NCBI RefSeq assembly: GCF_001677475.2
Contig: NZ_CP015229.1
DNA: 64,000 nucleotides
From: Escherichia coli
GTDB taxonomy: Bacteria > Pseudomonadota > Gammaproteobacteria > Enterobacterales > Enterobacteriaceae
Reading direction: 5' to 3' (one strand)
Shown: in pieces, positions 1-64,000 of the stretch
Position numbering within the stretch: the first letter of the stretch is position 1
How the letters are laid out: each line of letters begins with the position of its first letter
Position numbers and translations under genes: made by a program
The notes under the pieces: model-generated
Databases searched by the model: none
What the model was told of the DNA's origin: nothing
What the model saw: the letters and a program-made list of their open reading frames with translations, nothing else

Positions 1-152
1 ATATACGGGTCTAATACATTGAAGTTGAAGTTGTACATGGTGCGGTTGAACCCTTCTAACGGGTCAGAACGCCCTTGCTGATCTGTACCGGAACTCGCAC
101 ACCCCACCAGAAGCGTAGTTCCCAGAGCAAGCGCCGACAGGCGAAGCTTCAT
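1..152 (-). CDS. mlaA: MlaA (VacJ) outer-membrane lipoprotein, N-terminal part only (gene continues beyond window start)
   Basis: Reverse-strand translation from ATG at 152 gives MKLRLSALALGTTLLVGCASSGTDQQ..., a lipoprotein signal with lipobox LVGC matching MlaA/VacJ; runs off the window edge. Confidence 0.8.
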   Translation of the reverse strand, partial: MKLRLSALALGTTLLVGCASSGTDQQGRSDPLEGFNRTMYNFNFNVLDPY

Positions 153-445
153 AAATGTCTCCCTGTTTTTTTATGGCTTATGCAGTTTGCCATCCATGAC
201 GGAACGATACCGTATCCGCCTGTTTAGGTGTGGGCGATTGTAACAGCACGTCAACTGATGTCCAGACGCCCTGATTTGCTGATTTGATCATAGCCTGGTA
301 ATCGCCGCCCTGTAGGCTACTTGATTCTATAGAAACAGAAAAAGGCAAACGCGGCCTTTTCTACATTTTCAGAGTAACTCCCGCCAGTTGCGAGCAAAAA
401 AGCCGCTACGCTTTAGCTATACGTGCTAATTCAAGAGAAGAGACC

Positions 446-1378
446 ATGGACAACGACAAAATTGATCAACACAGCGACGAAATTGAAGTTGAGAGCGAAG
501 AAAAAGAGCGTGGCAAAAAAATAGAAATAGATGAAGATCGACTCCCCTCCCGGGCGATGGCAATTCATGAGCATATCCGCCAGGATGGTGAAAAAGAGCT
601 GGAACGCGACGCAATGGCACTACTGTGGTCAGCCATTGCGGCGGGTCTGTCGATGGGCGCTTCGTTACTGGCAAAAGGGATATTTCATGTCGAACTGAAA
701 GGTGTGCCGGGTAGCTTCTTGCTGGAGAATCTCGGTTATACCTTTGGTTTTATTATCGTCATTATGGCCCGCCAGCAATTATTTACCGAAAACACCGTGA
801 CAGCGGTACTACCCGTCATGCAAAAACCGACAATGAGCAACGTTGGCTTACTTATGCGGTTATGGGGCGTCGTGCTGCTGGGTAATATTCTCGGGACAGG
901 TATTGCGGCGTGGGCATTTGAATATATGCCTATCTTCAATGAAGAAACTCGCGATGCATTTGTCAAAATCGGTATGGATGTGATGAAGAACACCCCCAAC
1001 GAGATGTTTGCCAACGCGATCATTTCCGGCTGGCTGATCGCCACTATGGTATGGATGTTTCCTGCAGCGGGTGCGGCAAAGATTGTGGTGATTATATTGA
1101 TGACCTGGCTTATTGCCCTGGGTGACACCACTCACATCGTTGTCGGTTCTGTTGAAATACTCTATCTGGTGTTTAACGGTACGCTGCACTGGAGCGATTT
1201 CATCTGGCCCTTCGCACTACCTACTTTAGCGGGGAACATCTGCGGCGGCACCTTTATCTTCGCGTTAATGAGTCATGCACAGATCCGTAACGACATGAGC
1301 AACAAGCGCAAAGCAGAAGCACGCCAAAAAGCAGAACGTGCGGAAAACATTAAGAAAAATGATAAAAACCCAGCATAA
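446..1378 (+). CDS. yfdC: Formate/nitrite transporter (FNT) family inner-membrane protein
   Basis: 310-aa ORF with multi-pass hydrophobic core; length and position immediately upstream of argW match YfdC. Confidence 0.85.
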   Translation: MDNDKIDQHSDEIEVESEEKERGKKIEIDEDRLPSRAMAIHEHIRQDGEKELERDAMALLWSAIAAGLSMGASLLAKGIFHVELKGVPGSFLLENLGYTFGFIIVIMARQQLFTENTVTAVLPVMQKPTMSNVGLLMRLWGVVLLGNILGTGIAAWAFEYMPIFNEETRDAFVKIGMDVMKNTPNEMFANAIISGWLIATMVWMFPAAGAAKIVVIILMTWLIALGDTTHIVVGSVEILYLVFNGTLHWSDFIWPFALPTLAGNICGGTFIFALMSHAQIRNDMSNKRKAEARQKAERAENIKKNDKNPA

Positions 1379-1453
1379 ATGGCGAGGGTTTAAGCAATCG
1401 AGCGGCAGCGTACTTACCCCGCAGTCCATTAGCGGGTATACTCATGCCGCATT

Positions 1454-1528
1454 GTCCTCTTAGTTAAATGGATATAACGAGCCCCTCCTAAGGGCTAATT
1501 GCAGGTTCGATTCCTGCAGGGGACACCA
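1454..1528 (+). tRNA. argW: tRNA-Arg (anticodon CCU)
   Basis: 75-nt sequence GTCCTCTTAGTTAAATGGATATAACGAGCCCCTCCTAAGGGCTAATTGCAGGTTCGATTCCTGCAGGGGACACCA with cloverleaf potential, CCT in anticodon loop and encoded CCA end. Confidence 0.9.
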
Positions 1529-1653
1529 GATACCCTTCTAACGATATCTACCTTCACCCCGTAAAAGATGGGTTTGGCAGCACACTTACCCTATATCTAC
1601 TCATTTTTACTGCAACAGGTTGAAATCTTAGCACTGTCAGAAAGCGCTGATGA

Positions 1654-1890
1654 CTAAACAACCCTGGGCCGGGCGATGTAACCATCACACAGAATCCTGA
1701 TAGCGAAATATGGCGTGACTCGATACTTCACTCCGCAATGTATTCCTTGATGAATTCGCAGGCCCGTGATACACGGGACAGGTCGCTGAATGACGACAAT
1801 GTCCTGGAAATCAGCGAACCGCGTATCCGAAGTACATTTGAGCGACTGTACCAGAACATGAATGAGGCGTTTGGATTAGGTGATTATTAG
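1654..1890 (+). other. Unassigned open frame (stop-to-stop about 78 codons, internal Met at 1738) in the segment between argW and cscB; possible gene remnant
   Basis: Frame open from TGA at 1651-1653 to TAG at 1888-1890; translation ...MYSLMNSQARDTRDRSLNDDNVLEISEPRIRSTFERLYQNMNEAFGLGDY; no family recognised. Confidence 0.2.
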
Positions 1891-1969
1891 CAGGGCTAAG
1901 CATTTTAGTATTATTATTTTCCGGTTGAGGGATATGGAGATATCGACAACAACCGGAAAAAGTTTACGT

Positions 1970-3217
1970 CTATATTGCTGAAGGAACAGGCGTTTCCATA
2001 ACTATTTGCTCGCGTTTTTTACTCAGGAAGAAAATGCCAAATAGCAACATCAGGCAGACAATACCCGAAATTGCGAAGAAAACTGTCTGGTAGCCTGCGT
2101 GGTCAAAGAGTATCCCAGTCGGCGTTGAAAGCAGCACAATCCCAAGCGAACTGGCAATTTGAAAACCAATCAGAAAGATCGTCGACGACAGGCGCCTATC
2201 AAAGTTTGCCACGCTGTATTTGAAGACGGATATGACACAAAGTGGAACCTCAATGGCATGTAACAGCTTCACTAATGAAATAATCCAGGGGTTAACGAAC
2301 AGCGCGCAGGAAAGGATACGCAACGCCATAATCACAACACCGATAAGTAATGCATTTTTTGGCCCTACCCGATTCACAAAGAAAGGAATAATCGCCATGC
2401 ACAGCGCTTCGAGTACCACCTGGAATGAGTTGAGATAACCATACAGGCGCGTTCCTACATCGTGTGATTCGAATAAACCTGCATAAAAGACAGGAAAAAG
2501 TTGTTGATCAAAAATGTTATAGAAAGACCACGTCCCCACAATAAATATGACGAAAACCCAGAAGTTTCGATCCTTGAAAACTGCGATAAAATCCTCTTTT
2601 TTTACCCCTCCCGCATCCGCCGCTACGCACTGGTGATCCTTATCTTTAAAACACATGTTGATCATCATAAATACAGCGCCAAATAGCGAGACCAACCAGA
2701 AGTTGATATGGGGACTGATACTAAAAAATATGCCGGCAAAGAACGCGCCAATAGCATAGCCAAAAGATCCCCAGGCGCGCGCTGTTCCATATTCGAAATG
2801 AAAATTTCGCGCCATTTTTTCGGTGAAGCTGTCAAGCAAACCGCATCCCGCCAGATACCCCAGGCCAAAAAAGAGCGCCCCCAGAATTAGACCTACAGAA
2901 AAATTGCTTTGCAGTAACGGTTCATAAACGTAAATCATAAACGGTCCGGTCAAGACCAGGATGAAACTCATACACCAGATGAGCGGTTTCTTCAGACCGA
3001 GTTTATCCTGAACGATGCCGTAGAACATCATAAATAGAATGCTGGTAAACTGGTTGACCGAATAAAGTGTACCTAATTCCGTCCCTGTCAACCCTAGATG
3101 TCCTTTCAGCCAAATAGCGTATAACGACCACCACAGCGACCAGGAAATAAAAAAGAGAAATGAGTAACTGGATGCAAAACGATAGTACGCATTTCTGAAT
3201 GGAATATTCAGTGCCAT
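1970..3217 (-). CDS. cscB: Sucrose:H+ symporter (MFS, LacY-like oligosaccharide:H+ symporter family)
   Basis: 415-aa 12-TM-type ORF recognised as CscB; adjacent to cscK/cscA/cscR. Confidence 0.9.
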   Translation of the reverse strand: MALNIPFRNAYYRFASSYSFLFFISWSLWWSLYAIWLKGHLGLTGTELGTLYSVNQFTSILFMMFYGIVQDKLGLKKPLIWCMSFILVLTGPFMIYVYEPLLQSNFSVGLILGALFFGLGYLAGCGLLDSFTEKMARNFHFEYGTARAWGSFGYAIGAFFAGIFFSISPHINFWLVSLFGAVFMMINMCFKDKDHQCVAADAGGVKKEDFIAVFKDRNFWVFVIFIVGTWSFYNIFDQQLFPVFYAGLFESHDVGTRLYGYLNSFQVVLEALCMAIIPFFVNRVGPKNALLIGVVIMALRILSCALFVNPWIISLVKLLHAIEVPLCVISVFKYSVANFDRRLSSTIFLIGFQIASSLGIVLLSTPTGILFDHAGYQTVFFAISGIVCLMLLFGIFFLSKKREQIVMETPVPSAI

Positions 3218-3288
3218 AATTACCTGCCTGTCGTTAAAAAATTCACGTCCTATTTAGAGATAAGAGCGACTTCGCTGTTTACTTCTCA

Positions 3289-4203
3289 CTATTCCAGTTC
3301 TTGTCGACATGGCAGCGCTGTCATTGCCCCTTTCGCCGTTACTGCAAGCGCTCCGCAACGTTGAGCGAGATCGATAATTCGTCGCATTTCTCTCTCATCT
3401 GTAGATAATCCCGTAGAGGACAGACCTGTGAGTAACCCGGCAACGAACGCATCTCCCGCCCCCGTGCTATCGACACAATTCACAGACATTCCAGCAAAAT
3501 GGTGAACTTGTCCTCGATAACAGACCACCACCCCTTCTGCACCTTTAGTCACCAACAGCATGGCGATCTCATACTCTTTTGCCAGGGCGCATATATCCCG
3601 ATCGTTCTGTGTTTTTCCACTGATAAGTCGCCATTCTTCTTCCGAGAGCTTGACGACATCCGCCAGTTGCAGCGCCTGCCGCAAACACAAGCGGAGCAAA
3701 TGCTCGTCTTGCCATAGATCTTCACGAATATTGGGATCGAAGCTGACAAAACCTCCGGCATGCCGGATCGCCGTCATCGCTGTAAATGCGCTGGTACGCG
3801 AAGGCTCAGCAGACAACGCAATTGAACAGAGATGTAACCATTCGCCATGTCGCCAGCAGGGCAAGTCTGTCGTCTCTAAAAAAAGATCGGCACTGGGGCG
3901 GACCATAAACGTAAATGAACGTTCCCCTTGATCGTTCAGATCGACAAGCACCGTGGATGTCCGGTGCCATTCATCTTGCTTCAGATACGTGATATCGACT
4001 CCCTCAGTTAGCAGCGTTCTTTGCATTAACGCACCAAAAGGATCATCCCCCACCCGACCTATAAACCCACTTATTCCGCCTAATCTGGCGATTCCCACCG
4101 CAACGTTAGCTGGCGCACCGCCAGGACAAGGCAGTAGCCGCCCGTCTGATTCTGGCAAGAGATCTACGACCGCGTCCCCTAAAACCCACACTTTGGCTGA
4201 CAT
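3289..4203 (-). CDS. cscK: Fructokinase (PfkB/ribokinase family)
   Basis: 304-aa ORF with PfkB-type N-terminal GDAVVD and C-terminal GAGDAF motifs; in csc cluster. Confidence 0.85.
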   Translation of the reverse strand: MSAKVWVLGDAVVDLLPESDGRLLPCPGGAPANVAVGIARLGGISGFIGRVGDDPFGALMQRTLLTEGVDITYLKQDEWHRTSTVLVDLNDQGERSFTFMVRPSADLFLETTDLPCWRHGEWLHLCSIALSAEPSRTSAFTAMTAIRHAGGFVSFDPNIREDLWQDEHLLRLCLRQALQLADVVKLSEEEWRLISGKTQNDRDICALAKEYEIAMLLVTKGAEGVVVCYRGQVHHFAGMSVNCVDSTGAGDAFVAGLLTGLSSTGLSTDEREMRRIIDLAQRCGALAVTAKGAMTALPCRQELE

Positions 4204-4308
4204 TTTTTTCCCTTAGATTCATCTGACTTACGCATAGTGATAAACCTCTTTTTCGCAAAATCGTCATGGATTTACTAAAACATGCATATTCGATCACAAA
4301 ACATCATA

Positions 4309-4320
4309 GTTAACGTTAAC
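4309..4320. promoter_or_regulatory. Perfect 12-bp palindrome GTTAACGTTAAC in cscK-cscA divergent promoter region; candidate CscR operator (copy 1)
   Basis: Read directly in sequence; self-complementary; second identical copy 64 bp downstream. Confidence 0.5.
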
Positions 4321-4372
4321 ATTTGTGATATTCATCGCATTTATGAAAGTAAGGGACTTTATTTTTATAAAA

Positions 4373-4384
4373 GTTAACGTTAAC
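4373..4384. promoter_or_regulatory. Perfect 12-bp palindrome GTTAACGTTAAC; candidate CscR operator (copy 2)
   Basis: Identical to 4309-4320; lies about 25 bp upstream of cscA start codon. Confidence 0.5.
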
Positions 4385-4409
4385 AATTCACCAAATTTGC
4401 TTAACCAGG

Positions 4410-5852
4410 ATGATAAAAATGACGCAATCTCGATTACATGCGGCGCAAAACGCACTAGCAAAACTTCACGAGCGCCGAGGTAACACTTTCTATCCCCATT
4501 TTCACCTCGCGCCTCCTGCCGGGTGGATGAACGATCCAAACGGCCTGATCTGGTTTAACGATCGTTATCACGCGTTTTATCAACATCACCCGATGAGCGA
4601 ACACTGGGGGCCAATGCACTGGGGACATGCCACCAGCGACGATATGATCCACTGGCAGCATGAGCCTATTGCGCTAGCGCCAGGAGACGAGAATGACAAA
4701 GACGGGTGTTTTTCAGGTAGTGCTGTCGATGACAATGGTGTCCTCTCACTTATCTACACCGGACACGTCTGGCTCGATGGTGCAGGTAATGACGATGCAA
4801 TTCGCGAAGTACAATGTCTGGCTACCAGTCGGGATGGTATTCATTTCGAGAAACAGGGTGTGATCCTCACTCCACCAGAAGGAATCATGCACTTCCGCGA
4901 TCCTAAAGTGTGGCGTGAAGCCGACACATGGTGGATGGTAGTCGGGGCGAAAGACCCAGGCAACACGGGGCAGATCCTCCTTTATCGCGGCAGTTCATTA
5001 CGTGAATGGACTTTCGATCGCGTACTGGCCCACGCTGATGCGGGTGAAAGCTATATGTGGGAATGTCCGGACTTTTTCAGCCTTGGCGATCAGCATTATC
5101 TGATGTTTTCCCCGCAGGGAATGAATGCCGAGGGATACAGTTATCGAAATCGCTTTCAAAGTGGCGTAATACCCGGAATCTGGTCGCCAGGACGACTTTT
5201 TGCACAATCCGGGCATTTTACTGAACTTGATAACGGGCATGACTTTTATGCACCACAAAGCTTTTTAGCGAAGGATGGTCGGCGTATTGTTATCGGCTGG
5301 ATGGATATGTGGGAATCGCCAATGCCCTCAAAACGTGAAGGCTGGGCAGGCTGCATGACGCTGGCGCGCGAGCTATCAGAGAGCAATGGCAAACTCCTAC
5401 AACGCCCGGTACACGAAGCTGAGTCGTTACGCCAGCAGCATCAATCTATCTCTCCCCGCACAATCAGCAATAAATATGTTTTGCAGGAAAACGCGCAAGC
5501 AGTTGAGATTCAGTTGCAGTGGGCGCTGAAGAACAGTGATGCCGAACATTACGGCTTACAGCTCGGTACTGGAATGCGGCTGTATATTGATAACCAATCT
5601 GAGCGACTTGTTTTGTGGCGGTATTACCCACACGAGAATTTAGACGGCTACCGTAGTATTCCCCTCCCGCAGCGTGACACACTCGCCCTAAGGATATTTA
5701 TCGATACATCATCCGTGGAAGTATTTATTAACGACGGGGAAGCGGTGATGAGTAGTCGAATCTATCCGCAGCCAGAAGAACGGGAACTGTCGCTTTATGC
5801 CTCCCACGGAGTGGCTGTGGTGCAACATGGAGCACTCTGGCTACTGGGTTAA
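4410..5852 (+). CDS. cscA: Sucrose-6-phosphate hydrolase / invertase (glycoside hydrolase family 32)
   Basis: 480-aa ORF with GH32 N-terminal WMNDPNG catalytic motif and RDP motif (FRDPKV). Confidence 0.9.
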   Translation: MIKMTQSRLHAAQNALAKLHERRGNTFYPHFHLAPPAGWMNDPNGLIWFNDRYHAFYQHHPMSEHWGPMHWGHATSDDMIHWQHEPIALAPGDENDKDGCFSGSAVDDNGVLSLIYTGHVWLDGAGNDDAIREVQCLATSRDGIHFEKQGVILTPPEGIMHFRDPKVWREADTWWMVVGAKDPGNTGQILLYRGSSLREWTFDRVLAHADAGESYMWECPDFFSLGDQHYLMFSPQGMNAEGYSYRNRFQSGVIPGIWSPGRLFAQSGHFTELDNGHDFYAPQSFLAKDGRRIVIGWMDMWESPMPSKREGWAGCMTLARELSESNGKLLQRPVHEAESLRQQHQSISPRTISNKYVLQENAQAVEIQLQWALKNSDAEHYGLQLGTGMRLYIDNQSERLVLWRYYPHENLDGYRSIPLPQRDTLALRIFIDTSSVEVFINDGEAVMSSRIYPQPEERELSLYASHGVAVVQHGALWLLG

Positions 5853-5859
5853 CATAATA

Positions 5860-6861
5860 TCAGGTGGAACAACGGATCAACAGCGGGCAAGGGATCCGCG
5901 TCACTCTTCCCCCTTCACGACCTTCAATAATATGCAATGCAGCTTCCCGCCCGATAATGTCATGTGGAAGCTGAATTGTGGTCAGCGGCGGTAAAAACAG
6001 ATGCCCGACGCCAACCAGATTATCAAAGCCCATTACGGCGACATCCTGCGGGATACGTACCCCCTTCGCCAGGAGAACCTGATAAGCGACAAAGGCTGCG
6101 CGATCGTTACCACATATCAGAACATCAAAATCTGGTTTGCCAGATTGGAAGTGGGCATTGAGTAAACTTGCGAGATCGGTGTAGTGATCATCACCTGTTG
6201 CCATGTGAAATTGTTTCACCTCAGCCAGATCTCGTCCAGCATCACGCCAGGCCTGCTCAAATCCCTGCCGACGATACCCTGTTGCCAACGCACTTTCCGG
6301 TAGCCAGAAGCATAACGGTTGACGATAGCCCGCCGCGAGCAAATGCTGTGTTGATTCATATTGTGCAGTGTAATCATCAGGGATATAACTGGGTAACACT
6401 GGGTCATCCGCCACACAGTTCGCCAATACAATATTTTCACCATACAGAGACTCAGGCAGCGTGATATGTCGCAGCCCCATTGTAGTATAGATAATGCCAT
6501 CCGGACGGTGGGCAAGCAGCTGACGTGCCGCGCGGGCAGCGTCATCTTCAGAAAAAATATTGATTAAAAAACTATTCCAGCCGAACTCGCTGGCGGTTTG
6601 CTCAATGGCAAGCAGAATATCAACAGAGAAAGGAGTGGTAGCAGTGTCCTGCGCCAGCACGGCGAGAGTCGACGGCTTACGTCCTTGAGCGCGCATCTTA
6701 CGGGCGGAAAGATCAGGAACATAATTCAGGGTCTGGATTGCCTGCAATACGCGGTCACGCGTTGCAGGACGCACAGATTCTGCATTATGCATCACCCGGG
6801 AGACTGTCATCATCGACACTCCCGCCAGGCGTGCGACATCCTTTAATGAAGCCATACCCAT
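5860..6861 (-). CDS. cscR: LacI-family transcriptional repressor of csc genes
   Basis: HTH (MASLKDVARLAGVSMMTVSRVMHN) then periplasmic-binding-protein-like sugar domain; 397-aa ORF in track is probably 5'-extended, start placed at internal Met (6861 or 6855). Confidence 0.85.
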   Translation of the reverse strand: MGMASLKDVARLAGVSMMTVSRVMHNAESVRPATRDRVLQAIQTLNYVPDLSARKMRAQGRKPSTLAVLAQDTATTPFSVDILLAIEQTASEFGWNSFLINIFSEDDAARAARQLLAHRPDGIIYTTMGLRHITLPESLYGENIVLANCVADDPVLPSYIPDDYTAQYESTQHLLAAGYRQPLCFWLPESALATGYRRQGFEQAWRDAGRDLAEVKQFHMATGDDHYTDLASLLNAHFQSGKPDFDVLICGNDRAAFVAYQVLLAKGVRIPQDVAVMGFDNLVGVGHLFLPPLTTIQLPHDIIGREAALHIIEGREGGRVTRIPCPLLIRCST

Positions 6862-7097
6862 GCCGTTTGCCGTAAAACGGGCACTGTAGCAGAAACAGAC
6901 GTCACTGGCGAGATCCAACGATATTCTTAACGCCCTATCACCCGACACGGCAATACAATAAAAAATAACAATAATTGCCGGATAATTGTACCCAATTCCG
7001 CCCCTGTTCTCGCCAACGAGTAACCATATAGGCAAGTAAGTAAAACATGCCAACTGACATCGCCAACCTGGATAAGAAAATATAAATATGGATCATT

Positions 7098-7316
7098 GTG
7101 CTGCCGCTGTATCCCGACATCAGCCCGGAAATTATTGCGATTGCTATCGGTTCAGGTGCGATTGGCTGCACGATCGTTACGGACTCGCTTTTCTGGCTGG
7201 TGAAGCAATATTGCGGCGCTACGCTTAATGAAACATTTAAACACTATACGACAGCGACATTTATCGCTTCAGTCGTCGCTCTGGCGGGCACATTCCTGCT
7301 GTCATTTATCATCTAA
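7098..7316 (+). pseudogene. dsdX: 3' remnant of D-serine permease gene dsdX (GntP family); 5' portion and dsdC absent
   Basis: 72-aa ORF ...[42 protein letters not shown] resembles a GntP-family C-terminus; sits directly upstream of dsdA where dsdX is expected. Confidence 0.65.
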
Positions 7317-7333
7317 GCGCAAAGAGACGTACT

Positions 7334-8662
7334 ATGGAAAACGCTAAAATGAACTCGCTCATCGCCCAGTATCCGTTGGTAAAGGATCTGGTTGCTCTTA
7401 AAGAAACCACCTGGTTTAATCCTGGCACGACCTCATTGGCTGAAGGTTTACCTTATGTTGGCCTGACCGAACAGGATGTTCAGGACGCCCATGCGCGCTT
7501 ATCCCGTTTTGCACCCTATCTGGCAAAAGCATTTCCTGAAACTGCTGCTACTGGGGGGATTATTGAATCAGAACTGGTTGCCATTCCGGCTATGCAAAAA
7601 CGGCTGGAAAAGGAATATCAACAACCGATCAGCGGGCAACTGTTACTGAAAAAAGATAGCCATTTGCCCATTTCCGGCTCCATAAAAGCACGCGGCGGGA
7701 TTTATGAAGTCCTGGCACACGCAGAAAAACTGGCTCTGGAAGCGGGGTTGCTGACGCTTGAAGATGACTACAGCAAACTGCTTTCTCCGGAGTTTAAACA
7801 GTTCTTTAGCCAATACAGCATTGCTGTGGGCTCAACCGGAAATCTGGGATTGTCAATCGGCATAATGAGCGCCCGCATTGGCTTTAAGGTGACAGTGCAT
7901 ATGTCTGCTGATGCCCGGGCATGGAAAAAAGCGAAACTGCGCAGCCATGGCGTTATGGTCGTGGAATATGAGCAAGATTATGGTGTTGCCGTCGAGGAAG
8001 GACGTAAAGCAGCGCAGTCTGACCCGAACTGTTTCTTTATTGATGACGAGAATTCCCGCAGGTTGTTCCTTGGGTATTCCGTCGCAGGCCAGCGTCTTAA
8101 AGCGCAATTTGCCGAGCAAGGTCGTATTGTCGATGCTGATAACCCTCTGTTTGTCTATCTGCCGTGTGGTGTAGGCGGTGGTCCTGGTGGTGTCGCATTC
8201 GGGCTTAAACTGGCGTTTGGCGATCATGTTCACTGCTTTTTTGCCGAACCAACGCACTCCCCTTGTATGCTGTTAGGCGTCCATACAGGATTACACGATC
8301 AGATTAATGTTCAGGATATTGGTATCGACAACCTTACCGCAGCGGATGGCCTTGCAGTTGGTCGCGCATCAGGCTTTGTCGGGCGGGCAATGGAGCGTCT
8401 GCTGGATGGCTTCTATACCCTTAGCGATCAAACCATGTATGACATGCTTGGCTGGCTGACGCAGGAAGAAGGTATTCGTCTTGAACCTTCGGCACTGGCG
8501 GGTATGGCCGGGCCTCAGCGCGTGTGCGCATCAGTAAGTTACCAACAGATGCACGGTTTCAGCGCAGAACAACTGCGTAATGCCACTCATCTGGTGTGGG
8601 CGACGGGAGGTGGAATGGTGCCGGAAGAAGAGATGGAGCAATATCTGGCAAAAGGCCGCTAA
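7334..8662 (+). CDS. dsdA: D-serine ammonia-lyase (D-serine dehydratase), PLP-dependent
   Basis: 442-aa ORF; PLP-lysine region SGSIKARGG; recognised as DsdA. Confidence 0.9.
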
Positions 8663-8770
8663 TTAATTTTCAATGCAGCATCGCCATCCTTTCCCTAGGT
8701 GAGCGATGCTGCCGATGGCGCAGGCTTAAGATTCTACCGTCTTACCTGCTATAGCTCTCTCTTTTTACCA

Positions 8771-10309
8771 TCACCCAACACCTTTCGCTGTAAACGGCGG
8801 TTTCGCAAACCAAACCAATACCGTAAGTAAGATAAAAGCAATAGCCGCCATACGGAAAATCTCATTTGCAGAAATTGAAAGTGACTGCTGAGTTATTTCA
8901 TTATTAATTTCATTAAGAACCCCTGAAAGCGAACCATAGTATTTATCCATAATTTGTGACGATGAATTAAACACGGGGTTAAATTGATCGATTGTTGCTG
9001 TCAACTGACTATGGTGTAATGATTCTCGGCGTCCCCACAGCGTCATTGTCAACGACGTACCAACGGATCCTGACAAGGTACGAAAAAAATTACTCATACT
9101 CGAGGCATTGGCAAATTTATTATCTGGCAAACCTGAAAACGAAATCGTTGTTAAGGGTAAAAAGAAACAGGCGACGGCGAATCCCTGAAAAAACTGTGGC
9201 AAAATGATGCCTGTAAAATCAATCGTTGGCATAAATGTCACAGAACGCCAGTAATAGCAAACCGCATACATTAAAAAACTAAATGTCACCAACAACCGCA
9301 TATCAATTTTGTTGCCATAACGTCCTATCAAAGGTGATATTAATAGCGGCATGATGCCGATGGGCGCATAGGCAAGTCCGGCCCATATCGCATTATACCC
9401 CATCGTTTCCTGGAGTAACTGCGGCATAAGGACTATCGCCCCAGAGTAAAATAAATACGCGCATGTGATACTCACAATACCAATGGTGAAATTACGGGAC
9501 TTAAACAAACTGAGATCAAGAATCGGATTCTCTGAGGTCGACTCCCAAATGACTAAAGAAATCAGAGAAATAACTGACACTACTGTTAGTATTATTATTG
9601 TACTCGAGTTGAACCAATCCAGATCGCGCCCTTTATCAAGCATTATCTGCAAGCCACCAACACCGAGCACTAACAGGGTCAGTCCTGGTAGATTCATTTT
9701 GACCGGTGAAGTCTCAGTTTCTCTTCCTTTAAGTAAGGTTAAGCATAATGTCAGAACGATAATCCCCATAGGGACATTGATTAAAAATATCCAACCCCAG
9801 CTAAAGTTGTCACAAATATAGCCGCCCAATATCGGCCCACATATCGGAGCGATAATTACGGTCATTGACCATAATGCCAAAGCAAATGTTCTTTTTTCTG
9901 GCGGATAATTCCTTAATAATAAACTCTGTGACAGTGGAATTAACGGCCCCGCCATTAACCCCTGAACGACTCTAAAAAATATCAACACATCAAGATTGGT
10001 CGATAGGCTACACATTAATGAAGACAGCGAAAAAAAGGTTACTGAAAGTAAAAATAATCTTAATTCGCCTATTCTTTGTGCCAGCCTGCCGGTAACAGGG
10101 ATCGCAATGGCATTTGCTACGCCAAACGAGGTGATAACCCAGGTGCCTTCGTCTGTTGATGCTCCCAGAAAGCCAGATATTGTCGGTATTGCGACGTTAG
10201 AAATAGTGGAATCCAACATTTGCATAAACGTCGCTAATGACAATGCAATAGTGACGCACCATAACGTCCCACCGGTTAATGGTGCCGGAGTTGATTTAGT
10301 GATTGCCAT
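8771..10309 (-). CDS. emrY: MFS multidrug efflux pump (EmrB paralog)
   Basis: 512-aa 14-TM-type MFS ORF; 1-bp overlap with upstream emrK suggests translational coupling. Confidence 0.9.
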   Translation of the reverse strand: MAITKSTPAPLTGGTLWCVTIALSLATFMQMLDSTISNVAIPTISGFLGASTDEGTWVITSFGVANAIAIPVTGRLAQRIGELRLFLLSVTFFSLSSLMCSLSTNLDVLIFFRVVQGLMAGPLIPLSQSLLLRNYPPEKRTFALALWSMTVIIAPICGPILGGYICDNFSWGWIFLINVPMGIIVLTLCLTLLKGRETETSPVKMNLPGLTLLVLGVGGLQIMLDKGRDLDWFNSSTIIILTVVSVISLISLVIWESTSENPILDLSLFKSRNFTIGIVSITCAYLFYSGAIVLMPQLLQETMGYNAIWAGLAYAPIGIMPLLISPLIGRYGNKIDMRLLVTFSFLMYAVCYYWRSVTFMPTIDFTGIILPQFFQGFAVACFFLPLTTISFSGLPDNKFANASSMSNFFRTLSGSVGTSLTMTLWGRRESLHHSQLTATIDQFNPVFNSSSQIMDKYYGSLSGVLNEINNEITQQSLSISANEIFRMAAIAFILLTVLVWFAKPPFTAKGVG

Positions 10310-11472
10310 TAAAGTTGTCCATTATGCGAAATAATGTTGCTAATTTCTTTTTCTATCGGACTGGTATCGATAACTAAAGCCTTACTGGTATAAGCCGGCA
10401 TGGACGTCACGGTTGAAGCCAGATCAGGCATCTCAGCAATGTCTTCGTCCTTCGTATCAATAGTTGCAGTCATCGATAAACCAATGCGCAAGGGGTGTTC
10501 CATGAGTTCTTTTGGATCAAGAGAAACTTCAACCGGTACACGCTGAACGATTTTGATCCAGTTCCCTGTCGCATTTTGTGCAGGTAATAAGGAGAACGCA
10601 TTGCCGGTTCCCATATTGATCCCTGTCACCCGGCCATGAAACACAACATTCTCACCATAAAGATCGCTGATAATATTGACCGATTGACCAATCCGTACAT
10701 CCGTGAGTTGTGTTTCTTTAAAGTTGGCATTAACCCACATTTGACGTGCCGGTACGACAGCCATTAACGATTGTCCGGGACTCACTGTTTCGCCGACCTG
10801 AACACTTCGCTGGGCAATATAGCCGGTAACCGGACTCTTAATATCCGTACGTTTAAGCGCCAACCAGGCTTCTTTGGTTGCATCCGCAGCTTCAACGACT
10901 TGTGGCTGACGGTTTAATGGTGTGTTCATTACTAAAGCTTTATTCGCTTTATAAGCCTGGATAGCGGCATTCAATGCCGCTTTGCTACTTATTAACGTAT
11001 CTTTGGTATGCTCCAGCGTTTCTTTTGAAATAACCCCCTGCTTCGCTAACGGCACTCGACGGTTATAATCTTCTAAAGATTGTTGATACTGAATACGTGC
11101 TGAAGCGACTTCGGCACTGTATTGTTTATCCTGTAAGTATAGTTTATTCGTTTGCCGAACAATATTTGCCAGATTATTTTTAGCTTTATTGAGTGCGATA
11201 GTGGCATCAGTTTTATCCAGTGAAACTAAAATGTCACCTTGTCGAACGTAGTTCGTATCTTTATGATTAACTACAGTGACACTACCTGAGACTTGTGCAG
11301 AAATTGGATCTGCATTCCCCGTGACATAGGCGTCATCTGTACTAATCATGTCTTCTAATTCCATTGACCAATAGGCATAGGCACCTGAAAACGCAATAAA
11401 TAAAACTACCGCCAATAAAGAAAAGTATTTTCTTCTGTTAGAATGTTTTTTATTTGAATTAATCTGTTCCAC
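10309..11472 (-). CDS. emrK: Membrane fusion protein (EmrA paralog) of EmrKY pump
   Basis: 387-aa ORF with N-terminal TM anchor and coiled-coil/HlyD-like body. Confidence 0.85.
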   Translation of the reverse strand: MEQINSNKKHSNRRKYFSLLAVVLFIAFSGAYAYWSMELEDMISTDDAYVTGNADPISAQVSGSVTVVNHKDTNYVRQGDILVSLDKTDATIALNKAKNNLANIVRQTNKLYLQDKQYSAEVASARIQYQQSLEDYNRRVPLAKQGVISKETLEHTKDTLISSKAALNAAIQAYKANKALVMNTPLNRQPQVVEAADATKEAWLALKRTDIKSPVTGYIAQRSVQVGETVSPGQSLMAVVPARQMWVNANFKETQLTDVRIGQSVNIISDLYGENVVFHGRVTGINMGTGNAFSLLPAQNATGNWIKIVQRVPVEVSLDPKELMEHPLRIGLSMTATIDTKDEDIAEMPDLASTVTSMPAYTSKALVIDTSPIEKEISNIISHNGQL

Positions 11473-11645
11473 TATTATCTCTCATTTCGCATAGATGAAA
11501 TTTATGAATTGAATGAAAAGAGTATTCATTCTTCATATCAAACACAGTGCATGTGTTGCACATTATCCCAGGAACGTTGGAGGCCTAATTTAAATGAGGT
11601 GCAAAAAAAACAACAGAGGACTAAACCGTGGCTTTTGCAATACAA

Positions 11646-11664
11646 TTCTTACGCCTGTAGGATT
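11646..11664. promoter_or_regulatory. EvgA-box-like inverted repeat (TTCTTACGCCTGTAGGATT) in emrK-evgA divergent intergenic region
   Basis: Matches the EvgA consensus TTCYTACA-N2-TGTARGAA as I recall it; read directly in sequence. Confidence 0.5.
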
Positions 11665-11887
11665 AGTGAGAAGACTTATAGTGCTAATGTGAAACTATAA
11701 ATCATCGGTACAATCCCTGATTTTATTGTTGACATTTCATATATGCCGACTATTTATATGGTATACTTGTCGAATTATCTTAAAGGAAGCTCAAATTTTC
11801 TTATTTTTATTGAGAAAATGAGATGATGCCTTATGTCTGTATTACTACAGGGAGAAGGGAGATGCTTCATTGCAAAGGGAATAATCT

Positions 11888-12502
11888 ATGAACGCAATAA
11901 TTATTGATGACCATCCTCTTGCTATCGCAGCAATTCGTAATTTATTGATCAAAAACGATATTGAAATCTTAGCAGAGTTGACTGAAGGCGGAAGTGCCGT
12001 TCAGCGGGTGGAAACACTTAAGCCTGATATCGTCATCATTGATGTCGATATCCCCGGAGTTAACGGTATCCAGGTGTTAGAAACGCTGAGGAAGCGCCAA
12101 TATAGCGGAATTATTATTATCGTCTCCGCTAAAAATGACCATTTTTACGGGAAACATTGTGCTGATGCTGGCGCTAATGGATTCGTGAGTAAAAAAGAAG
12201 GCATGAACAATATCATTGCGGCTATTGAAGCTGCAAAAAATGGCTACTGCTATTTCCCCTTCTCTCTCAACCGGTTTGTTGGAAGTTTAACGTCCGACCA
12301 GCAAAAACTCGACTCCTTATCGAAACAAGAAATTAGTGTCATGCGGTATATTCTTGATGGCAAGGATAATAATGACATTGCTGAAAAAATGTTCATCAGC
12401 AACAAAACTGTCAGCACGTATAAAAGTCGCCTGATGGAAAAATTAGAATGTAAATCACTGATGGATCTTTACACATTCGCGCAACGTAACAAAATCGGCT
12501 AA
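11888..12502 (+). CDS. evgA: Response regulator EvgA (NarL/FixJ family)
   Basis: 204-aa ORF with receiver domain and C-terminal LuxR-type HTH. Confidence 0.9.
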   Translation: MNAIIIDDHPLAIAAIRNLLIKNDIEILAELTEGGSAVQRVETLKPDIVIIDVDIPGVNGIQVLETLRKRQYSGIIIIVSAKNDHFYGKHCADAGANGFVSKKEGMNNIIAAIEAAKNGYCYFPFSLNRFVGSLTSDQQKLDSLSKQEISVMRYILDGKDNNDIAEKMFISNKTVSTYKSRLMEKLECKSLMDLYTFAQRNKIG

Positions 12503-12506
12503 TCAC

Positions 12507-15500
12507 ATGAAGTTTTTACCCTATTTTTTTCTTCTCTGTTGTGGTCTTTGGTCGACCATAAGTTTCGCAGACGAAGATTACATCGAATATCGTGGCATCA
12601 GTAGTAACAACCGTGTCACACTTGATCCACTACGTCTGAGCAACAAGGAATTACGTTGGTTAGCGAGCAAAAAAAATCTTGTGATTGCAGTACACAAGTC
12701 CCAAACGGCTACGTTGTTGCATACCGATTCGCAGCAACGGGTTCGTGGTATTAATGCTGATTATTTAAATCTTTTAAAAAGAGCGTTAAATATCAAATTA
12801 ACACTCCGGGAATACGCCGATCATCAAAAAGCAATGGACGCGCTGGAAGAAGGTGAAGTCGATATAGTGTTATCACATTTAGTTACTTCGCCGCCTCTTA
12901 ATGATGACATTGCTGCAACCAAACCACTGATAATTACCTTTCCGGCGCTGGTCACCACCCTTCACGATTCAATGCGACCGCTTACCTCATCAAAACCAGT
13001 AAATATTGCTCGAGTAGCAAACTATCCCCCTGACGAGGTAATTTATCAATCATTTCCAAAAGCAACAATTATCTCTTTTACAAATTTATATCAGGCATTA
13101 GCATCCGTCTCAGCCGGACAGAATGATTACTTTATTGGTAGTAACATCATTACCAGCAGTATGATTTCCCGCTATTTCACTCACTCCTTAAATGTAGTGA
13201 AATATTATAACTCACCGCGTCAATATAATTTTTTCTTGACCAGAAAAGATTCAATCATTCTTAATGAAGTACTCAATCGATTTGTTGATGCTTTAACAAA
13301 TGAAGTTCGCTATGAAGTATCACAAAATTGGCTTGATACAGGAAACCTGGCCTTTCTGAACAAGCCATTAGAACTCACTGAACATGAAAAACAGTGGATT
13401 AAGCAGCATCCCGATTTAAAGGTGCTGGAAAATCCTTACTCGCCCCCCTATTCTATGACGGATGAAAATGGCTCGGTTCGGGGCGTTATGGGGGATATTC
13501 TTAATATTATTACCTTGCAAACAGGTTTAAATTTTTCTCCGATCACCGTTTCACACAATATCCATGCTGGAACACAGCTGAATCCCGGCGGATGGGATAT
13601 ATTACCCGGTGCTATTTATAGTGAAGATAGAGAAAATAATGTTTTATTTGCTGAAGCCTTCATAACAACGCCTTACGTTTTTGTCATGCAAAAAGCGCCT
13701 GACAGTGAACAAACATTAAAAAAAGGAATGAAAGTTGCCATTCCATATTATTATGAGCTGCATTCGCAATTAAAAGAGATGTATCCGGAGGTAGAGTGGA
13801 TAAAAGTCGATAACGCCAGCGCTGCATTTCACAAGGTCAAGGAAGGTGAACTTGATGCTCTGGTCGCGACACAGTTAAATTCGCGTTACATGATCGACCA
13901 TTACTATCCTAATGAACTGTATCATTTTCTTATTCCCGGCGTTCCGAATGCATCGCTTTCGTTCGCTTTTCCTCGCGGAGAACCGGAACTTAAGGATATT
14001 ATTAATAAAGCACTGAATGCAATCCCCCCAAGCGAAGTTCTGCGCCTGACGGAAAAATGGATTAAAATGCCCAATGTGACCATTGACACATGGGACCTCT
14101 ATAGCGAGCAATTTTATATTGTTACGACATTATCCGTTTTATTAGTTGGCAGTAGCCTTTTATGGGGATTCTACCTGTTACGCTCAGTTCGTCGTCGTAA
14201 AGTCATTCAGGGTGATTTAGAAAACCAAATATCATTCCGGAAAGCGCTCTCGGATTCCTTACCGAATCCAACTTATGTTGTAAACTGGCAAGGTAATGTC
14301 ATTAGTCATAATAGTGCTTTTGAACATTATTTCACTGCGGATTACTACAAAAATGCAATGTTACCATTAGAAAACAGTGACTCACCCTTTAAAGATGTTT
14401 TTTCTAATGCGCATGAAGTCACAGCAGAAACGAAAGAAAATCGAACAATATACACACAGGTATTTGAAATTGATAATGGCATCGAGAAAAGATGCATTAA
14501 TCACTGGCATACATTATGCAATCTGCCAGCCAGCGATCATGCTGTTTATATTTGTGGTTGGCAAGATATTACCGAGACGCGTGATTTAATTCATGCACTC
14601 GAAGTAGAGAGAAATAAAGCGATCAATGCAACTGTCGCAAAAAGTCAGTTTCTGGCAACAATGAGTCACGAAATAAGAACACCAATAAGCTCCATTATGG
14701 GCTTCCTGGAACTTCTGTCGGGTTCTGGTCTTAGCAAGGAACAACGGGTGGAGGCGATTTCACTTGCCTACGCCACCGGACAATCACTCCTCGGCTTAAT
14801 TGGTGAAATCCTTGATGTCGACAAAATTGAATCGGGTAACTATCAACTTCAACCACAATGGGTCGATATCCCTACTTTAGTCCAGAACACTTGTCACTCT
14901 TTCGGTGCGATTGCTGCAAGCAAATCGATCGCATTAAGTTGCAGCAGTACATTTCCTGAACATTACCTGGTTAAGATCGACCCTCAGGCGTTTAAGCAGG
15001 TCTTATCTAATTTACTGAGTAATGCTCTCAAATTTACCACCGAGGGGGCAGTAAAAATTACGACCTCCCTGGTTCATATGGATGACAACCACGCTGTTAT
15101 CAAAATGACGATTATGGATTCTGGAAGTGGATTATCACAGGAAGAACAACAACAACTGTTTAAACGCTATAGCCAAACAAGTGCAGGTCGTCAGCAAACA
15201 GGTTCTGGTTTAGGCTTAATGATCTGCAAAGAATTAATTAAAAACATGCAGGGCGATTTGTCATTAGAAAGTCATCCAGGCATAGGAACGACATTTACGA
15301 TCACTATCCCGGTAGAAATTACCCAACAAGTGGCAACTGTCGAGGCAAAAGCAGAACACCCCATCACACTACCTGAAAAGTTGAGCATATTAATCGCGGA
15401 TGATCATCCGACCAACAGGCTATTACTCAAACGCCAGCTAAACCTATTAGGATATGATGTTGATGAAGCCACTGATGGTGTGCAAGCGCTACACAAAGTC

Positions 15501-16100
15501 AGTATGCAACATTATGATCTGCTTATTACTGACGTTAATATGCCGAATATGGATGGTTTTGAGTTGACTCGCAAACTCCGTGAGCACAATTCTTCCTTAC
15601 CCATCTGGGGGCTTACAGCCAACGCACAGGCTAACGAACGTGAAAAAGGGTTAAATTGCGGCATGAACTTATGTTTGTTCAAACCGTTGACCCTGGATGT
15701 ACTGAAAACACATTTAAGTCAGTTACACCAGGTTGCGCATATTGCACCTCAGTATCGCCACCTTGATATCGAAGCCCTGAAAAATAATACGGCGAACGAT
15801 CTACAACTGATGCAGGAGATTCTCATGACTTTCCAGCATGAAACGCATAAAGATCTACCCGCTGCGTTTCATGCACTAGAAGCTGGCGATAACAGAACTT
15901 TCCATCAGTGCATTCATCGCATTCATGGTGCGGCTAACATCCTGAATTTGCAAAAGTTGATTAATATTAGCCATCAGTTAGAAATAACACCTGTTTCAGA
16001 TGACAGTAAGCCTGAAATTCTTCAGTTGCTGAACTCTGTAAAAGAACACATTGCAGAGCTGGACCAGGAGATTGCTGTTTTCTGTCAACAAAATGACTAA
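12507..16100 (+). CDS. evgS: Hybrid sensor histidine kinase EvgS (periplasmic binding domains, HisKA/HATPase, receiver, HPt)
   Basis: 1197-aa ORF; H-box SHEIRTP, receiver LIADDHPTNR...DVNMPNMDG, C-terminal HPt. Confidence 0.9.
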   Translation: MKFLPYFFLLCCGLWSTISFADEDYIEYRGISSNNRVTLDPLRLSNKELRWLASKKNLVIAVHKSQTATLLHTDSQQRVRGINADYLNLLKRALNIKLTLREYADHQKAMDALEEGEVDIVLSHLVTSPPLNDDIAATKPLIITFPALVTTLHDSMRPLTSSKPVNIARVANYPPDEVIYQSFPKATIISFTNLYQALASVSAGQNDYFIGSNIITSSMISRYFTHSLNVVKYYNSPRQYNFFLTRKDSIILNEVLNRFVDALTNEVRYEVSQNWLDTGNLAFLNKPLELTEHEKQWIKQHPDLKVLENPYSPPYSMTDENGSVRGVMGDILNIITLQTGLNFSPITVSHNIHAGTQLNPGGWDILPGAIYSEDRENNVLFAEAFITTPYVFVMQKAPDSEQTLKKGMKVAIPYYYELHSQLKEMYPEVEWIKVDNASAAFHKVKEGELDALVATQLNSRYMIDHYYPNELYHFLIPGVPNASLSFAFPRGEPELKDIINKALNAIPPSEVLRLTEKWIKMPNVTIDTWDLYSEQFYIVTTLSVLLVGSSLLWGFYLLRSVRRRKVIQGDLENQISFRKALSDSLPNPTYVVNWQGNVISHNSAFEHYFTADYYKNAMLPLENSDSPFKDVFSNAHEVTAETKENRTIYTQVFEIDNGIEKRCINHWHTLCNLPASDHAVYICGWQDITETRDLIHALEVERNKAINATVAKSQFLATMSHEIRTPISSIMGFLELLSGSGLSKEQRVEAISLAYATGQSLLGLIGEILDVDKIESGNYQLQPQWVDIPTLVQNTCHSFGAIAASKSIALSCSSTFPEHYLVKIDPQAFKQVLSNLLSNALKFTTEGAVKITTSLVHMDDNHAVIKMTIMDSGSGLSQEEQQQLFKRYSQTSAGRQQTGSGLGLMICKELIKNMQGDLSLESHPGIGTTFTITIPVEITQQVATVEAKAEHPITLPEKLSILIADDHPTNRLLLKRQLNLLGYDVDEATDGVQALHKVSMQHYDLLITDVNMPNMDGFELTRKLREHNSSLPIWGLTANAQANEREKGLNCGMNLCLFKPLTLDVLKTHLSQLHQVAHIAPQYRHLDIEALKNNTANDLQLMQEILMTFQHETHKDLPAAFHALEAGDNRTFHQCIHRIHGAANILNLQKLINISHQLEITPVSDDSKPEILQLLNSVKEHIAELDQEIAVFCQQND

Positions 16101-16102
16101 AT

Positions 16103-16138
16103 AGCGGCTCCCACAATATTCAAATGTGGGAGCTATTT
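16103..16138 (+). terminator. Stem-loop after evgS (GCTCCCACA...TGTGGGAGC); putative terminator between convergent evgS and yfdE
   Basis: 9-bp inverted repeat with 9-nt loop read in sequence. Confidence 0.4.
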
Positions 16139-16155
16139 ACCAGCACATCTTACAT

Positions 16156-17301
16156 TTATGATGAGAACTCCTGGCGAATTTGTTCCCCATGCTGGTCGAG
16201 CGTTGCCGCTCCCGGCATAACATGCGGGTCCGCGCAGCCGCTGATTTTTATCGGATTACCCGGCATCATTATTCCCCCGGCTTCAATCAACATATTTCTC
16301 GCCTGAGTTTGTGGCAAATTAATGGCCTCAGCCACACTTAATAACGGCGCGACGGGCACACCAACTTCATGTATTTTGGCTAACCAAACTTCAGCTGCCT
16401 GCGTTTTTAACATCCGCTCAATATATTGTTTAAGAGTAGCCTGGTTTTGTACGCGTAAAATATTGCTGCTAAATCGGGGATCATTAACCAGTTCCGTAAG
16501 CTCCAGTGCCTGGCATAACGCAGAGAAAAGCTTGTCATTACCACAACAAATCGTAATCGGCTTATCCTGAGTATCGAAAACATCAAAAGGTGCCATGTAG
16601 GGATGGCGATTTCCCAGGCGTTGTGGTGACTTCCCTGTCGCAATATATGCCATCAGACCATGCTCCAGAAAACTCAGCGTGGCATCAAACATCGCTATAT
16701 CGACATGCGCCCCTCTCTGGCTCTTTTCGCGGCCATAAAGTGCACTTACTATTCCACTGAATAAATAGACACCGCCACATAGATCCGCAAGAGAAGTACC
16801 AACGCGCACTGGCGGAGCATCAGGGTATCCCGTTTCCATCATTATCCCGCTCATTGCCTGAATGATGGTATCGTAGGCAGGAGCATCTTTTAGCGGACCG
16901 GTATGTCCGAAACCTGACGATGAAGCATATATGAGGCGCGGGTTGATTTCTTGTAACCTTTCCCATGAAAACCCCAGTTTTTCCATTGTACCTGGGCGAA
17001 AATTCTCAGCTAATACATCAGCTTGTTTGAGCATATTTATAAATATACTTTTATCGTGATCATTCTTTAAATCAAGAACCACACTCTCTTTGCCATGATT
17101 AATAAAACTGTAATAGAGTGACTGTCCATCCACATAGGGACCAAATGTGCGGGTATCATCACCATGACCCGGCGGCTCAACTTTAATTACCCTTGCACCC
17201 ATATTACAAAGAAGTTGAGTTCCGAAAGGTCCATTAAGGACATGTGTCATATCGATAACTAATAAGCCTTCAAACGGCCCTTTGCTTTCATTATTTGTCA
17301 T
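16156..17301 (-). CDS. yfdE: Acetyl-CoA:oxalate CoA-transferase (family III CoA-transferase; Frc paralog)
   Basis: Family III CoA-transferase N-terminus; ORF in track (394 aa) likely 5'-extended, start placed at MTNNESKGPFEGLL. Confidence 0.8.
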   Translation of the reverse strand: MTNNESKGPFEGLLVIDMTHVLNGPFGTQLLCNMGARVIKVEPPGHGDDTRTFGPYVDGQSLYYSFINHGKESVVLDLKNDHDKSIFINMLKQADVLAENFRPGTMEKLGFSWERLQEINPRLIYASSSGFGHTGPLKDAPAYDTIIQAMSGIMMETGYPDAPPVRVGTSLADLCGGVYLFSGIVSALYGREKSQRGAHVDIAMFDATLSFLEHGLMAYIATGKSPQRLGNRHPYMAPFDVFDTQDKPITICCGNDKLFSALCQALELTELVNDPRFSSNILRVQNQATLKQYIERMLKTQAAEVWLAKIHEVGVPVAPLLSVAEAINLPQTQARNMLIEAGGIMMPGNPIKISGCADPHVMPGAATLDQHGEQIRQEFSS

Positions 17302-17374
17302 TTGCTTATGCCTTGAAAAAAGCCGAAGGTGAAAAGACACTTCGGCATTTATGTAAAATCAATAACATGATTAA

Positions 17375-18319
17375 TTATGAAACCAGTCGACTGACATAAA
17401 TCCACAAGGGAGCCGTGACGACAAAACCCAGTACGCTCACAGCCAATGACGCTGTACCTGTGCGGGTGTAGACATTAAACCGGCTGGCAATAATGATTCC
17501 GGAGAATGCCGGCGGTAATGCGCCTGCCAGTACCATCATCTGCAAATGTTCGCTGTTCAGATGACATGCCATACCAACGAGAAGCAGCGCCAGTGGCATC
17601 AGAATCAGCTTCAGGAAGGTGTTATAAGCAATTTCGGCACTGAACTCGAATTTATGTGCAGCCAGAGTCAACCCCGCAGCGAATACCGCTACCCCTGAGT
17701 TAGCCTTCGCAATCAGATTAAAGGTTGGGTCCCATGCTGCCGGAATTTTTACCCCAACCAGCACCAGGATCGTTGCCAGAACAGGTGCCCATACTACTGG
17801 CTCCTTTGCCGCAGAAATTAATGCGCTCAGATTACTATTCTTCTTACCATCCGCTCCTGAGGAAGGATTCAGCAAATACAGACCAATAGGAATAGTAATT
17901 GCGTTAACAATAATAGAAATAATTGCTACCACTAAACCTGTTGATACGGAATCACCATAAATAGGATCGAGAACTGCAAACCCCAGGAATCCAATGGTAG
18001 GTGAACCTGCAATTAATGCACATACTGCTGCTTCTGCATGGGTACGTTTAAAAAATTTGTAGCAACCGAACCAGGAGAAAAAGAAACATCCGACAATAAC
18101 CACAAGTGATACAAGGGTCAGACGAGTGTCCGCAAAAATCATTTCCCTGTTTGCCCGGGTAATAGATACAAATAGAGCCGCAGGAAGCGCGTAGTTTAAT
18201 ACCAGTTTATTAAATGCCCGAGCTTGATCTTCTGAAAATGTTTCTCGTCTGCCGCTAAAATAACCCAACAGCATGATTACGATAATAGGCAATAAATCGC
18301 CAATAAAAAATGTTAGCAT
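17375..18319 (-). CDS. yfdV: Auxin-efflux-carrier (AEC) family transporter, putative oxalate/formate-related
   Basis: 314-aa polytopic membrane ORF in frc-oxc operon. Confidence 0.8.
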
Positions 18320-18388
18320 AATAGTATTTCCGATAAGGGTCCCCTCACCATCGCATAATGAGTTGGCAAGAGGAGACGATGTCAGTAT

Positions 18389-20083
18389 TTAATTACCAGC
18401 GACTTGTTTTGGGTTCAGTTTGGTAATATGGCCACTTTCAGTTCCTGCTGCAGGGTCGATGACCACATTAATAATGGTCGGTTTGCGCGACTGAATACCG
18501 GTGGTTAAAGCATGACGAAGTTCATCTGTCGTGGTGACGTTATAGCCAACACCACGAAACGCATCCATTAATTTGTCATACCTTGCATGGTGCAACAGAT
18601 CCGTTGGTGATGGTGCACCAGCGCCACTGAGATCAACACCGTCTCCTCTGTAGATGCCGCCATTATTAAAAATAACGATCGTCACCGGAAGGTTATATCG
18701 ACAAATCGTTTCAATCTCCATCCCACTGAAACCAAAAGCACTATCACCTTCAATGGCGACAACTGGAGAACCAGAGGTCACGCTAGCACCGATGGCATAG
18801 CCCATACCGATGCCCATGACACCCCAGGTACCACAATCCAGACGACGACGAGGTTTATACATATCAATAATATTTCGTGCATTATCCAGGGTATTTGCAC
18901 CTTCATTAACTAAATAAATATCCTGGTTCTCGCGCAATACATCGCGCACAGCACTTAATGCATTAAAGTAATTCAATGGTTGGGTATCTGTACTTAATTT
19001 TTCATGCATTTTTTGTGCATTTTGCTGCTTGTGGATATTTAAAATATCGCGCCACACCAGTGGAGTCGTAAATGTGTTTTGTTTCAATTCTGCCAGCATA
19101 CCTTGCATACTGGATGCAATATCACCAACGACTGGCACTGCAATGGGGCGGTTGCTGTCAATTTCCTGCGGTTCAATATCCAGTTGAATAAACTGTGTAT
19201 CTGCCGCCCATCCTTTTTTACCGTGTGCCAATAACCAATTCAGTCGTGCACCAACAAGCATGACAACGTCAGCATTTGCCAGGGCAAACGAACGCGCAGC
19301 TGCCGCAGAAAGTGGATGCGTATCTTCAAGGATCCCTTTCGCCATAGACATTGGCAGGAATGGAATCTGAGCACTTTCAATAAATTCACGAAGCTGTTCA
19401 TCAGCTTGTGAATACGCCGCGCCTTTGCCAAGGATAATTAATGGCCGTTCAGCTTTTGCTAAAAGCGAAATTGCGCTAGTGACTGACTTCGGGCATGGCA
19501 ATAATGCTGGCGACGGATTTTCAACTTTAACAATCGTGGTTAACGCTTCGTCTTTTTCCATCGTCGCGGCCAGGACATTTGCTGGCAAATCAAGATAAAC
19601 TCCGCCAGGGCGACCCGATACTGAGACCCGGATAGCGCGTGCCAATGCAATGCCAAGATCCTGCGGCTGATTAACGCGGAATGCTGCTTTGGCATACGGT
19701 TTTGCCGCATTCATTTGGTCCAGCTCTTCATAATCACCTTGTTGTAAGTCGACGATCGCGCGGTCGCTGGAGCCGCTAATCATGATCATCGGAAAACCAT
19801 TTACCGTTGCGTTGGCCAATGCGGTCAAACCATTAAGGAATCCTGGCGCAGACACTGTCAGGCAGATCCCCGGTTTTTGGGTAAGAAAACCGCTTGCCGC
19901 AGCGGCATAGCCTGCCGACTGCTCATGACGAAAACCAATATAACGAATGCCTTCCGCCTGGGCATGGCGTGCCATATCCGTCACAGGAATACCTACAACA
20001 CCATAAATAGTGTCAATATTATTCTGTTTTAATGCTTCAACGATGATATGCATACCATCTGTCATTTGAAGTTGATCTGACAT
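18389..20083 (-). CDS. oxc: Oxalyl-CoA decarboxylase (thiamine-diphosphate dependent)
   Basis: 564-aa ORF with TPP-enzyme three-domain architecture (GDSAF...NN TPP-binding motif). Confidence 0.9.
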   Translation of the reverse strand: MSDQLQMTDGMHIIVEALKQNNIDTIYGVVGIPVTDMARHAQAEGIRYIGFRHEQSAGYAAAASGFLTQKPGICLTVSAPGFLNGLTALANATVNGFPMIMISGSSDRAIVDLQQGDYEELDQMNAAKPYAKAAFRVNQPQDLGIALARAIRVSVSGRPGGVYLDLPANVLAATMEKDEALTTIVKVENPSPALLPCPKSVTSAISLLAKAERPLIILGKGAAYSQADEQLREFIESAQIPFLPMSMAKGILEDTHPLSAAAARSFALANADVVMLVGARLNWLLAHGKKGWAADTQFIQLDIEPQEIDSNRPIAVPVVGDIASSMQGMLAELKQNTFTTPLVWRDILNIHKQQNAQKMHEKLSTDTQPLNYFNALSAVRDVLRENQDIYLVNEGANTLDNARNIIDMYKPRRRLDCGTWGVMGIGMGYAIGASVTSGSPVVAIEGDSAFGFSGMEIETICRYNLPVTIVIFNNGGIYRGDGVDLSGAGAPSPTDLLHHARYDKLMDAFRGVGYNVTTTDELRHALTTGIQSRKPTIINVVIDPAAGTESGHITKLNPKQVAGN

Positions 20084-20136
20084 GATTAATAACCTCGAAA
20101 TTTTTATAAATTGGGAGCCAGAAGCCCCCGTTAATA

Positions 20137-21387
20137 TCAGATGGCGTGGTTTTGCTTCATTGCAGCAATTTCATCGTCGCTATAACCCAGCTCCTGCAAT
20201 ACAGCTGCGGTATGTTCACCTAATAGCGGCGCAGCTTTAATATCCGGCGTAAAGGCAGAGAATTTCATTGGACAACCAACTGTCAGATATTTTCCACGCA
20301 ACGGTTGTTCCACTTCAACAACACTGCCACTTTGGCGCAAAGAGGGATCTAGTGAAATTTCTTTCATACTTAAAACCGGTGCGCAAGGAATATCAAACTG
20401 AGTCAAATAGGCCACCGCTTCATGTTTATCAATAGTGACAGTGTATTTTTCGATTTCAGCAAAAATATCGAAAATATGTGGCTGTCGGGCATGGGCTGTA
20501 CTGTATGCCGGATCGGTAATCCATTCTGGTTTGCCGATGGCTTTACAGGTGTTTTCCCAATTTTGCTCCTGAATAGTGAAATAAATATAGGCGTTAGGAT
20601 CGGTTTCCCAGCCTTTACATTTCAGGATCCAGCCAGGCTGACCACCACCACCCGCATTACCACCGCGGGGAACTGCATCACCAAATGTACCATTCGGATA
20701 CTGCGGGTATTCTTCCAGATAACCCAATTTATCGAGACGCTGCTGGTCGCGTAATTTCACGCGGCAAAGGTTCAACACGGCATCCTGCATTGACATAGTG
20801 ACTCGTTGCCCACGCCCCGTTTTTTCGCGATGCAGCAAGGCAGCAAGTAAACCGATCAGCAAATGCATTCCGGTGTTGCTGTCACCCAACGCTGCAGCGC
20901 TTACCAGCGGCGGACCGTCCCAAAAACCCGTAGTAGATGCCGCGCCACCCGCTGCCTGAGCAACGTTTTCATAGGCTTTTACATTCACATAAGGCGAACA
21001 CTCATCAAACCCTTTGATCGAACCAAAAATCAGACGTGGATTGATTTCTTGAATATGCTCCCAGGTGAAGCCCATATGATCAATGGCCCCTGGATGAAAG
21101 TTCTCGACTAAGATATCAGCTTCGCGGATCAGCTTTTCCATTACCTCTTTGCCTTCCGCTGTTTTGGTATTTAATTCAATAGAACGTTTATTACTGTTAA
21201 GCATGGTGAAGTAAAGCGCATCGATATCAGGAATATCTCGCAGCTGGTGACGCGTTACGTCACCAACGCCGGGACGTTCAATTTTAATGACATCAGCGCC
21301 AAACCAGGCCAGCATCTGAGTACAAGATGGGCCAGATTGCACACCGGTGAAATCGAGAACTTTAATTCCTTGAAGTGGAGTTGACAT
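20137..21387 (-). CDS. frc: Formyl-CoA:oxalate CoA-transferase
   Basis: 416-aa family III CoA-transferase ([20 protein letters not shown]...). Confidence 0.9.
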
Positions 21388-21638
21388 AGCAATACCTATT
21401 AGTTAATTAAATATGTGTTAATTTAGCGTTTATTTAAGGCATAACGCCCTCTATAAATAATCCGCAAAATATCGTCGTAGCTGCACTCGATATTTTTAAA
21501 TTACTGTATCAAGTGCTGAAAATCATTTCATCGCTACTTCCAATTCCTTTCTGCATGGTAAGTAGTGAGGACGAAAAGAAGAATATGATAAATATTGGTT
21601 CGCGGTAATCAGAGAGAACCGCGACATTTGTGATGTTA

Positions 21639-21656
21639 TTCTTACAACTGTAAGAA
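21639..21656. promoter_or_regulatory. Perfect EvgA-box palindrome TTCTTACAACTGTAAGAA upstream of frc
   Basis: 18-bp inverted repeat read directly; matches EvgA consensus TTCYTACA-N2-TGTARGAA. Confidence 0.55.
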
Positions 21657-21899
21657 GCGCCGGTGATTGACAGGTAAGGGTATGATTACGCTTTTTAAAG
21701 CGTACCATAAAACATAACATAATAAATGATTTGTGATGACACGGGATTATTGCGGTTTAATTTGAGGAATATAAAATGCGAGTTTATAGCACCGCGAGCG
21801 CCAAATAATTTTATGACCACAACCTGTCGTATTGTGGTCATAAAAAATTGTCGGCTGGAGGGAGTTAAATCCTTTACCTCGATGTACTGCCTGTCAGCA

Positions 21900-22532
21900 T
21901 TAGTTCACAAACAGTGCTTCACTATCGACGATGATTCCATCTTCCGCACCTTTAAGCGCCAGATTTGCCTCGTAGTATTGCTTTTTATCAAGCAGTTTCT
22001 GCGCATCAGCAAGTGCATTACGAGTCTGTTTAAGCGGCATCAGATATTGGTTTTCCATTACGCCAACACCGGCCAGGCGAAGCTCTTCCATTGCGCCCTT
22101 TTTATCCCCTTTCGCCATTTTTTCATTGGCAATTTTTATCGCGGCTTCTTTTTCGGGTGTCGCTACATAACTCTCAGAAATTCCGACAGATGCATTAATG
22201 ACAATATATTGGTCATCATTGAGATTGGTCTTTTTACCTGGCTTAGCGAACTTTGCCCATTCGGTACTGTCATCTGACAACAAAGCGGAAGCTTCATTGG
22301 TCAGTTCTTTTGCCTTTTCTGGATCGCCATGAAACAGAGCCAGGCGCGCTACCTGCACGTCACGCATCGCATATAAACCTTGTTCAGAGATACGCTCTGC
22401 TGCTGCCGTTTTCTGGGTTTGCTGAACTTGCTGAGCTTGCTGTTGTGCCGCTACCGGTGCATTATCAGCAGCCCATACAGTTGAAGATGCCAGAATTGCT
22501 GTGACCATCGTAGCCATAATTAAACGTTTCAT
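21900..22532 (-). CDS. yfdX: Periplasmic protein YfdX (EvgA regulon, function unclear)
   Basis: 210-aa ORF with signal peptide [21 protein letters not shown] and Q-rich/helical body. Confidence 0.85.
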
Positions 22533-22627
22533 ACTTACCTCATTCTTTAACAGTTTTAGAAAACGCCGCCATCATATTGGGTGAGCATGAAATGAGAAAT
22601 CAGAGAGCAACGGTCATTTTGAAAGGG

Positions 22628-22685
22628 TTATCTTACAGTTGTAGTTATTATCGCAAGAAGTATTTTAGTCTTACAATTGTAGGAA
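22628..22685. promoter_or_regulatory. Two EvgA-box-like inverted repeats (TTATCTTACAGTTGTAGTTA and GTCTTACAATTGTAGGAA) in yfdX-ypdI divergent promoter region
   Basis: Both match TTCYTACA-N2-TGTARGAA with 1-3 mismatches; about 100-150 bp upstream of yfdX start. Confidence 0.5.
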
Positions 22686-22827
22686 TATGCTTCCTGTCAC
22701 AGAGAACTATTCTTATGTACCACAAAGAGATGTAATTTATTATATCGATGTAAATATTGATTAATTATATGTAAATACAGCCATAACATCGTACATTCTC
22801 AGTGAACCATTTTCAGGATAACTTTCT

Positions 22828-23103
22828 ATGAAAGTAAACTTAATGCTTTTTAGCTTATTTTTATTGGTCTCTATTATGGCATGCAATGTTTTTGCATTTT
22901 CCATTTCTGGTGGTGGAAGTGAGAGGAGCTATAAAGAGACTGAAAAAACATCAGCGATGACGACAACTCACTCTACAAAATTTCAGCCATCACAGGCGAT
23001 TTTGTTAAAAATGAGAGAAGATGCGCCACCATTAAACCTCACAGAAGAAATCACGCCCACTTATCCGACAAAGGCGAGTTATCTTATTCATCCTTTGCGA
23101 TAG
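22828..23103 (+). CDS. ypdI: Small putative lipoprotein
   Basis: 91-aa ORF; N-terminal signal with Cys (LVSIMACNVFA). Confidence 0.7.
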   Translation: MKVNLMLFSLFLLVSIMACNVFAFSISGGGSERSYKETEKTSAMTTTHSTKFQPSQAILLKMREDAPPLNLTEEITPTYPTKASYLIHPLR

Positions 23104-23179
23104 CGTCTGTCACATGGCAGGTGAACAATCATGTCTGATGCTGATGTGAACACCTGCCCAAATGAGCCATCCTGACCCA

Positions 23180-23422
23180 CTATCGCCTGCCATACCCCAC
23201 CATAAAGCGAATCATCAAGCCACAAGCCGGGGCAAGAAACATAAATATCCCCGTCACCAGTTCATTACCGCCAGTTAACCACATGGTGAAGTAATAAATG
23301 AGTGCAGCGAGGATCACCATGCCGAAGAAAGAAGAGACCGCCGATACCACGTTCAGTACCTGACCGATGTAGCCGCTGACGCAGACAATACACAGGGCGA
23401 GAAACATCCATAAATAAATCAT
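23180..23422 (-). CDS. yfdY: Small inner-membrane protein (DUF2545-like)
   Basis: 80-aa ORF with two hydrophobic helices. Confidence 0.7.
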   Translation of the reverse strand: MIYLWMFLALCIVCVSGYIGQVLNVVSAVSSFFGMVILAALIYYFTMWLTGGNELVTGIFMFLAPACGLMIRFMVGYGRR

Positions 23423-23774
23423 AGCTCAACCTCCTGCCGCGCTAAAAAACCTGTAACTTCAGTCACTTTAATAGTAAGACAATCCTTAACCTCTGGCAAT
23501 TTTTGCTAAGCATCAATGAAAACAATATGTTAAATGCAAGACTGTTATGCACGGAAAAATATTTACTTTGCACGATTAATAATCAGTAGCTGAAAGCAGT
23601 CAGCGAGTGATAAAGTACAAATACCGCATTCATGCTCCTCGTGGTTATGTCCTGACTAGTCTTTACACTCTTTACAGGAACCATTGTCGTACATGATGGC
23701 CTAATCAATTGAGTGTACCGCTGTCGACATGGAATCTTCTGCGATACAACAATTCGTATCTACAGAAGGTAACT

Positions 23775-24695
23775 ATGTTTCCACAATGCAAATTTTCCCG
23801 CGAGTTTCTGCATCCTCGCTACTGGCTCACATGGTTTGGGCTTGGTGTACTCTGGCTTTGGGTACAGCTTCCTTATCCTGTTCTCTGCTTTCTCGGCACG
23901 CGTATTGGCACAATGGCGCGACCATTCCTGAAACGTCGTGAATCTATCGCCCGTAAAAACCTGGAACTTTGTTTCCCGCAGCATTCTGCTGAAGAGCGCG
24001 AGAAGATGATTGCCGAAAACTTTCGTTCACTCGGCATGGCGCTGGTAGAAACCGGCATGGCATGGTTCTGGCCCGACAGTCGCGTACGTAAATGGTTTGA
24101 TGTTGAAGGGATGGATAACCTTAAACGCGCACAAATGCAAAATCGCGGCGTAATGGTTGTCGGCGTCCATTTTATGTCGCTGGAACTGGGCGGTCGCGTG
24201 ATGGGACTTTGCCAACCAATGATGGCCACCTATCGTCCCCATAATAATCAGCTGATGGAATGGGTGCAGACCCGTGGTCGCATGCGCTCTAACAAAGCGA
24301 TGATCGGCAGAAATAATCTGCGCGGCATTGTCAGTGCACTGAAGAAAGGTGAAGCGGTATGGTTTGCTCCCGATCAGGATTATGGTCGTAAAGGCAGCTC
24401 CTTCGCGCCGTTCTTTGCGGTGGAAAATGTCGCCACAACCAATGGCACCTATGTCCTCTCTCGTCTCTCTGGCGCAGCCATGTTGACCGTAACGATGGTA
24501 AGAAAAGCGGATTATAGCGGATATCGTTTGTACATCACCCCAGAGATGGAAGGCTACCCGGCAGATGAAAATCAAGCCGCTGCCTATATGAACAAGATTA
24601 TCGAGAAAGAGATCATGCGCGCACCGGAGCAGTACCTCTGGATCCACCGTCGCTTTAAAACGCGCCCGGTGGGAGAATCGTCGTTATACATTTAA
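23775..24695 (+). CDS. lpxP: Lipid A biosynthesis palmitoleoyl acyltransferase (cold-induced LpxL paralog)
   Basis: Late acyltransferase family; ORF in track starts upstream (23709), start placed at MFPQCKFSREFLHPRYWL giving about 306 aa. Confidence 0.85.
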   Translation: MFPQCKFSREFLHPRYWLTWFGLGVLWLWVQLPYPVLCFLGTRIGTMARPFLKRRESIARKNLELCFPQHSAEEREKMIAENFRSLGMALVETGMAWFWPDSRVRKWFDVEGMDNLKRAQMQNRGVMVVGVHFMSLELGGRVMGLCQPMMATYRPHNNQLMEWVQTRGRMRSNKAMIGRNNLRGIVSALKKGEAVWFAPDQDYGRKGSSFAPFFAVENVATTNGTYVLSRLSGAAMLTVTMVRKADYSGYRLYITPEMEGYPADENQAAAYMNKIIEKEIMRAPEQYLWIHRRFKTRPVGESSLYI

Positions 24696-25050
24696 CAAAC
24701 TGCTCTCACTCTTTCCCTCCTCAAATCAGCCATAATAACCTCATGGTTTTTATGGCTTTTTTCTTAAGGTTTTTTCCTTCGCTGAATATCTAATTATTAC
24801 CGTCAGAAATTAAACTGTCGCCGATATGAGACACCTGTAAGTTACTAAAAGTAAATAAGAAAATGCCTCTTGTCTCGTTTCAGTTTTAGGCGTACATTAG
24901 CGCCGTCTCGAGCAGTTTAGCTCAGAATTCTGGGGTGATGCCCACGGTAAAATACAGGACTTTTAAGGTCGTATTGCCCGGTGTCAACTCACTGTATCAG
25001 GTGTGATGAAGTCATTCAGGCGTAACAGTAATTACGCGGAGAGATGTAAA

Positions 25051-25122
25051 GTGAAATATTTCTTTATGGGCATTTCTTTTATGGTCATCGTTTGGGCCGG
25101 TACTTTTGCCCTGATGATCTAA
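25051..25122 (+). CDS. ypdK: Small (23-aa) hydrophobic membrane protein
   Basis: GTG-initiated ORF VKYFFMGISFMVIVWAGTFALMI; matches the known small protein between lpxP and alaC; below the 60-aa ORF-track cut-off. Confidence 0.6.
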   Translation: MKYFFMGISFMVIVWAGTFALMI

Positions 25123-25141
25123 AAGCAAACTGTGCAATGAA

Positions 25142-25167
25142 AAACAGGAGCCATCAGGCTCCTGTTT
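25142..25167. terminator. Bidirectional intrinsic terminator hairpin (CAGGAGCC-ATCA-GGCTCCTG) between ypdK and convergent alaC
   Basis: 8-bp perfect stem flanked by A-run upstream and T-run downstream. Confidence 0.6.
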
Positions 25168-25187
25168 GCATTTCTGACGACGGTTTT

Positions 25188-26426
25188 TTATTCCGCGTTT
25201 TCGTGAATATGTTTGCTGCTGGCTGGAAGTAAACCGTCGGCACGGAACATCGCTTTAATCCCACGAATCGCCTGACGAATACGGTCGCGGTTTTCTATCA
25301 GAGCAAAGCGCACATGCGTGTCGCCGTAGTCGCCAAAGCCAATCCCTGGAGAGACACAGACCTTCGCTTCGTTAAGCAATTTCTTGGCAAATTCCAGCGA
25401 GCCCATGGCAGCATACGGTTCCGGGATTTTCGCCCAGACATACATCGAAGCCTTCGGCATTTCGACCATCCAGCCCGCTTCATGCAGCCCTTTAACCAGT
25501 ACATCACGGCGGCGTTTGTACTGTTCGGCAATGTCGCGCACGCACTGTTGATCGCCCTCCAGCGCCGCAATTGCCGCCACCTGCAACGGCGTAAAGGTAC
25601 CGTAATCGTGATAGCTTTTGATGCGCGCCAGGGCGCTGACCAGCGTTTTGTTGCCAACCATAAAGCCAATACGCCAGCCTGCCATGTTGTAGCTTTTCGA
25701 CAGCGTAAAGAACTCGACTGCCACATCGCGTGCACCTGGTACCTGCATGATTGACGGCGCTTTCCAGCCATCGTAGACGATATCGGCATAGGCCAGGTCG
25801 TGGACCACCAGCACATCGTAGCGTTTCGCCAGCGCCACAACCTTCTCAAAGAATTCCAGTTCCACGCATTGCGCGGTTGGGTTTGACGGGAAGCCGAGGA
25901 TCATCATCTTCGGTTTCGGATAACTTTCACGAATGGCGCGCTCCAGTTCATTGAAGAAATCGACACCTTCCACCAGCGGCACTGAGCGTACCTGCGCCCC
26001 GGCAATCACCGCGCCGTAAATATGAATGGGGTAGCTTGGATTCGGCACCAGCACTGTGTCACCATGATCCAGCGTCGCCAGCATCAGGTGCGCCAGCCCC
26101 TCTTTCGAACCAATAGTGACGATGGCTTCTGATTCCGGGTCGATCTCAACGTCGTAGCGATCCTGATACCAGCGGGAAATGGCGCGACGTAACCGCGGAA
26201 TGCCGCGTGAAGTGGAGTAACCATGCGTGTCCGGGCGCTGGGCCACCGTACATAATTTTTCGACGATATGCGGTGGAGTCGCACCGTCCGGGTTACCCAT
26301 ACTGAAATCGATAATATCTTCGCCGCGCCGACGCGCAGCCATTTTCAGTTCAGCGGTAATGTTAAAAACGTAGGGCGGGAGACGATCAATACGCGTAAAG
26401 CGACGTTCAGGGCGAGTGTCAGCCAT
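25188..26426 (-). CDS. alaC: Glutamate-pyruvate aminotransferase (class I PLP aminotransferase)
   Basis: 412-aa ORF with class-I aminotransferase motifs ([10 protein letters not shown]). Confidence 0.9.
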
Positions 26427-26802
26427 AATTTCCTCAGATAAACGTTAGCGCCCGGACCGTCCGAGCGACGCTGCCACGATGGTGGCTGTTTTGAAAATAG
26501 CCTGATTAATTTCTGTCTGTCCAGCGTTTTAGAACATTTTTGTTAATGGCTTTAAATGAGGAACACTGCTTTAAAAACAGGAAATTTATCTACGCTAACA
26601 AGAAAATTACCACTCATTTTATTAACATTATAACTTCAATAAATTTACCAACCAGAAGTGCATTATCAAGAGATGCATTGCAAATACACCATTTATCTTT
26701 CAATCCCCTTTTAAAATTGTGGTTTTTCCTCAAAAACGGCCTGCTGGTCATCAGCCTTCAGGTTACCTATCATAGAGGTTTAATCCTTATTCAGAGTCAC
26801 CC

Positions 26803-28500
26803 GTGCACGAAATATTCAACATGCTGCTGGCGGTCTTCGATCGGGCAGCGTTAATGCTTATCTGCCTGTTCTTTCTCATCCGTATCCGCCTGTTTCGCGA
26901 GCTGTTGCACAAGTCGGCGCACTCCCCAAAAGAGTTGCTCGCCGTTACCGCCATTTTCTCGCTGTTCGCCCTGTTCAGCACCTGGTCCGGCGTTCCTGTA
27001 GAAGGCTCGCTGGTGAACGTACGTATTATCGCGGTGATGTCCGGCGGGATTCTGTTTGGCCCGTGGGTAGGCATCATTACCGGCGTGATTGCGGGTATTC
27101 ACCGGTATTTAATTGATATCGGCGGCGTGACGGCGATCCCCTGCTTTATCACCAGCATTCTGGCGGGTTGTATATCGGGCTGGATCAACCTGAAAATCCC
27201 CAAAGCACAGCGCTGGCGCGTCGGTATTCTCGGCGGCATGTTGTGTGAAACGTTGACCATGATTCTGGTGATTGTCTGGGCACCAACCACCGCGTTGGGG
27301 ATCGATATCGTCTCTAAAATCGGCATTCCGATGATCCTCGGCAGCGTCTGTATCGGCTTTATTGTGTTGCTGGTACAAAGCGTTGAGGGCGAAAAAGAGG
27401 CCAGCGCCGCGCGGCAGGCCAAGCTGGCGCTGGATATCGCCAACAAAACGCTGCCGCTGTTTCGCCATGTCAATAGCGAGTCATTACGCAAGGTCTGCGA
27501 AATTATCCGCGATGACATTCACGCCGATGCGGTGGCGATTACTAATACCGATCATGTGCTGGCCTACGTTGGCGTGGGTGAACATAACTATCAGAATGGC
27601 GATGACTTCATTAGCCCAACTACCCGTCAGGCGATGAATTACGGAAAAATCATCATTAAAAACAATGATGAAGCCCACCGCACACCAGAGATTCATTCCA
27701 TGCTGGTGATCCCATTGTGGGAGAAAGGCGTTGTGACCGGAACGCTGAAAATTTACTACTGCCACGCGCATCAGATCACTTCGTCATTACAGGAAATGGC
27801 GGTCGGTCTGTCGCAAATCATCTCCACGCAACTGGAAGTTTCACGCGCCGAGCAGCTACGTGAAATGGCAAATAAGGCAGAGCTTCGCGCCCTGCAAAGC
27901 AAAATTAATCCTCATTTTCTGTTTAACGCTCTGAACGCTATTTCATCGTCGATCCGTCTGAATCCGGATACCGCTCGCCAGCTGATCTTTAATCTGTCGC
28001 GTTATCTGCGCTATAACATTGAATTAAAAGACGATGAGCAAATCGATATCAAAAAAGAGCTGTATCAAATTAAAGACTATATTGCCATTGAGCAGGCCCG
28101 CTTTGGCGACAAGCTGACGGTTATCTATGATATTGATGAAGAGGTGAATTGCTGCATTCCCAGCCTGCTGATCCAGCCGTTGGTGGAGAACGCCATTGTC
28201 CACGGTATTCAGCCTTGCAAAGGTAAAGGCGTTGTCACCATCAGCGTTGCAGAGTGCGGTAATCGGGTACGCATTGCGGTGCGAGATACCGGGCACGGCA
28301 TCGATCCAAAGGTGATTGAGCGGGTCGAAGCGAATGAAATGCCGGGCAATAAAATTGGCTTGCTGAATGTCCATCATCGCGTGAAGTTATTGTATGGCGA
28401 GGGGCTGCATATCCGCCGCCTGGAGCCAGGGACGGAAATTGCGTTTTACATTCCTAACCAACGCACCCCAGTCGCCTCACAGGCTACGTTATTGCTTTGA
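26803..28500 (+). CDS. ypdA: LytS-type sensor histidine kinase (5TM-Lyt, GAF, His_kinase, HATPase)
   Basis: 565-aa ORF; N-terminal multi-TM domain, central GAF-like region, H-box [10 protein letters not shown]. Confidence 0.85.
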
Positions 28501-28514
28501 GCCGGAGTGATATT

Positions 28515-29249
28515 GTGAAAGTCATCATTGTTGAAGACGAATTCCTGGCACAACAGGAACTGAGCTGGCTAATTAAAGAGCACAGCCAGATGGAGATTGT
28601 CGGCACCTTTGACGACGGTCTGGACGTGTTGAAGTTTTTGCAGCATAACCGCGTCGACGCCATTTTTCTGGATATCAATATTCCGTCGCTGGATGGCGTG
28701 TTGCTGGCGCAAAACATCAGCCAGTTCGCCCATAAACCATTTATTGTGTTCATCACTGCGTGGAAAGAACATGCGGTAGAAGCGTTTGAACTGGAGGCGT
28801 TTGACTACATTCTCAAACCGTATCAGGAGTCACGCATTACCGCGATGCTGCAAAAACTGGAAGCGGCCTGGCAACAACAGCAGACCAGCAGTACGCCTGC
28901 CGCGACGGTAACGCGTGAGAATGACACCATTAATCTGGTGAAAGATGAGCGAATAATCGTCACGCCAATTAACGATATCTATTACGCCGAAGCGCACGAG
29001 AAAATGACCTTTGTTTATACGCGGCGTGAATCCTACGTAATGCCGATGAACATTACCGAATTTTGCAGCAAACTGCCGCCGTCGCATTTTTTCCGCTGCC
29101 ATCGCTCATTTTGTGTCAATCTGAACAAAATCCGCGAGATCGAACCATGGTTTAATAACACCTACATTCTGCGACTGAAAGATCTGGATTTTGAAGTGCC
29201 GGTCAGCCGCAGCAAAGTGAAAGAATTTCGCCAGTTAATGCATCTTTAA
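28515..29249 (+). CDS. ypdB: LytTR-family response regulator
   Basis: Receiver domain plus C-terminal LytTR DNA-binding domain; GTG start at 28515 chosen (track ORF starts 28497, overlapping ypdA stop). Confidence 0.8.
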   Translation: MKVIIVEDEFLAQQELSWLIKEHSQMEIVGTFDDGLDVLKFLQHNRVDAIFLDINIPSLDGVLLAQNISQFAHKPFIVFITAWKEHAVEAFELEAFDYILKPYQESRITAMLQKLEAAWQQQQTSSTPAATVTRENDTINLVKDERIIVTPINDIYYAEAHEKMTFVYTRRESYVMPMNITEFCSKLPPSHFFRCHRSFCVNLNKIREIEPWFNNTYILRLKDLDFEVPVSRSKVKEFRQLMHL

Positions 29250-29261
29250 TCGGGAACTTTC

Positions 29262-30119
29262 ATGAAAGCACCAGGCTTGCCCGCCGATCAACAATTTTTC
29301 GCCGATCTGTTCAGCGGCCTGGTGCTTAACCCGCAACTACTGGGGCGCGTCTGGTTTGCCAGCCAGCCTGCCTCGTTGCCGGTGGGCAGTTTATGTATTG
29401 ATTATCCCCGTCTGGATATCGTGCTGCGCGGCGAATACGGCAATCTGCTGGAAGCAAAGCAGCAACGTTTGGTGGAAGGAGAAATGCTGTTTATTCCGGC
29501 GCGCGCGGCTAATTTACCGGTCAACAACAAACCGGTGATGCTCTTAAGCCTGGTGTTCGCACCGACCTGGCTTGGGTTATCGTTTTACGATAGCCGCACC
29601 ACGTCGTTGTTGCACCCTGCTCGCCAGATCCAGCTTCCCAGCATGCAACGCGGTGAAGGTGAAGCGATGCTTACCGCCCTCACCCATCTTAGCCGTTCGC
29701 CGCTGGAGCAAAATATCATTCAGCCGCTGGTGTTAAGTTTGCTGCATCTTTGCCGTAACGTGGTGAATATGCCGCCGGGCAATTCGCAGCCGCGCGGCGA
29801 TTTTCTCTATCACAGCATTTGTAACTGGGTTCAGGATAATTATGCCCAGCCGCTCACCCGCGAGAGCGTGGCGCAGTTTTTTAATATCACGCCCAATCAT
29901 CTGTCAAAACTGTTTGCTCAGCATGGAACGATGCGTTTTATCGAATATGTGCGTTGGGTGCGAATGGCGAAGGCGAGGATGATTTTGCAGAAATATCATC
30001 TGTCGATTCATGAAGTGGCGCAGCGTTGCGGCTTTCCGGATAGCGACTATTTTTGTCGCGTCTTCCGGCGTCAGTTTGGCCTGACGCCGGGAGAGTACAG
30101 CGCCCGTTTTCAGGGCTAA
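29262..30119 (+). CDS. ypdC: AraC/XylS-family transcriptional regulator
   Basis: 285-aa ORF with C-terminal AraC-type double HTH (HLSKLF...FPDSDYFCRVFRRQFGLTPGEY). Confidence 0.8.
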   Translation: MKAPGLPADQQFFADLFSGLVLNPQLLGRVWFASQPASLPVGSLCIDYPRLDIVLRGEYGNLLEAKQQRLVEGEMLFIPARAANLPVNNKPVMLLSLVFAPTWLGLSFYDSRTTSLLHPARQIQLPSMQRGEGEAMLTALTHLSRSPLEQNIIQPLVLSLLHLCRNVVNMPPGNSQPRGDFLYHSICNWVQDNYAQPLTRESVAQFFNITPNHLSKLFAQHGTMRFIEYVRWVRMAKARMILQKYHLSIHEVAQRCGFPDSDYFCRVFRRQFGLTPGEYSARFQG

Positions 30120-30121
30120 CA

Positions 30122-32616
30122 TTAGAAGGTTAATTCCGTTTCCAGCAGAGTCAGGATGCTTTGTGCGTCTTGCGCGGCGAACAGCGACTGGCGGAAGTTT
30201 TTATTCACCAGTTTGCGCGCCAGCTGCGAGAAGACCTTCACATGGTTCATCCCTTCGCTAGCGTCCAGCGTCAGCATGATCACCAGTTCGACTTCGCCCA
30301 TTTCTGACTGCCAGTCAACCGGTTTCGCCAGCCGGGCAATGCTGATACTGGAATGACGGATCCACTGAGATTTGGTGTGCGGGATCGCCACGCCAAAACC
30401 AACGCCAGTAGTAACAATCTCTTCCCGTTGCCAGACATCCTCTTCCAGCTCGAACGGATGTTCAGTGCGCCCGTTAACGCCGAGGTTACCGCACAGGAAC
30501 TGGATCGCCTGCTCTTTATTGCTAAAGGCCTGATCAACGAAGATATTCTCCAGCGCCAACAATGGGTGAACGTCTTCTTCCGGCGTAAAGGCGGTGAGTA
30601 ACGCTTCAATTTCCTGCGCGCTGCGACATTCACACGCCTGACGTGCCAGTTCCCGACACGCCTCGCTATCCAGTTGACGAAGCTGGCTTTTCACCGCCGG
30701 AATGCGCGGGCTACTCATACTCAGCTCATCCAGGCCCAGCCCAAGCAGTAGCGGCAGATAACGGCTTTCACCGCCCAGTTCACCGCAAATGCCTACCCAT
30801 TTGCCCCGCTGATGCGCAGTGGTAACTATTTGCTGCAACATGCGCAGGAACGATGGCGTAATCGGGTTATATAGCGGCGATACGCGCGGGTTATTACGAT
30901 CGACCGCATACAGATACTGGGTCATATCGTTGGAGCCGATACTGAAGAAATCGACCTCATCGCAGAAGTGATCGATGATGTAGCACACCGACGGCACTTC
31001 CACCATGATACCCAGCGTAATCGTCTCTGCATGACGCAGGCCATCGCGCTTAAGCTCAACGATCGCTTTTTGGATCTCGCCCTTCACCCATAAGATCTGA
31101 TCGAGGCTGTGGACCATCGGGATCATCAACTGGGCGTTGCCGAAACTGGCGGCGCGCAAAATGGCCCGCAGTTGAGTGCGGAACAGGCCAGCAAATTCCG
31201 GGTAAATACGTACCGCGCGATAGCCGAGGAACGGGTTCTCTTCCTGGGGAATATTCAGATAAGGAATGCTTTTATCGCCGCCGATGTCCATTGTGCGGAA
31301 GATAATCGGCTTGTCGCCCGCTGCCAGTAGCACCTGCTGGTAGGCTTCAAATTGCTCCTGCTCGTCCGGCGCGCTGTCGCGATCCATATAGAGCATTTCG
31401 GTACGGAACAGCCCGACGCCTTCCGCGCCGTTGGCAAACGCGCCAGGCGCTTCCAGAGCGGTGCCAATATTCGCCGCGATATCAATACGCTTGTTATCAC
31501 GGGAATAAGCCAGCTGCGCGGCAGCCTGCGCCTGTTGTTTTTGGCGTTTATCTGCCAGCGTCTGCGCGACCTGATAATAACCGCTCACCGCGTCATTCGG
31601 GTTAATCGCCAGCACGCCGCACTGGGCGTCAAGCACTGCAGGTTGCCCGGCATAGCGCGCGATCGCATCCAGCGGCAGGCCGCTCAAAACCGGGATCGCC
31701 GAGGCACGGGCCAGAATCAGGGTATGCGAGGTGCGCCCGGTTTTCTCCAGAATCATACCTGCAAGATTTTTTAAATCGAGGCTCAAAAACTGGCTTGGGG
31801 TTAAATCCTCGGCCACCAGAATAGTCGGTTTTTCCAGCACCAGATTGTTGCGCGGCTTCAGTTCCGGCCAGGTGATATGCAGCAACTGTTCGCTAACATC
31901 GCGAATGTCGCTAACACGTTCGCGCAGATAATCGCTGGCAGAAGCAGAAAGCTTGGCGCAAACCTGCTCCATATTGCTGATGATCGCCGCCCCAGTCCCT
32001 GATGCTGTTCCGCCATAAGGCGACGGATATTGCCCGCGAACTCATCATCCTGAATCAGCGACAAATGGGCGCTGAGGATGGTTTTGCTTTCGCCGTCACG
32101 CTCGCGCAACTGCTGGTTCAGTTGCTCGGCAAGCGTTGCCAGGCTGTGCTCCAGCCAGGTGGAATCTTGCGCACTGGCCGGGATCGCCCGATAACTGTCG
32201 AGGCTGTCGCTCTGTAACAGGGTCAGTGTACCCACGCCGACGCCGCTTGCCAGCACATTGCCGTACAGTAAATCCGGGTTAAGGCGGCTTAATGAACGCG
32301 GCAGCGGATGCGCCGTCAGTTCTGCCTGCGTCGGCTGAACGCTGTCGCTGTCGATAAAGCGCACCTGGATGTACTCTTCCAGCACGCGCCGCGCCTGCTC
32401 TTCATCGCTGCCGCTAATGTTCAGGCTGCAACTGTCATTAAATAAGGTGCCGGTGCCAATCAGCGCCAGTGAACTTTTGGCATCGGCCTTTGCGTTCTGG
32501 CGATGGTTAATAAAAGTGATTTCGCTTTGCCACTGGCTGCACTGCTCTTTAAGTTCCCACGCCGGACGAGCATGTAGACCGTTAGGCAAAGGACAGAGAA
32601 ATTGAATCGTTAACAT
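30122..32616 (-). pseudogene. fryA: PTS multiphosphoryl transfer protein FryA (HPr-EI-EIIA fusion), apparently disrupted by a 1-bp frameshift
   Basis: Two overlapping minus-strand ORFs in different frames (32616-31858, HPr plus EI N-terminus; 31972-30122, EI His domain GRTSHTLILARAS plus EIIA). Frames rejoin if one G is added to the GGGG run at plus-strand C-tract 31990-31993. Confidence 0.6.
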
Positions 32617-32640
32617 AACCGCTCCGGGTTAATCAGGAGA

Positions 32641-33678
32641 TCATCTGAAATCCGTCAGTTGAACAACCGTCTCACGCGTAAGACGTTGAATAAGGGCAGA
32701 TAAAAGCTGCTGCATCTGCAAGATGTCGCGGCAGTCGGCAATCGATGCGGCGCAATGTCCATGGCGGGTTGCTGGCCCCATCACCACTGTGGGTACGCCA
32801 GTACCGGTTAAGTGAACCGCTCCACCGTCCGTGCCGCCGTTACTGAACATATCCGCCTGTAACGGCACGCCAATTTCTGCCGCCACGGTTTCGATCCAGG
32901 CGGTGAGTTTTGGCGGCGCAATCAGTGACTTGTCGCTTAACACCAGCATCGGGCCGTTACCAATCTGGCGATGGTTAGCCGTGCCATAATCAAAGTTTTT
33001 CGCCCAGCAGGCGGTATCAAGCACAATGGCGACGTCCGGCGACACCGCGCGGGTGGCAGTTTGCCCGCCGCGTAATCCCACCTCTTCGCTCGAACTTGCC
33101 ACCAGCCACACTTCCGCAGGCAGTTCGGCGTCGTGCAGCTCACGTAGTAACGTCACCAGCAGATAGCAACCGAGGCGGTCATCAAAAGCTTTCCCCATCA
33201 CTCGCTGGTGGGGGAGAACCTGAAAAGTAGTATCAAACGTGACGCGATCGCCTGGGCGAATTCCCGCCTGCATCACTTCGTCATACGAGCGCGCACCAAT
33301 GTCCACGCGCATGGCGCTGACATCATTCCCCTGCCGGTCGCCGTCAAGCAGGCCGGGAATTTTGCACTCTTTACGGGTGGTGATGCGCACCGGCTGCAAC
33401 TGGCGGGCAGCCATGCGCACGTTGCCAACCGGCAGCACGTCAATAGCGCCTTCGCGGGAGATGCTGCGCACCATAAATCCCACTTCGTCCATATGCGCAC
33501 AGATCATCACTTTCGGACCTGTCGATTCATTGAGGCGGATCAGCACCGATCCCAGACCATCAAATCGCACTTCTTTTTGCAGGCGATCCGCTTCTTCCAG
33601 CAGGATCTGCCGCACTTCCTGTTCCGAGGAGGCGATCGCATCGGCCTCGCTCAACGCTTTTAATAGCGATAAATCCAT
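32641..33678 (-). CDS. ypdE: M42-family aminopeptidase
   Basis: 345-aa ORF with M42 metal-binding architecture; 1-bp overlap with ypdF. Confidence 0.85.
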
Positions 33679-34763
33679 TATGCCTCTCCCGTGAGCAACA
33701 CTGTTTTCGGCATGGCGTAGAGCACTTCTGCGCCTTGCGGGGTAACCAGCACAACATCTTCGATGCGCACGCCCCCTTGCCCTGGCAAATAAATCCCCGG
33801 CTCTACGGTCAGTAACATGCCAGGCTGTAGCGTCGTGGTGTCCCTCGGTGAAAAACGCGGATCTTCATGGACTTCAATGCCGATAGCATGACCGGTGTTG
33901 TGGCCAAAATAGTCGCCATAACCGGCTTCTGTAATGACCCGGCGCGCGGCATCGTCAACCTGCTGGCAGCGCACGCCGGGGCGAATCGCGGAGATTGCCG
34001 CGAGCTGTGCCTGCAGGACAATCTGATAGACGTTAAACAGCGGGTGAGATTCGGCGCTCACCCCTTCGCCATTCACCAGCAAGGTGCGCGTCATATCAGA
34101 GCAGTAGCCCTGATATAGCGCACCGAAATCGAGAGTGACAAACTCGCCCGCTGCAACAATCTTGTCGCTGGCTTTGCCGTGCGGCAGCGCCCCACGCCAG
34201 CCACTGGCGACAATGGTGTCAAAAGAGGCTTTTTCTGCGCCCTGCTGGCGCATAAACCACTCCAGTTCAGCGGCTATCTCGCGCTCGCTCATCCCCGCCT
34301 GAATAAAGCGGCGAATATGCTCCGCTCCGCGATCGGCAATCCCACAGGCGAGGCGGATTTTCTCCACCTCCTCTGGCGTTTTGATTTGCCGCAGCACATC
34401 CGGCGTGGCGCTTACCAGTTTCGCATTGAGTTCAGACTGCCAGCGGTGCGCGGTTTCCCAACTCACCTGCTGGCCTTCAAAACCGAGCGTTTGCAACTGC
34501 TCATCGGCAATGATTTGCCTGACGACGGTTGTAAGCGTGTGCGTCGCGTCAAGCAAATGCAGCGGGTAGCCTTGCGTGCGAGCTTCCACATCCGCGTAAT
34601 AGCGCGAATCCACCAGAATGTGCGCACTTTCACGGCTAATCACCACATAACCTGATCCGGTGGAGATCCCCAGATGCGGCTGTTTGTTCTGCCGTGAGGA
34701 GAGAAGCACTGCATCCAGTTGTTGCGCCTTAAGCCAGTCGCGCAGCGAAGCGAGTAATGTCAT
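33678..34763 (-). CDS. ypdF: M24B-family Xaa-Pro aminopeptidase
   Basis: 361-aa ORF with creatinase/prolidase-fold C-terminal domain ([13 protein letters not shown]). Confidence 0.85.
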
Positions 34764-34777
34764 CTGGATTTTCCTTC

Positions 34778-36025
34778 TTACAGGCTATCGATTAACAATT
34801 TACCTTTGCGGAACATCATCAGACGCAGGAACACCACCATCAGCGCAGTTATGACTGCCCCCAGCGCGATCCCCGCCATATAGACGCCCAGGTTAGTGAC
34901 CAGCGGCCATGCCCAGATAGCGGATTCCGGGAACCATTGCACTGCGCCCAGCCAGACAGCGGCGGTTGAGCCGACAATAGCACCGACCATATACGACGGA
35001 ATGGCGGTGATGGGACTTTCCAGCGCAAACGGAATCGCACCTTCACTGATCCCCATAAACGCCAGGAACATCGCGGTTTTACCCTGCGGATAAAGTTGGG
35101 CGTTGAACAGACGTTTGCCGGTTAAACGGCGGTCGATAATGGTCGCCAGACCCAGACCAATCGGCGGAATAACAATAGCGATGGAACGCGCGGTAACCGG
35201 TAATACGTGGTCAGTGGTAAAGCTGAAGGCAACGAAACCAGCTGCTTTGTTGATCGGGCCACCAAGGTCGATTGCTGTCGCCGCGGCGATCCCCATCGCG
35301 TACATCAGCGCGCCCTTCTCACCTGCGGCAGTCAGCACGGTACGGATACCGCCGTTGATCCAGCCACCAAAGGGGGTGATGACGTAGTACATCGCCAACA
35401 TGACAAAAATGGCGGAAAGAATCGGTAGCAAAAATGTGGTTTTGAACGCTAACAGGAATTCCGGTAACTGGATTTTCTGGTTCATCCACTTCACAAGGTA
35501 ACCAGCAACGATAGAAATAATCAGGGCACCAATGAAGGTGGACGGCACCGGCGAAGAGGTCGCCCATTGCATAGTGCTGGGATCGAAGTTCAGCAGTTGC
35601 GTCGGCTGGGTAGACATCAACCCGCCGATAAAACCAGCCGGGAACGCCAGTTTGCCACCGATAGAGTTCGCCACAAATGCAGCAAACATCGGAATGGCAA
35701 AACCAAACAACACGCCGCCGAAGGACTGCGACAACCAGGCAAATTTCAGTAAGGAGAGGTCGAAACCGGAGAATTTCCCGCTATTAAGAGCATCCATGAT
35801 GCCGATATCAGCAGGAATTTTAAGCCAGCTATAAGCAATCAGCTGGCTGAAAGCGAGGATCACACCGCCCATAATTAAGGTCGGCACCATGCGTGAAATC
35901 CCTGACATCACATGCTGCGGGAGTTCACCCCAGAAGCTGCTTTTAGAGGCCTGCGGATTCTTAACTGCCGCTGCCGCACCGGATGCGCCAGGCACAACGG
36001 TTGCACTGCGTTTTTTAATGGCCAT
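34778..36025 (-). CDS. fryC: PTS fructose-like EIIC permease
   Basis: 415-aa polytopic membrane ORF of the PTS EIIC fructose family. Confidence 0.85.
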
Positions 36026-36046
36026 AACAATTATCCCTGTCGAATA

Positions 36047-36373
36047 TTACTGTTGTTCAGAGGCAATCATCTCTTCGATTTCTTTGATGATGCCCGCAGC
36101 GTTTTTAATTGCGTCCTGCAAAGTGATTTCATAAACGTCGCGTGATTCGAAACGTTCGTTATCTTCCGGGGTAACTGCCACTGAGTGGATGATGATGGTC
36201 GCTTCGGCGATATCCTGCACCGTCAGGCGATTCTGGATGCCGTCCGCGCCCTGAGTTTCAATTTTCACTTCATAGCCTGCTTCCACCGCCGCTTCTTCCA
36301 GCGCCTGGGCTGCCATAAAGGTGTGAGCCAGACCCATAGGGCAGGCACATAAAGCAATCAGTTTCTTACTCAT
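36047..36373 (-). CDS. fryB: PTS fructose-like EIIB component
   Basis: Start placed at MSKKLIALCACPMGLAHT (active-site Cys motif); track ORF is 5'-extended. Confidence 0.8.
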   Translation of the reverse strand: MSKKLIALCACPMGLAHTFMAAQALEEAAVEAGYEVKIETQGADGIQNRLTVQDIAEATIIIHSVAVTPEDNERFESRDVYEITLQDAIKNAAGIIKEIEEMIASEQQ

Positions 36374-36549
36374 CGTTAATTCCTCGTTCAGTGATAGTTG
36401 ACGATTGAAATTATGAACGTGCAAAACAAATCGCCGTTACCAGACAAATAATGCATTTACTGGAGAATTAATCCCGCTGTACGGAAGTGTGACGCAGGTC
36501 GGCCTTGTGAGGAGGACACAAAGAAAAATTGAATTAACTGTATGATTTA

Positions 36550-36580
36550 AAAGATTATCGGGAGAATTACCTCCCGATAT
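36550..36580 (-). terminator. Intrinsic terminator hairpin downstream of glk (TCGGGAG-AATTACC-TCCCGA)
   Basis: Perfect inverted repeat followed by T-rich tract on the minus strand. Confidence 0.5.
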
Positions 36581-36592
36581 AACAGGAAGGAT

Positions 36593-37558
36593 TTACAGAA
36601 TGTGCCCTAAGGTCTGGCGTAAATGTGCACCGGAACCGAGAAGACCCGGATTGTCATGGACGATGAGATACACCGGAATATCATGGACATATTCTTTAAA
36701 GCGCCCTTTATCTTCAAATGCGGCACGGAAACCAGAGGCTTTGAAGAACTCAAGGAAGCGCGGCACGATACCGCCCGCAATAAACACGCCGCCAAATGTC
36801 CCTAGATTGAGCGCCAGATTGCCGCCAAAACGGCCCATAATGACGCAAAACAGCGACAACGCGCGGCGGCAATCGGTGCAGCTGTCAGCCAGCGCGCGTT
36901 CGGTAATATCTTTTGGCTTGAGATTTTCTGGCAGGCGGTTGTCGGCTTTAACAATTGCGCGATACAAATTCACCAGCCCAGGGCCAGAAAGCACGCGTTC
37001 CGCCGAAACATGGCCAATTTCCGCACGCAGTATTTCGAGGATAATGGCCTCTTCTTCACTATTCGGCGCAAAATCAACGTGACCGCCTTCGCCTGGCAAG
37101 CTTACCCAACGCTTATCGACATGGACCAGATGTGCAACCCCAAGCCCCGTTCCGGCACCGTAAACCGCAATAGGCTTACCTTCGACCGGTTCTGCGCCAC
37201 CAAACTGAATCAGATGCTCTTTTTTCAGCATCGGGATCGCCATCGATACAGCGGTAAAATCGTTAATAATTTCCAGATGGCTAAAACCGAGATTCTTTTT
37301 CATTTCGGCAATTGAGAACGCCCAGGTATGGTTGGTCATTGCCACCCAGTCACCGGTAATTGGGCAAGCGATGGCAATACAGCCGTCTTTCACCTCGACC
37401 TTATGTTCTTCAAGATAAACGCGAATGACCGCTTCGAGGCTGGGGTAATCAAGCCCTGAATAGGTCTTAGCCTGCGAGATTTCACCACTGGCAATATCAC
37501 ACAGAGCAAGACGTGCGTTGGTGCCGCCCACATCACCGACTAATGCATACTTTGTCAT
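36593..37558 (-). CDS. glk: Glucokinase (ROK-like)
   Basis: 321-aa [22 protein letters not shown]... with glucokinase ATP-binding N-terminus. Confidence 0.9.
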
Positions 37559-37761
37559 TCTTCAACTGCTCCGCTAAAGTCAAAATAATTCTTTCTCACA
37601 CTGTAAATTCCTGGGGGCATAACAACAACGCCGGAAAGGCAGGCTCCCTGTAAATATCGATCTGGGTCACACAATTACTTTATCGTTTCAGCACCAATTG
37701 CAGCGATGCCTTTTTGCAAGCTGGGCAAACTAAGTATCTGACCCCGCATAAGGAATAGAAC

Positions 37762-39018
37762 ATGCTCCATCCGCGAGCCAGAACCATGTTGTTATTATCG
37801 CTCCCCGCCGTGGCAATTGGGATTGCGTCCAGTCTTATTCTGATTGTGGTGATGAAAATCGCCTCGGTATTACAGAATTTGCTCTGGCAACGACTGCCGG
37901 GAACTCTGGGGATAGCCCAGGATTCACCTTTCTGGATCATCGCCATATTAACGCTAACAGGTATTGCGGTGGGGTTGGTTATCCGTTTCAGCCAGGGGCA
38001 TGCTGGACCAGACCCCGCCTGTGAACCGCTGATCGGCGCACCGGTTCCGCCCTCTGCGCTACCAGGACTTATCGTAGCATTAATTCTCGGTCTTGCTGGC
38101 GGCGTCAGCCTGGGGCCGGAACATCCGATCATGACCGTCAATATCGCCCTTGCCGTCGCCATTGGCGCTCGTCTGTTACCGCGCGTCAACCGAATGGAGT
38201 GGACTATTTTAGCCTCTGCCGGAACCATCGGCGCGCTGTTTGGCACACCTGTTGCGGCGGCGTTGATATTTTCGCAAACCTTAAATGGCAGTAATGAAGT
38301 GCCGCTATGGGATCGACTCTTTGCGCCGTTAATGGCAGCGGCGGCTGGTGCGCTGACGACAAGTCTATTTTTCCACCCCCATTTTTCGCTGCCCATTGCG
38401 CATTACGGACAGATGCAGATGGCAGACATTATCAGCGGTGCGATTGTAGCGGCGATTGCCATCGCTGCGGGGATGGTCGCCGTATGGTGTCTGCCACGGT
38501 TGCACGCAATGATGCATCAGATTAAAAACCCTGTGCTTATGCTCGGGGTTGGCGGGTTTATTCTCGGTATTTTGGGGGTTATTGGTGGGCCGGTTTCACT
38601 GTTTAAAGGGCTGGATGAGATGCAGCAAATGGTGATGAATCAGGCTTTCAGCACCAGTGATTACTTTTTACTGGCGGTGATTAAGCTCGCCGCTCTGGTC
38701 ATTGCCGCCGCCAGCGGGTTTCGTGGCGGGCGAATCTTCCCGGCAGTGTTTGTTGGCGTGGCGTTAGGTTTGATGCTACATGAACACGTTCCCGCAGTCC
38801 CGGCGGCAATTACTGTCTCCTGCGCTATTCTCGGTATGGTACTGGTGGTAACGCGCGATGGCTGGTTAAGCCTGTTTATGGCGGCAGTCGTTGTACCTGA
38901 TACCAATCTGCTACCGCTACTTTGTATCGTTATGCTTCCGGCATGGCTATTGCTGGCTGGCAAACCGATGATGATTGTGAATCGCCCGAAGCAGCAACCA
39001 CCCCACGATAATCTTTAG
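37762..39018 (+). CDS. yfeO: ClC-family voltage-gated chloride channel-like membrane protein
   Basis: 418-aa polytopic ORF with ClC-like GxxxGPxxP motifs (GVSLGPEHP). Confidence 0.85.
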
Positions 39019-39132
39019 CAAAAAATGCTCTCCATCATGATTTAAGAGTTATGGCGATGAAACGGGGCTTTACCTCCCCGTAATATTGCGTTAACAGGCC
39101 GCTGACGGCTTCGATCGTGAAGGAGAATATCA

Positions 39133-39459
39133 ATGTTCAGGTCACTGTTTCTGGCGGCCGCCCTGATGGCTTTTACCCCGCTTGCGGCAAACGCAGGTGA
39201 AATTACCCTACTGCCATCAATCAAATTACAAATTGGCGATCGCGATCATTACGGTAATTACTGGGACGGTGGTCATTGGCGCGACCGTGATTACTGGCAT
39301 CGTAATTACGAATGGCGTAAAAACCGCTGGTGGCGTCACGATAATGGCTACCACCGTGGCTGGGATAAGCGTAAAGCGTATGAGCGTGGCTATCGTGAAG
39401 GCTGGCGCGACCGTGATGATCATCGAGGGAAAGGCCGTGGACACGGACATCGTCATTAA
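39133..39459 (+). CDS. ypeC: Secreted low-complexity protein (DUF2502), rich in Trp/Arg/His/Asp/Gly
   Basis: 108-aa ORF with signal peptide [21 protein letters not shown] followed by repeats such as [34 protein letters not shown]. Confidence 0.75.
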
Positions 39460-39482
39460 ACACATCCACCAATGGAGCACGA

Positions 39483-39575
<93 letters not shown>

Positions 39576-39600
39576 TGTGCCTGGTACGACGCCAGTTGAA

Positions 39601-40848
<1,248 letters not shown>

Positions 40849-40851
40849 CTA

Positions 40852-40873
40852 AAACATAGCCTTTGCTATGTTT
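40852..40873. promoter_or_regulatory. MntR operator palindrome AAACATAGC-N4-GCTATGTTT in mntH leader
   Basis: Near-perfect inverted repeat 13 bp upstream of mntH start codon; matches the MntR box reported for mntH. Confidence 0.6.
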
Positions 40874-40887
40874 CATGCTATGCCAAA

Positions 40888-40912
40888 CGAGAATGATTAT
40901 CAAATTCATTTG
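40888..40912. promoter_or_regulatory. Fur-box-like sequence in mntH promoter
   Basis: Minus-strand CAAATGAATTTGATAATCATTCTCG resembles Fur consensus GATAATGATAATCATTATC. Confidence 0.45.
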
Positions 40913-41174
40913 AATGGATTGTGGTGATTTCTCTGATAGACCAGGATTATGACTACGAAAAGATTGATGACTTGAATGTTATGGTTATGTTTAATGTTAG
41001 CACATTTACATAACTTTCAGCTTCCATACACAACATAGCAGAAATGTATGACAGCTCACTATTTTTGAAGCTTGTCACAGGACGTCATTATAGTGTGTGT
41101 CAGATCTCGTTTTCCTTAACCATGTTACATAGAATGTGCACGGAAATTTAACCTGCCTCATATTTGGAGCAAAT

Positions 41175-42377
41175 ATGGACCGCGTCCTTCATTTTGTACT
41201 GGCACTTGCCGTTGTTGCGATTCTCGCACTGCTGGTAAGCAGCGACCGCAAAAAAATTCGTATCCGTTATGTTATTCAACTGCTTGTTATCGAAGTGTTA
41301 CTGGCGTGGTTCTTCCTGAACTCCGACGTTGGTTTGGGCTTCGTGAAAGGCTTCTCCGAAATGTTCGAAAAACTGCTCGGATTTGCCAACGAAGGGACTA
41401 ACTTCGTCTTTGGTAGCATGAATGATCAAGGCCTGGCATTCTTCTTCCTGAAAGTGCTGTGCCCAATCGTCTTTATCTCTGCACTGATCGGTATTCTCCA
41501 GCACATTCGCGTGTTGCCGGTGATTATCCGCGCAATTGGTTTCCTGCTCTCCAAAGTCAACGGTATGGGCAAACTGGAATCCTTTAACGCCGTCAGCTCC
41601 CTGATTCTGGGTCAGTCTGAAAACTTTATTGCCTATAAAGATATCCTTGGCAAAATCTCCCGTAACCGTATGTACACCATGGCAGCAACGGCGATGTCCA
41701 CCGTTTCTATGTCCATCGTTGGTGCATACATGACCATGCTGGAGCCGAAATATGTCGTTGCAGCGCTGGTACTGAATATGTTCAGCACATTTATCGTGCT
41801 GTCGCTGATCAACCCGTACCGTGTTGATGCCAGTGAAGAAAACATTCAGATGTCCAACCTGCACGAAGGTCAGAGCTTCTTCGAAATGCTGGGTGAATAC
41901 ATTCTGGCAGGTTTCAAAGTTGCCATTATCGTTGCCGCAATGCTGATCGGCTTTATCGCCCTGATCGCGGCGCTGAACGCACTGTTTGCCACCGTGACTG
42001 GCTGGTTTGGCTACAGCATCTCCTTCCAGGGCATCCTGGGCTACATCTTCTATCCGATTGCATGGGTGATGGGTGTTCCGTCCAGCGAAGCACTGCAGGT
42101 GGGCAGTATCATGGCGACCAAACTGGTTTCCAACGAGTTCGTTGCGATGATGGATCTGCAGAAAATTGCTTCCACGCTCTCTCCGCGTGCTGAAGGCATC
42201 ATCTCTGTGTTCCTGGTTTCCTTCGCTAACTTCTCTTCAATCGGGATTATCGCAGGTGCAGTTAAAGGCCTGAATGAAGAGCAAGGTAACGTGGTTTCTC
42301 GCTTCGGTCTGAAGCTGGTTTACGGCTCTACCCTGGTGAGTGTGCTGTCTGCGTCAATCGCAGCACTGGTGCTGTAA
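41175..42377 (+). CDS. nupC: Nucleoside:H+ symporter (CNT family)
   Basis: Start placed at [14 protein letters not shown] (400 aa); track ORF starts 39 nt upstream. Confidence 0.9.
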
Positions 42378-42388
42378 GCACCATACAT

Positions 42389-42420
42389 AAAAAAGCCGGG
42401 GATAATTCCCCGGCTTTTTT
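42389..42420. terminator. Bidirectional intrinsic terminator between convergent nupC and pdeA (AAAAAGCCGGGG-ATAA-TTCCCCGGCTTTTTT)
   Basis: Perfect GC-rich stem flanked by A-run and T-run. Confidence 0.7.
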
Positions 42421-42427
42421 ACGCCTG

Positions 42428-44617
42428 TTAATCAGCTAATGGCTGCGGGCGACCAATCAGATACCCTTGCAGATATTGCACCCCGAGCTTATGCAATAGC
42501 GCCTGTTGCTGTTGCGTCTCGACAAACTCCGCGACCACACTCAATGACTTCGCTTTCGCCAGATCGGTAATTGATCTCACAATCATCGCATCCAGCGTGT
42601 TCGTGACAATATCTTTCACAAAGACGCCATCAATTTTGATGATATCAGCCTGCAAACGCTTTAACCGTTCGTAGTTGGCATATCCGGTGCCAAAGTCATC
42701 AATCGCAATCCGGAAACCAAACTTATGCAGCTGCTCGATGTTGTACATGCTGCTTTCTGCGTTAGAAAACGCCTGCTCCTCGGTGATCTCAAGAATGACC
42801 GCCTGCGGGGAGATGTGATAACGCTTAAACAGACGAATAATCCGCCCGGCAATATTCTTTTGCAGCAGCGTGAGCGGCATTAAATTGACTGAAAAGCGCG
42901 GTCCTTTTTTGTCGCAAGGGTGTGTTGCCAGCCACTTCAACAAGGATTCCAGCACTTGCAAATCAAAACGCGCGCTAAGGTTAAACTGAGCAATAAGGGG
43001 CAGAAACTTATCCGGGGTCATAATGCCGCCGTCATACTTCAGTCGCGCGAGGATCTCATCATAACCTTCACCCTCTTTGTTGCGAATTGGCTGGGCGTAG
43101 AGCAGCAAATCACCCTGATCTAACGCCGTGCGAATGGTATTCAGCAATAGCACCTGTTTAGTGGTCTGCCCGGAAACCATCTCCTCTCTGCTATCCAGCG
43201 CCAGCACATGATGATGTGCACAGGATTGCTCCGCCAGCCAGCTTAACTGCCCCAACAAGGGTTGCAGGGTTTCCTGATTTCCATCAAAACGCCCCCAGGC
43301 AGCACCATAGCCCATATCCAGCCCGGTATTGTTCCAGTGAATTTGCCGACTATTCAGGATGTTAACCATATGCTGGAGTCGTCCTTCCGTTTCCGGTCCG
43401 CTCAGCACTAACAGCAGTTCACTACCCGGCAATTGATACAACTTTTCGTTTTCCTGCATCAACGGCAGCAGCGTACGGTAAATTGAGCGGATACAGTGAA
43501 CGCGCATCATTAACCCGTAATGACGACTCATAAACTCAAGATTATCAATGCGCAGGCAGCAAAAACTCTTGCCCGCCTCTTGCTCCGGCGCTTGTTCTAA
43601 CGCACGAAAGTTGGGTAGGAGCGTTAACGGATCGGTCAGCGCCTGCAAATGCCAGCGGCGATTAAGCCATTCACTGCGATGATAAATGCGCACCATATAG
43701 AGCAGGCAAACGCTAAAGGAAATCAGCACCGCAAGAATAAATGCCAGCGAATATTCGGTTTCCACCCCTTGCAAAAAGTTCTGGTTGTAATTCAGCAGGC
43801 AAAGCGTTGAAACAGCCCAGGTGAGATTTAAAAACGGATAGCGAAGCTTACCGACCCCGAGGGTAAAGATGATGAAGAAAACGGGTACCAGGTAACCGGC
43901 AATAAAGTCGTTTTCATAAGGTGTGCACAACAGAAGTAGCAGCACGCTTAACGCTGCCAGCCAGCTTAAGGTAAATGCGCGTTTCTCTTTGCCCAACGAC
44001 GGAGCGATATCCCTGCGCCACAATATCTGCGCAAAGTGGGGACTTACAATCATGCGAGTGAGATAGTAGAAAAGCATGTTGTAAATCAGCACAGCGGTGA
44101 AAAGGCTTAGCAAATCAACGACCGTGAAAATGGCATCCGCATCGCCGAAAAAGGTGGATATCTTTAGCGGGAAATCAAAGAAGCTCCCCACAAGATACAT
44201 GCTGCATTTGATGCCGATCGGCGTCACCAAACCAAGCCAGAACAGACGTTGCCAGACATATCGGCTGGTCAATCCATAACGCCAACGCGTCCCCAGCTGC
44301 CAGCGTAATATTGCGCAGGCACACAACACGACAAACGTCTGGCTGCCGAGCATGACCGCAGTCTGTAAAAAAGAGAGATGAAAGTTCCACAGATTGGTGC
44401 AAAACATCCCGCATAAAACGGGAACGACACCGCGCCAGCCAAAGATAAACAAGATTGATAGCATTACGCACAGTGGCATCCACGCCAGAAAGATATAACT
44501 GGAATGGATAATGGCAAGTGGCGAAATAAAACGGGATAGCTGAATAAGTACCACGGTGAGCGTAAACGCTAGTGTGAATATCTTGATATTTTTTATCAGG
44601 TTATGCTCCACAAACAT
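42428..44617 (-). CDS. pdeA: c-di-GMP phosphodiesterase (MASE1 membrane sensor, degenerate GGDEF, EAL)
   Basis: Start placed at MFVEHNLIKNIK (about 729 aa); C-terminal EAL domain motifs (EITE, DDFGTGY). Confidence 0.85.
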   Translation of the reverse strand: MFVEHNLIKNIKIFTLAFTLTVVLIQLSRFISPLAIIHSSYIFLAWMPLCVMLSILFIFGWRGVVPVLCGMFCTNLWNFHLSFLQTAVMLGSQTFVVLCACAILRWQLGTRWRYGLTSRYVWQRLFWLGLVTPIGIKCSMYLVGSFFDFPLKISTFFGDADAIFTVVDLLSLFTAVLIYNMLFYYLTRMIVSPHFAQILWRRDIAPSLGKEKRAFTLSWLAALSVLLLLLCTPYENDFIAGYLVPVFFIIFTLGVGKLRYPFLNLTWAVSTLCLLNYNQNFLQGVETEYSLAFILAVLISFSVCLLYMVRIYHRSEWLNRRWHLQALTDPLTLLPNFRALEQAPEQEAGKSFCCLRIDNLEFMSRHYGLMMRVHCIRSIYRTLLPLMQENEKLYQLPGSELLLVLSGPETEGRLQHMVNILNSRQIHWNNTGLDMGYGAAWGRFDGNQETLQPLLGQLSWLAEQSCAHHHVLALDSREEMVSGQTTKQVLLLNTIRTALDQGDLLLYAQPIRNKEGEGYDEILARLKYDGGIMTPDKFLPLIAQFNLSARFDLQVLESLLKWLATHPCDKKGPRFSVNLMPLTLLQKNIAGRIIRLFKRYHISPQAVILEITEEQAFSNAESSMYNIEQLHKFGFRIAIDDFGTGYANYERLKRLQADIIKIDGVFVKDIVTNTLDAMIVRSITDLAKAKSLSVVAEFVETQQQQALLHKLGVQYLQGYLIGRPQPLAD

Positions 44618-44824
44618 GAGTACACTACTCTCACTGATCGGGGTTTTCAGGCACACAAATAATAAGTTTATTCGCATCGCGAAGCAAACAGGGGCCAGCC
44701 TGTTGCCTATTTTTCATCCAATGATGCTTTCACCAGGCGGCGCTAACCCGGACGTAGACTGTATTACAAAAGCGGCAAAAAGCAGAGACAAAAAACCCCC
44801 GCTTTGCAGCGAGGGTTGGAAATT

Positions 44825-44900
<76 letters not shown>

Positions 44901-45119
44901 GTCACGTAAAGCTTGTCGAGTTGACGGGCGGCATCATATGAATTCCGCCCGAATGTGTCAACGGCAAATTGCAACGTGTAGTTTCAATCGCTGAAAAATC
45001 AGGCAAATGAACAATTTTGGAAAACCGCTCGCATTCAGTAGTTATTCATGTCACGGTTTCCTGTAAAGTGGTGTTATAAAATGAACTACTAATAGACCCC
45101 ATACATTCAGGGAATTGTT

Positions 45120-45479
45120 ATGTTCAAGGAGAGGATGACGCCAGATGAACTTGCCAGACTGACTGGCTATAGCCGCCAGACCATTAATAAATGGGTACGC
45201 AAGGAAGGCTGGACAACGTCACCAAAACCTGGCGTCCAGGGTGGCAAAGCCCGACTGGTTCACGTCAATGAACAGGTTCGTGAATATATTCGCAATGCTG
45301 AACGTCCGGAAAGTCAGGGAGAAACGCCTGCCCTTTCTGGTGATGCGCCGCTTGAAGTATTGCTGGTGACACTGGCGAAAGAGATGACGCCAGTCGAACA
45401 AAAACAGTTTACATCCTTACTTCTGCGGGAAGGGATTATCGGATTGTTACAACGCTTAGGGATTCGCGATAGCAAATAA
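45120..45479 (+). CDS. yfeC: Small putative HTH DNA-binding protein (YfeC/YfeD paralog pair, member 1)
   Basis: 119-aa ORF; N-terminal HTH-like LARLTGYSRQTINKWVRKEGW; paralogous to downstream yfeD. Confidence 0.8.
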   Translation: MFKERMTPDELARLTGYSRQTINKWVRKEGWTTSPKPGVQGGKARLVHVNEQVREYIRNAERPESQGETPALSGDAPLEVLLVTLAKEMTPVEQKQFTSLLLREGIIGLLQRLGIRDSK

Positions 45480-45480
45480 T

Positions 45481-45873
45481 ATGAAAAGATTACGCAATAA
45501 AATGACCACCGAAGAACTGGCTGAATGTCTCGGTGTGGCTAAACAAACTGTTAACCGTTGGATCAGAGAAAAAGGCTGGAAAACGGAAAAATTTCCCGGC
45601 GTGAAAGGCGGTCGTGCCAGACTTATTCTGGTCGATACGCAAGTTTGCGAGTTTATTCAGAACACGCCTGCGTTCCATAACACACCAATGTTGATGGAAG
45701 CTGAAGAGAGAATTGCTGAATACGCTCCTGGAGCACGCGCCCCGGCGTATCGACAAATCATCAACGCGATAGATAATATGACAGACATTGAGCAGGAAAA
45801 AGTCGCGCAATTTTTGTCACGTGAAGGAATTCGCAATTTCCTCGCCCGTCTCGATATTGACGAATCAGCATAA
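45481..45873 (+). CDS. yfeD: Small putative HTH DNA-binding protein (YfeC/YfeD paralog pair, member 2)
   Basis: 130-aa ORF; LAECLGVAKQTVNRWIREKGW...GGRARLILVDTQVCEFIQN parallels yfeC. Confidence 0.8.
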   Translation: MKRLRNKMTTEELAECLGVAKQTVNRWIREKGWKTEKFPGVKGGRARLILVDTQVCEFIQNTPAFHNTPMLMEAEERIAEYAPGARAPAYRQIINAIDNMTDIEQEKVAQFLSREGIRNFLARLDIDESA

Positions 45874-45875
45874 AT

Positions 45876-45915
45876 AAAAAACGGCAGGATATTATCTCCT
45901 GCCGTTTATCTTTTT
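45876..45915. terminator. Bidirectional terminator between yfeD and convergent gltX (AAACGGCAGG-ATATTATCT-CCTGCCGTTT)
   Basis: 10-bp perfect stem with flanking A/T runs. Confidence 0.6.
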
Positions 45916-45924
45916 ACACGCTAA

Positions 45925-47340
45925 TTACTGCTGATTTTCGCGTTCAGCAATAAAGGCCAGCGCTTTGTTGATACGCTCAATGCTACGTGTCTTACCGATC
46001 GCGTGAACGGTAACATCCAGTGCTGGAGACTGCCCCGCACCGGTTACGGCGACACGCAGCGGCATACCAACTTTACCCATACCCACTTCCAACTCATCCG
46101 CCGTCGCCTGAATAGCGTGATGAACGTTTTCAGCGGTCCAGTCAGTAATCGCGGCCAGTTTGTCACGAACCACTTCCAGCGGCTGACGCGCTACCGGACG
46201 CAGATGTTTTTTCGCGGCGTCGGCATCGAACTCTGCAAAATCTTCGTAGAAATAACGGCAGCTCTGTGCCATCTCTTTCAGCGTCTTGCAGCGTTCGCCC
46301 AGCAGTTTCACCAGATCAGCCAGCTGCGGGCCGTTACGGGTATCGATATTTTCCTGCTCAATGTGCCACTGTAAGTGAGTAGCAACATACTCCGGCGGCA
46401 GCGCGTTAATGTAGTGATGGTTCAGCCACAGCAACTTGTCGGTGTTGAACGCACTGGCAGATTTGCTGACGGCATTCAAAGTGAAGTATTTGATCATCTC
46501 TTCACGAGTGAAGATTTCCTGATCGCCGTGGGACCAGCCCAGACGCACCAGATAGTTCAGCAGTGCTTCTGGCAAATAACCGTCATCACGGTACTGCATT
46601 ACGCTGACCGCCCCGTGACGTTTGGACAGTTTTTTACCGTCATCGCCGTTGATCATAGAAACGTGCGCGTAAACCGGCACCGGCGCTTTCAGGGCTTTAA
46701 GAATGTTGATCTGGCGCGGCGTGTTGTTGATATGGTCTTCGCCACGGATAACATGGGTGATTTCCATATCCCAGTCATCAACAACCACACAGAAGTTATA
46801 GGTTGGGGAACCATCGGTACGGCGAATGATCAGATCATCCAGCTCCTGGTTGCTGAACTCAATCGGGCCACGGATCTGATCGTCAAAAACAACAGAACCT
46901 TCCTGCGGGTTAGCAAAACGTACAACGCACGGTTCATCATCAGCATGATGCTCATGGCTGTGGCGGCAGCGACCGTCATAACGCGGCTTCTCACCTTTCG
47001 CCATTTGTTCTTCGCGCAGCGCTTCCAGGCGCTCTTTAGAGCAATAGCATTTATAAGCAGTGCCCTCTTCCAGCATCTGATCGATCACCGCGTTGTAGCG
47101 ATCAAAACGTTTGGTCTGGAAGTACGGACCTTCATCCCACTCCAGGCTCAGCCAGTTCATGCCATCCATAATGGCTTCGATAGCTTCCGGCGTGGAACGC
47201 TCAAGATCGGTGTCTTCAATACGCAGCACGAACTCACCGCCGTGGTTACGTGCAAAAAGCCAGGAGTAAAGAGCAGTACGCGCGCCGCCAACGTGCAGAT
47301 AGCCTGTTGGGCTTGGCGCGAAGCGAGTTTTGATTTTCAT
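45925..47340 (-). CDS. gltX: Glutamyl-tRNA synthetase
   Basis: 471-aa class I aaRS with HVGG-type motif ([17 protein letters not shown]) and KMSKS-like KLSKR. Confidence 0.9.
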
Positions 47341-47553
47341 GAAATGGCCTTACGTTTAGAAAGATGCCGACAACCGGCAAATCCTGGAAAAATTGAGTGG
47401 GCGATATTCTATCACTCCCGCCTGATTCCTCAATGTAGTTCGGGTTTCTACCTTAAGCATTATTGTTTTCGTTGACAAATTGCGCAACACGGTCTGTTTT
47501 GCGATCATCTTGCTTAAATTTACGACGAACGAACAATTTCTTTAGAAAATGCG

Positions 47554-47581
47554 TTGACTCATTTTGAACTCTCCCTATAAT
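47554..47581 (+). promoter_or_regulatory. Sigma70-type promoter for the tRNA-Val/Lys operon (-35 TTGACT, 16-bp spacer, -10 TATAAT, GC-rich discriminator)
   Basis: Consensus hexamers read directly, about 18 bp upstream of the first tRNA-Val. Confidence 0.6.
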
Positions 47582-47598
47582 GCGACTCCACACAGCGG

Positions 47599-47674
47599 GG
47601 GTGATTAGCTCAGCTGGGAGAGCACCTCCCTTACAAGGAGGGGGTCGGCGGTTCGATCCCGTCATCACCCACCA
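47599..47674 (+). tRNA. valU: tRNA-Val (anticodon UAC), copy 1
   Basis: 76-nt GGGTGATTAGCTCAGCTGGGAGAGCACCTCCCTTACAAGGAGGGGGTCGGCGGTTCGATCCCGTCATCACCCACCA. Confidence 0.9.
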
Positions 47675-47718
47675 ACTACTTTATGTAGTCTCCGCCGTGT
47701 AGCAAGAAATTGAGAAGT

Positions 47719-47794
47719 GGGTGATTAGCTCAGCTGGGAGAGCACCTCCCTTACAAGGAGGGGGTCGGCGGTTCGATCCCGTCATCACCCACCA
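47719..47794 (+). tRNA. valX: tRNA-Val (anticodon UAC), copy 2
   Basis: Identical 76-nt sequence to copy 1, separated by a 44-bp spacer. Confidence 0.9.
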
Positions 47795-47798
47795 CTTC

Positions 47799-47874
47799 GG
47801 GTCGTTAGCTCAGTTGGTAGAGCAGTTGACTTTTAATCAATTGGTCGCAGGTTCGAATCCTGCACGACCCACCA
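47799..47874 (+). tRNA. lysV: tRNA-Lys (anticodon UUU)
   Basis: GGGTCGTTAGCTCAGTTGGTAGAGCAGTTGACTTTTAATCAATTGGTCGCAGGTTCGAATCCTGCACGACCCACCA. Confidence 0.9.
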
Positions 47875-47878
47875 ATGT

Positions 47879-47906
47879 AAAAAAGCGCCCTAAAGGCGCT
47901 TTTTTG
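47879..47906. terminator. Intrinsic terminator after tRNA operon (AAAAAAGCGCC-CTAA-AGGCGCTTTTTT), bidirectional with xapR
   Basis: Perfect stem with flanking A/T runs. Confidence 0.7.
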
Positions 47907-47982
47907 CTATCTGCGATTTGCGAAATTGCCTGATGCGCTTCACTTAGCAGACTACTATTTCCGGCAATTCCTGTCTCCTCAC

Positions 47983-48867
47983 CTACTGTGTCAATGCAGC
48001 CAACAGCTTAACCATCGCGGGCGTCACCTGCTGTGTTTCATAAACAATATATAAATCTGCAGGGATGCGCTGTTTGAGCGGACGGAAAATGACACCTGGC
48101 CAGTTCATTTGTGCGTAGCTGTCCGCTATCAATGTGATACCAATGCCCATACTGACCATGGCGAGTACCGTTTGCGGTTCATTAACTTCGCGAATAACAA
48201 CCGGTGAAAATCCCACCTGCTGGCAAACTCGCTGCAAAAAATCCCAGTCAGTGTACACGGGCGGCATTGTAACAAAATACTCGTCACGTAGCGCTTCCAG
48301 CGGGACGGTGGAAAATGATGAGAAATGATGCTCTTCAGGCATCGCCACCAGAAACGCCGATTCATGCAACCGTAAGCTGGTAAAACCTGCAGGTGGTTCT
48401 GTTGCCATTCGCCAGATACCGGCATCGAGTTCACGTCGTTCCAGCAGGGTCATTTGCATCGCGGGCATCTTTTCGCGAAAAAGAACGTCAACGTTAGGAT
48501 TTTCCCTGAGGAATCGCCGCATAACCGGGCGCATCCGTCCCCACATTGCCGTTCCCACTACGCCGAGTTCAATCCGCCCTGCTTCTCCCCGACCTATTTG
48601 TTCAACCCGAGCCAATACATTATTAGCATTCACCAGCAATCGACGCGATTCTTCCATCAAGATTTTGCCCGCGTGTGTCAGTACGACGCTGCGCGAATGG
48701 CGAATAAAAAGCTGCGTGCCGAGTTGATTTTCCAGCTCTTTAATATGAATACTGAGCGGAGGCTGAGACATATTTAAACGCGCTGCTGCGCGACCAAAAT
48801 GCAACTCTTCCGCTACGGCAAGAAAATAACGGAGCAACTTAAGATCTGTTCTGTATACGCGTTCCAT
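47983..48867 (-). CDS. xapR: LysR-family activator of xanthosine operon
   Basis: Start placed at MERVYRTDLKLLRYF (about 294 aa); N-terminal LysR HTH. Confidence 0.85.
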   Translation of the reverse strand: MERVYRTDLKLLRYFLAVAEELHFGRAAARLNMSQPPLSIHIKELENQLGTQLFIRHSRSVVLTHAGKILMEESRRLLVNANNVLARVEQIGRGEAGRIELGVVGTAMWGRMRPVMRRFLRENPNVDVLFREKMPAMQMTLLERRELDAGIWRMATEPPAGFTSLRLHESAFLVAMPEEHHFSSFSTVPLEALRDEYFVTMPPVYTDWDFLQRVCQQVGFSPVVIREVNEPQTVLAMVSMGIGITLIADSYAQMNWPGVIFRPLKQRIPADLYIVYETQQVTPAMVKLLAALTQ

Positions 48868-48907
48868 AATTAAGTGCTCCATATAATAAATACATCGTAT
48901 TAAATTA

Positions 48908-49069
48908 TCATGGCATAAAGTATTTCACCACCAGATATCCGACATACATAAACACAATGGATAATATACCTGGTAATACATTTGGTACAGGAATAGGCAA
49001 GCGCACGATTGTAAACAAAGCACCAATGCCAAAACCAACGCCGGAAGAAAATAAAATATCTTTCACTAA
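48908..49069 (-). CDS. Candidate small hydrophobic protein (53 codons, GTG start), unannotated
   Basis: Minus-strand ORF VKDILFSSGVGFGIGALFTIVRLPIPVPNVLPGILSIVFMYVGYLVVKYFMP with AAGG Shine-Dalgarno-like sequence about 8 nt upstream; two predicted hydrophobic segments; not in ORF track (no ATG). Confidence 0.25.
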   Translation of the reverse strand, partial: LVKDILFSSGVGFGIGALFTIVRLPIPVPNVLPGILSIVFMYVGYLVVKYFMP

Positions 49070-49118
49070 TTAACCTTTATCATAAAAGCAGCTCTGAAGA
49101 GCAGAGCTGCGAATCCTT

Positions 49119-50375
49119 TTAATGAGCCACCGCTCGATGCTTTATCTTTTCAGGGTCATGATTATATTTAAACCCAAAGAAAAATATCACTGCGAGAAAA
49201 AGAGCATATCCTGCAAACACCAGCCAGATAGTTTGCCAGTCTTTTACGCCATCCACCGAAAAGTAATCTACTGCCATACCGCTCAGAATCGAGCCAATCC
49301 ATGCGCCGACACCATTTACCATGGTCATAAAGAGCCCCTGCGCGCTGGCACGAATGCTGGAATCAACTTCCTGTTCGACAAATACCGAACCAGAAATATT
49401 GAAGAAATCGAATGCACAGCCATAAACAATCATCGACAGCAGCAGCAAAATAAATCCGGTTGTTGACGGATCGCCATAGGCGAAGAAGCCAAAGCGCAGC
49501 GTCCAGGCCACCATACTCATCAGCATGACGGTTTTAATTCCAAATCGCTTTAAAAAGAATGGGATAGTCAGTATAAAGCCCACTTCTGCCATCTGTGAAA
49601 CCGACAGTAAAATGGAGGGATATTTCACCACAAAACTGTCAGCAAACTCCGGGTTACGGGCGAAATCATGTAGGAACGGATTACCAAAAACGTTGGTAAT
49701 TTGCAGTACCGCACCCAGCATCATGGCAAAGAGGAAAAAGATGGCCATGCGTGGATTTTTAAACAGCACGAAGGCATCCAGACCCAGCTTGCTGGCAAGC
49801 GATGTGGTCGTTTTTTTCTCCGCAACCGGAATCTTCGGCAAAGTCAGCGCATAAGCCGACAGCAGCAATGACGCACCGGACGCGATATACAGCTGCAGAC
49901 TACTCAATTCCAGATGCAGCAGGCTTACTGCCCACATCGCGACAATGAACCCCACCGTACCAAAAACGCGAATGGGCGGGAAAGCGGTCACCGGGTCAAG
50001 CCCTGCCTGGGCAAGACAGGAATAAGAGACGCTGTTCGATAACGCAATAGTCGGCATAAACGCCATCGCATTGACTAACATCACCCAAAACATCATATCC
50101 GGATCAGTTACGGATGCCGCATAAAAAAGTACGCCCGCACACACCAGGTGACATAGCATGTATGCACGTTCTGCGCGCAGCCATTTGTCTGCGATGATCC
50201 CCATTATACCAGGCATAATAATCGCGGCGATCCCTTTGGAACTGTAAACCATGCCAACATTAGCGCCGGTGAAATGAAGGGTATTAATCATGTAAGAACC
50301 GAGGGTAACCAGCCAGCTCCCCCAGATAAAATATTGCAAAAAGGACATTACCTTTAAGCGCAAAGCGATGCTCAT
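49119..50375 (-). CDS. xapB: Xanthosine:H+ symporter (MFS nucleoside permease)
   Basis: 418-aa MFS ORF. Confidence 0.9.
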   Translation of the reverse strand: MSIALRLKVMSFLQYFIWGSWLVTLGSYMINTLHFTGANVGMVYSSKGIAAIIMPGIMGIIADKWLRAERAYMLCHLVCAGVLFYAASVTDPDMMFWVMLVNAMAFMPTIALSNSVSYSCLAQAGLDPVTAFPPIRVFGTVGFIVAMWAVSLLHLELSSLQLYIASGASLLLSAYALTLPKIPVAEKKTTTSLASKLGLDAFVLFKNPRMAIFFLFAMMLGAVLQITNVFGNPFLHDFARNPEFADSFVVKYPSILLSVSQMAEVGFILTIPFFLKRFGIKTVMLMSMVAWTLRFGFFAYGDPSTTGFILLLLSMIVYGCAFDFFNISGSVFVEQEVDSSIRASAQGLFMTMVNGVGAWIGSILSGMAVDYFSVDGVKDWQTIWLVFAGYALFLAVIFFFGFKYNHDPEKIKHRAVAH

Positions 50376-50435
50376 AATCGTTTCCTTGTCGCATCATATG
50401 GCCTCACTCAGTGAGGCCGTTTATTGTTGTTTTAC

Positions 50436-51269
50436 TCAGGCAATTTTGCGCAGAAAGCCGCAAATAAGATTAATAAAGTTTTGCTTTGAGAGTTCCGCTG
50501 CTGCCAGCGTTTGGGCATGAGAAAGCTTCACGTCACTCAGACCTTCCGCCATGTTGGTAATCGCAGAGACCGCAACGACTTTAAGGTCGCAATGGCGAGC
50601 TGAAATAACCTCAGGCACCACAGACATACCAACAACATCCCCACCAATAATTTGCATCATGCGAATTTCCGCCGCAGTCTCGAAATTCGGCCCCGGATAC
50701 GAGACGAACACGCCCTCCGTCAGAGAGAAACCCTCTTCTTTTGCCACTTTTTGTAACAGTGCGCGGTATTCCGCATCGTAGGCATTTGCCAGTGAGAAGA
50801 AACGCTCGCCAAAACGATCATCGTTAAGACCCACCATCGGCGTACCTGGCATGGCGTTGATATGATCTTTCAATGCGACCAGGCTGCCTGCCCCCACTTC
50901 CGGACGCAGCGAGCCTGCCGCATTGGTGCAGAACAGTAGCTCGCAGCCCAGCAGCTTAAAGGTACGAATTGCGTCAGTCATAATGGTCATTCCACGACCT
51001 TCGTAGAAATGTCCGCGACCTTTCATACATACCACCGGTACGCCCTGGAGATGGCCCAGCACTAACTCCCCCGCATGACCATGTACCGTACTTACCGGGA
51101 AGCCCGGCAGCTTTTCGTAGGAAATTGCGACAGCGTTCTCAATCTGATCGGCCAGCGCGCCCAGCCCGGAACCTAAAATAAAGGCCACTCGTGGCGTGAA
51201 ATCAGGTTTATAAGTCTTGATAATATCTATGCAAAACAGCGGGTTATGAGAAAATTGAACCTGAGGCAT
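50436..51269 (-). CDS. xapA: Xanthosine (purine nucleoside) phosphorylase II
   Basis: 277-aa PNP/MTAP family ORF. Confidence 0.9.
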   Translation of the reverse strand: MPQVQFSHNPLFCIDIIKTYKPDFTPRVAFILGSGLGALADQIENAVAISYEKLPGFPVSTVHGHAGELVLGHLQGVPVVCMKGRGHFYEGRGMTIMTDAIRTFKLLGCELLFCTNAAGSLRPEVGAGSLVALKDHINAMPGTPMVGLNDDRFGERFFSLANAYDAEYRALLQKVAKEEGFSLTEGVFVSYPGPNFETAAEIRMMQIIGGDVVGMSVVPEVISARHCDLKVVAVSAITNMAEGLSDVKLSHAQTLAAAELSKQNFINLICGFLRKIA

Positions 51270-51517
51270 ATATATCCTTTTTCTGTAGGGTGGAATCTAA
51301 CGCCTTTTTATAGCGAGGTTGTCCCGGCTCTTACCAATACACTTTTCTCACGCATTCAATAGCGATTCGATATCGATGGATTTATATCTTTTCTCTATTA
51401 ATCCACGGTAAAAACTGTATTGGCGATATTAATTCCTTTGCATTAACAATATGTCGTTTTTAGCAAACCACTTTATTAAGCAATCTACTAATAACGATCG
51501 GCATAGGGAATTATGCT

Positions 51518-52282
51518 ATGAAAAAACATCTTTTAACTCTGACACTTTCCTCTATATTAGCGATACCTGTTATATCTCATGCAGAATTTAAAGGCGGTTT
51601 TGCAGATATCGGCGTGCATTATCTGGACTGGACCAGCCGGACTACCGAAAAATCGTCGACCAAATCACACAAAGATGATTTTGGTTATCTTGAAATTGAA
51701 GGTGGCGCTAACTTTAGTTGGGGAGAAATGTACGGGTTCTTCGACTGGGAAAACTTCTATAACGGTCGCCATAATAAACCAGGTAGCGAGCAGCGTTATA
51801 CCTTTAAAAATACCAACCGTATTTACCTGGGTGACACCGGATTTAATCTTTACCTGCACACGTATGGCACCTACGGGTCTGCGAATCGTGTGAATTTCCA
51901 CGACGATATGTTCCTGTACGGTGTCGGCTACAATTTCACCGGCAGCGGTTGGTGGTTCAAACCGTTCTTTGCTAAGCGTTATACAGATCAAACCTATTAC
52001 ACTGGCGACAACGGCTATGTCGCCGGCTGGGTTGCAGGTTACAACTTTATGCTGGGCAGCGAGAAATTCACTCTTACCAACTGGAACGAGTACGAGTTTG
52101 ACCGTGACGCTACCTATGCAGCGGGTAATGGCGGTAAAGAAGGGCTGAATGGCGCAGTTGCACTGTGGTGGAATGCAACATCACACATCACTACGGGGAT
52201 TCAGTATCGATATGCGGATGACAAACTGGGCGAAGATTTTTACCAGGATGCGATAATCTACTCCATCAAATTTAACTTCTGA
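51518..52282 (+). CDS. yfeN: Putative outer-membrane beta-barrel protein
   Basis: 254-aa ORF with signal peptide and C-terminal aromatic residue (F); alternating-hydrophobic beta pattern. Confidence 0.75.
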   Translation: MKKHLLTLTLSSILAIPVISHAEFKGGFADIGVHYLDWTSRTTEKSSTKSHKDDFGYLEIEGGANFSWGEMYGFFDWENFYNGRHNKPGSEQRYTFKNTNRIYLGDTGFNLYLHTYGTYGSANRVNFHDDMFLYGVGYNFTGSGWWFKPFFAKRYTDQTYYTGDNGYVAGWVAGYNFMLGSEKFTLTNWNEYEFDRDATYAAGNGGKEGLNGAVALWWNATSHITTGIQYRYADDKLGEDFYQDAIIYSIKFNF

Positions 52283-52320
52283 TTGATTCCTGCCGGGGCT
52301 CCCGGCAGTATGAATTCACT

Positions 52321-53247
52321 CTATATCTGATACAACGGATCCCCTTCCCGCCCAGCCATTAGCGCATGGCCCTGGTCTCGTACCACGTCCCATAACGCTT
52401 GTGCGGCGGTGGAAAGTGAACGGTTCTTCCTGCGCACCAGCATCAACTGGCGTTCCACCACCGGCGTAATGCGCTTTACCACCAGCGGGCTACCTTCAGG
52501 TAACGGCAGCGCCAGTGCGGGAAGAATACTGATGCCGATGCCTGCGGCTACCATCGGGAACAGCGTCGCCGGATGTCCAATCTCCTGCACAATATTCGCC
52601 TGAATACCATTGCGCGCCAGCGCTGCGTCAATCAGCGGTCGGCTGCCTGACGCGTAATCCTGCAACACCAATTTCGCTCCCTGTAATGCCTGCCAGGGTA
52701 CATAATCTTCCACGGCCAAAGCGCTATCGCGATGGCAAAGCAGAAAGAAAGGCTCGGAAAGAATCGCTTCACATTGCAGATCGCCCACTGGGCCTGGATC
52801 GATGACGATGCCAAAGTCGACATCTCCCTGGCGAATACTTTCCATCACCCACTGCTGCGGACGATCGTGCAGGACAAACTGAATATCTGGATAGCGGCGA
52901 TGGCTTTCAGCAATGCATTGCGGAATAAGATGCGCGGAAATGGTCTGGCTGGCAGCGACGCGAACTTTTCCGCTCAGTTGTTGCCCCATACGCCCGGTAT
53001 CGCGCAACGTACTGTTAAGTTCATCCAGTAGTCGCTCAAGACGCAAAGCCAACTGCTGCCCTGCATCTGTAAGCACCACTTCACGCGTGGTTCTGTCCAG
53101 CAGGCGAACACCAGTATGATTTTCCAGCTCCTTCACACTGTGACTCACTGCCGACTGGCTCAGGCCGATACGCTCTCCTGCACGACTAAAACTTTTCTCC
53201 TGCGCTACTGTGACGAAAACCTTTAATTGTTTTAAAGAATAATTCAT
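52321..53247 (-). CDS. yfeR: LysR-family transcriptional regulator
   Basis: 308-aa ORF with N-terminal LysR HTH ([38 protein letters not shown]). Confidence 0.8.
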
Positions 53248-53336
53248 CTGTTTTCTTCATGAATGGATGCAATAAATCAATTTTATTTCTCAAACTGGAA
53301 GAAGCACAATAGAACCATCGATCATCTGGAGTCTTT

Positions 53337-54335
53337 ATGAAACTTTTTCGTATCCTCGATCCTTTCACCTTAACCCTGATCACGGTGGTGTTGCTGGCCT
53401 CTTTCTTTCCGGCCAGAGGCGATTTCGTCCCCTTCTTTGAAAATCTGACCACCGCAGCTATTGCCCTGCTGTTCTTTATGCACGGCGCGAAGTTGTCGCG
53501 TGAGGCGATTATTGCTGGCGGTGGTCACTGGCGACTGCATTTGTGGGTAATGTGCAGCACCTTCGTGCTGTTTCCGATTCTGGGTGTACTGTTTGCCTGG
53601 TGGAAACCGGTAAATGTCGACCCGATGCTCTACTCCGGTTTTCTCTACTTGTGCATTCTCCCCGCTACCGTGCAGTCTGCAATCGCCTTCACGTCAATGG
53701 CGGGCGGTAACGTCGCGGCGGCGGTTTGTTCTGCGTCAGCATCCAGCCTGCTGGGGATTTTCCTTTCGCCATTGCTGGTTGGCCTGGTGATGAATGTTCA
53801 CGGTGCAGGGGGCAGCCTTGAACAGGTCGGTAAAATTATGCTGCAACTGCTGCTGCCGTTTGTGTTGGGGCATCTTTCCCGGCCGTGGATTGGTGACTGG
53901 GTGTCGCGCAATAAAAAATGGATTGCGAAAACTGACCAGACGTCCATTCTGTTGGTGGTTTATACAGCGTTCAGCGAAGCCGTCGTTAATGGTATCTGGC
54001 ATAAAGTTGGCTGGGGATCATTGCTGTTTATCGTGGTGGTCAGCTGCGTTCTTCTGGCTATCGTGATTGTAGTTAACGTCTTTATGGCACGCCGACTGGG
54101 CTTCAATAAAGCAGATGAAATTACTATCGTCTTTTGTGGTTCGAAAAAGAGTCTGGCAAATGGCATCCCGATGGCAAACATTCTGTTCCCCACAGCGGTG
54201 ATCGGTATGATGGTGCTGCCCCTGATGATTTTCCATCAGATCCAATTGATGGTCTGTGCGGTGCTGGCGCGTCGATACAAACGCCAGACCGAACAGTTAC
54301 AGGCGCAGCAGAAAAGCCGCGCCAATAAAGCTTAA
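53337..54335 (+). CDS. yfeH: Bile acid:sodium symporter (BASS) family membrane protein
   Basis: 332-aa polytopic ORF. Confidence 0.8.
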   Translation: MKLFRILDPFTLTLITVVLLASFFPARGDFVPFFENLTTAAIALLFFMHGAKLSREAIIAGGGHWRLHLWVMCSTFVLFPILGVLFAWWKPVNVDPMLYSGFLYLCILPATVQSAIAFTSMAGGNVAAAVCSASASSLLGIFLSPLLVGLVMNVHGAGGSLEQVGKIMLQLLLPFVLGHLSRPWIGDWVSRNKKWIAKTDQTSILLVVYTAFSEAVVNGIWHKVGWGSLLFIVVVSCVLLAIVIVVNVFMARRLGFNKADEITIVFCGSKKSLANGIPMANILFPTAVIGMMVLPLMIFHQIQLMVCAVLARRYKRQTEQLQAQQKSRANKA

Positions 54336-54550
54336 AGCGGACGCTTCAGGGGCTGGACCAGTTGCGTCAGCCCCTCAGTTTTAATCAGCAGCGTGATTTG
54401 CATTAGCTCACCGAGCTTCCCTGCCGGGAACTCATCTTTGCGGGCAAACCACAGAAGATACTCCTCCGGCAGGTCGATTAAGCGACGCCCTTTGTATTTG
54501 CCAAACGGCATTATCGTATTGGCTATTTCAATCAGCTGCTCTTTTTCCAT
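54332..54550 (-). CDS. ypeB: Small DUF3820-type protein
   Basis: Start placed at MEKEQLIEIANTIMPFGKYKGRRLIDLPEEYLLWF (72 aa); track ORF is 5'-extended into ligA 3' end. Confidence 0.7.
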   Translation of the reverse strand: MEKEQLIEIANTIMPFGKYKGRRLIDLPEEYLLWFARKDEFPAGKLGELMQITLLIKTEGLTQLVQPLKRPL

Positions 54551-54551
54551 C

Positions 54552-56576
<2,025 letters not shown>

Positions 56577-56637
56577 TCAATGCTAAAAACCCCCGACAAG
56601 CGGGGGTTCGAAGAGGAGTTAATTTGCCTTAAGTGTA

Positions 56638-57636
56638 TCAGGCGTTGGCGTCTTTGACTTCGCGGATGATGTCCTGGTACTCGCGCAATTTCTGCGGAGT
56701 CATCATACGGCGCTGATCGTCAAGCACTACACCGCCCACTTCATCGGCAATATGCTGCGCAGATTGCAGCATCAGCTTGAAGTTCTGCAGCTCGTCACCG
56801 TAAGACGGTACCTGCATAAAGATAGTGACACCCGGAGTAGTGAAATCCTTCATTTCAGGATCAAAGGTTCCCGGTTTCACCATATTCGCCAGGCTAAATA
56901 ACGCCGGGCCGCTGCCATCCGGGCTAAGATGACGATGGTAAATATTCATATCGCCAAAAATGAAGCCCGCTTGTTGAATGCTGTTAAGAAGCAGTTCACC
57001 GTTTAGCTCGCTACCGTGATGCGCCGCGACGTTCATGATAATCACCGCTTCTTTGCGCTTCGGTTTATCCATAACTGGAGCCGGTTCCGCTACAGGCTCA
57101 GGCTGTGGTGCCGCTACAGGCTCTGCAGGCTGGAAAGCCTGTTGTGCCGGTTGCGGTGCTGAATGCACTGGCTGCGGCGCTGATGCGACCTGTGGCGAAA
57201 CTGGCTGCTGCAACGGCTGTTCAGGCTGCGGCTGATAGGCAGGCTGCTGCACGGGTTGCTGCACCGGCTGCGCTGGACGCGGAGCATGTTGCGGCGGTAC
57301 CTGCGCTTCAGGCGGCTGCTGGACCGGTTGACGCGGCTGTGCAGACGCATAAGGCGGTTGGTACTGGTGTTGCGGCGACGGACGAGCAGCCTCATGCTCC
57401 TGGGCGTTAGCCGGGGCATGATTCACGCGGTGAACACGAACCTCACCAACGCCCTCATCATCTTCGACATCCTCGTCATAAGAATCGTCGTCACGTTTTG
57501 ACTTCATTCGTTTTAATGGCCGATCGCGGAACATAGAAGATCGTTCTTTACGGCTGGTCCAGAAACCATGTACCAGTAAAGCGATTATGGCGATCGCGCC
57601 AACAATGATTAATATCAGACGCAAATCCTGCATCAT
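56638..57636 (-). CDS. zipA: Cell division protein ZipA (FtsZ membrane anchor)
   Basis: Start placed at [21 protein letters not shown]; N-terminal TM, P/Q-rich linker, C-terminal FtsZ-binding domain. Confidence 0.9.
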
Positions 57637-57865
57637 TATATTCTCTGTTGTTCTAACACCTTGCCACCACGGCAAACATTTACTCACTAAGAGTATTTGC
57701 CGATTACCTCAAGTGCAAGTGCACTATTAACTTTCACAGCACAAAGATAGATGAAATCGTGCTTTTTGCTGTTTTTTCGAACATATCCTAACTGTCCATT
57801 GCGCAATTACCCGGTAAAATACGCAGAATTTTCCTGGGATTGGTCAAAAGGAGCTCATCCTGATT

Positions 57866-58627
57866 ATGGTTTCATCATTCACATCTGCCCCACGCAGCGG
57901 TTTTTACTATTTTGCGCAAGGCTGGAAGCTCGTCTCGCAACCTGGGATTCGGCGTTTCGTTATTTTACCGCTGCTGGTCAATATTTTGTTGATGGGGGGC
58001 GCATTCTGGTGGCTCTTTACGCAACTCGATGTCTGGATCCCGACTCTCATGAGTTATGTTCCGGACTGGTTACAATGGCTGAGCTATCTGTTGTGGCCTC
58101 TGGCTGTCATCTCTGTGCTGTTAGTGTTTGGCTATTTCTTCTCAACGATTGCTAACTGGATTGCCGCTCCGTTCAATGGTTTATTGGCTGAACAACTGGA
58201 AGCACGATTGACTGGCGCTACACCGCCAGATACCGGGATTTTCGGTATCATGAAAGATGTGCCGCGAATCATGAAACGCGAATGGCAAAAATTTGCCTGG
58301 TATCTGCCGCGCGCAATTGTATTGCTAATTCTTTACTTCATCCCTGGTATTGGGCAAACCGTCGCGCCGGTACTGTGGTTCCTGTTTAGCGCCTGGATGT
58401 TAGCCATCCAGTATTGCGATTACCCCTTCGATAACCACAAAGTGCCGTTTAAAGAGATGCGCACCGCCCTGCGCACACGCAAAATCACCAATATGCAGTT
58501 TGGTGCTTTAACCAGTCTGTTTACGATGATCCCTCTGCTTAATCTGTTCATCATGCCCGTTGCCGTTTGTGGTGCGACGGCGATGTGGGTCGATTGCTAT
58601 CGCGATAAACACGCGATGTGGCGGTAA
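57866..58627 (+). CDS. cysZ: Sulfate transporter CysZ
   Basis: 253-aa polytopic membrane ORF. Confidence 0.9.
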
Positions 58628-58811
58628 CAATCTACCGGTTATTTTGTAAACCGCTTGTGTGAAACAGGGGTGGCTTATGCCGCCCCTTATTCCATCTTGC
58701 ATGTCATTATTTCCCTTCTGCATATAGATATGCTAAATCCTTACTTCCGCATATTCTCTGAGCGGGTATGCTACCTGTTGTATCCCAATTTCATACAGTT
58801 AAGGACAGGCC

Positions 58812-59783
58812 ATGAGTAAGATTTTTGAAGATAACTCGCTGACTATCGGTCACACGCCGCTAGTTCGCCTGAATCGCATCGGTAACGGACGCATTCTGGC
58901 GAAGGTGGAATCTCGTAACCCCAGCTTCAGCGTTAAGTGCCGTATCGGTGCCAACATGATTTGGGATGCCGAAAAACGCGGCGTGCTGAAACCAGGCGTT
59001 GAACTGGTTGAACCAACCAGCGGTAATACCGGGATTGCACTGGCCTATGTCGCTGCCGCTCGCGGTTACAAACTTACCCTGACCATGCCAGAAACCATGA
59101 GTATTGAACGCCGCAAGCTGCTGAAAGCGTTAGGTGCAAACCTGGTGCTGACCGAAGGTGCTAAAGGCATGAAAGGCGCAATCCAAAAAGCAGAAGAAAT
59201 TGTCGCCAGCAATCCAGATAAATACCTTCTGCTGCAACAATTCAGCAATCCGGCAAACCCTGAAATTCACGAAAAAACCACCGGTCCGGAGATCTGGGAA
59301 GATACCGACGGTCAGGTTGATGTATTTATTGCTGGCGTTGGCACTGGCGGTACGCTGACCGGCGTCAGCCGCTACATTAAAGGCACCAAAGGCAAGACCG
59401 ATCTTATCTCTGTCGCCGTTGAGCCAACCGATTCTCCAGTTATCGCCCAGGCACTGGCTGGTGAAGAGATTAAACCTGGCCCGCATAAAATTCAGGGTAT
59501 TGGCGCTGGTTTTATCCCGGCTAACCTCGATCTCAAGCTGGTCGATAAAGTCATTGGCATCACCAATGAAGAAGCGATTTCTACCGCGCGTCGTCTGATG
59601 GAAGAAGAAGGTATTCTTGCAGGTATCTCTTCTGGAGCAGCTGTTGCTGCGGCGTTGAAACTACAAGAAGATGAAAGCTTTACCAACAAGAATATTGTGG
59701 TTATTCTACCATCATCGGGTGAGCGTTATTTAAGCACCGCATTGTTTGCCGATCTCTTCACTGAGAAAGAATTGCAACAGTAA
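58812..59783 (+). CDS. cysK: Cysteine synthase A (O-acetylserine sulfhydrylase)
   Basis: 323-aa ORF with PLP-lysine motif (SVKCRIG) and GTGGT loop. Confidence 0.95.
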
Positions 59784-59804
59784 TGCCAGCTTGTTAAAAA
59801 TGCG

Positions 59805-59832
59805 TAAAAAAGCACCTTTTCAGGTGCTTTTT
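59805..59832 (+). terminator. Intrinsic terminator after cysK (AAAAAAGCACC-TTTTCA-GGTGCTTTTTTG)
   Basis: Perfect stem followed by T-run. Confidence 0.7.
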
Positions 59833-60166
59833 TGTGGCCTGCTTCAAACTTTCGCCCCTCCTGGCATTGATTCAGCCTGTCGGAACTGGTATTTAACCAG
59901 ACTAATTATTTTGATGCGCGAAATTAATCGTTACAGGAAAAGCCAAAGCTGAATCGATTTTATGATTTGGTTCAATTCTTCCTTTAGCGGCATAATGTTT
60001 AATGACGTACGAAACGTCAGCGGTCAACACCCGCCAGCAATGGACTGTATTGCGCTCTTCGTGCGTCGCGTCTGTTAAAAACTGGCGCGAACAATACAGG
60101 CTAAAGTCGAACCGCCAGGCTAGACTTTAGTTCCACAACACTAAACCTATAAGTTGGGGAAATACA

Positions 60167-60424
60167 ATGTTCCAGCAAGAAGTTACCATTACCGCTCCGA
60201 ACGGTCTGCACACCCGCCCTGCTGCCCAGTTTGTAAAAGAAGCTAAGGGCTTCACTTCTGAAATTACTGTGACTTCCAACGGCAAAACCGCCAGCGCGAA
60301 AAGCCTGTTTAAACTGCAGACTCTGGGCCTGACTCAAGGTACCGTTGTGACTATCTCCGCAGAAGGCGAAGACGAGCAGAAAGCGGTTGAACATCTGGTT
60401 AAACTGATGGCGGAACTCGAGTAA
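60167..60424 (+). CDS. ptsH: PTS phosphocarrier protein HPr
   Basis: 85-aa [23 protein letters not shown]..., active-site His15 context. Confidence 0.95.
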
Positions 60425-60468
60425 TTTCCCGGGTTCTTTTAAAAATCAGTCACAAGTAAGGTAGGGTT

Positions 60469-62196
60469 ATGATTTCAGGCATTTTAGCATCCCCGGGTAT
60501 CGCTTTCGGTAAAGCTCTGCTTCTGAAAGAAGACGAAATTGTCATTGACCGGAAAAAAATTTCTGCCGACCAGGTTGATCAGGAAGTTGAACGTTTTCTG
60601 AGCGGTCGTGCCAAGGCATCAGCCCAGCTGGAAACGATCAAAACGAAAGCTGGTGAAACGTTCGGTGAAGAAAAAGAAGCCATCTTTGAAGGGCATATTA
60701 TGCTGCTCGAAGATGAGGAGCTGGAGCAGGAAATCATAGCCCTGATTAAAGATAAGCACATGACAGCTGACGCAGCTGCTCATGAAGTTATCGAAGGTCA
60801 GGCTTCTGCCCTGGAAGAGCTGGATGATGAATACCTGAAAGAACGTGCGGCTGACGTACGTGATATCGGTAAGCGCCTGCTGCGCAACATCCTGGGCCTG
60901 AAGATTATCGACCTGAGCGCCATCCAGGATGAAGTCATTCTGGTTGCCGCTGACCTGACGCCGTCCGAAACCGCACAGCTGAACCTGAAGAAGGTGCTGG
61001 GTTTCATCACCGACGCGGGTGGCCGTACTTCCCACACCTCTATCATGGCGCGTTCTCTGGAACTACCTGCTATCGTGGGTACCGGTAGCGTCACCTCTCA
61101 GGTGAAAAATGACGACTATCTGATTCTGGATGCCGTAAATAATCAGGTTTACGTCAATCCAACCAACGAAGTTATTGATAAAATGCGCGCTGTTCAGGAG
61201 CAAGTGGCTTCTGAAAAAGCAGAGCTTGCTAAACTGAAAGATCTGCCAGCTATTACGCTGGACGGTCACCAGGTAGAAGTATGCGCTAACATTGGTACGG
61301 TTCGTGACGTTGAAGGTGCAGAGCGTAACGGCGCTGAAGGCGTTGGTCTGTATCGTACTGAGTTCCTGTTCATGGACCGCGACGCGCTGCCCACTGAAGA
61401 AGAACAGTTTGCTGCTTACAAAGCAGTGGCTGAAGCGTGTGGCTCGCAGGCGGTTATCGTTCGTACCATGGACATCGGCGGCGACAAAGAGCTGCCATAC
61501 ATGAACTTCCCGAAAGAAGAGAACCCGTTCCTCGGCTGGCGCGCTATCCGTATCGCGATGGATCGTAAAGAGATCCTGCGCGATCAGCTCCGCGCTATCC
61601 TGCGTGCCTCGGCTTTCGGTAAATTGCGCATTATGTTCCCGATGATCATCTCTGTTGAAGAAGTGCGTGCACTGCGCAAAGAGATCGAAATCTACAAACA
61701 GGAACTGCGCGACGAAGGTAAAGCGTTTGACGAGTCAATTGAAATCGGCGTAATGGTGGAAACACCGGCTGCCGCAACAATTGCACGTCATTTAGCCAAA
61801 GAAGTTGATTTCTTTAGTATCGGCACCAATGATTTAACGCAGTACACTCTGGCAGTTGACCGTGGTAATGATATGATTTCACACCTTTACCAGCCAATGT
61901 CACCGTCCGTGCTGAACTTGATCAAGCAAGTTATTGATGCTTCTCATGCTGAAGGCAAATGGACTGGCATGTGTGGTGAGCTTGCTGGCGATGAACGTGC
62001 TACACTTCTGTTGCTGGGGATGGGTCTGGACGAATTCTCTATGAGCGCCATTTCTATCCCGCGCATTAAGAAGATTATCCGTAACACGAACTTCGAAGAT
62101 GCGAAGGTGTTAGCAGAGCAGGCTCTTGCTCAACCGACAACGGACGAGTTAATGACGCTGGTTAACAAGTTCATTGAAGAAAAAACAATCTGCTAA
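60469..62196 (+). CDS. ptsI: PTS enzyme I (phosphoenolpyruvate-protein phosphotransferase)
   Basis: 575-aa ORF with [21 protein letters not shown] phospho-His region. Confidence 0.95.
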
Positions 62197-62236
62197 TCCA
62201 CGAGATGCGGCCCAATTTACTGCTTAGGAGAAGATC

Positions 62237-62746
62237 ATGGGTTTGTTCGATAAACTGAAATCTCTGGTTTCCGACGACAAGAAGGATACCGGAACTATTG
62301 AGATCATTGCTCCGCTCTCTGGCGAGATCGTCAATATCGAAGACGTGCCGGATGTCGTTTTTGCGGAAAAAATCGTTGGTGATGGCATTGCTATCAAACC
62401 AACTGGAAACAAAATGGTCGCGCCTGTAGACGGCACCATTGGTAAAATCTTTGAAACCAACCACGCGTTCTCTATCGAATCTGATAGCGGCGTTGAACTG
62501 TTCGTCCACTTCGGTATCGACACCGTTGAACTGAAAGGCGAAGGCTTCAAGCGTATTGCTGAAGAAGGTCAGCGCGTGAAAGTTGGCGATACTGTCATTG
62601 AATTCGATCTGCCGCTGCTGGAAGAGAAAGCCAAGTCTACCCTGACTCCGGTTGTTATCTCCAACATGGACGAAATCAAAGAACTGATCAAACTGTCCGG
62701 TAGCGTGACTGTGGGTGAAACCCCGGTTATCCGCATCAAGAAGTAA
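62237..62746 (+). CDS. crr: PTS glucose-specific EIIA (EIIA-Glc)
   Basis: 169-aa [39 protein letters not shown]... Confidence 0.95.
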
Positions 62747-62769
62747 TTCTTGCCGCAGTGAAAAATGGC

Positions 62770-62798
62770 GCCCATCGGCGCCATTTTTTATGCTTCCG
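62770..62798. terminator. Bidirectional terminator between crr and convergent pdxK (AAAAATGGCGCC-CATC-GGCGCCATTTTTT)
   Basis: Perfect stem with A/T flanks; overlaps pdxK stop codon. Confidence 0.7.
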
Positions 62799-63639
62799 CC
62801 AGCGGCGGCAAAATCAATTCATCGCTCTCATGCTGCTGGGTATAGCGCATCACCTCCAGCACACGTAATCCCGCGCTATGTACCGCGTCAGTTAATTCCT
62901 TACCTTTCAACAAGCCACTGATAAGCTGAGCACAAAACAGGTCGCCAGTCCCTTTCAGGTCAGTTTTAACCCGTGAATGGGAAATGACATTCACGCTGTC
63001 GGCACTGACCACCACCACCTGCATCTCCTGATTTTCTTCATTACCGGAGACGCTGGTAATCACCACCCATTTTAATGTGTCTGAAAGCAGACTTTTTGCG
63101 GCAGCAATGGCACTGTCGAGATCGCGGCAATTTTTACCGGTCAGGATTTCCAGCTCAAAAATATTGGGGGTAATTCCCTGCGCCAGCGGCAGTAAATATT
63201 GTCGATACGCCTCGGGAAGGTCAGGTTTGACATAAATTCCGCTATCAATATCGCCAATCACTGGATCGACCATGATCAATAGGTCAGGATGATCTTTGCG
63301 TAGTGCAGTCAGCCACTCGGCAAGGATTTTGATTTGCGATGCCGTTCCCATATAGCCCGTGGTTACAGCACGAAGTTGGCGCAACGCATCACGCTCCTGA
63401 AGCGCACGCAAATAGCCGCTAAACCATTCGTCCGGAATCGCACCACCGTAGAAAGTGTCATAATGCGGTGTATTGCTCAGCAATACAGTCGGCACGGCAA
63501 AGACATTCAAGCCGTTCTGTTTTATAGCAGGCACCGCAATGCTGTTGCCTACGCTGCCGTACACTACCTGCGACTGCACGGCGACGATATCCGCCTGCAA
63601 TGCCCTGCTCTTATCGTTAAACAACAACAAACTACTCAT
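62788..63639 (-). CDS. pdxK: Pyridoxal/pyridoxine/pyridoxamine kinase
   Basis: 283-aa ribokinase-superfamily ORF. Confidence 0.85.
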
Positions 63640-63652
63640 TTAATTTTTTCTC

Positions 63653-64000
<348 letters not shown>

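Follow-up and report, generated by a model that had tools for sequence, protein, structure and literature searches.

Between the tRNA gene argW and the D-serine ammonia-lyase gene dsdA, the Escherichia coli DNA analysed here (a chromosomal stretch of 64,000 nucleotides, called the window below) carries four genes of sucrose catabolism, cscB, cscK, cscA and cscR. This order had been proposed in a preliminary description of the sequence and is borne out by the open reading frames and by NCBIfam profiles. On the left, argW (1454-1528, plus strand) was recognised by ARAGORN as a tRNA-Arg(CCU) with the anticodon CCT; on the right, the csc genes are followed by a truncated dsdX and then by dsdA.

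All four csc genes are full length. cscB (1970-3217, minus strand) encodes a sucrose:H+ symporter of the LacY family with 415 residues, which scores 592.9 bits against TIGR00882 (cut-off 220), differs from other E. coli alleles at one to three amino acids and has Q at residue 353. Located 71 bp upstream on the same strand, cscK (3289-4203, minus strand) encodes a complete PfkB-family fructokinase of 304 residues (505.7 bits against the equivalog NF006957, cut-off 450), and the two genes would form one transcript. The third gene, cscA (4419-5852, plus strand), encodes a cytoplasmic GH32 invertase of 477 residues (TIGR01322, scrB_fam, 479.7 bits), with the motifs WMNDPNG at residue 36, RDP at residue 160 and EC at residue 215; its open reading frame begins at 4410 (480 residues), and the start at 4419 is the one that PGAP uses in other genomes. 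Convergent with cscA, its stop codon 7 bp from that of the invertase gene, cscR (5860-6855, minus strand) encodes a repressor of 331 residues that matches the LacI family and has the N-terminal helix-turn-helix MASLKDVARLAGVSMMTVSRV. Here too the start is the ATG used by PGAP elsewhere (comparison loci L001 and L012), the mechanical reading frame continuing to 7053; the gene is 99.6% identical in nucleotides to the corresponding position of L001. Three substitutions, CscB K341R, CscA M254I and CscR A153V, are specific to this lineage.

The divergent cscKB and cscA genes share a control region of 215 bp (4204-4418), delimited from the sequence. A repeat search and a regular expression located in it two identical 12-bp palindromes, GTTAACGTTAAC, at 4309-4320 and 4373-4384, both intact, which are the predicted CscR operators; between them, at 4324-4339, lies a CRP-like site, TGTGATATTCATCGCA, found with the pattern TGTGA-N6-TCNCA. 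This agrees with the layout given in Stephens 2024 (PMC11251922), which cites Jahreis 2002: a 12-bp inverted repeat in two copies between cscA and cscK, and a CRP site that adjoins the -35 element of cscA. No sequence at odds with a csc regulon was seen.

Some automatic names would point to a different biochemistry. PGAP calls cscA a sucrose-6-phosphate hydrolase and cscK an aminoimidazole riboside kinase, and TIGR01322 is itself named as a sucrose-6-phosphate hydrolase family, as though the pathway were of the PTS type. However, the block has neither a PTS EII gene nor a porin, its transporter is a LacY-type MFS symporter, the kinase scores above the fructokinase equivalog cut-off, and csc is treated as a permease-mediated, non-PTS route both in PMC3938415 and in PMC11251922. 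A PTS-type pathway is, in our view, scarcely tenable. Our results indicate instead that the block is the chromosomal csc regulon for non-PTS sucrose catabolism at its usual E. coli site next to argW, to which we assign a probability of roughly 0.93. From what is known of these protein families and from the literature, CscB would import sucrose together with a proton, CscA, acting in the cytoplasm, would split it into glucose and fructose, CscK would phosphorylate the fructose and the host glucokinase the glucose. CscR, encoded separately from the divergent cscKB and cscA units, would repress both promoters until sucrose is plentiful, and expression would need cAMP-CRP.

Junctions of the insert and the replaced segment

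When the window was compared by blastn with K-12 MG1655 and with another dsdCXA-type genome, matches covered 1-1528 and resumed at 7099, with nothing between. The csc insert is thus 1529-7098, a segment of 5570 bp that is absent from K-12 and from other dsdCXA-type genomes, as the preliminary description had expected of an alignment with K-12. That description had drawn the block as 1529-7316; the left edge stands, and the right edge has to be moved inwards, given that the stretch up to 7316 takes in the dsdX remnant. Since homology ends at 1528 and restarts at 7099, which is nucleotide 1121 of dsdX, dsdC and 1120 bp of dsdX have been replaced. The replaced segment amounts to 2372 bp and comprises dsdC, the spacers that separate it from argW and from dsdX, and the first 1120 nucleotides of dsdX. 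Against a csc-positive E. coli, positions 3-9000 align at 98.8% identity without an insertion or deletion and with the same PGAP gene set. The most diverged stretch of the insert is its right-hand end, the 243 bp upstream of cscR (6856-7098; 96.3% identity to L001). The remainder of the window is collinear core chromosome, in agreement with the first view of csc as its one clearly accessory block.

What is left of the D-serine permease gene (7099-7316, plus strand) corresponds to DsdX residues 374-445 and is read in a 72-codon frame opened by a GTG at 7098 that the junction itself created. The ORF at 7098-7316 matches profile positions 374-445 of 445 in the DsdX equivalog NF007395 (E = 7e-42) and by tblastn is 95.8% identical to these DsdX residues, which upholds the homology on which the original interpretation had been made to depend; in csc-positive genomes PGAP labels the fragment a pseudogene without N-terminus. 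Beyond the remnant, tblastn found no dsdX sequence in the 64 kb, and for dsdC it found there only paralogous LysR genes of 28-43% identity. The adjoining dsdA (7334-8662, plus strand) is intact, with 442 residues, the whole of TIGR02035 covered (positions 1-431 of 431, 807 bits), an alignment over residues 1-442 with the solved E. coli DsdA (PDB 3SS7) and the PLP-lysine motif SGSIKARGG kept; it carries four lineage-specific substitutions. Among the components of a functional dsdCXA system, therefore, dsdC and a full-length dsdX of 445 residues are missing from the window and an intact dsdA is present. The claim that dsdA has been left without its activator and its dedicated permease holds for the window, and the dsdX promoter is missing as well.

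Several features of the left edge point to a mobile element. The 3' end of argW is an integration site: where a prophage or an island occupies argW, a copy of the final 15-20 bases of the gene (about 1509/1514-1528) is found again as attR. In the three loci aligned (L003, L007 and L008) homology begins at 1506-1514, and in three different elements integrated at argW the attR directly adjoins position 1529, the first base of the island. The left junction falls exactly at the last base of argW and of the att core, and csc has been placed at the argW hotspot by Stephens 2024 (PMC11251922). Just inside lies an internal fragment of a DUF4942 gene (1654-1890, plus strand, with an ATG-started ORF at 1738-1890), recognised by BLASTP, PGAP and Pfam PF13708. 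It is 53% identical to residues 76-151 of a DUF4942 protein of 281 residues (E = 8e-22) that ends a CbtA-DUF5983-DUF957-DUF4942 island module, and by this resemblance appears to be the relic of a mobile island. No integrase ORF was found in 1529-7098, and a search of the window with a 25-mer of the argW 3' end, at up to three mismatches, returned argW itself only. The block is thus not bounded by repeats today, and the case for a mobile-element origin is built from relics.

Other signs of foreign origin and other vehicles were considered and set aside. Base composition gave no signal, the G+C content of the island (48.1%) equalling that of the window (48.6%) and being lower only in cscB (44.0%) and at the two ends (43.6-44.9%). 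Four full-length matches in records classed as plasmids come from records of 0.37-4.9 Mb, three of which (1.4-4.9 Mb) are presumably chromosomal DNA under a plasmid label. Genuine plasmids had nothing closer than distant genes of the GH32 or scr type, 66-72% identical, and a plasmid-borne csc was rejected as the vehicle. Four coliphage records bear csc at the end of the record. One stops exactly at the cscA stop codon and another spans an excisionase and the att site and runs into csc; we read them as prophages whose boundaries were drawn too wide, not as phages with csc as cargo.

Prevalence, diversity and history of the locus

Of 5426 complete E. coli genomes, 2645 contain the csc block at 80% or more of its length and 2698 contain the replaced dsdC-dsdX segment. 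Together these make 5343 of the 5426, which fits a largely either/or locus. Given that about half of complete genomes carry the csc arrangement, it is ordinary as well as well known and already published. The arrangement and its effects were reportedly described by Jahreis in 2002 and by Moritz and Welch in 2006. An exact match to the 23 bp of the csc/dsdX' junction was not found among GTDB species-representative genomes, a result that covers that exact 23-mer only. Identity of the island does not exceed 98.9% in any complete E. coli genome. Against each complete RefSeq genome of E. coli, the host lineage shows a divergence of about 2%; two assemblies, GCA_016118665.1 and GCA_018682815.1, are nearly the same in sequence (99.995% identity).

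Synonymous diversity is 0.020-0.049 in the csc genes, against 0.072-0.078 in the flanking yfdC and 0.09-0.12 in dsdA, that is, two- to four-fold below the flanking genes, in a comparison of nine csc-positive and five to seven dsdCX-positive genomes whose pairs are not independent. dN/dS is 0.05-0.22 for the csc genes and about 0.08 for dsdA in csc-positive genomes. The low dN/dS and the lower synonymous diversity suggest that the csc genes are functional and have a younger common ancestor.

It could be argued that the csc form is ancestral and that dsdC-dsdX was inserted later in K-12-like strains. Nothing specific favours this order of events, the two forms being about equally frequent, and it appears close to negligible: the dsdX 3' remnant, promoterless and in register with the full gene, marks a deletion, the csc genes have the lower synonymous diversity given above, and the mobile-element relic sits inside the csc side. 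The left edge, flush with the tRNA and its att core and closely followed by the DUF4942 relic, suggests that the csc block arrived in a single event, carried by an element that integrated at argW. The right edge would be an illegitimate deletion ending inside dsdX, by which dsdC and dsdX codons 1-373 were removed, and the csc and dsdCX forms may since have been swapped among lineages by homologous recombination through their shared flanks.

Sucrose and D-serine phenotypes

The genes agree with the non-PTS route in the preliminary description, no PTS EII gene being present; its statement that the strain should grow on sucrose was too strong. Among the 29 isolates with csc and without scr examined by Stephens 2024 (PMC11251922), none grew fast on sucrose, 23 grew slowly or very slowly, and five did not grow, four of these without a visible csc lesion. 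A csc regulon that is cryptic in this strain, with intact genes and no useful growth on sucrose, is accordingly conceivable, if unlikely. Besides those isolates, this would be consistent with the wild-type repression elements of the window (both operators, an intact cscR and Q353 in CscB) and with the three lineage-specific csc substitutions. On the other hand, four full-length genes under purifying selection, and the slow growth of the 23 isolates (PMC11251922), argue for a working pathway. Judged from the gene content, the strain would show slow, sucrose-inducible growth, together with sensitivity to D-serine or an inability to use it.

With respect to D-serine, in EDL933 dsdC was lost and dsdX truncated by cscBKAR, and the dsd system is then non-functional (Connolly 2015, PMC4366372; O'Boyle 2020, PMC7486766). 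The EHEC literature, which concerns the same junctions, suggests that dsdA is essentially silent for want of its activator DsdC and of the dsdX promoter; by analogy, strains of the csc type would be unable to use D-serine and would be inhibited by it. If the genome had another complete dsdCXA locus at a different place, the strain would remain D-serine-positive and the loss at argW would be without a phenotype. Two copies are common in K1 strains, according to the title of Moritz and Welch 2006 as given in PMC4366372, a dsdC-dsdX probe matched up to two places per genome, and rare strains with both the csc and the dsdCX loci have been reported (PMC11251922). We nevertheless consider a second copy very improbable here: there is no other dsdC or dsdX sequence within the 64 kb, the csc and dsdCX counts together stay below the 5426 genomes, and in the closest complete genome a 9-kb query including dsdA matches at one place.

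Why dsdA is kept intact behind a replaced activator may have a regulatory answer. The gap of 7 bp between cscA and cscR, the absence of terminator-like plus-strand sites from a simple scan and a full-length dsdA at a dN/dS of about 0.08 would allow read-through from the cscA promoter, once derepressed by sucrose, antisense through cscR and into dsdX'-dsdA. A simple consensus scan found no terminator-like site on the plus strand from the end of cscA (5852) to 7282, and promoter-like sites were fewer than expected by chance (two, against 10.2 in shuffled sequences), so that the scan carries no information on the promoters of cscR or dsdA. O'Boyle 2020 (PMC7486766) showed that, once parts of the cscR region are deleted, dsdA can be driven from the cscA promoter. 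If dsdA had been rewired in this manner in csc-positive lineages, a proposal that we regard as speculative and rather improbable, D-serine deaminase would be sucrose-inducible and the retention of dsdA would be explained. Alternatively, dsdA may be maintained by recombination with dsdCXA strains, as suggested by DsdA alleles common to csc and dsdCX genomes (the protein WP_000426427.1 is identical in one genome of each form), or by basal expression from an internal dsdA promoter.

Comparison with known systems

The argW-integrated elements known from other strains (CPS-53/KpLE1 of K-12, the P22-like prophages of O157 and Kapi1) share the att core at the argW 3' end, and in csc-positive genomes base 1529 of the csc block follows directly on their attR. 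Unlike these prophages and islands, the locus of the window has no integrase, flanking repeats or phage genes, and the DUF4942 fragment is all that it retains.

The scr regulon (scrK, scrY, scrA, scrB and scrR; pUR400, Klebsiella and E. coli B2) also serves sucrose catabolism with a hydrolase of family GH32, a fructokinase and a repressor of the LacI family, and some GH32 genes on plasmids are about 72% identical to part of cscA. However, in scr sucrose is taken up through a PTS EII (ScrA) and a porin (ScrY), and the substrate of the hydrolase is sucrose-6-phosphate, whereas csc relies on an MFS symporter and cleaves sucrose in its free form; scr is associated with fast and csc with slow growth (PMC11251922). 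The csc locus of Citrobacter freundii encodes homologous proteins, and its operator and CRP elements are conserved, with cscA and cscR each inverted and the DNA too diverged for blastn (PMC11251922).

The closest counterparts are the csc loci of E. coli EC3132, W and O157:H7 EDL933, which have the same four genes in the same order and orientations, the same two operators and CRP-like site, the same junctions, the DUF4942 relic and the dsdX' pseudogene. Over the full island, O157:H7 genomes are 98.8% identical to the window, with only allelic differences; O157 has a prophage at argW and the window has none there. For the window this makes a confident annotation, and the biology itself is not new. 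The distance of the lineage, the low diversity of csc and the purifying selection on an orphan dsdA are small additions for the population genetics of E. coli.

The dsdCXA locus of K-12 and UPEC occupies the same position before emrY and shares with the window an orthologous dsdA and the 72 final dsdX codons; the window differs from it by the loss of dsdC and of dsdX codons 1-373, so that it has no activator, permease or main promoter. Taken together, the two forms are a textbook either/or metabolic polymorphism of E. coli, in which the use of sucrose is gained and tolerance of D-serine is lost, and which has been linked to niche restriction, with EHEC of the gut and other LEE-positive strains on one side and urinary UPEC on the other.

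The csc block in place of dsdC and most of dsdX

The preliminary description placed a set of sucrose genes between argW and dsdA, and both the NCBIfam matches and the ORF coordinates bear this out. Downstream of yfdC (446-1378), the first gene of the window, and of argW, a tRNA-Arg(CCU) gene (1454-1528), there are six ORFs whose profile matches leave no doubt on their identities. The minus strand carries cscB (1970-3217), encoding a LacY-type oligosaccharide MFS transporter of 415 aa (TIGR00882, 592.9 bits), cscK (3289-4203), encoding a fructokinase of 304 aa (equivalog NF006957, 505.7 bits against a cut-off of 450), and cscR (5860-6855), assigned by NCBIfam to the LacI-family regulators and displaying the usual helix-turn-helix in its N-terminal sequence. 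On the plus strand, cscA (4419-5852) encodes a GH32 hydrolase (TIGR01322, 479.7 bits) in which the motifs WMNDPNG, RDP and EC are all found. In several annotated genomes (L001, L003 and L012-L017), PGAP calls the product of cscK 'aminoimidazole riboside kinase' and that of cscA 'sucrose-6-phosphate hydrolase'. These product names are misleading, because the kinase scores above the cut-off of the NCBIfam equivalog for fructokinase and the pathway does not involve a PTS.

The 72-codon ORF that follows (7098-7316, plus strand) matches only positions 374-445 of the 445 of the DsdX equivalog profile (E = 7e-42). A tblastn search of all 64 kb with DsdX found this remnant (7098-7313, 95.8% identity) and no other match, so that it had been correctly read as the C-terminal fragment of the D-serine permease. 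The same search with DsdC yielded only two paralogous LysR genes (28-43% identity); dsdC is therefore absent from the window, as had been proposed. The claim that dsdA (7334-8662) is intact also holds: the D-serine ammonia-lyase of 442 aa covers the full TIGR02035 profile (807 bits) and aligns over its whole length with the E. coli enzyme of known structure (PDB 3SS7), with the PLP-lysine motif kept.

Alignment by blastn to K-12 MG1655 and to a second dsdCXA-type genome gave homology over 1-1528 and then from 7099 onward, with nothing between, and K-12 has dsdC and most of dsdX where the window has the insert. In K-12 the second homology block begins at dsdX nucleotide 1121. The insert thus corresponds to 1529-7098 (5570 bp). 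In the dsdCXA form its place is taken by 2372 bp, which comprise the spacer between argW and dsdC, dsdC itself, the spacer between dsdC and dsdX, and dsdX nucleotides 1-1120. The junction itself creates the GTG that opens the dsdX remnant ORF. Elsewhere the window is collinear core chromosome, extending from emrYK and evgAS, by way of glk, gltX, ligA and ptsHI-crr, to yfeS, which supports the view that csc is its only accessory block. A second dsdCXA locus could still be present elsewhere in the genome; strains carrying both csc and dsdCXA exist and are rare (PMC11251922).

Boundaries of the block at argW

The left edge retains traces of a mobile element. The sequence encoded by 1654-1887 matches part of a DUF4942 protein of 281 aa (residues 76-151, 53% identity, E = 8e-22), a label that PGAP and Pfam also give in other genomes. 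In E. coli B this protein is the last gene of a CbtA-DUF5983-DUF957-DUF4942 island module. The stretch 1654-1890, between argW and cscB, is therefore the relic of a mobile island. In three loci with a prophage or island at argW (L003, of O157 type, and L007 and L008, of the window's own lineage), attR duplicates 15-20 bp of the argW 3' end, and the sequence after it is exactly that starting at window position 1529; the left edge of csc therefore falls on the boundary of the att core. On the right, the block ends inside a gene, without a repeat. The window contains a single copy of the argW 3' 25-mer, and no integrase was found at the csc block. Junctions are identical in all csc-positive genomes examined. 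We infer that the block was acquired once, on an element integrating at argW, and that this was followed by decay of the element and a deletion into dsdX.

In some genomes of the window's lineage argW is occupied by a lambdoid prophage (L007, 1-4200), in others by an island with the gene for a type ISP restriction-modification enzyme of 1630 aa (L008, 1-3861); in both, the csc block is unchanged 3' of attR. Four coliphage records that were submitted as complete genomes (including ON470594.1 and ON470608.1) have csc genes at one end. The end of one coincides exactly with the cscA stop codon, and another spans the excisionase gene, the att site and the csc genes up to cscR and the island end. 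Rather than csc being phage cargo, the boundaries of these argW prophages have probably been drawn too wide.

Distribution and proposed spread of the csc form

Of 5426 complete E. coli genomes, 2645 have the csc island and 2698 the replaced dsdC-dsdX segment, each over at least 80% of its length. The sum of these separate counts (5343) is what a largely either/or locus would give. A csc-positive E. coli genome (L001) aligned to window positions 3-9000 without any indel at 98.8% identity, and its PGAP gene list is the same, dsdX pseudogene included. Among the 5426 complete RefSeq genomes, the best identity was 98.9% for the island, 98.0% for 9001-34000 and 97.8% for 34001-59000, so that the island is nearer to other E. 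coli than the core flank is. In core regions the host lineage is about 2% or more diverged from each of these genomes. Over 18.7 kb the window is 99.995% identical to two draft assemblies (GCA_016118665.1 and GCA_018682815.1), and substitutions are mostly synonymous; this is therefore natural sequence from a lineage missing from the complete-genome set. The exact 23-mer of the csc/dsdX junction was not found in GTDB species representatives.

Region 34001-59000 matched as a single place, at 80% or more, in only 84 genomes. It has one tRNA-Ala(GGC), two tRNA-Val(UAC) and then one tRNA-Lys(UUU) gene (44825-44900 and 47599-47874), where K-12 has two Ala and three Val genes. The low count may reflect the effect of repeated tRNA genes on the joining of pieces, rather than real accessory content.

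Nei-Gojobori comparisons of nine csc-positive and five to seven dsdCX-positive genomes, a small sample with non-independent pairs that is indicative only, gave mean synonymous divergences of 0.028 for cscB, 0.033 for cscK, 0.049 for cscA and 0.020 for cscR, two- to four-fold below those of the flanking yfdC (0.072-0.078) and dsdA (0.09-0.12). The common ancestor of the csc block would therefore be younger than that of its flanks, and this suggests a younger block spread by homologous recombination; dN/dS of the csc genes was 0.05-0.22. Moreover, an identical DsdA (WP_000426427.1) in csc-positive isolate 2-101 (L013, 7335-8663) and dsdCX-positive BH212 (L021, 236-1564) points to recent recombinational exchange between the two forms.

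Sucrose, D-serine and the published csc regulon

From gene family and literature, CscB would take up sucrose together with a proton and CscA would split it in the cytoplasm, the fructose being phosphorylated by CscK and the glucose by host glucokinase. CscR would repress both promoters through two operators, and expression would need cAMP-CRP. Growth of this strain on sucrose is not assured. The wild-type repression apparatus is present, and CscB residue 353 is Q, reportedly the residue altered in the faster-transport mutant of Jahreis 2002. Isolate 2-101 has an internal stop in cscB (L013, 1971-3218), and dsdA is frameshifted in an O145 strain whose dsdC and dsdX are retained (L020, 2678-4005); both locus forms show decay. 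Among 29 csc+ scr- isolates, none grew fast on sucrose, 23 grew slowly or very slowly and five did not grow, four of these five with no visible lesion in csc (Stephens 2024, PMC11251922).

EDL933 shares this arrangement, and there the missing dsdC and truncated dsdX leave the D-serine system without function and D-serine toxic to the cell; dsdA is silent yet functional, and can be switched on again when deletions around cscR bring it under the control of the cscA promoter or of another promoter upstream (O'Boyle et al. 2020, PMC7486766). Even in the wild-type arrangement, transcription from the cscA promoter could conceivably read through toward dsdA, since the stop codons of the convergent cscA and cscR are 7 bp apart and a simple scan found no terminator-like site on the plus strand from the end of cscA to 7282. 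By the same Nei-Gojobori comparison, dsdA dN/dS was 0.078 in csc-positive against 0.029 in dsdCX-positive genomes, values indicating that constraint under the csc form is still strong and perhaps somewhat relaxed. Four DsdA substitutions (T208M, T243R, S325N and A376T) occur in this lineage only, in none of 13 other alleles, against zero to two lineage-specific substitutions in each neighbouring gene; constraint on dsdA may be mildly relaxed.

Our results confirm the observation and support its interpretation, with caveats on sucrose growth and a possible second dsdCXA locus. The cscK-cscA spacer (215 bp) contains the 12-bp palindrome GTTAACGTTAAC in two identical copies (4309-4320 and 4373-4384), with a CRP-like site, TGTGATATTCATCGCA, between them (4324-4339). 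It differs from the closest complete genome at three positions (4216, 4251 and 4303), none in the palindromes or the CRP-like site. This is the layout of the published csc regulon as set out by Stephens et al. 2024, citing Jahreis 2002, where the cscA promoter lies between two 12-bp inverted repeats and has a CRP site beside its -35 (PMC11251922). The resemblance to the described csc arrangement at argW-dsdA is likewise upheld, the same substitution being reported by O'Boyle et al. 2020 (PMC7486766) and, at the argW hotspot and linked to niche, by Connolly et al. 2015 (PMC4366372). The locus is the already known csc/dsdCX polymorphism at argW.

Follow-up and report, generated by a model that had tools for sequence, protein, structure and literature searches.

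How did the csc genes come to lie directly behind the tRNA gene argW in this Escherichia coli chromosome, and what is the short stretch of DNA that separates the two? In the 64,000 nt that we analyzed (hereafter, the window), argW is followed by an intergenic segment in which the original prediction had seen an orphan open frame, an inverted repeat and no prophage, and which it left without an account of how the csc block was acquired. According to the accessible parts of two published articles (PMC3032704 and PMC11251922, which cite Jahreis 2002 and Moritz & Welch 2006), csc is inserted at a recombination hot spot that has argW on one side and dsdX on the other, the region is variable, and csc is mutually exclusive with D-serine use. 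The window agrees with the argW-dsdCXA region and csc regulon as described there, with the same order argW, cscB, cscK, cscA, cscR, truncated dsdX, dsdA, and with the D-serine genes lost where csc sits. The layout of the locus is as follows:

446-1378, + strand: yfdC, preceded by a partial mlaA at the left end of the window
1454-1528, + strand: argW, tRNA-Arg(CCU) (ARAGORN; Rfam tRNA, 63 bits)
1529-1969: argW-cscB intergenic segment, 441 nt
1970-3217, - strand: cscB, 415 aa
3289-4203, - strand: cscK
4410-5852, + strand: cscA
5860-6855, - strand: cscR
from 7099: dsdX remnant, where K-12 homology resumes
7334-8662: dsdA, followed by emrY
1529-7098: replacement block (relic, cscB, cscK, cscA, cscR and 200 nt) in place of the K-12 flank, dsdC and the 5′ part of dsdX

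Homology to K-12 is confined to positions 1-1528, i.e., up to the last base of argW, and to the sequence from 7099 onward, inside dsdX. Because it stops at 1528 and resumes at 7099, the intervening 1529-7098 reads as a single replacement block relative to K-12. The K-12 sequence past the attR core differs from the segment from the very first base onward, and a comparison of this post-attR flank with the segment yielded no similarity (1,764 of 2,000 shuffles scored as well). At the other end of the block, the csc cassette and the dsdX remnant are separated by ~200 nt (6897-7098) that occur in E. coli only at this csc-positive locus, with identities of 89% to 97.5%, and display no similarity to island ends.

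The open frame in the segment proved to be a piece of a gene. As first described, it runs from stop to stop: TGA at 1651-1653 and TAG at 1888-1890 delimit 78 codons (1654-1890, + strand) that end in ...RIRSTFERLYQNMNEAFGLGDY. The frame matched the Pfam domain DUF4942 (PF13708) above the gathering score (37.2 bits, cut-off 25; E = 3.2e-9), over profile positions 5-62 of 190 only, and it was found by tblastn with full-length homologues (E = 1e-20) and by an nhmmer profile (E = 1e-39). These full-length relatives (261-283 aa) came from an exhaustive HMMER search, a word-indexed protein search having given the same short fragments only. The frame aligns to residues 76-151 of the homologues at 40-54% identity, and intact proteins of ~281 aa carry the DUF4942 domain at residues 87-275. 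Since the alignment ends at residue 151 and the domain runs on to 275, ~130 C-terminal codons are missing and the ending ...LGDY (stop) is not native. The earlier view of the frame as the remnant of a truncated gene was thus borne out, but not as a 3′ end: it is a pseudogene fragment, an internal piece of a ~281-codon gene. When we extended the comparison over the whole segment, it resolved into the following parts:

1529-1566, + strand: probable relic of the left (integrase-proximal) arm of a CP4-like island with a P4-type integrase
1565-1592, + strand: probable DUF957 gene fragment, gene nt ~102-130, a short match
1593-1682, + strand: DUF4942 piece 1, codons ~37-67, in a frame other than that of piece 2 and containing a stop codon
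~1683-1883, + strand: DUF4942 piece 2, codons ~85-151 (the nhmmer, tblastn and PF13708 matches given above)
1884-1901: junction of 18 nt from the relic to the csc cassette, with no DUF4942 similarity and outside the Citrobacter homology
1902-1969, - strand: cscB-distal end of the csc cassette, with a stem-loop (Citrobacter amalonaticus homology)

Piece 1 was detected by nhmmer (E = 7e-10), by blastn against the gene in locus L007 (E = 8e-13), and as a secondary tblastn HSP that places 1595-1678 on residues 38-65. For piece 2, the nhmmer match placed 1682-1878 on codons ~85-150. Piece 1 is split from piece 2 by a deletion of ~54 nt, and in intact genes an ATGAAA repeat flanks the stretch concerned. 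DNA similarity to DUF4942 genes was absent past ~1883. Neither a full domain nor an intact reading frame is left: what remains, codons ~37-151, is broken by the 54-nt deletion, by a frameshift and by internal stops. The intact DUF4942 genes nearest to the relic share 72-76% identity with it, and among 5,426 E. coli genomes no full-length parent exceeded ~76% identity.

Could the frame nevertheless do something? RefSeq (PGAP) annotates a CDS at this spot in many genomes and the segment is kept in about half of the E. coli genomes, as would be expected if the frame, or the 50-60-aa RefSeq CDS, encoded a functional small protein or the segment a small RNA. We regard this as extremely improbable. 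Among six alleles, the variable sites of the 1654-1890 frame were spread evenly over codon positions 1:2:3 (8:8:7, versus 7:2:32 in cscB), two of the six carried a premature stop, and the mean pairwise divergence amounted to 4.2% for 1529-1969 versus 1.2% for cscB. In an Escherichia lineage that is ~10% diverged (L010), the frame is largely deleted and further parts are lost. The frame covers 58 of the 190 domain positions, and the RefSeq calls of a "DUF4942 domain-containing protein" vary in length from 44 to 85 aa or are lacking in some genomes. In E. coli strain 1190 (L001 8180-8362, equivalent to window 1708-1890), the call is a 60-aa CDS that starts at ATA and bears no pseudogene flag. 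No ORF between argW and cscB reaches 60 aa, as had been stated before, the longest being 50 aa (1738-1890, + strand), 44 aa and 43 aa. An Rfam scan of 1300-2200 matched argW alone, and a promoter scan of the same interval returned a single promoter-like site (1887-1914), at the level of shuffled sequence. The 1654-1890 frame is accordingly non-functional and evolves neutrally, the short RefSeq CDSs at this spot are pseudogene debris, and the segment has no function of its own.

If the gene fragment is debris, of what element? The position of the segment offered a first lead. The last 15 nt of argW (1514-1528), CTGCAGGGGACACCA, are the att core of KplE1/P22-like prophages and of CP4-like islands, and this 15-mer recurs at element/chromosome junctions in other genomes. 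In every genome that we examined, an att core stands directly before the segment, with different neighbors on the other side of that core. In E. coli strain 1190 the neighbor is a P22/KplE1-like prophage, which ends in torI-attR; in O157:H7 it is the remnant of a prophage, and the core there is one base short through a deletion; in E. coli strain 10153 (L021) it is a CP4-like island of 25 kb; and in the window the core is argW's own 3′ end. The segment is the chromosomal side of attB in csc-positive strains, and in the window attB is empty. As the 3′ end of argW is intact, the site would still work as attB, in keeping with the prophage, remnant or newer CP4-like island that sits between core and scar elsewhere. 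Stx phages have also been reported at argW (PMC10132054). The flank beside the argW site in csc-positive strains is thereby defined, which aids the mapping of prophages and CP4-like islands.

The original prediction had named argW as the attachment site of CPS-53/KplE1 in K-12, and intS to torI do follow argW there; both genes are present in strain 1190 as well, O157:H7 has intS only, and the window has neither intS beside argW nor torI beside an attR. The K-12 prophage uses the same att core, and related prophages stand directly upstream of the segment in other strains, but no part of CPS-53/KplE1 lies in the window and the K-12 post-core flank is unrelated to the window's. Positions 1529-1600 likewise show no similarity to the KplE1 attL arm. 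That no integrase or phage gene follows argW in the window holds true: we found no tyrosine integrase beside the tRNA gene, with no ORF above 50 aa up to cscB. The absence of a direct repeat at the far edge of the csc block was upheld over a larger span, since the suggested search for the argW 3′ end, run over the whole 64 kb with the 15-mer core or a 25-mer and up to three mismatches, retrieved the argW copy alone and hence no attL/attR pair.

The gene content of the segment points instead to CP4-type islands (CP4-6/-44/-57-like), which have a P4-family integrase and a terminal module YeeU/CbeA-CbtA-DUF5983-DUF957-DUF4942. In six of six intact contexts inspected, DUF4942 was the last gene of a CP4-like island, and the island boundary lay 100-300 nt past it; upstream we found antirestriction, RadC/JAB, YeeU/CbeA, CbtA, DUF5983, and DUF957 in 5/6 contexts. 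The window retains fragments of the last two genes in the same order and orientation, at the 3′ end of a tRNA gene that extant islands use, with an arm-like sequence right after the core. It differs from such islands in having no integrase, no attR and no intact gene, i.e., ~355 nt of an element that normally measures tens of kilobases.

An extant island at argW allowed a direct comparison. The island of strain 10153 has the orientation of the relic, pointing away from argW, and a core at either end; the second core abuts the scar. The island's integrase has the domains Arm-DNA-bind_3, Phage_int_M and Phage_integrase and is of P4 type. A second strain (L027) carries the same island. This extant island (L021 19218-44611; L027) ends at the YeeU antitoxin gene, without CbtA, DUF5983, DUF957 and DUF4942, and it stands in tandem after a P22-like prophage, with a copy of the core between the two elements. 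Positions 1532-1566 of the window are ~71% identical to the first 37 nt that follow the core and precede the P4-type integrase in the strain 10153 island. Both alignments begin at an equal offset from the core, 2 of 10,000 random real slices score as well, and within E. coli the 1529-1566 stretch occurs only at the argW locus. We consider 1529-1566 a probable relic of the left arm of a CP4-like island, this match of 38 nt being short. The adjacent 28 nt (1565-1592) are likewise short and their match to DUF957 is weak in the window (103 of 10,000 random slices score as well, p ~0.01), but the L010 copy is better preserved (7 of 10,000 slices; nhmmer E = 4e-4) and aligns to the same gene positions. 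The assignment is collinear with the DUF957-DUF4942 gene order, and these + strand fragments, albeit only as fragments, reproduce the terminal order ...DUF957-DUF4942 reading away from the integrase end. The 28 nt are thus a probable DUF957 fragment.

We therefore asked which history would best unite these remnants, and consider it likely that 1529-1883 is the collapsed scar of an old CP4-like argW island whose right end and attR were lost and in whose place the csc cassette now lies. The ancestral island would have been oriented tRNA - integrase ... CbtA - DUF5983 - DUF957 - DUF4942. That it had the full terminal module is something we infer from islands at other sites, given that the extant argW island is without DUF4942. 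The survivors would be ~38 nt of the integrase-side arm, ~28 nt of DUF957 and DUF4942 codons ~37-151, joined by internal deletions and drifting neutrally. The relic ends at DUF4942 codon 151 and the block reaches into dsdX, so that everything from the 3′ half of DUF4942 to the 5′ part of dsdX would have been removed: the DUF4942 3′ half, attR, the old chromosomal flank, dsdC and the first 1,120 nt of dsdX. This removal may have come with the arrival of csc or through a linked deletion, and the csc cassette (1902-6896) would now fill the place of the island's right end. With the attL junction at argW original, the block would have its exact edge at the tRNA gene, and with attR deleted, no direct repeat of the argW 3′ end would be left at the far edge of the csc block. 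Retention of attL and loss of attR would thus account for two features of the block, an exact left edge at argW and no att repeat on the far side. Decay of the island in place at argW, and the order of the deletions, we infer.

The scar appears to be old, because no full-length gene above ~76% identity exists in E. coli and because the scar is common to L010, where it likewise lies beside csc. The same observations bear on a different course of events, in which csc and the DUF957/DUF4942 fragments came in as a single imported patch (1529-7098); the donor would already have had csc beside a decayed island end, and the patch would have replaced the dsdC flank. The block does differ from K-12 as one unit and the unit recurs in the 10%-diverged L010; moreover, an intermediate, i.e., an argW island still ending in DUF957-DUF4942 beside csc or dsdC, was not found in 5,426 genomes. 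Yet the left edge of the block coincides exactly with the att core, and the initial 38 nt are similar to the arm of an argW-specific island. The csc genes outside Escherichia speak against the import as well. When one genome per species was scanned, we found the cassette in Citrobacter amalonaticus, with a CscB that is 90-91% identical, and more distant relatives in Rosenbergiella. DNA homology to the C. amalonaticus locus extends over window 1902-6896 at 80-83% identity, so that this only non-Escherichia cassette found shares just that interval with the window and has no similarity to the relic. Its neighbors there are sugar ABC-transporter genes on one side and, on the other, an MCP gene with fbp and mpl behind it; these flanks held no tRNA gene (8 kb on each side), no integrase (among seven larger ORFs) and nothing relic-like. 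We judge the import of a ready-made patch to be rather unlikely; it would merge with decay at argW if the donor was another Escherichia with an island at argW.

A further way to join the relic to argW would be an aberrant excision, in which the integrase recombined the att core with a secondary, core-like site within the 5′ end of DUF4942. MAFFT sets the core opposite DUF4942 codons 9-14, with 8-10 of 15 matches, which is chance level, given that 9-10 of 15 matches arise by chance one to four times per gene; we rejected the candidate site. In addition, the island arm and the DUF957 fragment account better for the 64 nt that follow the core. An aberrant excision is therefore very unlikely, and a collapsed argW island remains the preferred reading. 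Whether csc itself reached Escherichia as cargo of this island, or by insertion into it, is a separate matter, to which we assign a low probability. Were csc island-borne, P4-integrase islands would have delivered a catabolic operon, and their later collapse would have fixed the operon in the chromosome, with the loss of D-serine use as the price.

The C. amalonaticus alignment also shows where the csc cassette begins. Because this homology begins at 1902, positions 1902-1969, including the inverted repeat, evidently belong to the csc cassette. The repeat noted beside cscB is real and perfect, two arms of 11 nt with 100% complementarity, TTTTCCGGTTG (1917-1927) and CAACCGGAAAA (1950-1960), 22 nt apart, but it is a feature of the cassette and not of the relic. 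It starts a few bases past the cscB stop codon. On the cscB strand the RNA folds with -20.7 kcal/mol (z = -3.96), and the stem TTTTTCCGGTTG/CAACCGGAAAA does not differ between E. coli, L010 and C. amalonaticus, although its loop and flanks do. As the stem never varies, covariation gives no signal for or against the hairpin. The repeat most likely forms a hairpin at the 3′ end of the cscKB transcript, where it would be terminator-like or stabilizing. We rejected a canonical Rho-independent terminator at 1917-1960: the stem is stable, but neither strand has a U-tract after it, both showing a T-run before the stem and an A-run after it, and a consensus scan made no call.

Two other observations concern the csc genes. 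In a contig of Escherichia sp. MOD1-EC7003 (L009 6445-6524), csc homology stops within the hairpin loop (window 1937), the sequence beyond is unrelated, and the contig ends 60 nt later; this lineage would thus have a different left csc junction. The divergent intergenic region between cscK and cscA contains a palindromic motif of 19-22 nt, ATAGTTAACGTTAACATTT, twice (4303-4324 and 4367-4388), 64 nt apart; the two copies look like candidate operators of the LacI-type repressor CscR.

The segment is a common feature of the species. Of 5,426 complete E. coli genomes, 2,644 have it as a single chromosomal copy, and in 2,623 it is of full length. The original prediction had held that its reading would fail if the segment aligned end to end with ordinary intergenic DNA of csc-positive strains and had no truncated-gene homology; the end-to-end alignment was indeed found, in these 2,623 csc-positive genomes, together with truncated-gene homology. 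Plasmid-borne csc was considered and dismissed, for of four near-identical "plasmid" records of 0.37-4.9 Mb, the three above 1.4 Mb look like mislabelled chromosomes, and the remaining "plasmid" matches are distant permease homologues. The best identity of the segment to any genome was 97.7% (a canine strain), compared with 96.1% to O157:H7, while the flanks reached 99.1-99.3% (O157:H7 lineage). None of the 5,426 complete E. coli genomes was identical to the window, which suggests, from these identities, a lineage absent from the collection or a recombinant allele.

The placement of csc, its exclusivity with D-serine use, the variability of the region and the RefSeq DUF4942 label were known before. 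The accessible parts of PMC3032704 and PMC11251922 make no mention of an island relic, and reading the segment as an island scar is a small addition. Beyond the points given above, the locus is a case of ordinary genome decay. IS elements have remodelled it independently in three genomes: ISEc46 replaced the equivalent of window 1529-1890 in one (L002 3957-5990), IS903B inserted at the start of the scar in another (L027 4977-5945), and in the third an IS3-family element stands at the position from which the scar and the entire csc block are absent (L026 7745-8958).

Follow-up and report, generated by a model that had tools for sequence, protein, structure and literature searches.

The closest described system is the csc regulon of E. 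coli itself. According to the account of Jahreis et al. 2002 (J Bacteriol 184:5307) relayed in PMC11251922 and also cited in PMC3938415, the region between cscA and cscK contains a 12-bp inverted repeat in two copies, proposed as putative CscR operators, and one of the two is the site of a derepressing up-mutation. The operator mutation takes its name from the cscK or cscKB side (PMC11251922; PMC3938415), and this cscK-side mutation reportedly increases cscA expression too (PMC11251922). The cscKB operator mutation was re-isolated in E. coli W by Steen et al. 2014 (PMC3938415). The repeats flank the -35 and -10 elements of cscA, the downstream repeat overlapping the transcription start, and a Crp-cAMP site adjoins the -35 (PMC11251922). 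Repeats, promoter and Crp site are all conserved in five species, Citrobacter and Kluyvera included (PMC11251922; Front Microbiol 2024). The bidirectional csc promoter is described as having two cAMP-CrpA sites (PMC3938415), and dependence of the csc genes on cAMP-CrpA is reported (PMC3938415; PMC11251922). In an EHEC deletion variant without cscR, transcripts of cscA, cscK and cscB are up 58, 156 and 28 fold respectively, and a cscA-promoter reporter is derepressed in an EHEC cscR deletion mutant (PMC7486766). Of 1303 LacI-family motifs, 1251 are palindromes of even length and 1173 carry CG at the centre; the usual motif length is 16-22 nt (PMC4052901). No EMSA, footprint or ChIP for CscR and no mapped csc transcription start were found in the accessible literature; a literature search for CscR binding assays or biosensors gave nothing relevant, and a full-text search for the 12-mer matched unrelated primer sequences only.

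The pair analysed here lies in a 64-kb stretch of E. coli DNA, the whole of which is called the window. It is the same element as the operators of the csc regulon, as these are relayed from Jahreis et al. 2002 in PMC11251922. The palindrome pair was already described in 2002, and the earlier note on this DNA, made from the letters alone, is a correct rediscovery of it. Coordinates are collected in Table 1. Family matches confirm the gene context that had been proposed, namely divergent cscK(B) and cscA with a LacI-family gene, cscR, nearby. The length of 206 bp given for the intergenic region holds if the ATG at 4410 is used; the equivalent of the RefSeq start of cscA is the ATG at 4419, so that the gap is 215 bp.

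Table 1. Coordinates in the window of the csc genes and of the regulatory elements between cscK and cscA.
Feature	Position	Strand	Basis
cscB, sucrose:H+ symporter (oligosaccharide MFS transporter)	1970..3217	-	TIGR00882, E 2.8e-178
cscK, fructokinase	3289..4203	-	equivalog NF006957, E 4.7e-152, exceeds cut-off
CRP2 core, TGTGAtcgaatATGCA on the cscK strand	4283..4298		7/10 half-site bases; 10 nt from O1, facing cscKB
O1, distal (cscK-side) CscR operator core, GTTAACGTTAAC	4309..4320		exact palindrome, conservation
CRP1 core, TGTGAtattcaTCGCA	4324..4339		9/10 half-site bases; 22-mer 4321-4342 abuts O1
Candidate PcscA -10 hexamer, TATTTT	4360..4365	+	TATyTT kept in 7/7 loci of alignment A1; fits CRP1 at -40.5/-41.5
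O2, proximal (cscA-side) CscR operator core, GTTAACGTTAAC	4373..4384		exact palindrome; on predicted cscA start
cscA, sucrose hydrolase (GH32)	4419..5852	+	TIGR01322, E 7.8e-144; RefSeq start
cscR, LacI-family repressor, 331 aa	5860..6855	-	Pfam LacI HTH residues 3-48, Peripla_BP_1 residues 61-329

The first 12 kb of the window are up to 98.6% identical to complete E. coli genomes, and the cscK-cscA intergenic region is present in 2,660 of 5,426 complete genomes. Immediately upstream of an intact dsdA lies what remains of the 3′ end of dsdX (7100-7316), meaning that the csc genes take the place of dsdC and most of dsdX. The same replacement is described in EHEC and in E. coli W (PMC3032704; PMC7486766).

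O1 and O2 are exact copies of GTTAACGTTAAC, a sequence that is its own reverse complement. The two identical perfect 12-bp palindromes reported in the earlier note are thus borne out: no other exact copy occurs in the window, and none (0.00) arose in 100 shuffles that preserve dinucleotides. Start to start they are 64 bp apart, as had been stated, with 52 bp between the copies. No further site with at most one mismatch was found in the window, and the matches with two mismatches, at 12059, 37947 and 46003, are within expectation (1.8 expected by chance). The operator core, GTTAAC followed directly by a second GTTAAC, is a perfect even palindrome with CG at its centre, and each 12-mer contains two HpaI sites (GTTAAC) and one AACGTT site. 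Perfect symmetry is confined to these 12 bp, the flanks in the window not being complementary; beyond the 12-mer, the likeness between O1 and O2 is limited to A/T-rich flanks (a direct repeat of 22 nt, 86%). O2 is centred 40 bp before the ATG of cscA, and O1 111 bp before that of cscK (4203). With up to two mismatches allowed, neither the region upstream of cscR nor that upstream of dsdA yielded a CscR-type site; for autoregulation of cscR in this gene arrangement there is thus no evidence.

Conservation of the pair was followed across CscR loci. A search for CscR in one genome per species yielded 74 gammaproteobacterial loci, with 48-96% protein identity; six unrelated LacI-family matches from the same search were left outside the 74. 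Allowing one mismatch at most, the 12-mer was present beside sucrose genes at least once in 73 of the 74 loci, and the operator pair in about 60. Over the 1.05 Mb of locus sequence, 132 sites with at most one mismatch were paired within 80 nt, and only 22 were solitary. The start-to-start spacing was 64 bp in 37 loci, 63 bp in 6 and 62 bp in 2. Other spacings were 57 bp (6 loci, in Gilliamella and other Orbaceae) and 68-69 bp (9 loci, in Proteus). The 64-bp spacing was independent of the divergent partner, which may be cscK, cscB or cscR: cscA faces cscK in Escherichia, Citrobacter and Pluralibacter and faces cscB in Rosenbergiella, while in Enterobacter, Klebsiella, Raoultella, Serratia, Yersinia and Aeromonas a permease-GH32 operon faces cscR.

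Information content was computed on 23 modules, dereplicated at 85% identity. The two 12-mers were the most conserved positions of the region, with 1.98 bits per position for O1 and 1.85 for O2; CRP1 and CRP2 reached 1.47 and 1.15 bits, and spacers and flanks 0.26-0.62. Outside the operator core, these modules showed no more than A/T-rich flanks and a weak extension, T(-1)/A(+12). At 12 bp, the perfect core falls short of the 16-22 nt usual for LacI-family motifs (PMC4052901). Two alignments were also made, one of 7 loci from E. coli, Citrobacter and Pluralibacter (A1) and one of 7 E. coli strains (A2). Both 12-mers are invariant in A1, where the mean column identity is 77%, and also in A2.

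Several lineages depart from the common layout. Providencia alcalifaciens DSM 30120 (L063 6780-6855) has a distant CscR-like regulator (48% identity) and a pair, GTTAATGTTAAC and GTTAACATTAAC, with TG or CA instead of the central CG; the 64-bp spacing is retained, and 10 nt further out there is a perfect CRP site, TGTGAggggtgTCACA. Five Gilliamella loci (L036 at 6820-6845, L043, L044, L065 and L072) carry, in addition to the cscA/cscK pair at 57 bp, an extra CscR-type pair 14 nt apart start to start, placed upstream of cscB and divergent from cscR. In Orbaceae bacterium ESL0721 (L037 6707-6732), the 14-nt pair is present and the cscA/cscK pair absent. In Proteus (L019-L027 and L070, at about 9585-9666), the operators GTTAACGATAAC and GTTAACGTTATC are 68-69 bp apart, with no CRP site between them, and a good promoter (TTGACT-17-TATGTT) runs into the operator on the cscK side. 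This means that the sandwiched promoter is oriented opposite to that of E. coli. Tatumella, like Proteus, keeps the operator pair without recognisable CRP sites.

Where CRP sites are present, they form with the operators a module of fixed geometry. Toward the catabolic gene, it consists of the distal operator, 3 nt, a CRP-like core (TGTGA-N6-TCACA), 33 nt, the proximal operator, and about 25-35 nt before the start codon. The exact 33 and 3 nt around CRP1 were found in 38 loci and near variants in 10 more. Of the 59 loci with a pair, 48 have a CRP-like core with a score of 7/10 or better at 3-4 nt from the distal operator. A second CRP-like core, facing the divergent gene, is found exactly 10 nt past the distal operator in 41 loci. 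O1 is bracketed by two CRP-like sites, with gaps of 3 nt and 10 nt conserved in 38-41 loci. The order in the window is CRP2, 10 nt, O1, 3 nt, CRP1, 33 nt, O2, 34 nt and the cscA ATG, and GATCACAAAAC at CRP2 is invariant in the 7 loci of A1. The GTDB representative of E. coli, SCPM-O-B-8794 (L001), has a divergent csc allele, its CscA and CscK being 93% identical to those of the window, and in this allele CRP1 is perfect (TGTGAtgataaTCACA, L001 9517-9532); in the window and in common E. coli strains, one of its half-sites reads TCGCA. The possibility that CRP1 of the window is a weakened allele was rejected, TCGCA being the common E. coli allele in A2 and L001 the unusual one.

A consensus promoter and terminator scan of 4150-4470 found nothing, and in particular no sigma-70 match, so that promoter elements had to be derived from conservation. 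The candidate -10 hexamer of PcscA, TATTTT, is accompanied by TATAAA (4366-4371), which is not conserved in A1. A weak -35 also falls in the 33 nt that separate CRP1 from O2. CRP1 is centred at 4331.5, at a distance of 28.5 bp from the conserved TATTTT and of 41.5 bp from O2's first base. Given the latter distance, the most likely reading of PcscA is a promoter of class II, dependent on CRP, with transcription beginning at the edge of O2. Its start is predicted at about 4372-4373, which would place O2 at +1 to +12. The placement of O2 on the start agrees with the description in PMC11251922.

On the cscK side, two candidates were examined and discarded. GATTTT (4262-4257, minus strand), taken as the -10 of a class II cscKB promoter, is not conserved in Citrobacter and Pluralibacter, and a promoter running from the spacer into O1, as a mirror image of PcscA, would need a plausible -10/-35 on the minus strand between O2 and O1, where there is none. 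Some 35-40 nt before the start codon of cscK lies the hexamer TGATAA (4238-4243; on the cscK strand, TTATCA). All 7 loci of A1 share it, although its surroundings diverge. It may be the cscKB -10 (TATCAC/TATCAA) or, alternatively, the site of another protein. Used as a -10, it would put CRP2 near -60.5; an acceptable -35 and spacer fit was not found for it. The csc region of E. coli UTAK-5 (NZ_CP157152.1) contains an IS100 element of the IS21 family, with istA and istB (L082 613-2414). Its insertion point is equivalent to about 4268 in the window, between cscK and CRP2/O1, and cscKB is cut off in this strain from the upstream regulatory sites.

On the protein side, the N-terminus of CscR, which comprises the HTH and the hinge (MASLKDVA..VS.MTVSR...YVPDLSA.K), is nearly invariant over the 74 homologues, as expected if this domain reads an invariant operator. 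Residue 49, in the hinge helix (at about 6709-6711 of the window, on the minus strand), is a leucine in E. coli; Providencia and Proteus have Phe or Tyr at this position, Pectobacterium and Samsonia His. Its counterpart in LacI and PurR is the residue inserted into the central CpG. The operators are reported as still having a central CG in all four of these variant lineages (for P. alcalifaciens, see above). A close full-length homologue of CscR, annotated as 'Transcriptional regulator' (334 aa, E 2e-114), is found in PDB 6NDI chain A, so a structural template for CscR exists.

We conclude that the two dodecamers are almost certainly the sites bound by the sucrose repressor CscR, and we infer that this binding is direct. 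The proposal of a dimeric LacI-family operator pair for CscR is supported by published genetics, by the palindrome, its position and the features of the regulator, and by the phylogenetic footprint. More precisely, we give a probability of about 0.85 to the reading of the dodecamers as CscR operators within a compact, catabolite-controlled bidirectional control region.

Such a region would most likely work as follows. The sequences, their conservation and their geometry are observed; repression by CscR, cAMP-CRP dependence and the operator mutation are taken from the literature; the start sites, CscR occupancy and the mode of action of O1 are what we infer. When inducer is lacking, a CscR dimer at O2 would, judging from its position, block RNA polymerase at the cscA start. 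A second CscR dimer, at O1, would sit near -58 of PcscA, and 60 bp or more ahead of any plausible start of cscKB. On the most economical reading, it would interfere from there with CRP, or with contacts of the polymerase alpha subunit that usually fall immediately upstream of a class II CRP site and are needed by both divergent promoters; O1 would then be a shared operator that also governs cscKB. Interference at both promoters would explain why a mutation named for cscK raises the csc genes generally, why cscK responds to the loss of cscR as strongly as cscA does, and why no operator is found at the cscKB start. It had been suggested that each copy of the palindrome might overlap one of the divergent promoters: this applies to O2, which is on the predicted cscA start, but O1 is upstream of both promoters.

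The alternative that survives best is looping. CscR bound at O1 and at O2 would interact over about six helical turns, in the way of O1 and O3 of lac and with the CRP bend assisting, and this interaction would be the main basis of repression. The earlier note had pointed out that the spacing would allow it, and indeed the centre-to-centre distance is 62-64 bp, or 5.9-6.1 turns, in 45 loci, with CRP1 inside the would-be loop. The reported effect of the cscK-side operator mutation on cscA, as relayed in PMC11251922, would also fit cooperativity between O1 and O2. However, the core domain of CscR extends to residue 329 of 331, and the C-terminal extension that holds the tetramerisation helix in LacI is absent, which makes CscR probably a dimer, like PurR. 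Moreover, both sites are retained out of helical phase in Gilliamella (57 bp, 5.4 turns) and in Proteus (68-69 bp, 6.5 turns). Finally, the spacing is fully explained in another way, with CRP at -41.5: an operator of 12 nt, 3 nt, a CRP site of 16 nt and a promoter segment of 33 nt add up to 64 bp, so that looping is not needed to account for it. From the layout of the module, the 64-bp spacing appears to be set mainly by the geometry of CRP and promoter between the operators. Looping as the main basis of repression is therefore unlikely in our view, and we prefer occlusion at O2 combined with interference from O1.

Slightly more doubtful is anti-activation of the CytR type, in which CscR at O1 would stand between two CRP dimers, contact both, and silence both promoters without competing with CRP. 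The position of O1 between CRP-like sites speaks for it, the gaps of 3 and 10 nt being fixed in 38-41 loci while the sequence of the 10-nt gap drifts (0.62 bits per position). The CRP cores are 25 bp apart, inside the 10-40 bp range of CytR cassettes (PMC3454398). In addition, the best-scoring NCBIfam model for CscR is that of CytR; the score of 137 bits is far below the cut-off of 436, though, and such a match corresponds to ordinary LacI-family similarity. The quality of O1 also weighs against this explanation: a strong perfect palindrome argues against CscR binding that depends on CRP, and we know of no contact between CscR and CRP. The weak half-sites of CytR are different in this respect (PMC3454398). 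Lastly, the pairs of Tatumella and Proteus do without recognisable CRP sites.

A bolder form of the same idea would make O1 the hub of a stereospecific CRP-CscR-CRP assembly common to both promoters. That the gaps stay at 3 nt and 10 nt in about 40 species, despite drift of their sequence, would then be a sign of CscR acting on CRP or on the alpha subunit as CytR does, and not simply by occluding. We consider this assembly improbable. Should it prove true, csc would be a second, independently evolved case of anti-activation by a LacI-family protein, after CytR.

That the pair is no operator at all, but a chance duplication, a cluster of restriction sites or a DNA or RNA structural element, is excluded for practical purposes: the self-complementary 12-mers do make the pair an inverted repeat as well (I1, 19-nt arms, 89% complementary), but zero exact copies are expected by chance, the pair is kept where CscR is only 52-60% identical and the neighbouring sequence drifts, no Rfam match is found in 4100-4500, the predicted start sites put O1 outside both mRNAs, and the published operator mutation, in the accounts of PMC11251922 and PMC3938415, derepresses the csc genes.

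Biologically, the CscR operator reading adds little. The literature has covered the operators, their derepressing mutation and the control by CRP since 2002, and took them up again in 2024. What is new is the breadth of conservation, widened from 5 to about 60 species and to several gene orders, and an explicit fixed geometry of 3, 16 and 33 nt, plus 10 nt to the second CRP site. The csc cassette has been widely moved into industrial E. coli, and the layout should be useful for redesigning its bidirectional promoter. Motif and geometry together give a clean, testable basis for annotation of the CscR regulon in Enterobacterales, Orbaceae and Aeromonas.

Among the other known systems, the O3-CRP-O1 arrangement of lac bears a looser resemblance to csc: both place the main operator at the start and an auxiliary one further upstream, with a site for CRP in between. 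In lac, CRP is at -61.5 (class I), 92 bp separate the operators and tetrameric LacI forms loops, whereas csc has CRP at -41.5, a 64-bp spacing and a CscR without the tetramerisation tail. The O1/O2 operators of ScrR at scrY of pUR400 (Cowan 1991; Jahreis and Lengeler 1993, both as cited in PMC11251922) resemble csc in having the downstream operator on the start and CRP upstream. According to the same account, they differ from csc in being 14-bp repeats of another sequence at a unidirectional promoter. ScrR belongs to an orthologous group separate from CscR, at least 11 groups of LacI-family regulators of sucrose pathways being distinguished (PMC4052901). The CytR/CRP cassettes of deoP2, udp, nupG and tsx (PMC3454398), like csc, place a LacI-family site between two CRP sites at a conserved separation; the operators of CytR are weak, variably spaced half-sites that rely on CRP contacts, whereas O1 of csc is a perfect palindrome with a central CG.

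Follow-up and report, generated by a model that had tools for sequence, protein, structure and literature searches.

The window analyzed here is a stretch of 64,000 nucleotides of Escherichia coli DNA, and its positions 11473 to 23422 make up an E. coli-type locus with the order emrYK / evgAS / yfdE-yfdV-oxc-frc-yfdX / ypdI / yfdY. This gene order and the gene identities, as given in a preliminary description made from the sequence alone, agree with the annotation of matching E. coli genomes and with Pfam. The lineage of the window is 1.4 to 2.7% diverged in sequence from each of the complete E. coli genomes that were searched. The genes are as follows.

8771-10309 (emrY) and 10309-11472 (emrK), minus strand: MFS efflux pump genes; open reading frames matching the RefSeq annotation
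11862-11891, plus strand: evgL, a 9-codon leader open reading frame (MLHCKGNNL) read from the sequence; its stop codon overlaps the evgA ATG
11888-12502, plus strand: evgA, NarL/LuxR-type response regulator (Pfam Response_reg and GerE; annotation)
12507-16100, plus strand: evgS, hybrid sensor kinase (Pfam SBP_bac_3, HisKA, HATPase_c, Response_reg, and Hpt; annotation)
16156-17301, minus strand: yfdE, oxalate/formyl-CoA unit (Pfam CoA_transf_3)
17375-18319, minus strand: yfdV, oxalate/formyl-CoA unit (Pfam Mem_trans)
18389-20083, minus strand: oxc, oxalate/formyl-CoA unit (Pfam TPP enzyme domains)
20137-21387, minus strand: frc, oxalate/formyl-CoA unit (Pfam CoA_transf_3)
21900-22532, minus strand: yfdX (Pfam YfdX, E = 2.9e-44)
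22828-23103, plus strand: ypdI, small lipoprotein gene divergent from yfdX (annotation)
23180-23422, minus strand: yfdY (Pfam DUF2545)

The emrY and emrK genes read away from evgA, and EmrK has HlyD/CusB-type Pfam domains. The leader evgL is b4781 in the K-12 annotation, and its translational coupling to evgA has been published (PMC11210196). EvgS and its cognate regulator EvgA, with the Response_reg and GerE domains, are both encoded within the window. Frc and YfdE, which had been described as paralogs, are 30% identical over 399 residues (E = 2e-56), and both give full-length matches to CoA_transf_3 (PF02515; E = 4.3e-93 and 4.8e-115), as family III CoA-transferases should and in agreement with PMC3720670.

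The EvgA box is an 18-bp, 8-2-8 inverted repeat with the consensus TTCYTACA-N2-TGTARGAA. A scan across the 64 kb for TTCYTACANNTGTARGAA, with up to 3 mismatches allowed, detected exactly four sites, compared with 0.74 expected by chance. The four sites have 0, 1, 2, and 3 mismatches, and all of them fall inside the block's three intergenic regions.

11646-11663, unstranded: EvgA box between emrK and evgA, TTCTTACGCCTGTAGGAT, 2 mismatches, weight-matrix (PWM) score 18.46
21639-21656, unstranded: frc-proximal EvgA box, perfect palindrome TTCTTACAACTGTAAGAA, 252 to 269 bp upstream of the frc ATG, PWM score 25.05
22630-22647, unstranded: weak EvgA box nearer yfdX (proximal) in the yfdX-ypdI region, ATCTTACAGTTGTAGTTA, 3 mismatches, PWM score 13.1
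22668-22685, unstranded: strong EvgA box farther from yfdX (distal) in the yfdX-ypdI region, GTCTTACAATTGTAGGAA, 1 mismatch, PWM score 20.64

These are the palindromes of the preliminary description to within 1 to 2 bases (the first had been placed at 11646-11664 and the third at 22628-22647). The weight-matrix scan that it had proposed as a check gives the same picture. With a training set that comprised only the K-12 safA, ydeP, and yegR boxes, i.e., loci outside the window, the four boxes are the top 4 sites of the 64 kb, and the next best site scores 9.19. The numbers of chance hits expected per 64 kb at thresholds of 25.05, 20.64, 18.46, and 13.1 are 0, 0, 0.01, and 0.225, respectively. 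The consensus common to the window boxes also marks safA, ydeP, and yegR in K-12.

Published expression data fit the positions of these boxes. In an evgS-constitutive mutant (S600I; Table S4 of PMC4283999), frc is the most induced gene, with a log2 value of 8.37, and the log2 values for yfdX, oxc, yfdV, emrK, and ypdI are 6.97, 6.59, 6.16, 5.03, and 2.75, respectively; the list of induced genes does not include yfdY. Coinduction of ypdI with yfdX, yegR, ydeO, and emrK is reported in PMC5811628. According to the Fig. 2 legend of Mullins et al. 2013 (PMC3720670), EvgA binds the inverted repeats at yfdX and at yfdW (frc), which drive "yfdX and yfdWUVE," for which Masuda and Church 2003 is cited. 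The identification of the boxes as EvgA sites is supported by this published work, by the consensus and PWM matches, by the conservation of the half-sites, by the induction of the adjoining genes in the evgS-constitutive mutant, and by a register like that at known targets. Based on these results, the region is very probably the EvgS/EvgA acid-sensing two-component locus, with most of the neighboring genes its direct regulon. The whole block had been titled EvgA controlled, and this is supported for emrK, yfdX, and the frc unit and is probable for ypdI. The exception is yfdY, which has no EvgA box in its upstream region by either the consensus scan (≤3 mismatches) or the PWM; since it is also missing from the induced genes, yfdY is a neighbor of the block for which EvgA control is not supported.

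All of the boxes have a promoter register in common, in which the box is followed by 5 nt, a weak -35-like hexamer (nTnCAn), 17 nt, and, at offset 29-34, a [T/G]AT hexamer. We found this register in 18 promoter instances from several genera; frc, emrK, safA, ydeP, and yegR all have it, as do yfdX with its proximal box and ypdI with its distal box. The 11646 box is in register with a hexamer on the emrK side, and the ypdI-side hexamer, TATGTA (TATATA in K-12), is on the plus strand at 22714-22719, at offset 29-34 from the distal box. The elements assigned to frc and yfdX are listed below.

21605-21633, minus strand: putative frc core promoter, with -35-like TCACAA at 21628-21633 and GATTAC in the -10 position at 21605-21610
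22596-22601, minus strand: GATTTC in the -10 position of the putative yfdX core promoter, at offset 29-34 from the proximal box

The yfdX promoters of the Klebsiella-type island, Buttiauxella, and Yersinia alsatica have CTCTGAT at the matching offset. The frc and yfdX-proximal promoters have the box plus 32 nt in common, and locally no other stretch matches the frc promoter as well as the proximal site does. The hexamers in the -10 position (GATTAC and GATTTC) are poor sigma-70 matches, and several lack the final T. From this geometry, frc transcription would start near 21598, giving a leader of ~210 nt.

In the mechanism that we propose, phosphorylated EvgA would bind each box as a NarL/LuxR-type dimer, with the weak -35-like hexamer 5 bp and the [T/G]AT hexamer 28 bp downstream of the box. 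If the latter hexamer is taken as the -10 element, the box would be centered near -49.5, and from about this position EvgA would activate sigma-70 RNA polymerase at promoters that are AT rich, covered by H-NS, and poor on their own. The 11646 box would serve emrKY and probably evgLAS too, and the perfect 21639 box would serve frc-oxc-yfdV-yfdE. The same promoters could be read another way, with EvgA mainly displacing or remodeling H-NS so that constitutive promoters fire, rather than recruiting RNA polymerase from a fixed position. The GC content of the intergenic regions is 0.32 to 0.36 (0.40 to 0.45 in the block overall), the hexamers in the -10 position beside the boxes are weak, and PMC3946193 reports, for both the frc/yfdX and the emrK/evgA spacer, H-NS flags and sigma-70 holoenzyme SELEX peaks, i.e., binding without an activator. 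Another frc promoter, farther upstream (TTTATA-18-AATAAT, window positions 21775 to 21746), is predicted in the same study and would be an example of such a constitutive promoter. However, the sequence that holds this predicted promoter, on the upstream side of the box, has little conservation in Y. alsatica, and the fixed box-to-hexamer register in 18 promoters and several genera is predicted by direct recruitment and not by position-independent antisilencing. We consider it unlikely that H-NS displacement is the main action of EvgA at these sites, although counter-silencing and direct recruitment are not mutually exclusive.

The frc-proximal box had been taken to imply an internal EvgA-dependent promoter separate from that of yfdX. 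This is supported by the published induction, conservation of the box, the shared register, and a hairpin after yfdX, although it is not new.

21809-21845, minus strand: terminator-like hairpin, 55 to 91 bp downstream of the yfdX stop codon; 15 pairs, the best terminator-like site of the region

Because this strong, conserved hairpin follows yfdX, we treat frc-oxc-yfdV-yfdE as a separate unit. The hairpin has a folding energy of -25.4 kcal/mol (z = -6.5), is kept in Y. alsatica, and has a compensatory A-U to G-C change in strain EC17GD31. The tail after its stem, AAAAUUAUUU, is an imperfect U-tract with no clean U run, and transcription from yfdX therefore probably continues into frc to some extent.

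That imperfect U-tract would also be compatible with a single operon, yfdX-frc-oxc-yfdV-yfdE, driven solely by the yfdX promoter, in which the frc-proximal palindrome is an auxiliary looping site, a roadblock, or the promoter of a plus-strand antisense RNA. The operon is often written yfdXWUVE, the Klebsiella-type island seems to have one promoter, and a palindrome alone carries no orientation, with TATGAT/GATTAC-like hexamers on its plus-strand side as well. What makes a single operon very improbable is the pattern of conservation around the box, along with the expression data. The frc-proximal box is invariant at 18 of 18 positions in 8 E. coli lineages, and a 52-bp block consisting of the box and downstream sequence hardly varies from E. 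coli to Y. alsatica and the L139 locus, while the remaining intergenic sequence diverges. This conservation is asymmetric, in that at least 35 nearly invariant bases adjoin the box on the frc side alone. The distance from the box to the frc ATG is 252 to 277 bp in L030 (the diverged Escherichia), in Y. alsatica, and in two island variants, L137 and L139, and it is unchanged in L139 even though the intergenic region there is 784 bp. In addition, induction of frc exceeds that of yfdX (PMC4283999), and yfdX and yfdWUVE are reported as separately induced in PMC3720670. A plus-strand promoter at the frc box was rejected, since the hexamers are present but the plus-strand side is not conserved in Yersinia.

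The ~210-nt frc leader was also considered as a regulatory RNA. No Rfam family matches the region, and a structured leader was rejected on an RNAalifold consensus energy of just -2.73 kcal/mol across 7 sequences. The E. coli leader sequence alone folds with z = -2.9. At a second hairpin, 21600-21626, the K-12 variants are wobble compatible on the plus strand only; these are three transitions and could be due to chance.

The cross-genus comparison was built from YfdX homologs and their contigs. Across E. coli lineages, the box half-sites are fixed, and the 2-bp spacers and flanks vary. The 11646 box has the same bases in K-12, and its orthologue in a diverged Escherichia (L029) is a perfect consensus despite heavily different flanks. 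In the proximal yfdX box, the half-sites are invariant in 8 lineages, with variation in the 2-bp spacer only, and orthologues are found at an equal distance from yfdX in L131, L133, and L139. The half-sites of the distal box (22668) are likewise invariant. A degenerate-box scan of genome contigs gave, among the matches listed, mostly chance matches in unrelated phyla and one useful Escherichia (L029/L030). The yfdX of Hafnia (L135) lacks a box as well as linkage to either evgAS or frc, and it is thus uninformative. There is evidence from these comparisons that the evgAS-yfd module is a mobile island that also occurs outside Escherichia and Shigella. The idea that the palindromes are random matches in AT-rich intergenic DNA could accommodate the weakest box (22630; 3 mismatches, expected 0.225 times per 64 kb by chance), but it is refuted for practical purposes by the PWM statistics, half-site conservation, and shared register, given that the other three boxes are expected at most 0.01 times per 64 kb, that all four lie within 1.2 kb of intergenic DNA adjoining evgAS, that half-sites are invariant while spacers vary, and that orthologous boxes are present in other genera.

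The K-12 EvgA regulon (ydeP, safA-ydeO, yegR, emrKY, yfdX, and frc/yfdW) has the 18-bp 8-2-8 repeat in common with the window, and the four boxes of the window are base-for-base identical in K-12. The safA, ydeP, and yegR boxes of K-12 have the same register to the downstream hexamer, and the ydeP box is ~245 bp from its ATG, like the frc box. The K-12 genes respond alike to EvgS activation, and there is no essential difference from the window. In Bordetella, BvgA is, like EvgA, a NarL-family response regulator of an unorthodox multistep phosphorelay kinase. BvgA sites are inverted heptad or octad repeats of the TTTCCTA type, for which the EvgA counterpart is TTCYTACA, and the regulons differ (virulence for BvgA and acid and drug resistance for EvgA). 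By analogy, the strong upstream box and weaker promoter-proximal box of yfdX resemble the high- and low-affinity layout at the Bordetella fha and ptx promoters; BvgAS is homologous to EvgAS (PMC9496106). EvgA also has the domain pair of NarL (Response_reg and GerE). The "7-2-7" sites of NarL are 2-bp-spaced inverted repeats bound by a dimer of the GerE/LuxR-type helix-turn-helix, with a half-site of TACYYMT rather than TTCYTACA, and the signal and target genes differ too. The Klebsiella KvgAS-type island (L133/L134) has yfdX-frc-oxc-yfdV-yfdE beside an evgS-like kinase, as in the window, and a degenerate box that keeps the orthologous spacing to yfdX and has CTCTGAT after it at an equal offset. 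Unlike the window, it has the half-site TTCCGACA / TGTCATCC, and its yfdX and frc are only 123 bp apart with no box between them, an arrangement suggestive of one promoter serving the five genes.

Earlier publications already describe the EvgAS regulon and the EvgA box, as well as the YfdW/YfdE paralogy and the separate induction of yfdX and yfdWUVE by EvgA. The observation is correct but ordinary, and its interest as a discovery is small; its main use is as a positive control, in which a real regulon was recovered correctly from sequence alone. Modest refinements would be a fixed box-to-promoter register common to all EvgA targets, the probable direct control of ypdI by EvgA, and the evidence for a mobile evgAS-yfd island.

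The proximal and distal boxes of the yfdX-ypdI region are 38 bp apart, center to center. The weak proximal box (22630) would activate yfdX, probably aided by the strong distal box, and the distal box (22668) would activate ypdI on the other strand. Based on coexpression and geometry, ypdI is probably a direct EvgA target via the distal box. A module like the yfdX promoter is present upstream of frc in Escherichia and in the Y. alsatica island type and is absent in the Klebsiella type. Our tentative reading, to which we give somewhat less than an even chance, is that two back-to-back core promoters each have one of the two boxes in canonical register (yfdX the proximal and ypdI the distal box) and that the frc promoter is a duplicated yfdX-proximal module consisting of the box and ~32 nt. 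If the two-box reading is true, ypdI is a direct target of EvgA, and a dependence of yfdX on cooperation between the boxes is suggested.

The segment 11473-23422 is matched in 5,425 of 5,426 complete E. coli genomes, with a top identity of 98.6%. RefSeq annotation of the matching genomes gives the gene order emrY, emrK, evgA, evgS, yfdE, yfdV, oxc, frc, yfdX, ypdI, yfdY; the open reading frames of the window concur, and this is the order in the preliminary description. Pfam domains bear out the protein families: EvgA combines Response_reg and GerE domains, EvgS is a hybrid kinase whose periplasmic part has two SBP_bac_3 domains, Oxc has TPP enzyme domains, YfdV is a Mem_trans protein, and YfdX and YfdY belong to families of their own. 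The proposed paralogy of Frc and YfdE also holds, with CoA_transf_3 in both and 30% identity (E = 2e-56), the same figure as in the YfdE structure paper (PMC3720670).

Across the full window (1-64000), no stretch longer than ~1.4 kb exceeds 98.6% identity to any of the 5,426 genomes, top identity for 23423-46000 is 97.3%, and the only exact match is the 415-bp emrK-evgA spacer. The source lineage is therefore absent from this set and may be a Shigella or a deeply branching E. coli. An intact 9-codon leader ORF, evgL (11862-11891, plus strand; MLHCKGNNL), lies before evgA, its stop overlapping the evgA start (ATGA); evgL couples evgA translation and is repressed by CsrA (PMC11210196). A csc sucrose-utilization cluster (window 1454-7330) lies 3' of tRNA-Arg (1454-1528), in place of dsdC and most of dsdX, and the K-12 CPS-53 prophage is absent from the window, a layout common to about half of complete E. 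coli genomes.

Genes of the csc cluster
1970-3217, MFS transporter
3289-4203, kinase
4410-5852, cscA
5860-7053, LacI-type regulator

With up to 3 mismatches permitted, TTCYTACANNTGTARGAA matches four sites in the whole 64 kb versus 0.74 expected, at positions within one or two bases of those first described.

EvgA boxes in the window (18-bp inverted repeats)
11646-11663, emrK-evgA box, 2 mismatches
21639-21656, frc-proximal box, perfect
22630-22647, proximal yfdX box (weak), 3 mismatches
22668-22685, distal box (strong), 1 mismatch

This consensus was put to an independent test. The K-12 upstream regions of safA, ydeP, and yegR, which are established EvgA targets, carry the matching pattern, and a weight matrix was built solely from these sites. 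With this matrix, the kind of scan that the preliminary description had proposed, the four boxes rank 1st to 4th in the 64 kb, with scores of 25.05 for the box at 21639, 20.64 for 22668, 18.46 for 11646, and 13.1 for 22630 (chance expectation per 64 kb of 0, 0, 0.01, and 0.225, respectively), and the next site scores 9.19. All four lie inside the 1.2 kb of intergenic DNA that flanks evgAS and the yfd genes, and their inverted repeat with a 2-bp spacer is the usual arrangement for dimers of the NarL/LuxR type. On every feature that could be tested, the sites belong to the known EvgA-box family, and direct EvgA binding to the yfdX and frc repeats is already published. Perfect TTCYTACANNTGTARGAA matches also occur in an unrelated Sphaerochaetaceae MAG, RUI458 (at least 5 among the matches listed, on the three contigs L031, L032, and L033, two of them 83 bp apart). 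Chance matches in other genomes run at roughly one per genome, a far lower level, and the RUI458 matches may belong to a repeat element or serve a regulator of the LuxR type as operator.

When seven E. coli lineages of 95.5 to 98.5% identity to the window are aligned with it, the frc-proximal box shows no change at any of its 18 positions, and the nearest substitutions in the frc-yfdX region lie two bases outside it. Both yfdX-ypdI boxes keep every half-site position, their only changes being in the 2-bp spacer, which is unconstrained; the 7 to 8 bp between the two boxes vary more than any other stretch of that region. This pattern of half-site conservation also supports the weak, 3-mismatch box at 22630. 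K-12 has the four boxes exactly as in the window. E. coli YZLc23-1 carries a 38-bp tandem duplication of one box plus the inter-box spacer (L008, 1446-1778; window equivalent, 22630-22685), so that its yfdX-ypdI region holds three EvgA boxes; the presumed origin of this duplication is an unequal exchange between the two boxes.

The preliminary description had proposed an EvgA-dependent frc promoter inside the operon, separate from that of yfdX, and this proposal is supported by box conservation, by a hairpin after yfdX, and by published induction data. The hairpin, with 15 pairs (21809-21845), lies 55 to 91 bp after the yfdX stop codon and ranks first among the terminator-like sites of the region (-25.4 kcal/mol; z = -6.5). 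It is nearly unchanged in Yersinia alsatica despite diverged surrounding DNA, and in strain EC17GD31 an A-U pair has become G-C by compensatory change (ATGaCC...GGtCAT to ATGgCC...GGcCAT). Since the U-tract that follows is imperfect, partial read-through from yfdX is likely. In the S600I mutant, in which EvgS is constitutively active, frc heads the list of induced genes with a log2 induction of 8.37, compared with 6.97 for yfdX, 6.59 for oxc, 6.16 for yfdV, 5.03 for emrK, and 2.75 for ypdI (PMC4283999, Table S4); in the same study, every known direct target had an EvgA site, and no other induced gene did. Mullins et al., citing Masuda & Church 2003, likewise describe inverted repeats that EvgA binds to induce yfdX and yfdWUVE (PMC3720670), in agreement with a separate frc promoter. 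By genomic SELEX, sigma-70 holoenzyme binds the frc/yfdX and emrK/evgA spacers, and that study predicts another frc promoter ~100 bp upstream of the box (PMC3946193), at a site also picked out in our analysis.

With the boxes as anchor, we compared the DNA that follows each of them when read toward its regulated gene, for frc (five lineages), yfdX (six), safA, ydeP, and yegR (K-12), and emrK and ypdI (two each). All 18 instances share a single register: the box, 5 nt, a weak -35-like nTnCAn, 17 nt mostly ending in TC(T/C), and a [T/G]AT hexamer at offset 29-34. The hexamers are poor sigma-70 matches at the -10 position. If they are the -10 elements, the box is centered at -49.5 and abuts the -35 region, which would fit an activator in direct contact with RNA polymerase. 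The frc box would then be in register to activate frc, whose transcript is predicted to start near 21598 and to carry a leader of ~210 nt; the ydeP box is likewise distant, 243 bp from the ATG. For yfdX, the box in register appears to be the weak proximal one, with the strong distal box 38 bp further upstream, a pairing that recalls the strong-plus-weak sites of BvgA promoters. On the other strand, the distal box would stand in the same register with a hexamer on the ypdI side (TATGTA in the window, TATATA in K-12), which implies that ypdI may be a direct EvgA target. A 7-bp hairpin (TCGCGGT...ACCGCGA, 21600-21626) is found immediately downstream of the inferred -10 position of frc; in K-12 its variant bases still pair on the plus strand alone, as G-U wobbles.

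When the upstream regions of frc and yfdX are aligned locally, the top match joins the frc box to the proximal yfdX box and takes in 32 downstream bases; it scores 32 (null, 20.5 ± 2.6; score attained in only 1 of 500 shuffles). This likeness suggests common descent or common constraint, and the frc promoter may have been created by duplication.

YfdX homologs were used to find contigs with the yfdX-frc-oxc-yfdV-yfdE-evgS-evgA module. The full module is present in Y. alsatica (L131, 10001-20615; compare window 11888-22532), where EvgA is 94% and EvgS 81% identical to the window proteins and IS1, resolvase, and integrase genes flank the module. It is also present in the island variants L137 and L139 and in a Klebsiella variicola-type contig (L133/L134). 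In Buttiauxella (L140), yfdX lies between gadBC-hdeAD-like genes, which replace the oxalate genes, and evgSA; EvgA is 74% identical over the portion of the gene on that contig. These true EvgAS orthologs with yfd genes in Y. alsatica, Buttiauxella, and others contradict the statement of a recent review that EvgAS is absent outside E. coli and Shigella (PMC9496106). The frc-proximal box lies 252 to 277 bp from the frc start codon in E. coli, the diverged Escherichia L030, Y. alsatica, L137, and L139, and this distance holds even in L139, where the yfdX-frc intergenic region is 784 bp. Those alignments show almost no change in the box and the ~35 bases next to it toward frc, but divergence on the yfdX side and elsewhere in the region. 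The yfdX-frc gap of the Klebsiella-type island is only 123 bp and contains no EvgA box; the internal promoter thus belongs to one branch of the island family.

The emrYK-evgAS-yfd block (8771-23103) has a GC content of 0.40 to 0.45, compared with 0.50 to 0.52 just outside it (23800-24599). The low value is consistent with horizontal acquisition and with reported binding of H-NS. Both the frc/yfdX and the emrK/evgA spacer are flagged as H-NS bound (PMC3946193); this flag matches the intergenic GC of 0.32 to 0.36 and leaves room for a counter-silencing component in EvgA action.

The EvgAS-controlled block had been taken to include yfdY. This gene has no box upstream by motif scan or weight matrix in the 64 kb and is not among the induced genes of the evgS-constitutive list (PMC4283999); the block should therefore end at ypdI. 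The central finding, EvgA boxes at the promoters of this block, is correct and already known. Only three points are possibly new: the register analysis with its implication for ypdI, the apparent origin of the frc promoter by duplication, and the occurrence of EvgAS with the yfd genes outside Escherichia and Shigella.

Follow-up and report, generated by a model that had tools for sequence, protein, structure and literature searches.

Why does a fructose-type PTS operon of Escherichia coli carry two aminopeptidase genes, and do the regulatory genes next to it belong to the same system? We have addressed these questions in a 64-kb stretch of E. coli DNA (the window), where the genes are arranged as follows.

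26803–28500, plus strand: ypdA, LytS-type sensor histidine kinase, 565 aa, GTG start (Pfam 5TM-5TMR_LYT, GAF, His_kinase, HATPase_c)
28515–29249, plus strand: ypdB, LytTR response regulator, 244 aa, GTG start (Pfam Response_reg and LytTR)
29262–30119, plus strand: ypdC, AraC-family regulator, 285 aa (Pfam HTH_18/HTH_AraC, residues 204–281)
30122–32616, minus strand: fryA pseudogene, HPr–Enzyme I–IIA-Fru fusion, 831 aa if intact (Pfam/NCBIfam)
32641–33678, minus strand: ypdE, M42 aminopeptidase, 345 aa (Pfam Peptidase_M42, 287 bits)
33678–34763, minus strand: ypdF, M24B Xaa-Pro-type aminopeptidase, 361 aa (Pfam Creatinase_N and Peptidase_M24)
34778–36025, minus strand: fryC, fructose-family PTS IIC, 415 aa (Pfam PTS_EIIC; TIGR01427, 157.8 against a cut-off of 157.55)
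36047–36373, minus strand: fryB, fructose-family PTS IIB, 108 aa, first gene of the operon (Pfam PTS_IIB; TIGR00829, 91.2, above 76.85)
36556–36579, minus strand: terminator-like hairpin, a 10-bp stem then a T-rich tail, directly 3' of the glk stop (36593)

Identity and arrangement of the genes

This is the known E. coli ypdABC/fryBC-ypdFE-fryA locus; its genes have been described already and its function is still orphan. The gene names assigned by an earlier, sequence-only reading of this DNA are correct: the ORFs have the expected Pfam and NCBIfam domains, and the run ypdA-ypdB-ypdC-ptsP(fryA)-ypdE-ypdF-fryC-fryB of annotated E. coli is 97.0–97.5% identical to the window at the nucleotide level. 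The K-12 locus (b2380–b2387) has the same genes, order, orientation and flanks (alaC and glk), but fryA is one base short in the window lineage, where it is a pseudogene. The locus is present in 5413 of 5426 complete E. coli genomes. The window lineage diverges by 1.5–2.5% from all of the collection's complete RefSeq E. coli, with nearly all substitutions in third codon positions. Each protein differs from its annotated counterpart by 0–7 aa (YpdB by one; YpdA by none from that of E. coli AW1.7, ypdA being annotated in L001).

The gaps along fryB-fryC-ypdF-ypdE-fryA are 21, 14, −1 and 24 nt, the ypdF stop and ypdE start overlapping by 1 nt, and the five genes are listed as a single transcription unit (PMC2731931). 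This upholds the view that two peptidases lie inside a PTS operon. The regulators, however, are not directly upstream of the operon and divergent from it, as had been described. The ypdABC genes and the fry operon converge, leaving 2 bp between the stops of ypdC (30117–30119) and fryA (30122–30124), and the fry promoter region (36374–36555) is at the far end from ypdABC, adjoining glk. The terminator-like hairpin after glk is predicted to set that gene apart from the fry operon.

We favour, with slightly better than even confidence, a reading of the locus as two separate units: ypdAB on the one hand and, on the other, a six-gene module for catabolism of a conjugate, controlled by YpdC and CRP and recently broken in fryA. 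The first unit would be ypdA-ypdB, in the literature a low-affinity pyruvate-responsive LytS/LytTR two-component system whose target, yhjX, is elsewhere. The second would be a self-contained catabolic module made up of fryB-fryC-ypdF-ypdE-fryA on the minus strand and the convergent AraC-family gene ypdC. The two would be functionally separate and adjacent by happenstance in Escherichia and Citrobacter.

The peptidases and their PTS partners

YpdE scores 679 on NCBIfam model NF007421 (cut-off 412), with the FrvX-type model NF007367 as second-best match, and matches PDB 1YLO (E 1e-224). YpdF scores 815 on NF007310 (cut-off 393) and matches PDB 5CNX, 'Aminopeptidase YpdF'. The metal ligands of both are conserved: H62, D64, D166/D167, E198/E199, D221 and H308 of YpdE are invariant in alignment A1, and D212, D223, H292, E321 and E335 of YpdF are invariant from E. 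coli to Firmicutes. YpdE is one of three M42 enzymes of E. coli and, in a passage that cites Zheng 2005, is described as a characterised, dodecameric aminopeptidase (PMC3511314). A ypdE deletion mutant of UTI89 is outcompeted in the mouse bladder (CI 0.30; PMC8767336).

Two other E. coli PTS operons, frvABXR and sgcXBCQAER, resemble fry in joining an orphan PTS to an M42 paralogue (FrvX and SgcX, respectively); both are outside the 64-kb window. They are not known to have an M24 partner, and their PTS components and regulators differ from those of fry (EcoCyc). PMC5797941 describes sgc as encoding a PTS whose sugar is unknown.

Closer parallels are found in Firmicutes, where a YpdE-type M42 and a YpdF-like M24 enzyme are encoded beside PTS IIA-IIB-IIC (L022–L031, L034 and L035); the M42 protein of L028 scores 460.7 on the YpdE model, above the cut-off of 412. 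The fructose-type, clostridial version runs PRD regulator-IIA-IIB-IIC-M24-M42-PatB-PMI. It shares the E. coli gene order, and its IIB and IIC are 77–79% and 62–63% identical to FryB and FryC, respectively. Most modules instead have a lactose/cellobiose-family PTS, in the order PRD regulator-M42-IIA-IIB-IIC-M24-PatB; this version is found in nine complete loci and in one cut off by the end of its contig, which come from Firmicutes and one actinobacterium. The Firmicute modules differ from E. coli in having a PRD/Mga-type regulator in place of AraC and a separate IIA, with no fusion to EI and HPr; they also always encode a PatB-family C-S lyase, for which the E. coli operon has no gene. Other accessory genes vary by locus (PMI, LDH, an AgaS-type trio, an RDD protein). 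A similar logic is reported for the Cys-Gly-3M3SH pathway of Staphylococcus hominis, in which a peptidase trims the conjugate before a PatB-family C-S lyase splits the amino-acid conjugate that is left. Uptake there is said to be via a peptide transporter, not a PTS, and the peptidase families differ; the likeness is relevant to the Firmicute modules only.

Among 80 M42 loci, those with an M42 protein of at least 38% identity are PTS-linked in nearly all cases (L039, at 39%, is the exception), whereas only three of the more distant ones are (L041, L054 and L066). Since PTS, M24 and M42 genes have been kept together in enterobacterial genera, Clostridia and Firmicutes, the link between them is ancient and probably functional.

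What substrate would need both? The earlier statement that it is undefined agrees with the cited literature, which gives the fry PTS-peptidase substrate no name. Judged from gene content only, it is most likely a sugar-amino-acid conjugate. The PTS would import and phosphorylate a sugar or amino sugar bearing at least one amide-linked amino acid (a glyco-amino acid or short glycopeptide); YpdF, of the Xaa-Pro/Met-type M24B family, and the broad-specificity M42 enzyme YpdE would strip the amino acids inside the cell, and the sugar phosphate thus released would enter central metabolism.

The alternative that fares best is that the PTS carries an ordinary fructose-like sugar and the aminopeptidases are co-transcribed general peptide recyclers, with no shared substrate. 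YpdE and YpdF reportedly cleave ordinary peptides in vitro (Zheng 2005, as cited in PMC3511314), M42 enzymes are generally seen as peptide-recycling TET peptidases, and the operon has no sugar-releasing enzyme, encoding neither a glycosidase nor a deglycase. Equally, though, it has no enzyme for a plain sugar phosphate. Retention of PTS, M42 and M24 across phyla, where the PTS comes from two families and the regulators differ, is difficult to account for if they have no common function, and PTS linkage is concentrated in the loci at or above 38% identity. We therefore consider this alternative unlikely, if still worth weighing, and prefer the conjugate.

YpdC, but not YpdAB, accompanies the fry operon

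The order fryB-fryC-ypdF-ypdE-fryA with a convergent ypdC is kept in at least eight genera (Escherichia, Citrobacter, Salmonella, Pseudocitrobacter, Pluralibacter, Enterobacter, Superficieibacter and Hafnia; loci L005–L020 and L086 were compared). The six-gene unit is found in three chromosomal contexts with unrelated flanks (glk/alaC, rna/rnk and sbcC/GyrI-like). Of 16 other loci whose flanks extend far enough, 15 have a ypdC homologue no more than about 1.2 kb past the fryA stop; in L018 the distance is about 6.8 kb. The PTS-peptidase block is present in all these genera and in Clostridia, so the cluster is no chance juxtaposition.

The ypdAB genes adjoin fry/ypdC in Escherichia, E. albertii, Citrobacter and Pseudocitrobacter. 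They are absent beside fry/ypdC at seven loci (L012, L014, L016, L017, L019, L020 and L086), from Salmonella arizonae, Pluralibacter, Superficieibacter, Enterobacter and Hafnia, so that ypdC is to be grouped with the fry operon and ypdAB is not. Gene order across genomes thus shows an old co-travelling unit of the PTS-peptidase block and YpdC, with the pyruvate sensor YpdAB no more than a neighbour. Consistent with this, the reported target of YpdAB is yhjX, elsewhere in the genome, and YpdAB is absent from Salmonella (PMC5552118). Of the single regulator-PTS-peptidase cluster proposed earlier, the part concerning ypdC survives and that concerning YpdAB does not. BtsS/BtsR (YehU/YehT), a paralogous LytS/LytTR pyruvate sensor with the YpdA/YpdB domain architecture, forms a pyruvate-sensing network with YpdA/YpdB (PMC5552118), from which it differs in affinity and target gene. 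YpdB scores 150.8 bits on the BtsR model NF008677, under the cut-off of 246, so it is a paralogue and not BtsR itself.

An alignment of the fryB upstream regions of 12 sequences, from eight genera and different chromosomal contexts, has conserved columns that suggest the following elements.

36410–36504, minus strand: predicted fryB promoter/operator
36503–36488, minus strand: predicted CRP-like site, GCCGA-N6-TCACA
36474–36457, minus strand: direct repeat R1, GGATTAATTCTCCAGTAA, predicted operator
36454–36437, minus strand: direct repeat R2, GCATTATTTGTCTGGTAA, predicted operator
36415–36410, minus strand: predicted −10 box, CATAAT

The two 18-bp direct repeats are 20 bp apart and end 21 nt before the conserved CATAAT. 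In the 64 kb, the motif occurs with 0 or 1 mismatch only at R1 and R2, the sole other match having three. The CRP-like site, which contains TCACA, has its centre about 92.5 nt before the predicted start. At the araBAD and rhaBAD promoters, CRP acts with an AraC-family activator bound to tandem direct repeats overlapping the −35 region. The predicted layout of the fryB region resembles them in its CRP-like site and its tandem repeats at −35, with textbook promoters as the standard for spacing, although the left half of its CRP-like site is weak (2/5). This layout predicts activation by YpdC, which we propose as the regulator of the fry operon: YpdC and CRP would activate the fryB promoter through the two repeats abutting −35. 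Scanning for consensus promoters gave no hit better than those in shuffled sequence, and a ChIP-exo study detected no YpdC peaks in the conditions it used (PMC8464067).

Could YpdAB, together with YpdC, nevertheless control the neighbouring PTS-peptidase operon, as the sequence-only reading had it? The genes are adjacent in the four groups named above, ypdC starts 12 nt past ypdB with ypdA-ypdB-ypdC listed as one unit (PMC2731931), and the PatB-type lyase of the Firmicute modules would yield pyruvate, which would fit a pyruvate link. Against this, the units are convergent, seven loci have fry/ypdC without ypdAB, the reported YpdAB target is yhjX, Salmonella is without YpdAB, and the conserved operator repeats look AraC-type. 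Joint control therefore seems improbable to us. Under the two-unit reading, given the spacing and listing of ypdC with ypdAB, expression of ypdC, and hence of fry, could still be coupled to YpdAB in the window lineage.

The frameshift in fryA

31990–31993, minus strand: frameshift site, a coding-strand run of four G against five in the closest intact relative (L003), at codon ~209

The window and L002 read CTGGGGCGGCG here and L003 reads CTGGGGGCGGCG, while other E. coli are without the run; MAFFT places the alignment gap at 31990. The lost base splits fryA into ORFs of 252 aa (32616 to 31858; PTS-HPr and a truncated PEP-utilisers_N) and 616 aa (31972 to 30122; PEP-utilizers, PEP-utilizers_C and PTS_EIIA_2). 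The NCBIfam models TIGR01417 and TIGR00848 score 472.7 and 140.7. Intact FryA of 831 aa is present in L001, L003 and L005. A homopolymer sequencing or assembly error, with the module intact, would be of the classic type, a one-base change within a G run, but we regard it as very improbable: the run is just 4–5 bases long, the same G4 is found in an independent assembly (L002, GCA_016118665.1; 99.99% identical over 13,086 bp, fryA uncalled), 22 more contigs show the same set of called genes, again lacking fryA, and the GenBank numbering from ANO90160 (YpdC) to ANO90162 (YpdF) leaves room for only one protein between. The frameshift noted earlier is thus real.

That the module is decaying, as was also suggested, is a weaker case. 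There is this one lesion, no other coding frameshift occurring in the 64 kb, and pN/pS is 0.17 for fryA (small counts). All other genes are intact, with pN/pS of 0.00–0.06 in glk, ypdC and the rest of the module. The intact state of the rest suggests that the lesion is recent. The slip cuts the HPr domain off from what is now a truncated Enzyme I-IIA, and has probably switched off the fry system in the lineage of the window strain. The 616-aa ORF has an in-frame ATG start seven codons past the slip, and may still supply some IIA activity, fed by the general HPr.

Gene content and orientation of the region

The gene names given in the sequence-only reading were all confirmed by an ORF map of 25000-38500 together with Pfam and NCBIfam scans. 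The genes are as follows.

ypdA, 26803-28500, + strand: 5TM-LytS, GAF, His_kinase and HATPase_c domains, above Pfam cut-offs
ypdB, 28515-29249, + strand: receiver and LytTR domains, above Pfam cut-offs
ypdC, 29262-30119, + strand: AraC-type helix-turn-helix
fryB, 36373 to 36047, - strand: PTS IIB; TIGR00829, 91.2 against a cut-off of 76.85
fryC, 36025 to 34778, - strand: PTS IIC; TIGR01427, 157.8 against 157.55 (marginal)
ypdF, 34763 to 33678, - strand: Creatinase_N and M24 (PF01321 and PF00557); NF007310, 815 against 393
ypdE, 33678 to 32641, - strand: M42; PF05343, 287 bits; NF007421, 679 against 412
fryA, 32616 to 30122, - strand: split in two ORFs; HPr, EI and IIA-Fru domains

YpdA and YpdB have the full LytS/LytTR two-component domain set in Pfam and differ from the annotated E. 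coli proteins by no amino acids and one amino acid, respectively. YpdC has a C-terminal double helix-turn-helix at residues 204-281 (HTH_18, 74.3 bits; HTH_AraC, 49.1 bits), and its N-terminal ~180 residues match no Pfam family. NCBIfam finds Fru-type IIB, IIC and IIA in FryB, FryC and the C-terminal ORF of fryA, the last with TIGR00848 at 140.7 over a cut-off of 103.5. The ORF map and annotation show no 1-phosphofructokinase encoded in the fry operon. The M42 metal ligands of YpdE (H62, D64, D166/D167, E198/E199, D221 and H308) are invariant in the alignment of its orthologues, as are those of YpdF (D212, D223, H292, E321 and E335) in 10 aligned sequences, and solved structures match both peptidases (YpdE, 1YLO; YpdF, 5CNX).

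The locus is well known from E. coli: megablast finds the region in 5413 of 5426 complete genomes, and the annotation agrees, with fryA named 'ptsP' by PGAP. The best identity to these genomes is 97.5% for the region and 98.2-98.5% for the remaining window. The great majority of the differences are third-position changes and each protein has only 0-7 amino acid changes, so this is the natural divergence of a rare lineage. Proteins identical to YpdF (ANO90162.1) and YpdC (ANO90160.1) are recorded as E. coli in ~48 contigs. Every gene in the interval is already known in E. coli, and one of them is a lineage-specific pseudogene here. The Fry PTS and YpdC are still orphans, and so are YpdE and YpdF in physiological terms, although both peptidases are structurally solved.

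The regulators had been described as lying upstream of, and divergent from, the fry operon. This is wrong: the 3' ends of ypdC (30119, + strand) and fryA (30122, - strand) face each other, so ypdABC and the fry operon are convergent. The control region of the operon is instead between fryB and glk (36374-36592), and there is a terminator-like hairpin with a 10-bp stem at its glk end. This hairpin alone was of use from a consensus promoter and terminator scan of 26300-37700, which gave no enrichment above shuffles and no convincing internal promoter or terminator in the fry operon; Rfam gave no match at E<=0.1 within 24000-39000. The intergenic gaps from fryB to fryA are 21, 14, -1 and 24 nt, the gene order is kept in more than 16 loci, and fryBC-ypdF-ypdE-fryA has been given as one transcription unit (PMC2731931).

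The frameshift in fryA

FryA is intact at 831 aa in relatives. In the window all of its domains are present, but HPr, EI and IIA are not in one continuous frame: alignment shows that a single base is missing, leaving a 252-aa ORF (HPr and a truncated EI N-terminal domain, PEP-utilisers_N ending at 93 of 121 profile positions) and a 616-aa ORF (EI phosphohistidine and PEP-binding domains and IIA-Fru). The site is as follows.

31990-31993, - strand: frameshift at codon ~209, G4 in place of G5

The coding strand reads CTGGGGCGGCG in the window and CTGGGGGCGGCG in L003, the closest relative with an intact fryA; the G run is absent from other E. coli at this position. Comparison of these sequences indicates that a lineage-specific G5 run has lost one G. 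We considered a sequencing error and rejected it. An independent assembly (GCA_016118665.1), which differs from the window by one mismatch over 13,086 bp, likewise shows G4 and lacks a fryA call, and a further 22 contigs have the same gene calls as this assembly. The lesion is real and fixed in a clone.

The module had also been suggested to be decaying. The lesion stands, and the pN/pS of fryA against L003 is 0.17 (6 non-synonymous and 11 synonymous changes), but values for the other module genes, glk and ypdC are 0.00-0.06 and there is no second coding frameshift. The 'decay' is thus one recent hit. Shigella-like genome decay was likewise rejected, because comparison of the other ~50 kb with close E. 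coli leaves fryA as the sole coding frameshift in 64 kb, and the exact proteins are recorded as E. coli.

The split of FryA probably disables phosphoryl transfer to FryB in this strain. Some function could conceivably persist through the general HPr together with an EI-IIA fragment whose translation starts internally. In the window ptsH, ptsI and crr are intact at 60167-62746, ~24 kb from the broken gene, so general EI and HPr are available.

A separate observation is that ypdF and ypdE (32641-34763) are identical to, or 1 nt different from, those of L003, and on their flank 6-8% of the synonymous sites in fryC and fryB are changed. Such a mosaic may reflect exchange by recombination between E. 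coli lineages inside the operon.

Association of ypdC, but not ypdAB, with the fry unit

YpdE orthologues were aligned, GTDB was scanned at one genome per species and 80 loci were annotated by tblastn. The fry block is kept together with ypdC across enterobacterial genera. The arrangement fryB-fryC-ypdF-ypdE-fryA, with ypdC convergent just past fryA, is found in E. coli and E. albertii, in six Citrobacter species, and in Salmonella arizonae, Pseudocitrobacter, two Pluralibacter, Enterobacter (including E. hormaechei), Superficieibacter and Hafnia. Its position varies: the six genes lie between rna and rnk in Pluralibacter and Enterobacter and between sbcC/DUF1294 and a GyrI-like gene in Hafnia.

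Among the loci compared, those with ypdAB beside the fry unit are confined to Escherichia, Citrobacter and Pseudocitrobacter. S. arizonae keeps the glk ... alaC context and ypdC but has no ypdAB there. The GC content of the fry operon is 54-59%, against 48-50% for ypdAB and glk. YpdAB is reported to be a pyruvate sensor which responds to extracellular pyruvate, activates yhjX and is absent from Salmonella (PMC5552118); yhjX lies outside the window. Taken together, the occurrence of the unit without ypdAB and the YpdAB literature lead us to assign ypdC to the fry unit and to regard ypdAB, earlier included in the module, as only its neighbour.

There is extra DNA between fryA and ypdC in three Citrobacter loci (~1.1 kb in L008 and L011, 13557-14698; ~6.8 kb in L018, 13557-20409). 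In the E. hormaechei locus a flavin reductase family gene (L086, 4364-4984) ends 2 nt before the ypdC homologue. This locus is on pMB8072_1, a 517-kb 'plasmid' with an apparently chromosomal rna-rnk segment, and because of that context it is poor evidence for plasmid mobility of the unit. The other matches in the plasmid search were mostly chromosomes mislabelled as plasmids.

Predicted control region of fryB

An alignment of the 160-200 bp upstream of fryB in 12 sequences from 8 genera shows sharply conserved blocks interrupting non-conserved DNA. The features, all on the - strand, are as follows.

36503-36488: CRP-like site, nnnGA-N6-TCACA, conserved block
36474-36457 and 36454-36437: 18-bp direct repeats R1 and R2, conserved in the 12 sequences, consensus GCATnAnTTnTCCAGTAA / GCATCATTTGTCCGGTAA, 20 bp apart
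between R2 and CATAAT: non-conserved spacer of 21 bases
36415-36410: conserved -10-type CATAAT, followed by a conserved Shine-Dalgarno sequence and ATG

R1 and R2 are identical at 13 of 18 positions in this strain. With 0-1 mismatch the motif occurs at these two sites only in the 64 kb, the sole other match having 3 mismatches. A repeat search of the window did not report them; they emerged only from the cross-genus alignment.

The araBAD and rhaBAD promoters have tandem repeats abutting a missing -35 and a CRP site near -92. The fryB region likewise has tandem repeats abutting a missing -35 and a CRP-like site near -92, and from this layout we predict that YpdC and CRP activate the fryB promoter. 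The candidate 38-bp operator (36437-36474) is now defined as a target to test with YpdC, which is still classed as uncharacterised and for which ChIP-exo, in the conditions used, detected no peaks (PMC8464067).

Upstream of the conserved blocks, at 36506-36520 (- strand), there is a near-palindrome, TGTGTCCTCCTCACA, with 5-nt spacing. It is confined to the Escherichia sequences of the alignment and its spacing is wrong for CRP.

Related modules in Clostridia and other Firmicutes

Two Oscillospiraceae loci (L022 and L023) encode a PRD/Mga regulator, IIA, IIB, IIC, M24, M42, a PatB-family C-S lyase and a type I mannose-6-phosphate isomerase. The gene order matches that of the E. coli fry operon, and identities to E. 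coli are 77-79% (IIB), 62-63% (IIC), 44% (M24) and 48-49% (M42). A second version has the order PRD regulator, M42, IIA, IIB, IIC (lactose/cellobiose family), M24 and PatB-family lyase. It is complete in nine further loci and is also found in Terrisporobacter, whose contig ends after IIB; the other hosts are Romboutsia, Clostridium, Peptacetobacter, Solobacterium, Lactococcus reticulitermitis, Erysipelotrichaceae and the actinobacterium Olegusella. In one of these loci, L028, the M42 protein scores above the YpdE-specific NCBIfam cut-off (460.7 against 412). Accessory genes differ by locus, L028 having an L-LDH gene. Alignments show that the metal ligands of both peptidases are invariant across the E. 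coli and Firmicute-type modules.

In the 80 loci, nearly all M42 homologues of at least 38% identity are PTS-linked. More distant homologues, mostly archaeal or in tandem triplets, are not, except for three loci with a Lac-PTS and a double M42. The other E. coli M42 paralogues are also located in orphan PTS operons, frv and sgc. The peptidase-PTS link is old. The PTS-M42-M24 combination recurs in different phyla, with either of two families of transporter and with varying regulators, and its conservation argues for a shared substrate. Literature searches found no described system of PTS, M42, M24 and PatB.

The idea that alaC, which lies beside ypdA, is the counterpart of the Firmicute 'aminotransferase' was rejected, because the Firmicute gene is PatB-family (TIGR04350) and 21-27% identical to AlaC; furthermore, the unit has no neighbouring alaC in Pluralibacter, Enterobacter and Hafnia.

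Several other arrangements were seen. Immediately upstream of the PRD-regulated module in L025 (109-3319) and L026 (3729-7807) there is a transporter-less set of a GntR regulator, a hexose/tagatose-6-phosphate-type kinase, an AgaS-family isomerase/deaminase and a GatY-like aldolase; this set might process an amino-sugar phosphate further downstream. In three loci that are only distantly related, the gene next after the PatB-family lyase encodes a ~200-aa RDD-family membrane protein (L029, 15377-16033; L034, 10756-11361; L035, 10443-11054). Many Clostridia have three tandem M42 paralogues without a PTS (L047, L053, L061, L062, L071, L072, L077 and L083), and in L041, L054 and L066 a Lac-family PTS is followed by two tandem M42 genes.

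Proposed function and substrate

A PTS requires a hydroxyl group to phosphorylate. No glycosidase, deglycase or enzyme for a sugar phosphate is found in the fry operon, which has two aminopeptidases instead. The simplest reading, in which we have moderate confidence, is an amino-acid-bearing sugar. The substrate would be a sugar or amino sugar with one or more amide-linked amino acids; it would be phosphorylated on entry by the PTS, and YpdF and YpdE would then strip the amino acid(s) from the phosphorylated product. For the Firmicute modules, the remaining amino-acid moiety would be broken down by the PatB lyase, giving pyruvate. The peptidases might alternatively just hitch-hike on a plain-sugar PTS, but we disfavour this since conservation of the PTS-peptidase combination speaks against it.

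Extending the amino-acid-bearing sugar reading, we put forward a fuller scheme that is tentative and, taken whole, rather doubtful. The fry operon would represent, in enterobacteria, a widespread and uncharacterised type of PTS-coupled route for sugar-amino-acid conjugates, in which M42 and M24 aminopeptidases replace the glycosidase or deglycase, the Firmicute PatB-family lyase finishes to pyruvate, and YpdC is a ligand-sensing activator acting via the tandem repeats upstream of fryB. The conjugate may be an aminoacyl-hexosamine, an O- or S-glycosyl amino acid or a short glycopeptide. If true, a long-orphan E. coli PTS would gain a function and an orphan AraC regulator its target. The substrate search is narrowed by the Firmicute modules, which have a C-S lyase and in some cases genes for amino-sugar or mannose-6-phosphate enzymes close by.

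YpdE has been characterised as a dodecameric aminopeptidase (PMC3511314). In the mouse bladder, UTI89 lacking a functional ypdE was outcompeted (PMC8767336), which suggests that the fry system is used in the host. FryA is unmentioned in PMC2405797, and the mentions of ypdF in thioproline and C. elegans papers are without functional information. What is added here is a correction of the geometry, the removal of ypdAB from the module, and a concrete operator and substrate-class hypothesis; the six-gene unit is now defined for induction and phenotyping.

Other features of the window

The first 25 kb of the window is at least 80% covered in only 2654 of 5426 genomes and is thus variable in the species. 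It includes a csc sucrose-utilisation cluster (cscB, cscK, cscA and cscR; ~1970-8650) adjoining dsdA, and dsdX is present as a fragment only, as in the closest E. coli. Relative to E. coli O103:H2 strain 129, which has two tandem copies of tRNA-Ala(GGC), the window has one (44819-44900) and carries a 115-bp deletion. Finally, zipA (~57245) has a 12-bp in-frame insertion in comparison with the O103:H2 strain.

Follow-up and report, generated by a model that had tools for sequence, protein, structure and literature searches.

In the 64,000-nt stretch of Escherichia coli DNA analysed here (the window), fryA lacks one base in a short run of G and is best read as a pseudogene of the FryA-type fused phosphotransferase system (PTS) family rather than as a functional member of it. 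Its run of four G (G4) is very probably a real, vertically inherited loss-of-function allele that arose when replication strand slippage shortened a run of five (G5). As a lineage-specific frameshift pseudogene in a known gene it is ordinary and not novel in kind.

A one-base deletion divides fryA between two reading frames

In the ORF listing of the window fryA appears as two overlapping minus-strand ORFs in different frames, 31858-32616 and 30122-31972. These are exactly the coordinates given in an earlier sequence-only reading of this DNA, which had ascribed the split to a run, the plus-strand CCCC at 31990-31993, that is one base short. The first ORF encodes 252 aa, its native part ending with ...RRLMAEQHQGLG and being followed by 43 out-of-frame residues; the second encodes 616 aa and begins MEQVCAK.... 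A FryA-type fused PTS protein is expected to be encoded by a single uninterrupted frame of about 831 codons, and this frame is interrupted in the window. Alignment with three intact E. coli fryA genes from complete genomes revealed a single gap, GGGG versus GGGGG: the window reads CTGGGGCGG and the references read CTGGGGGCGG, and this one base is the sole length difference between them. All 40 matches listed for a 601-nt query around the run in complete E. coli genomes span 602 nt. The shortness of the run, G4 against G5 in intact orthologues, was thus read directly from the alignment. Insertion of one base into the run yields a 2496-nt ORF of 831 codons with the terminal stop only and no other defect, in line with the roughly 830 codons that the sequence-only reading had expected from one added G. 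Hence, compared to its intact orthologues, the gene carries a 1-bp deletion that brings a stop codon into frame 43 codons on, the signature of a frameshift pseudogene.

The features of the locus are listed below. The ORFs of fryB, fryC, ypdF and ypdE are those of the window, their names were taken from syntenic annotated references, and the gene calls and Pfam assignments of the fryB-ypdE stretch (32641..36373) were also obtained from an identical contig (L015, see below). The deletion site was placed by alignment to intact references and by direct reading.

29262..30119, plus strand: ypdC, AraC-family regulator, convergent with fryA
30122..31989, minus strand: 3' portion of fryA in the original downstream frame, codons 210-831 and stop, one base short; rest of the enzyme I (EI) N-domain, PEP-binding domain and fructose-type EIIA domain
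30377-30379, minus strand: His747 codon of fryA, EIIA domain, in AIPHTK
30785-30787, minus strand: Cys611 codon of fryA, PEP-binding domain
31724-31726, minus strand: catalytic His298 codon of fryA
31858..31989, minus strand: out-of-frame tail of the fryA 5' ORF, 43 codons (RRSSAIW...SPGRN) and premature TGA
31990..31993, minus strand: G4 homopolymer (CCCC on the plus strand), site of the 1-bp deletion, by comparison ancestrally G5
31990..32616, minus strand: 5' portion of fryA in the native frame, codons 1-209; HPr-like domain, linker and first ~90 residues of the EI N-terminal helical subdomain
32572-32574, minus strand: HPr His15 codon of fryA, in NGLHARP
32641-33678, minus strand: ypdE, intact
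33678-34763, minus strand: ypdF, intact
34778-36025, minus strand: fryC (EIIC), intact
36047-36373, minus strand: fryB (EIIB), intact

With fryB, fryC, ypdF and ypdE upstream of fryA and ypdC convergent to it, the window has the gene order of the known locus, glk, fryB, fryC, ypdF, ypdE, fryA and the convergent ypdC-ypdB-ypdA. The gene corresponds in position to that of E. coli FryA (YpdD), the putative multiphosphoryl transfer protein of the fryBC-ypdFE-fryA operon, which PGAP names 'ptsP: phosphoenolpyruvate--protein phosphotransferase', and shares 95-97% DNA identity with it. Once repaired, the window protein resembles E. coli FryA in its length of 831 aa, its HPr, EI and EIIA(Fru) domains and all of its catalytic residues; it differs in the missing G in codons 208-210, which splits the frame, and the allele is at least 3% divergent from that of every complete E. 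coli genome. No gene of the transcription unit follows fryA, so that a polar effect of the frameshift is not to be expected. In annotation, the locus should be recorded as one frameshifted pseudogene and not as two genes, and the missing base should be left as it is rather than be treated as a mistake of assembly.

The break falls within the enzyme I module

In FryA, HPr, enzyme I and EIIA(Fru) are fused into one phosphoryl-transfer protein, which belongs to the putative FryABC PTS permease. Pfam assigned HPr (PF00381) and the first part of PEP-utilisers_N (PF05524) to the first ORF, and the PEP-utilizers mobile domain (PF00391), PEP-utilizers_C (PF02896) and EIIA_2 (PF00359) to the second. 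The HPr domain with its His15 spans residues 5-84 and scores 55.7 bits with the Pfam PTS-HPr model (cut-off 23); with the NCBIfam HPr family model it scores 39.5, below the cut-off of 47.9. An enzyme I module with catalytic His and Cys is complete after repair at the DNA level, and the repaired protein passes the NCBIfam enzyme I model TIGR01417 (503 bits, cut-off 341.7); in the unrepaired sequence the module is disrupted at residue 209. The C-terminal EIIA domain, including its active-site His, is recognized by PF00359 (112.7 bits) and TIGR00848 (140.4 versus 103.5).

The sequence-only reading considered the two frames alignable to the PtsI protein encoded in the same window (general PTS enzyme I, 60469-62196), and this holds: FryA 117-683 aligns to PtsI 1-574 with 39% identity, and FryA His298 and Cys611 align to PtsI His189 and Cys502. 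Both proteins have the GRTSH motif (at the His189 equivalent) and the CGEL cysteine, but in FryA an N-terminal HPr-like domain and a C-terminal fructose-type EIIA domain are fused to EI. Because its score lies below the PtsI equivalog cut-off (474 versus 824 bits), FryA is regarded as a paralogue and not as PtsI itself. The alignment places the frame break after FryA Gly209, opposite PtsI Asp101/Ala102 (QHQGLG/AAIISNME in FryA, KHMTAD/AAAHEVIE in PtsI), a site which in the EI structure belongs to the helical subdomain of the N-domain that binds HPr. The break is upstream of the catalytic His and parts HPr His15 from His298, Cys611 and the EIIA His747.

These positions suggest the following course of events. 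Replication strand slippage at codons 208-210 would have converted G5 to G4, and translation would depart from the native frame after Gly209, read 43 unrelated codons and stop. The HPr-like domain with His15 would be left on a 252-aa fragment with a junk tail, and His298, Cys611 and His747 would remain in the downstream frame, for which no ribosome-binding site is obvious. The relay from PEP via EI, HPr and EIIA to FryB/FryC would thereby be abolished, the fryB and fryC products would lose their dedicated phosphoryl donor, and the Fry permease would be unphosphorylated and inactive in the lineage of the window. Since the break lies within the EI N-domain, we infer a loss of FryA activity, and the Fry phosphorelay of this lineage is most likely dead. 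The prediction to be drawn is that this rare E. coli lineage is without a Fry PTS branch.

Leaky or split expression could in principle retain some Fry function, either by a -1 slip of the ribosome or by two fragments complementing each other, which we regard as very unlikely. Several features would permit it. The run reads CUG-GGG-CGG, in which CGG is a rare Arg codon, and on G4 a tRNA-Gly in the P site would re-pair perfectly one base back; read from the sequence, a -1 slip would give ...L-G-A-A-I..., the same as the wild type. The four catalytic residues are all intact, as is the remainder of the fryA ORF, and low-level protein expression from bacterial pseudogenes has been described for Salmonella (PMC9122581). 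However, the site does not conform to the canonical X XXY YYZ slippery heptamer, and folding revealed no stimulatory RNA structure downstream of the run, the RNA 3' of it being no more structured than shuffled controls (MFE -29.9 kcal/mol versus a shuffle mean of -32.6, z = +0.85). As the orthologues are in frame, no evolved frameshift signal is to be expected. A slip of tRNA-Gly by -1 on G4 would, speculatively, allow trace read-through at best. The possible restart codons, ATG 31972 (Met216) and TTG 31885 (Leu245), both have no Shine-Dalgarno-like motif upstream, and any product initiated there would be without part of the EI N-domain. The location of the break in a folded helical subdomain and not in an inter-domain linker makes complementation between fragments unlikely. 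Programmed ribosomal frameshifting is not supported, as the orthologues are single-frame genes with G5, a canonical heptamer is absent and the downstream RNA does not exceed shuffled sequence in stability.

The deletion is shared by separately assembled genomes

The sequence-only reading had left the choice between a real inactivating mutation and a base-calling error, and the evidence supports the former. G4 is found in the NCBI assemblies GCA_018682815.1 (L015), which is 100% identical to the window over 21,764 bp, and GCA_002516285.1 (L016), which differs by one SNP at window position 27343, as well as in the Logan re-assembly of SRR15047267 (L004), which carries one different SNP at 30737. 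The three are independent assemblies told apart by private SNPs. Since they share G4 and differ in these SNPs, the deletion predates the SNPs and was inherited within the clone. Exact copies of two truncated products, the 252-aa N-terminal one and the 587-aa C-terminal one that is the gene-caller output from the G4 allele, are present in the public protein collection; each was found on 15 contigs read, some from NCBI and some re-assembled by Logan from SRA runs, and at least 20 samples are listed for the L004 contig. This support for a real deletion is at the level of assemblies, and the assemblies that share it are near-identical (0-1 SNP in 12-22 kb) and represent one clone.

An assembly or base-calling artefact, with G5 and an intact fryA in the actual genome, is scarcely credible in the face of these data. 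Homopolymer indels are a classic sequencing error, all assemblies with the G4 allele of the window belong to one clone, and a technology-specific systematic error could recur across runs. Nevertheless, G4 was recovered in two NCBI assemblies of different accession series and in the re-assembly of a separate SRA run, the truncated products recur on the 15 contigs, and a run of 4-5 bases is short for a systematic error. Moreover, in the ~58 kb that could be aligned with annotated strain Combat11I9, no net frame-breaking indel other than that of fryA was found in coding sequence. The remaining indels either lie between genes or, in yfeO and yfeD, are alignment artefacts that are compensated, and other runs in the window, such as T6/T7 at 62784 (intergenic), differ from Combat11I9 only outside genes. 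The search for further homopolymer-associated frameshifts that had been proposed along with the sequence-only reading therefore produced none with a net effect in coding sequence over this distance, and the window assembly does not appear to be indel-prone.

Ancestral state, lineage and constraint

Outgroups were obtained from a scan of species-representative genomes with a pattern that tolerates both G4 and G5. In both Escherichia whittamii and Escherichia sp. E1V33 (~93% identity to the window in each case), as well as in the complete E. coli genomes inspected, fryA is intact and its run is G5. These comparisons indicate G5 as the ancestral state of the run. In all of these relatives fryA is one intact gene, which disposes of the possibility, named in the sequence-only reading, that related strains carry two separate genes here. 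The exact repaired 831-aa FryA is absent from a collection of 15 billion proteins, so that no intact sister allele was found with which to date the event.

Among 5,426 complete genomes the best identity to the window was 96.8% over the 601 bp around the site. The best values among complete E. coli genomes were 97.2% over 24 kb and 98.9% at the housekeeping end, from ligA to pdxK. By these values the window belongs to a rare, deep-branching E. coli lineage, which is represented by GCA_018682815.1 and GCA_002516285.1. Shigella was considered as a source on account of its wealth of pseudogenes; no insertion sequence came to light incidentally in the window, and fryA has the only coding frameshift found.

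Pairwise dN/dS of fryA in seven Escherichia alleles ranged from 0.02 to 0.06 (about 0.04), which points to strong purifying selection on the gene. Because of this constraint, fryA is normally a working gene. The sequence-only reading had spoken of a cryptic PTS branch: this is apt insofar as function and substrate of FryABC have no assignment (PMC5364489), but it undersells a gene with such low dN/dS values. On its private branch the window allele has accumulated 13 synonymous and 5 non-synonymous changes, compared to, for example, 10/2, 6/1 and 48/3 on those of intact alleles; the branch is slightly richer in replacements, though counts of this size do not suffice as proof of relaxed constraint. 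These counts, together with the finding of no second lesion in the gene, suggest that the inactivation is fairly recent. Natural fryA knock-outs of this kind, paired with isogenic G5 repairs, could aid the search for a Fry substrate or phenotype.

Other lesions in fryA and recurrence at the run

Further fryA lesions were found among truncated FryA products in the same protein clusters. At the same run, two contigs (L009 and L010) carry G6, and three (L017, L018 and L019) carry G4 on two or three further backgrounds, with alleles only 94.4-96.2% identical to that of the window; each of these three comes from a single Logan sample and may reflect a sequencing error. Elsewhere in the gene, three other lineages have nonsense codons: one at codon 270 was found on L011-13 and is indexed in 79 blocks of the protein collection, and the others occur at positions 245 (L020) and 250 (L021). 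L020 and L021 give the same 572-aa C-terminal product in spite of their different stop positions. All of these lesions stand on haplotypes different from that of the window and are events independent of its deletion. Another 252-aa product (P0002/L014) was left uncounted, as it derives from a 1.8-kb metagenome contig of 1.9x coverage; its lesion differs, with the C after the run lost and other odd changes, and was treated as unreliable.

The G4 alleles share only 32-58 identical nt around the run, and the nearest complete genomes of L009, L017 and L019 are identical to them over 601 bp except for one G. A recombined segment common to the G4 alleles was rejected on account of these short identical tracts and of nearest relatives that differ by one G. 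Because of the same two observations we attribute the changes to independent slippage and not to a shared haplotype: the run apparently slipped elsewhere in E. coli at least twice more to G4 and once to G6. The run is accordingly described, as far as these alleles indicate, as a mild mutational hotspot and not as a new kind of feature, and the repeated lesions at one short G run offer a small example of homopolymer-driven convergent gene loss.

That the run serves as a phase-variable (contingency) switch turning the Fry PTS reversibly on and off has next to no probability: contraction to G4 and expansion to G6 do occur in different E. coli backgrounds, but the tract, ancestrally of five bases, is far shorter than typical contingency tracts of 7-8 or more bases, in the clone of the window only G4 is seen, the contigs found including no G5 revertant and the 15-billion-protein collection no repaired protein, the 602-nt span of all 40 complete-genome matches listed is consistent with G5, 0 of 5,426 complete genomes exactly match any of four tested indel-bearing backgrounds, and strong purifying selection implies that fryA is normally kept ON.

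A different proposal, of low probability, is that fryA is lost recurrently at the G5 run and that some niches positively select for strains without the Fry PTS. Hints in this direction are the several apparently independent G4 events, the one G6 event and the three different nonsense codons of natural isolates, together with a spontaneous 48-bp deletion in fryA of Mt56, a derivative of BL21(DE3), that improved growth after prolonged culture in LB (PMC5364489); that lesion is in-frame, unlike the frameshift in the window. If the proposal were true, fryA would count among the genes that are 'antagonistically pleiotropic' and inactivated convergently, although most lineages keep it under strong purifying selection. 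A few independent indels are, however, to be expected at any G5 run of a dispensable gene, given the very many public E. coli runs, and with this number of sequenced genomes a claim of selection on fryA loss needs a phylogenetic count first.

In L012, one of the contigs with the codon-270 nonsense mutation, the adjoining sensor kinase gene ypdA (L012:6260-7635) is called as 118 aa plus 430 aa and not as 565 aa. Either another pseudogene close to fryA or a fault of the assembly may account for this.

Other features of the window

Comparison with Combat11I9 revealed further differences outside the fry locus. The window has one tRNA-Ala(GGC) at 44825-44900 versus two in Combat11I9, and at 47599-47874 two tRNA-Val(UAC) and a tRNA-Lys versus three Val and a Lys. 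Tandem tRNA repeat copies cross-match in BLAST between the two sequences. The shorter arrays could mean that copies were truly lost through recombination, or that a short-read assembly collapsed the tandem repeats.

At the beginning of the window, the ORF at 446-1378 is a putative member of the formate/nitrite-transporter family, with weak NCBIfam matches that are below cut-off. It is followed by one listed tRNA feature:

1454-1528: tRNA-Arg(CCT)

After this tRNA lies a sucrose (csc) cluster, within 446-7053, which is syntenic with the MFS transporter, kinase, cscA and LacI-type regulator genes of Combat11I9. At 6917 the window has a 12-bp insertion relative to Combat11I9, which by the annotation of that strain does not fall within the regulator CDS.

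In the broad gltX-yfeR region Combat11I9 has an IS200/IS605 TnpB element and a FlxA-like gene instead of four ORFs of the window. These four ORFs, at 47983-52282, encode 299, 418, 277 and 254 aa, are without counterpart in Combat11I9, and may correspond to xapR, xapB, xapA and yfeN of K-12, whose sizes they match.
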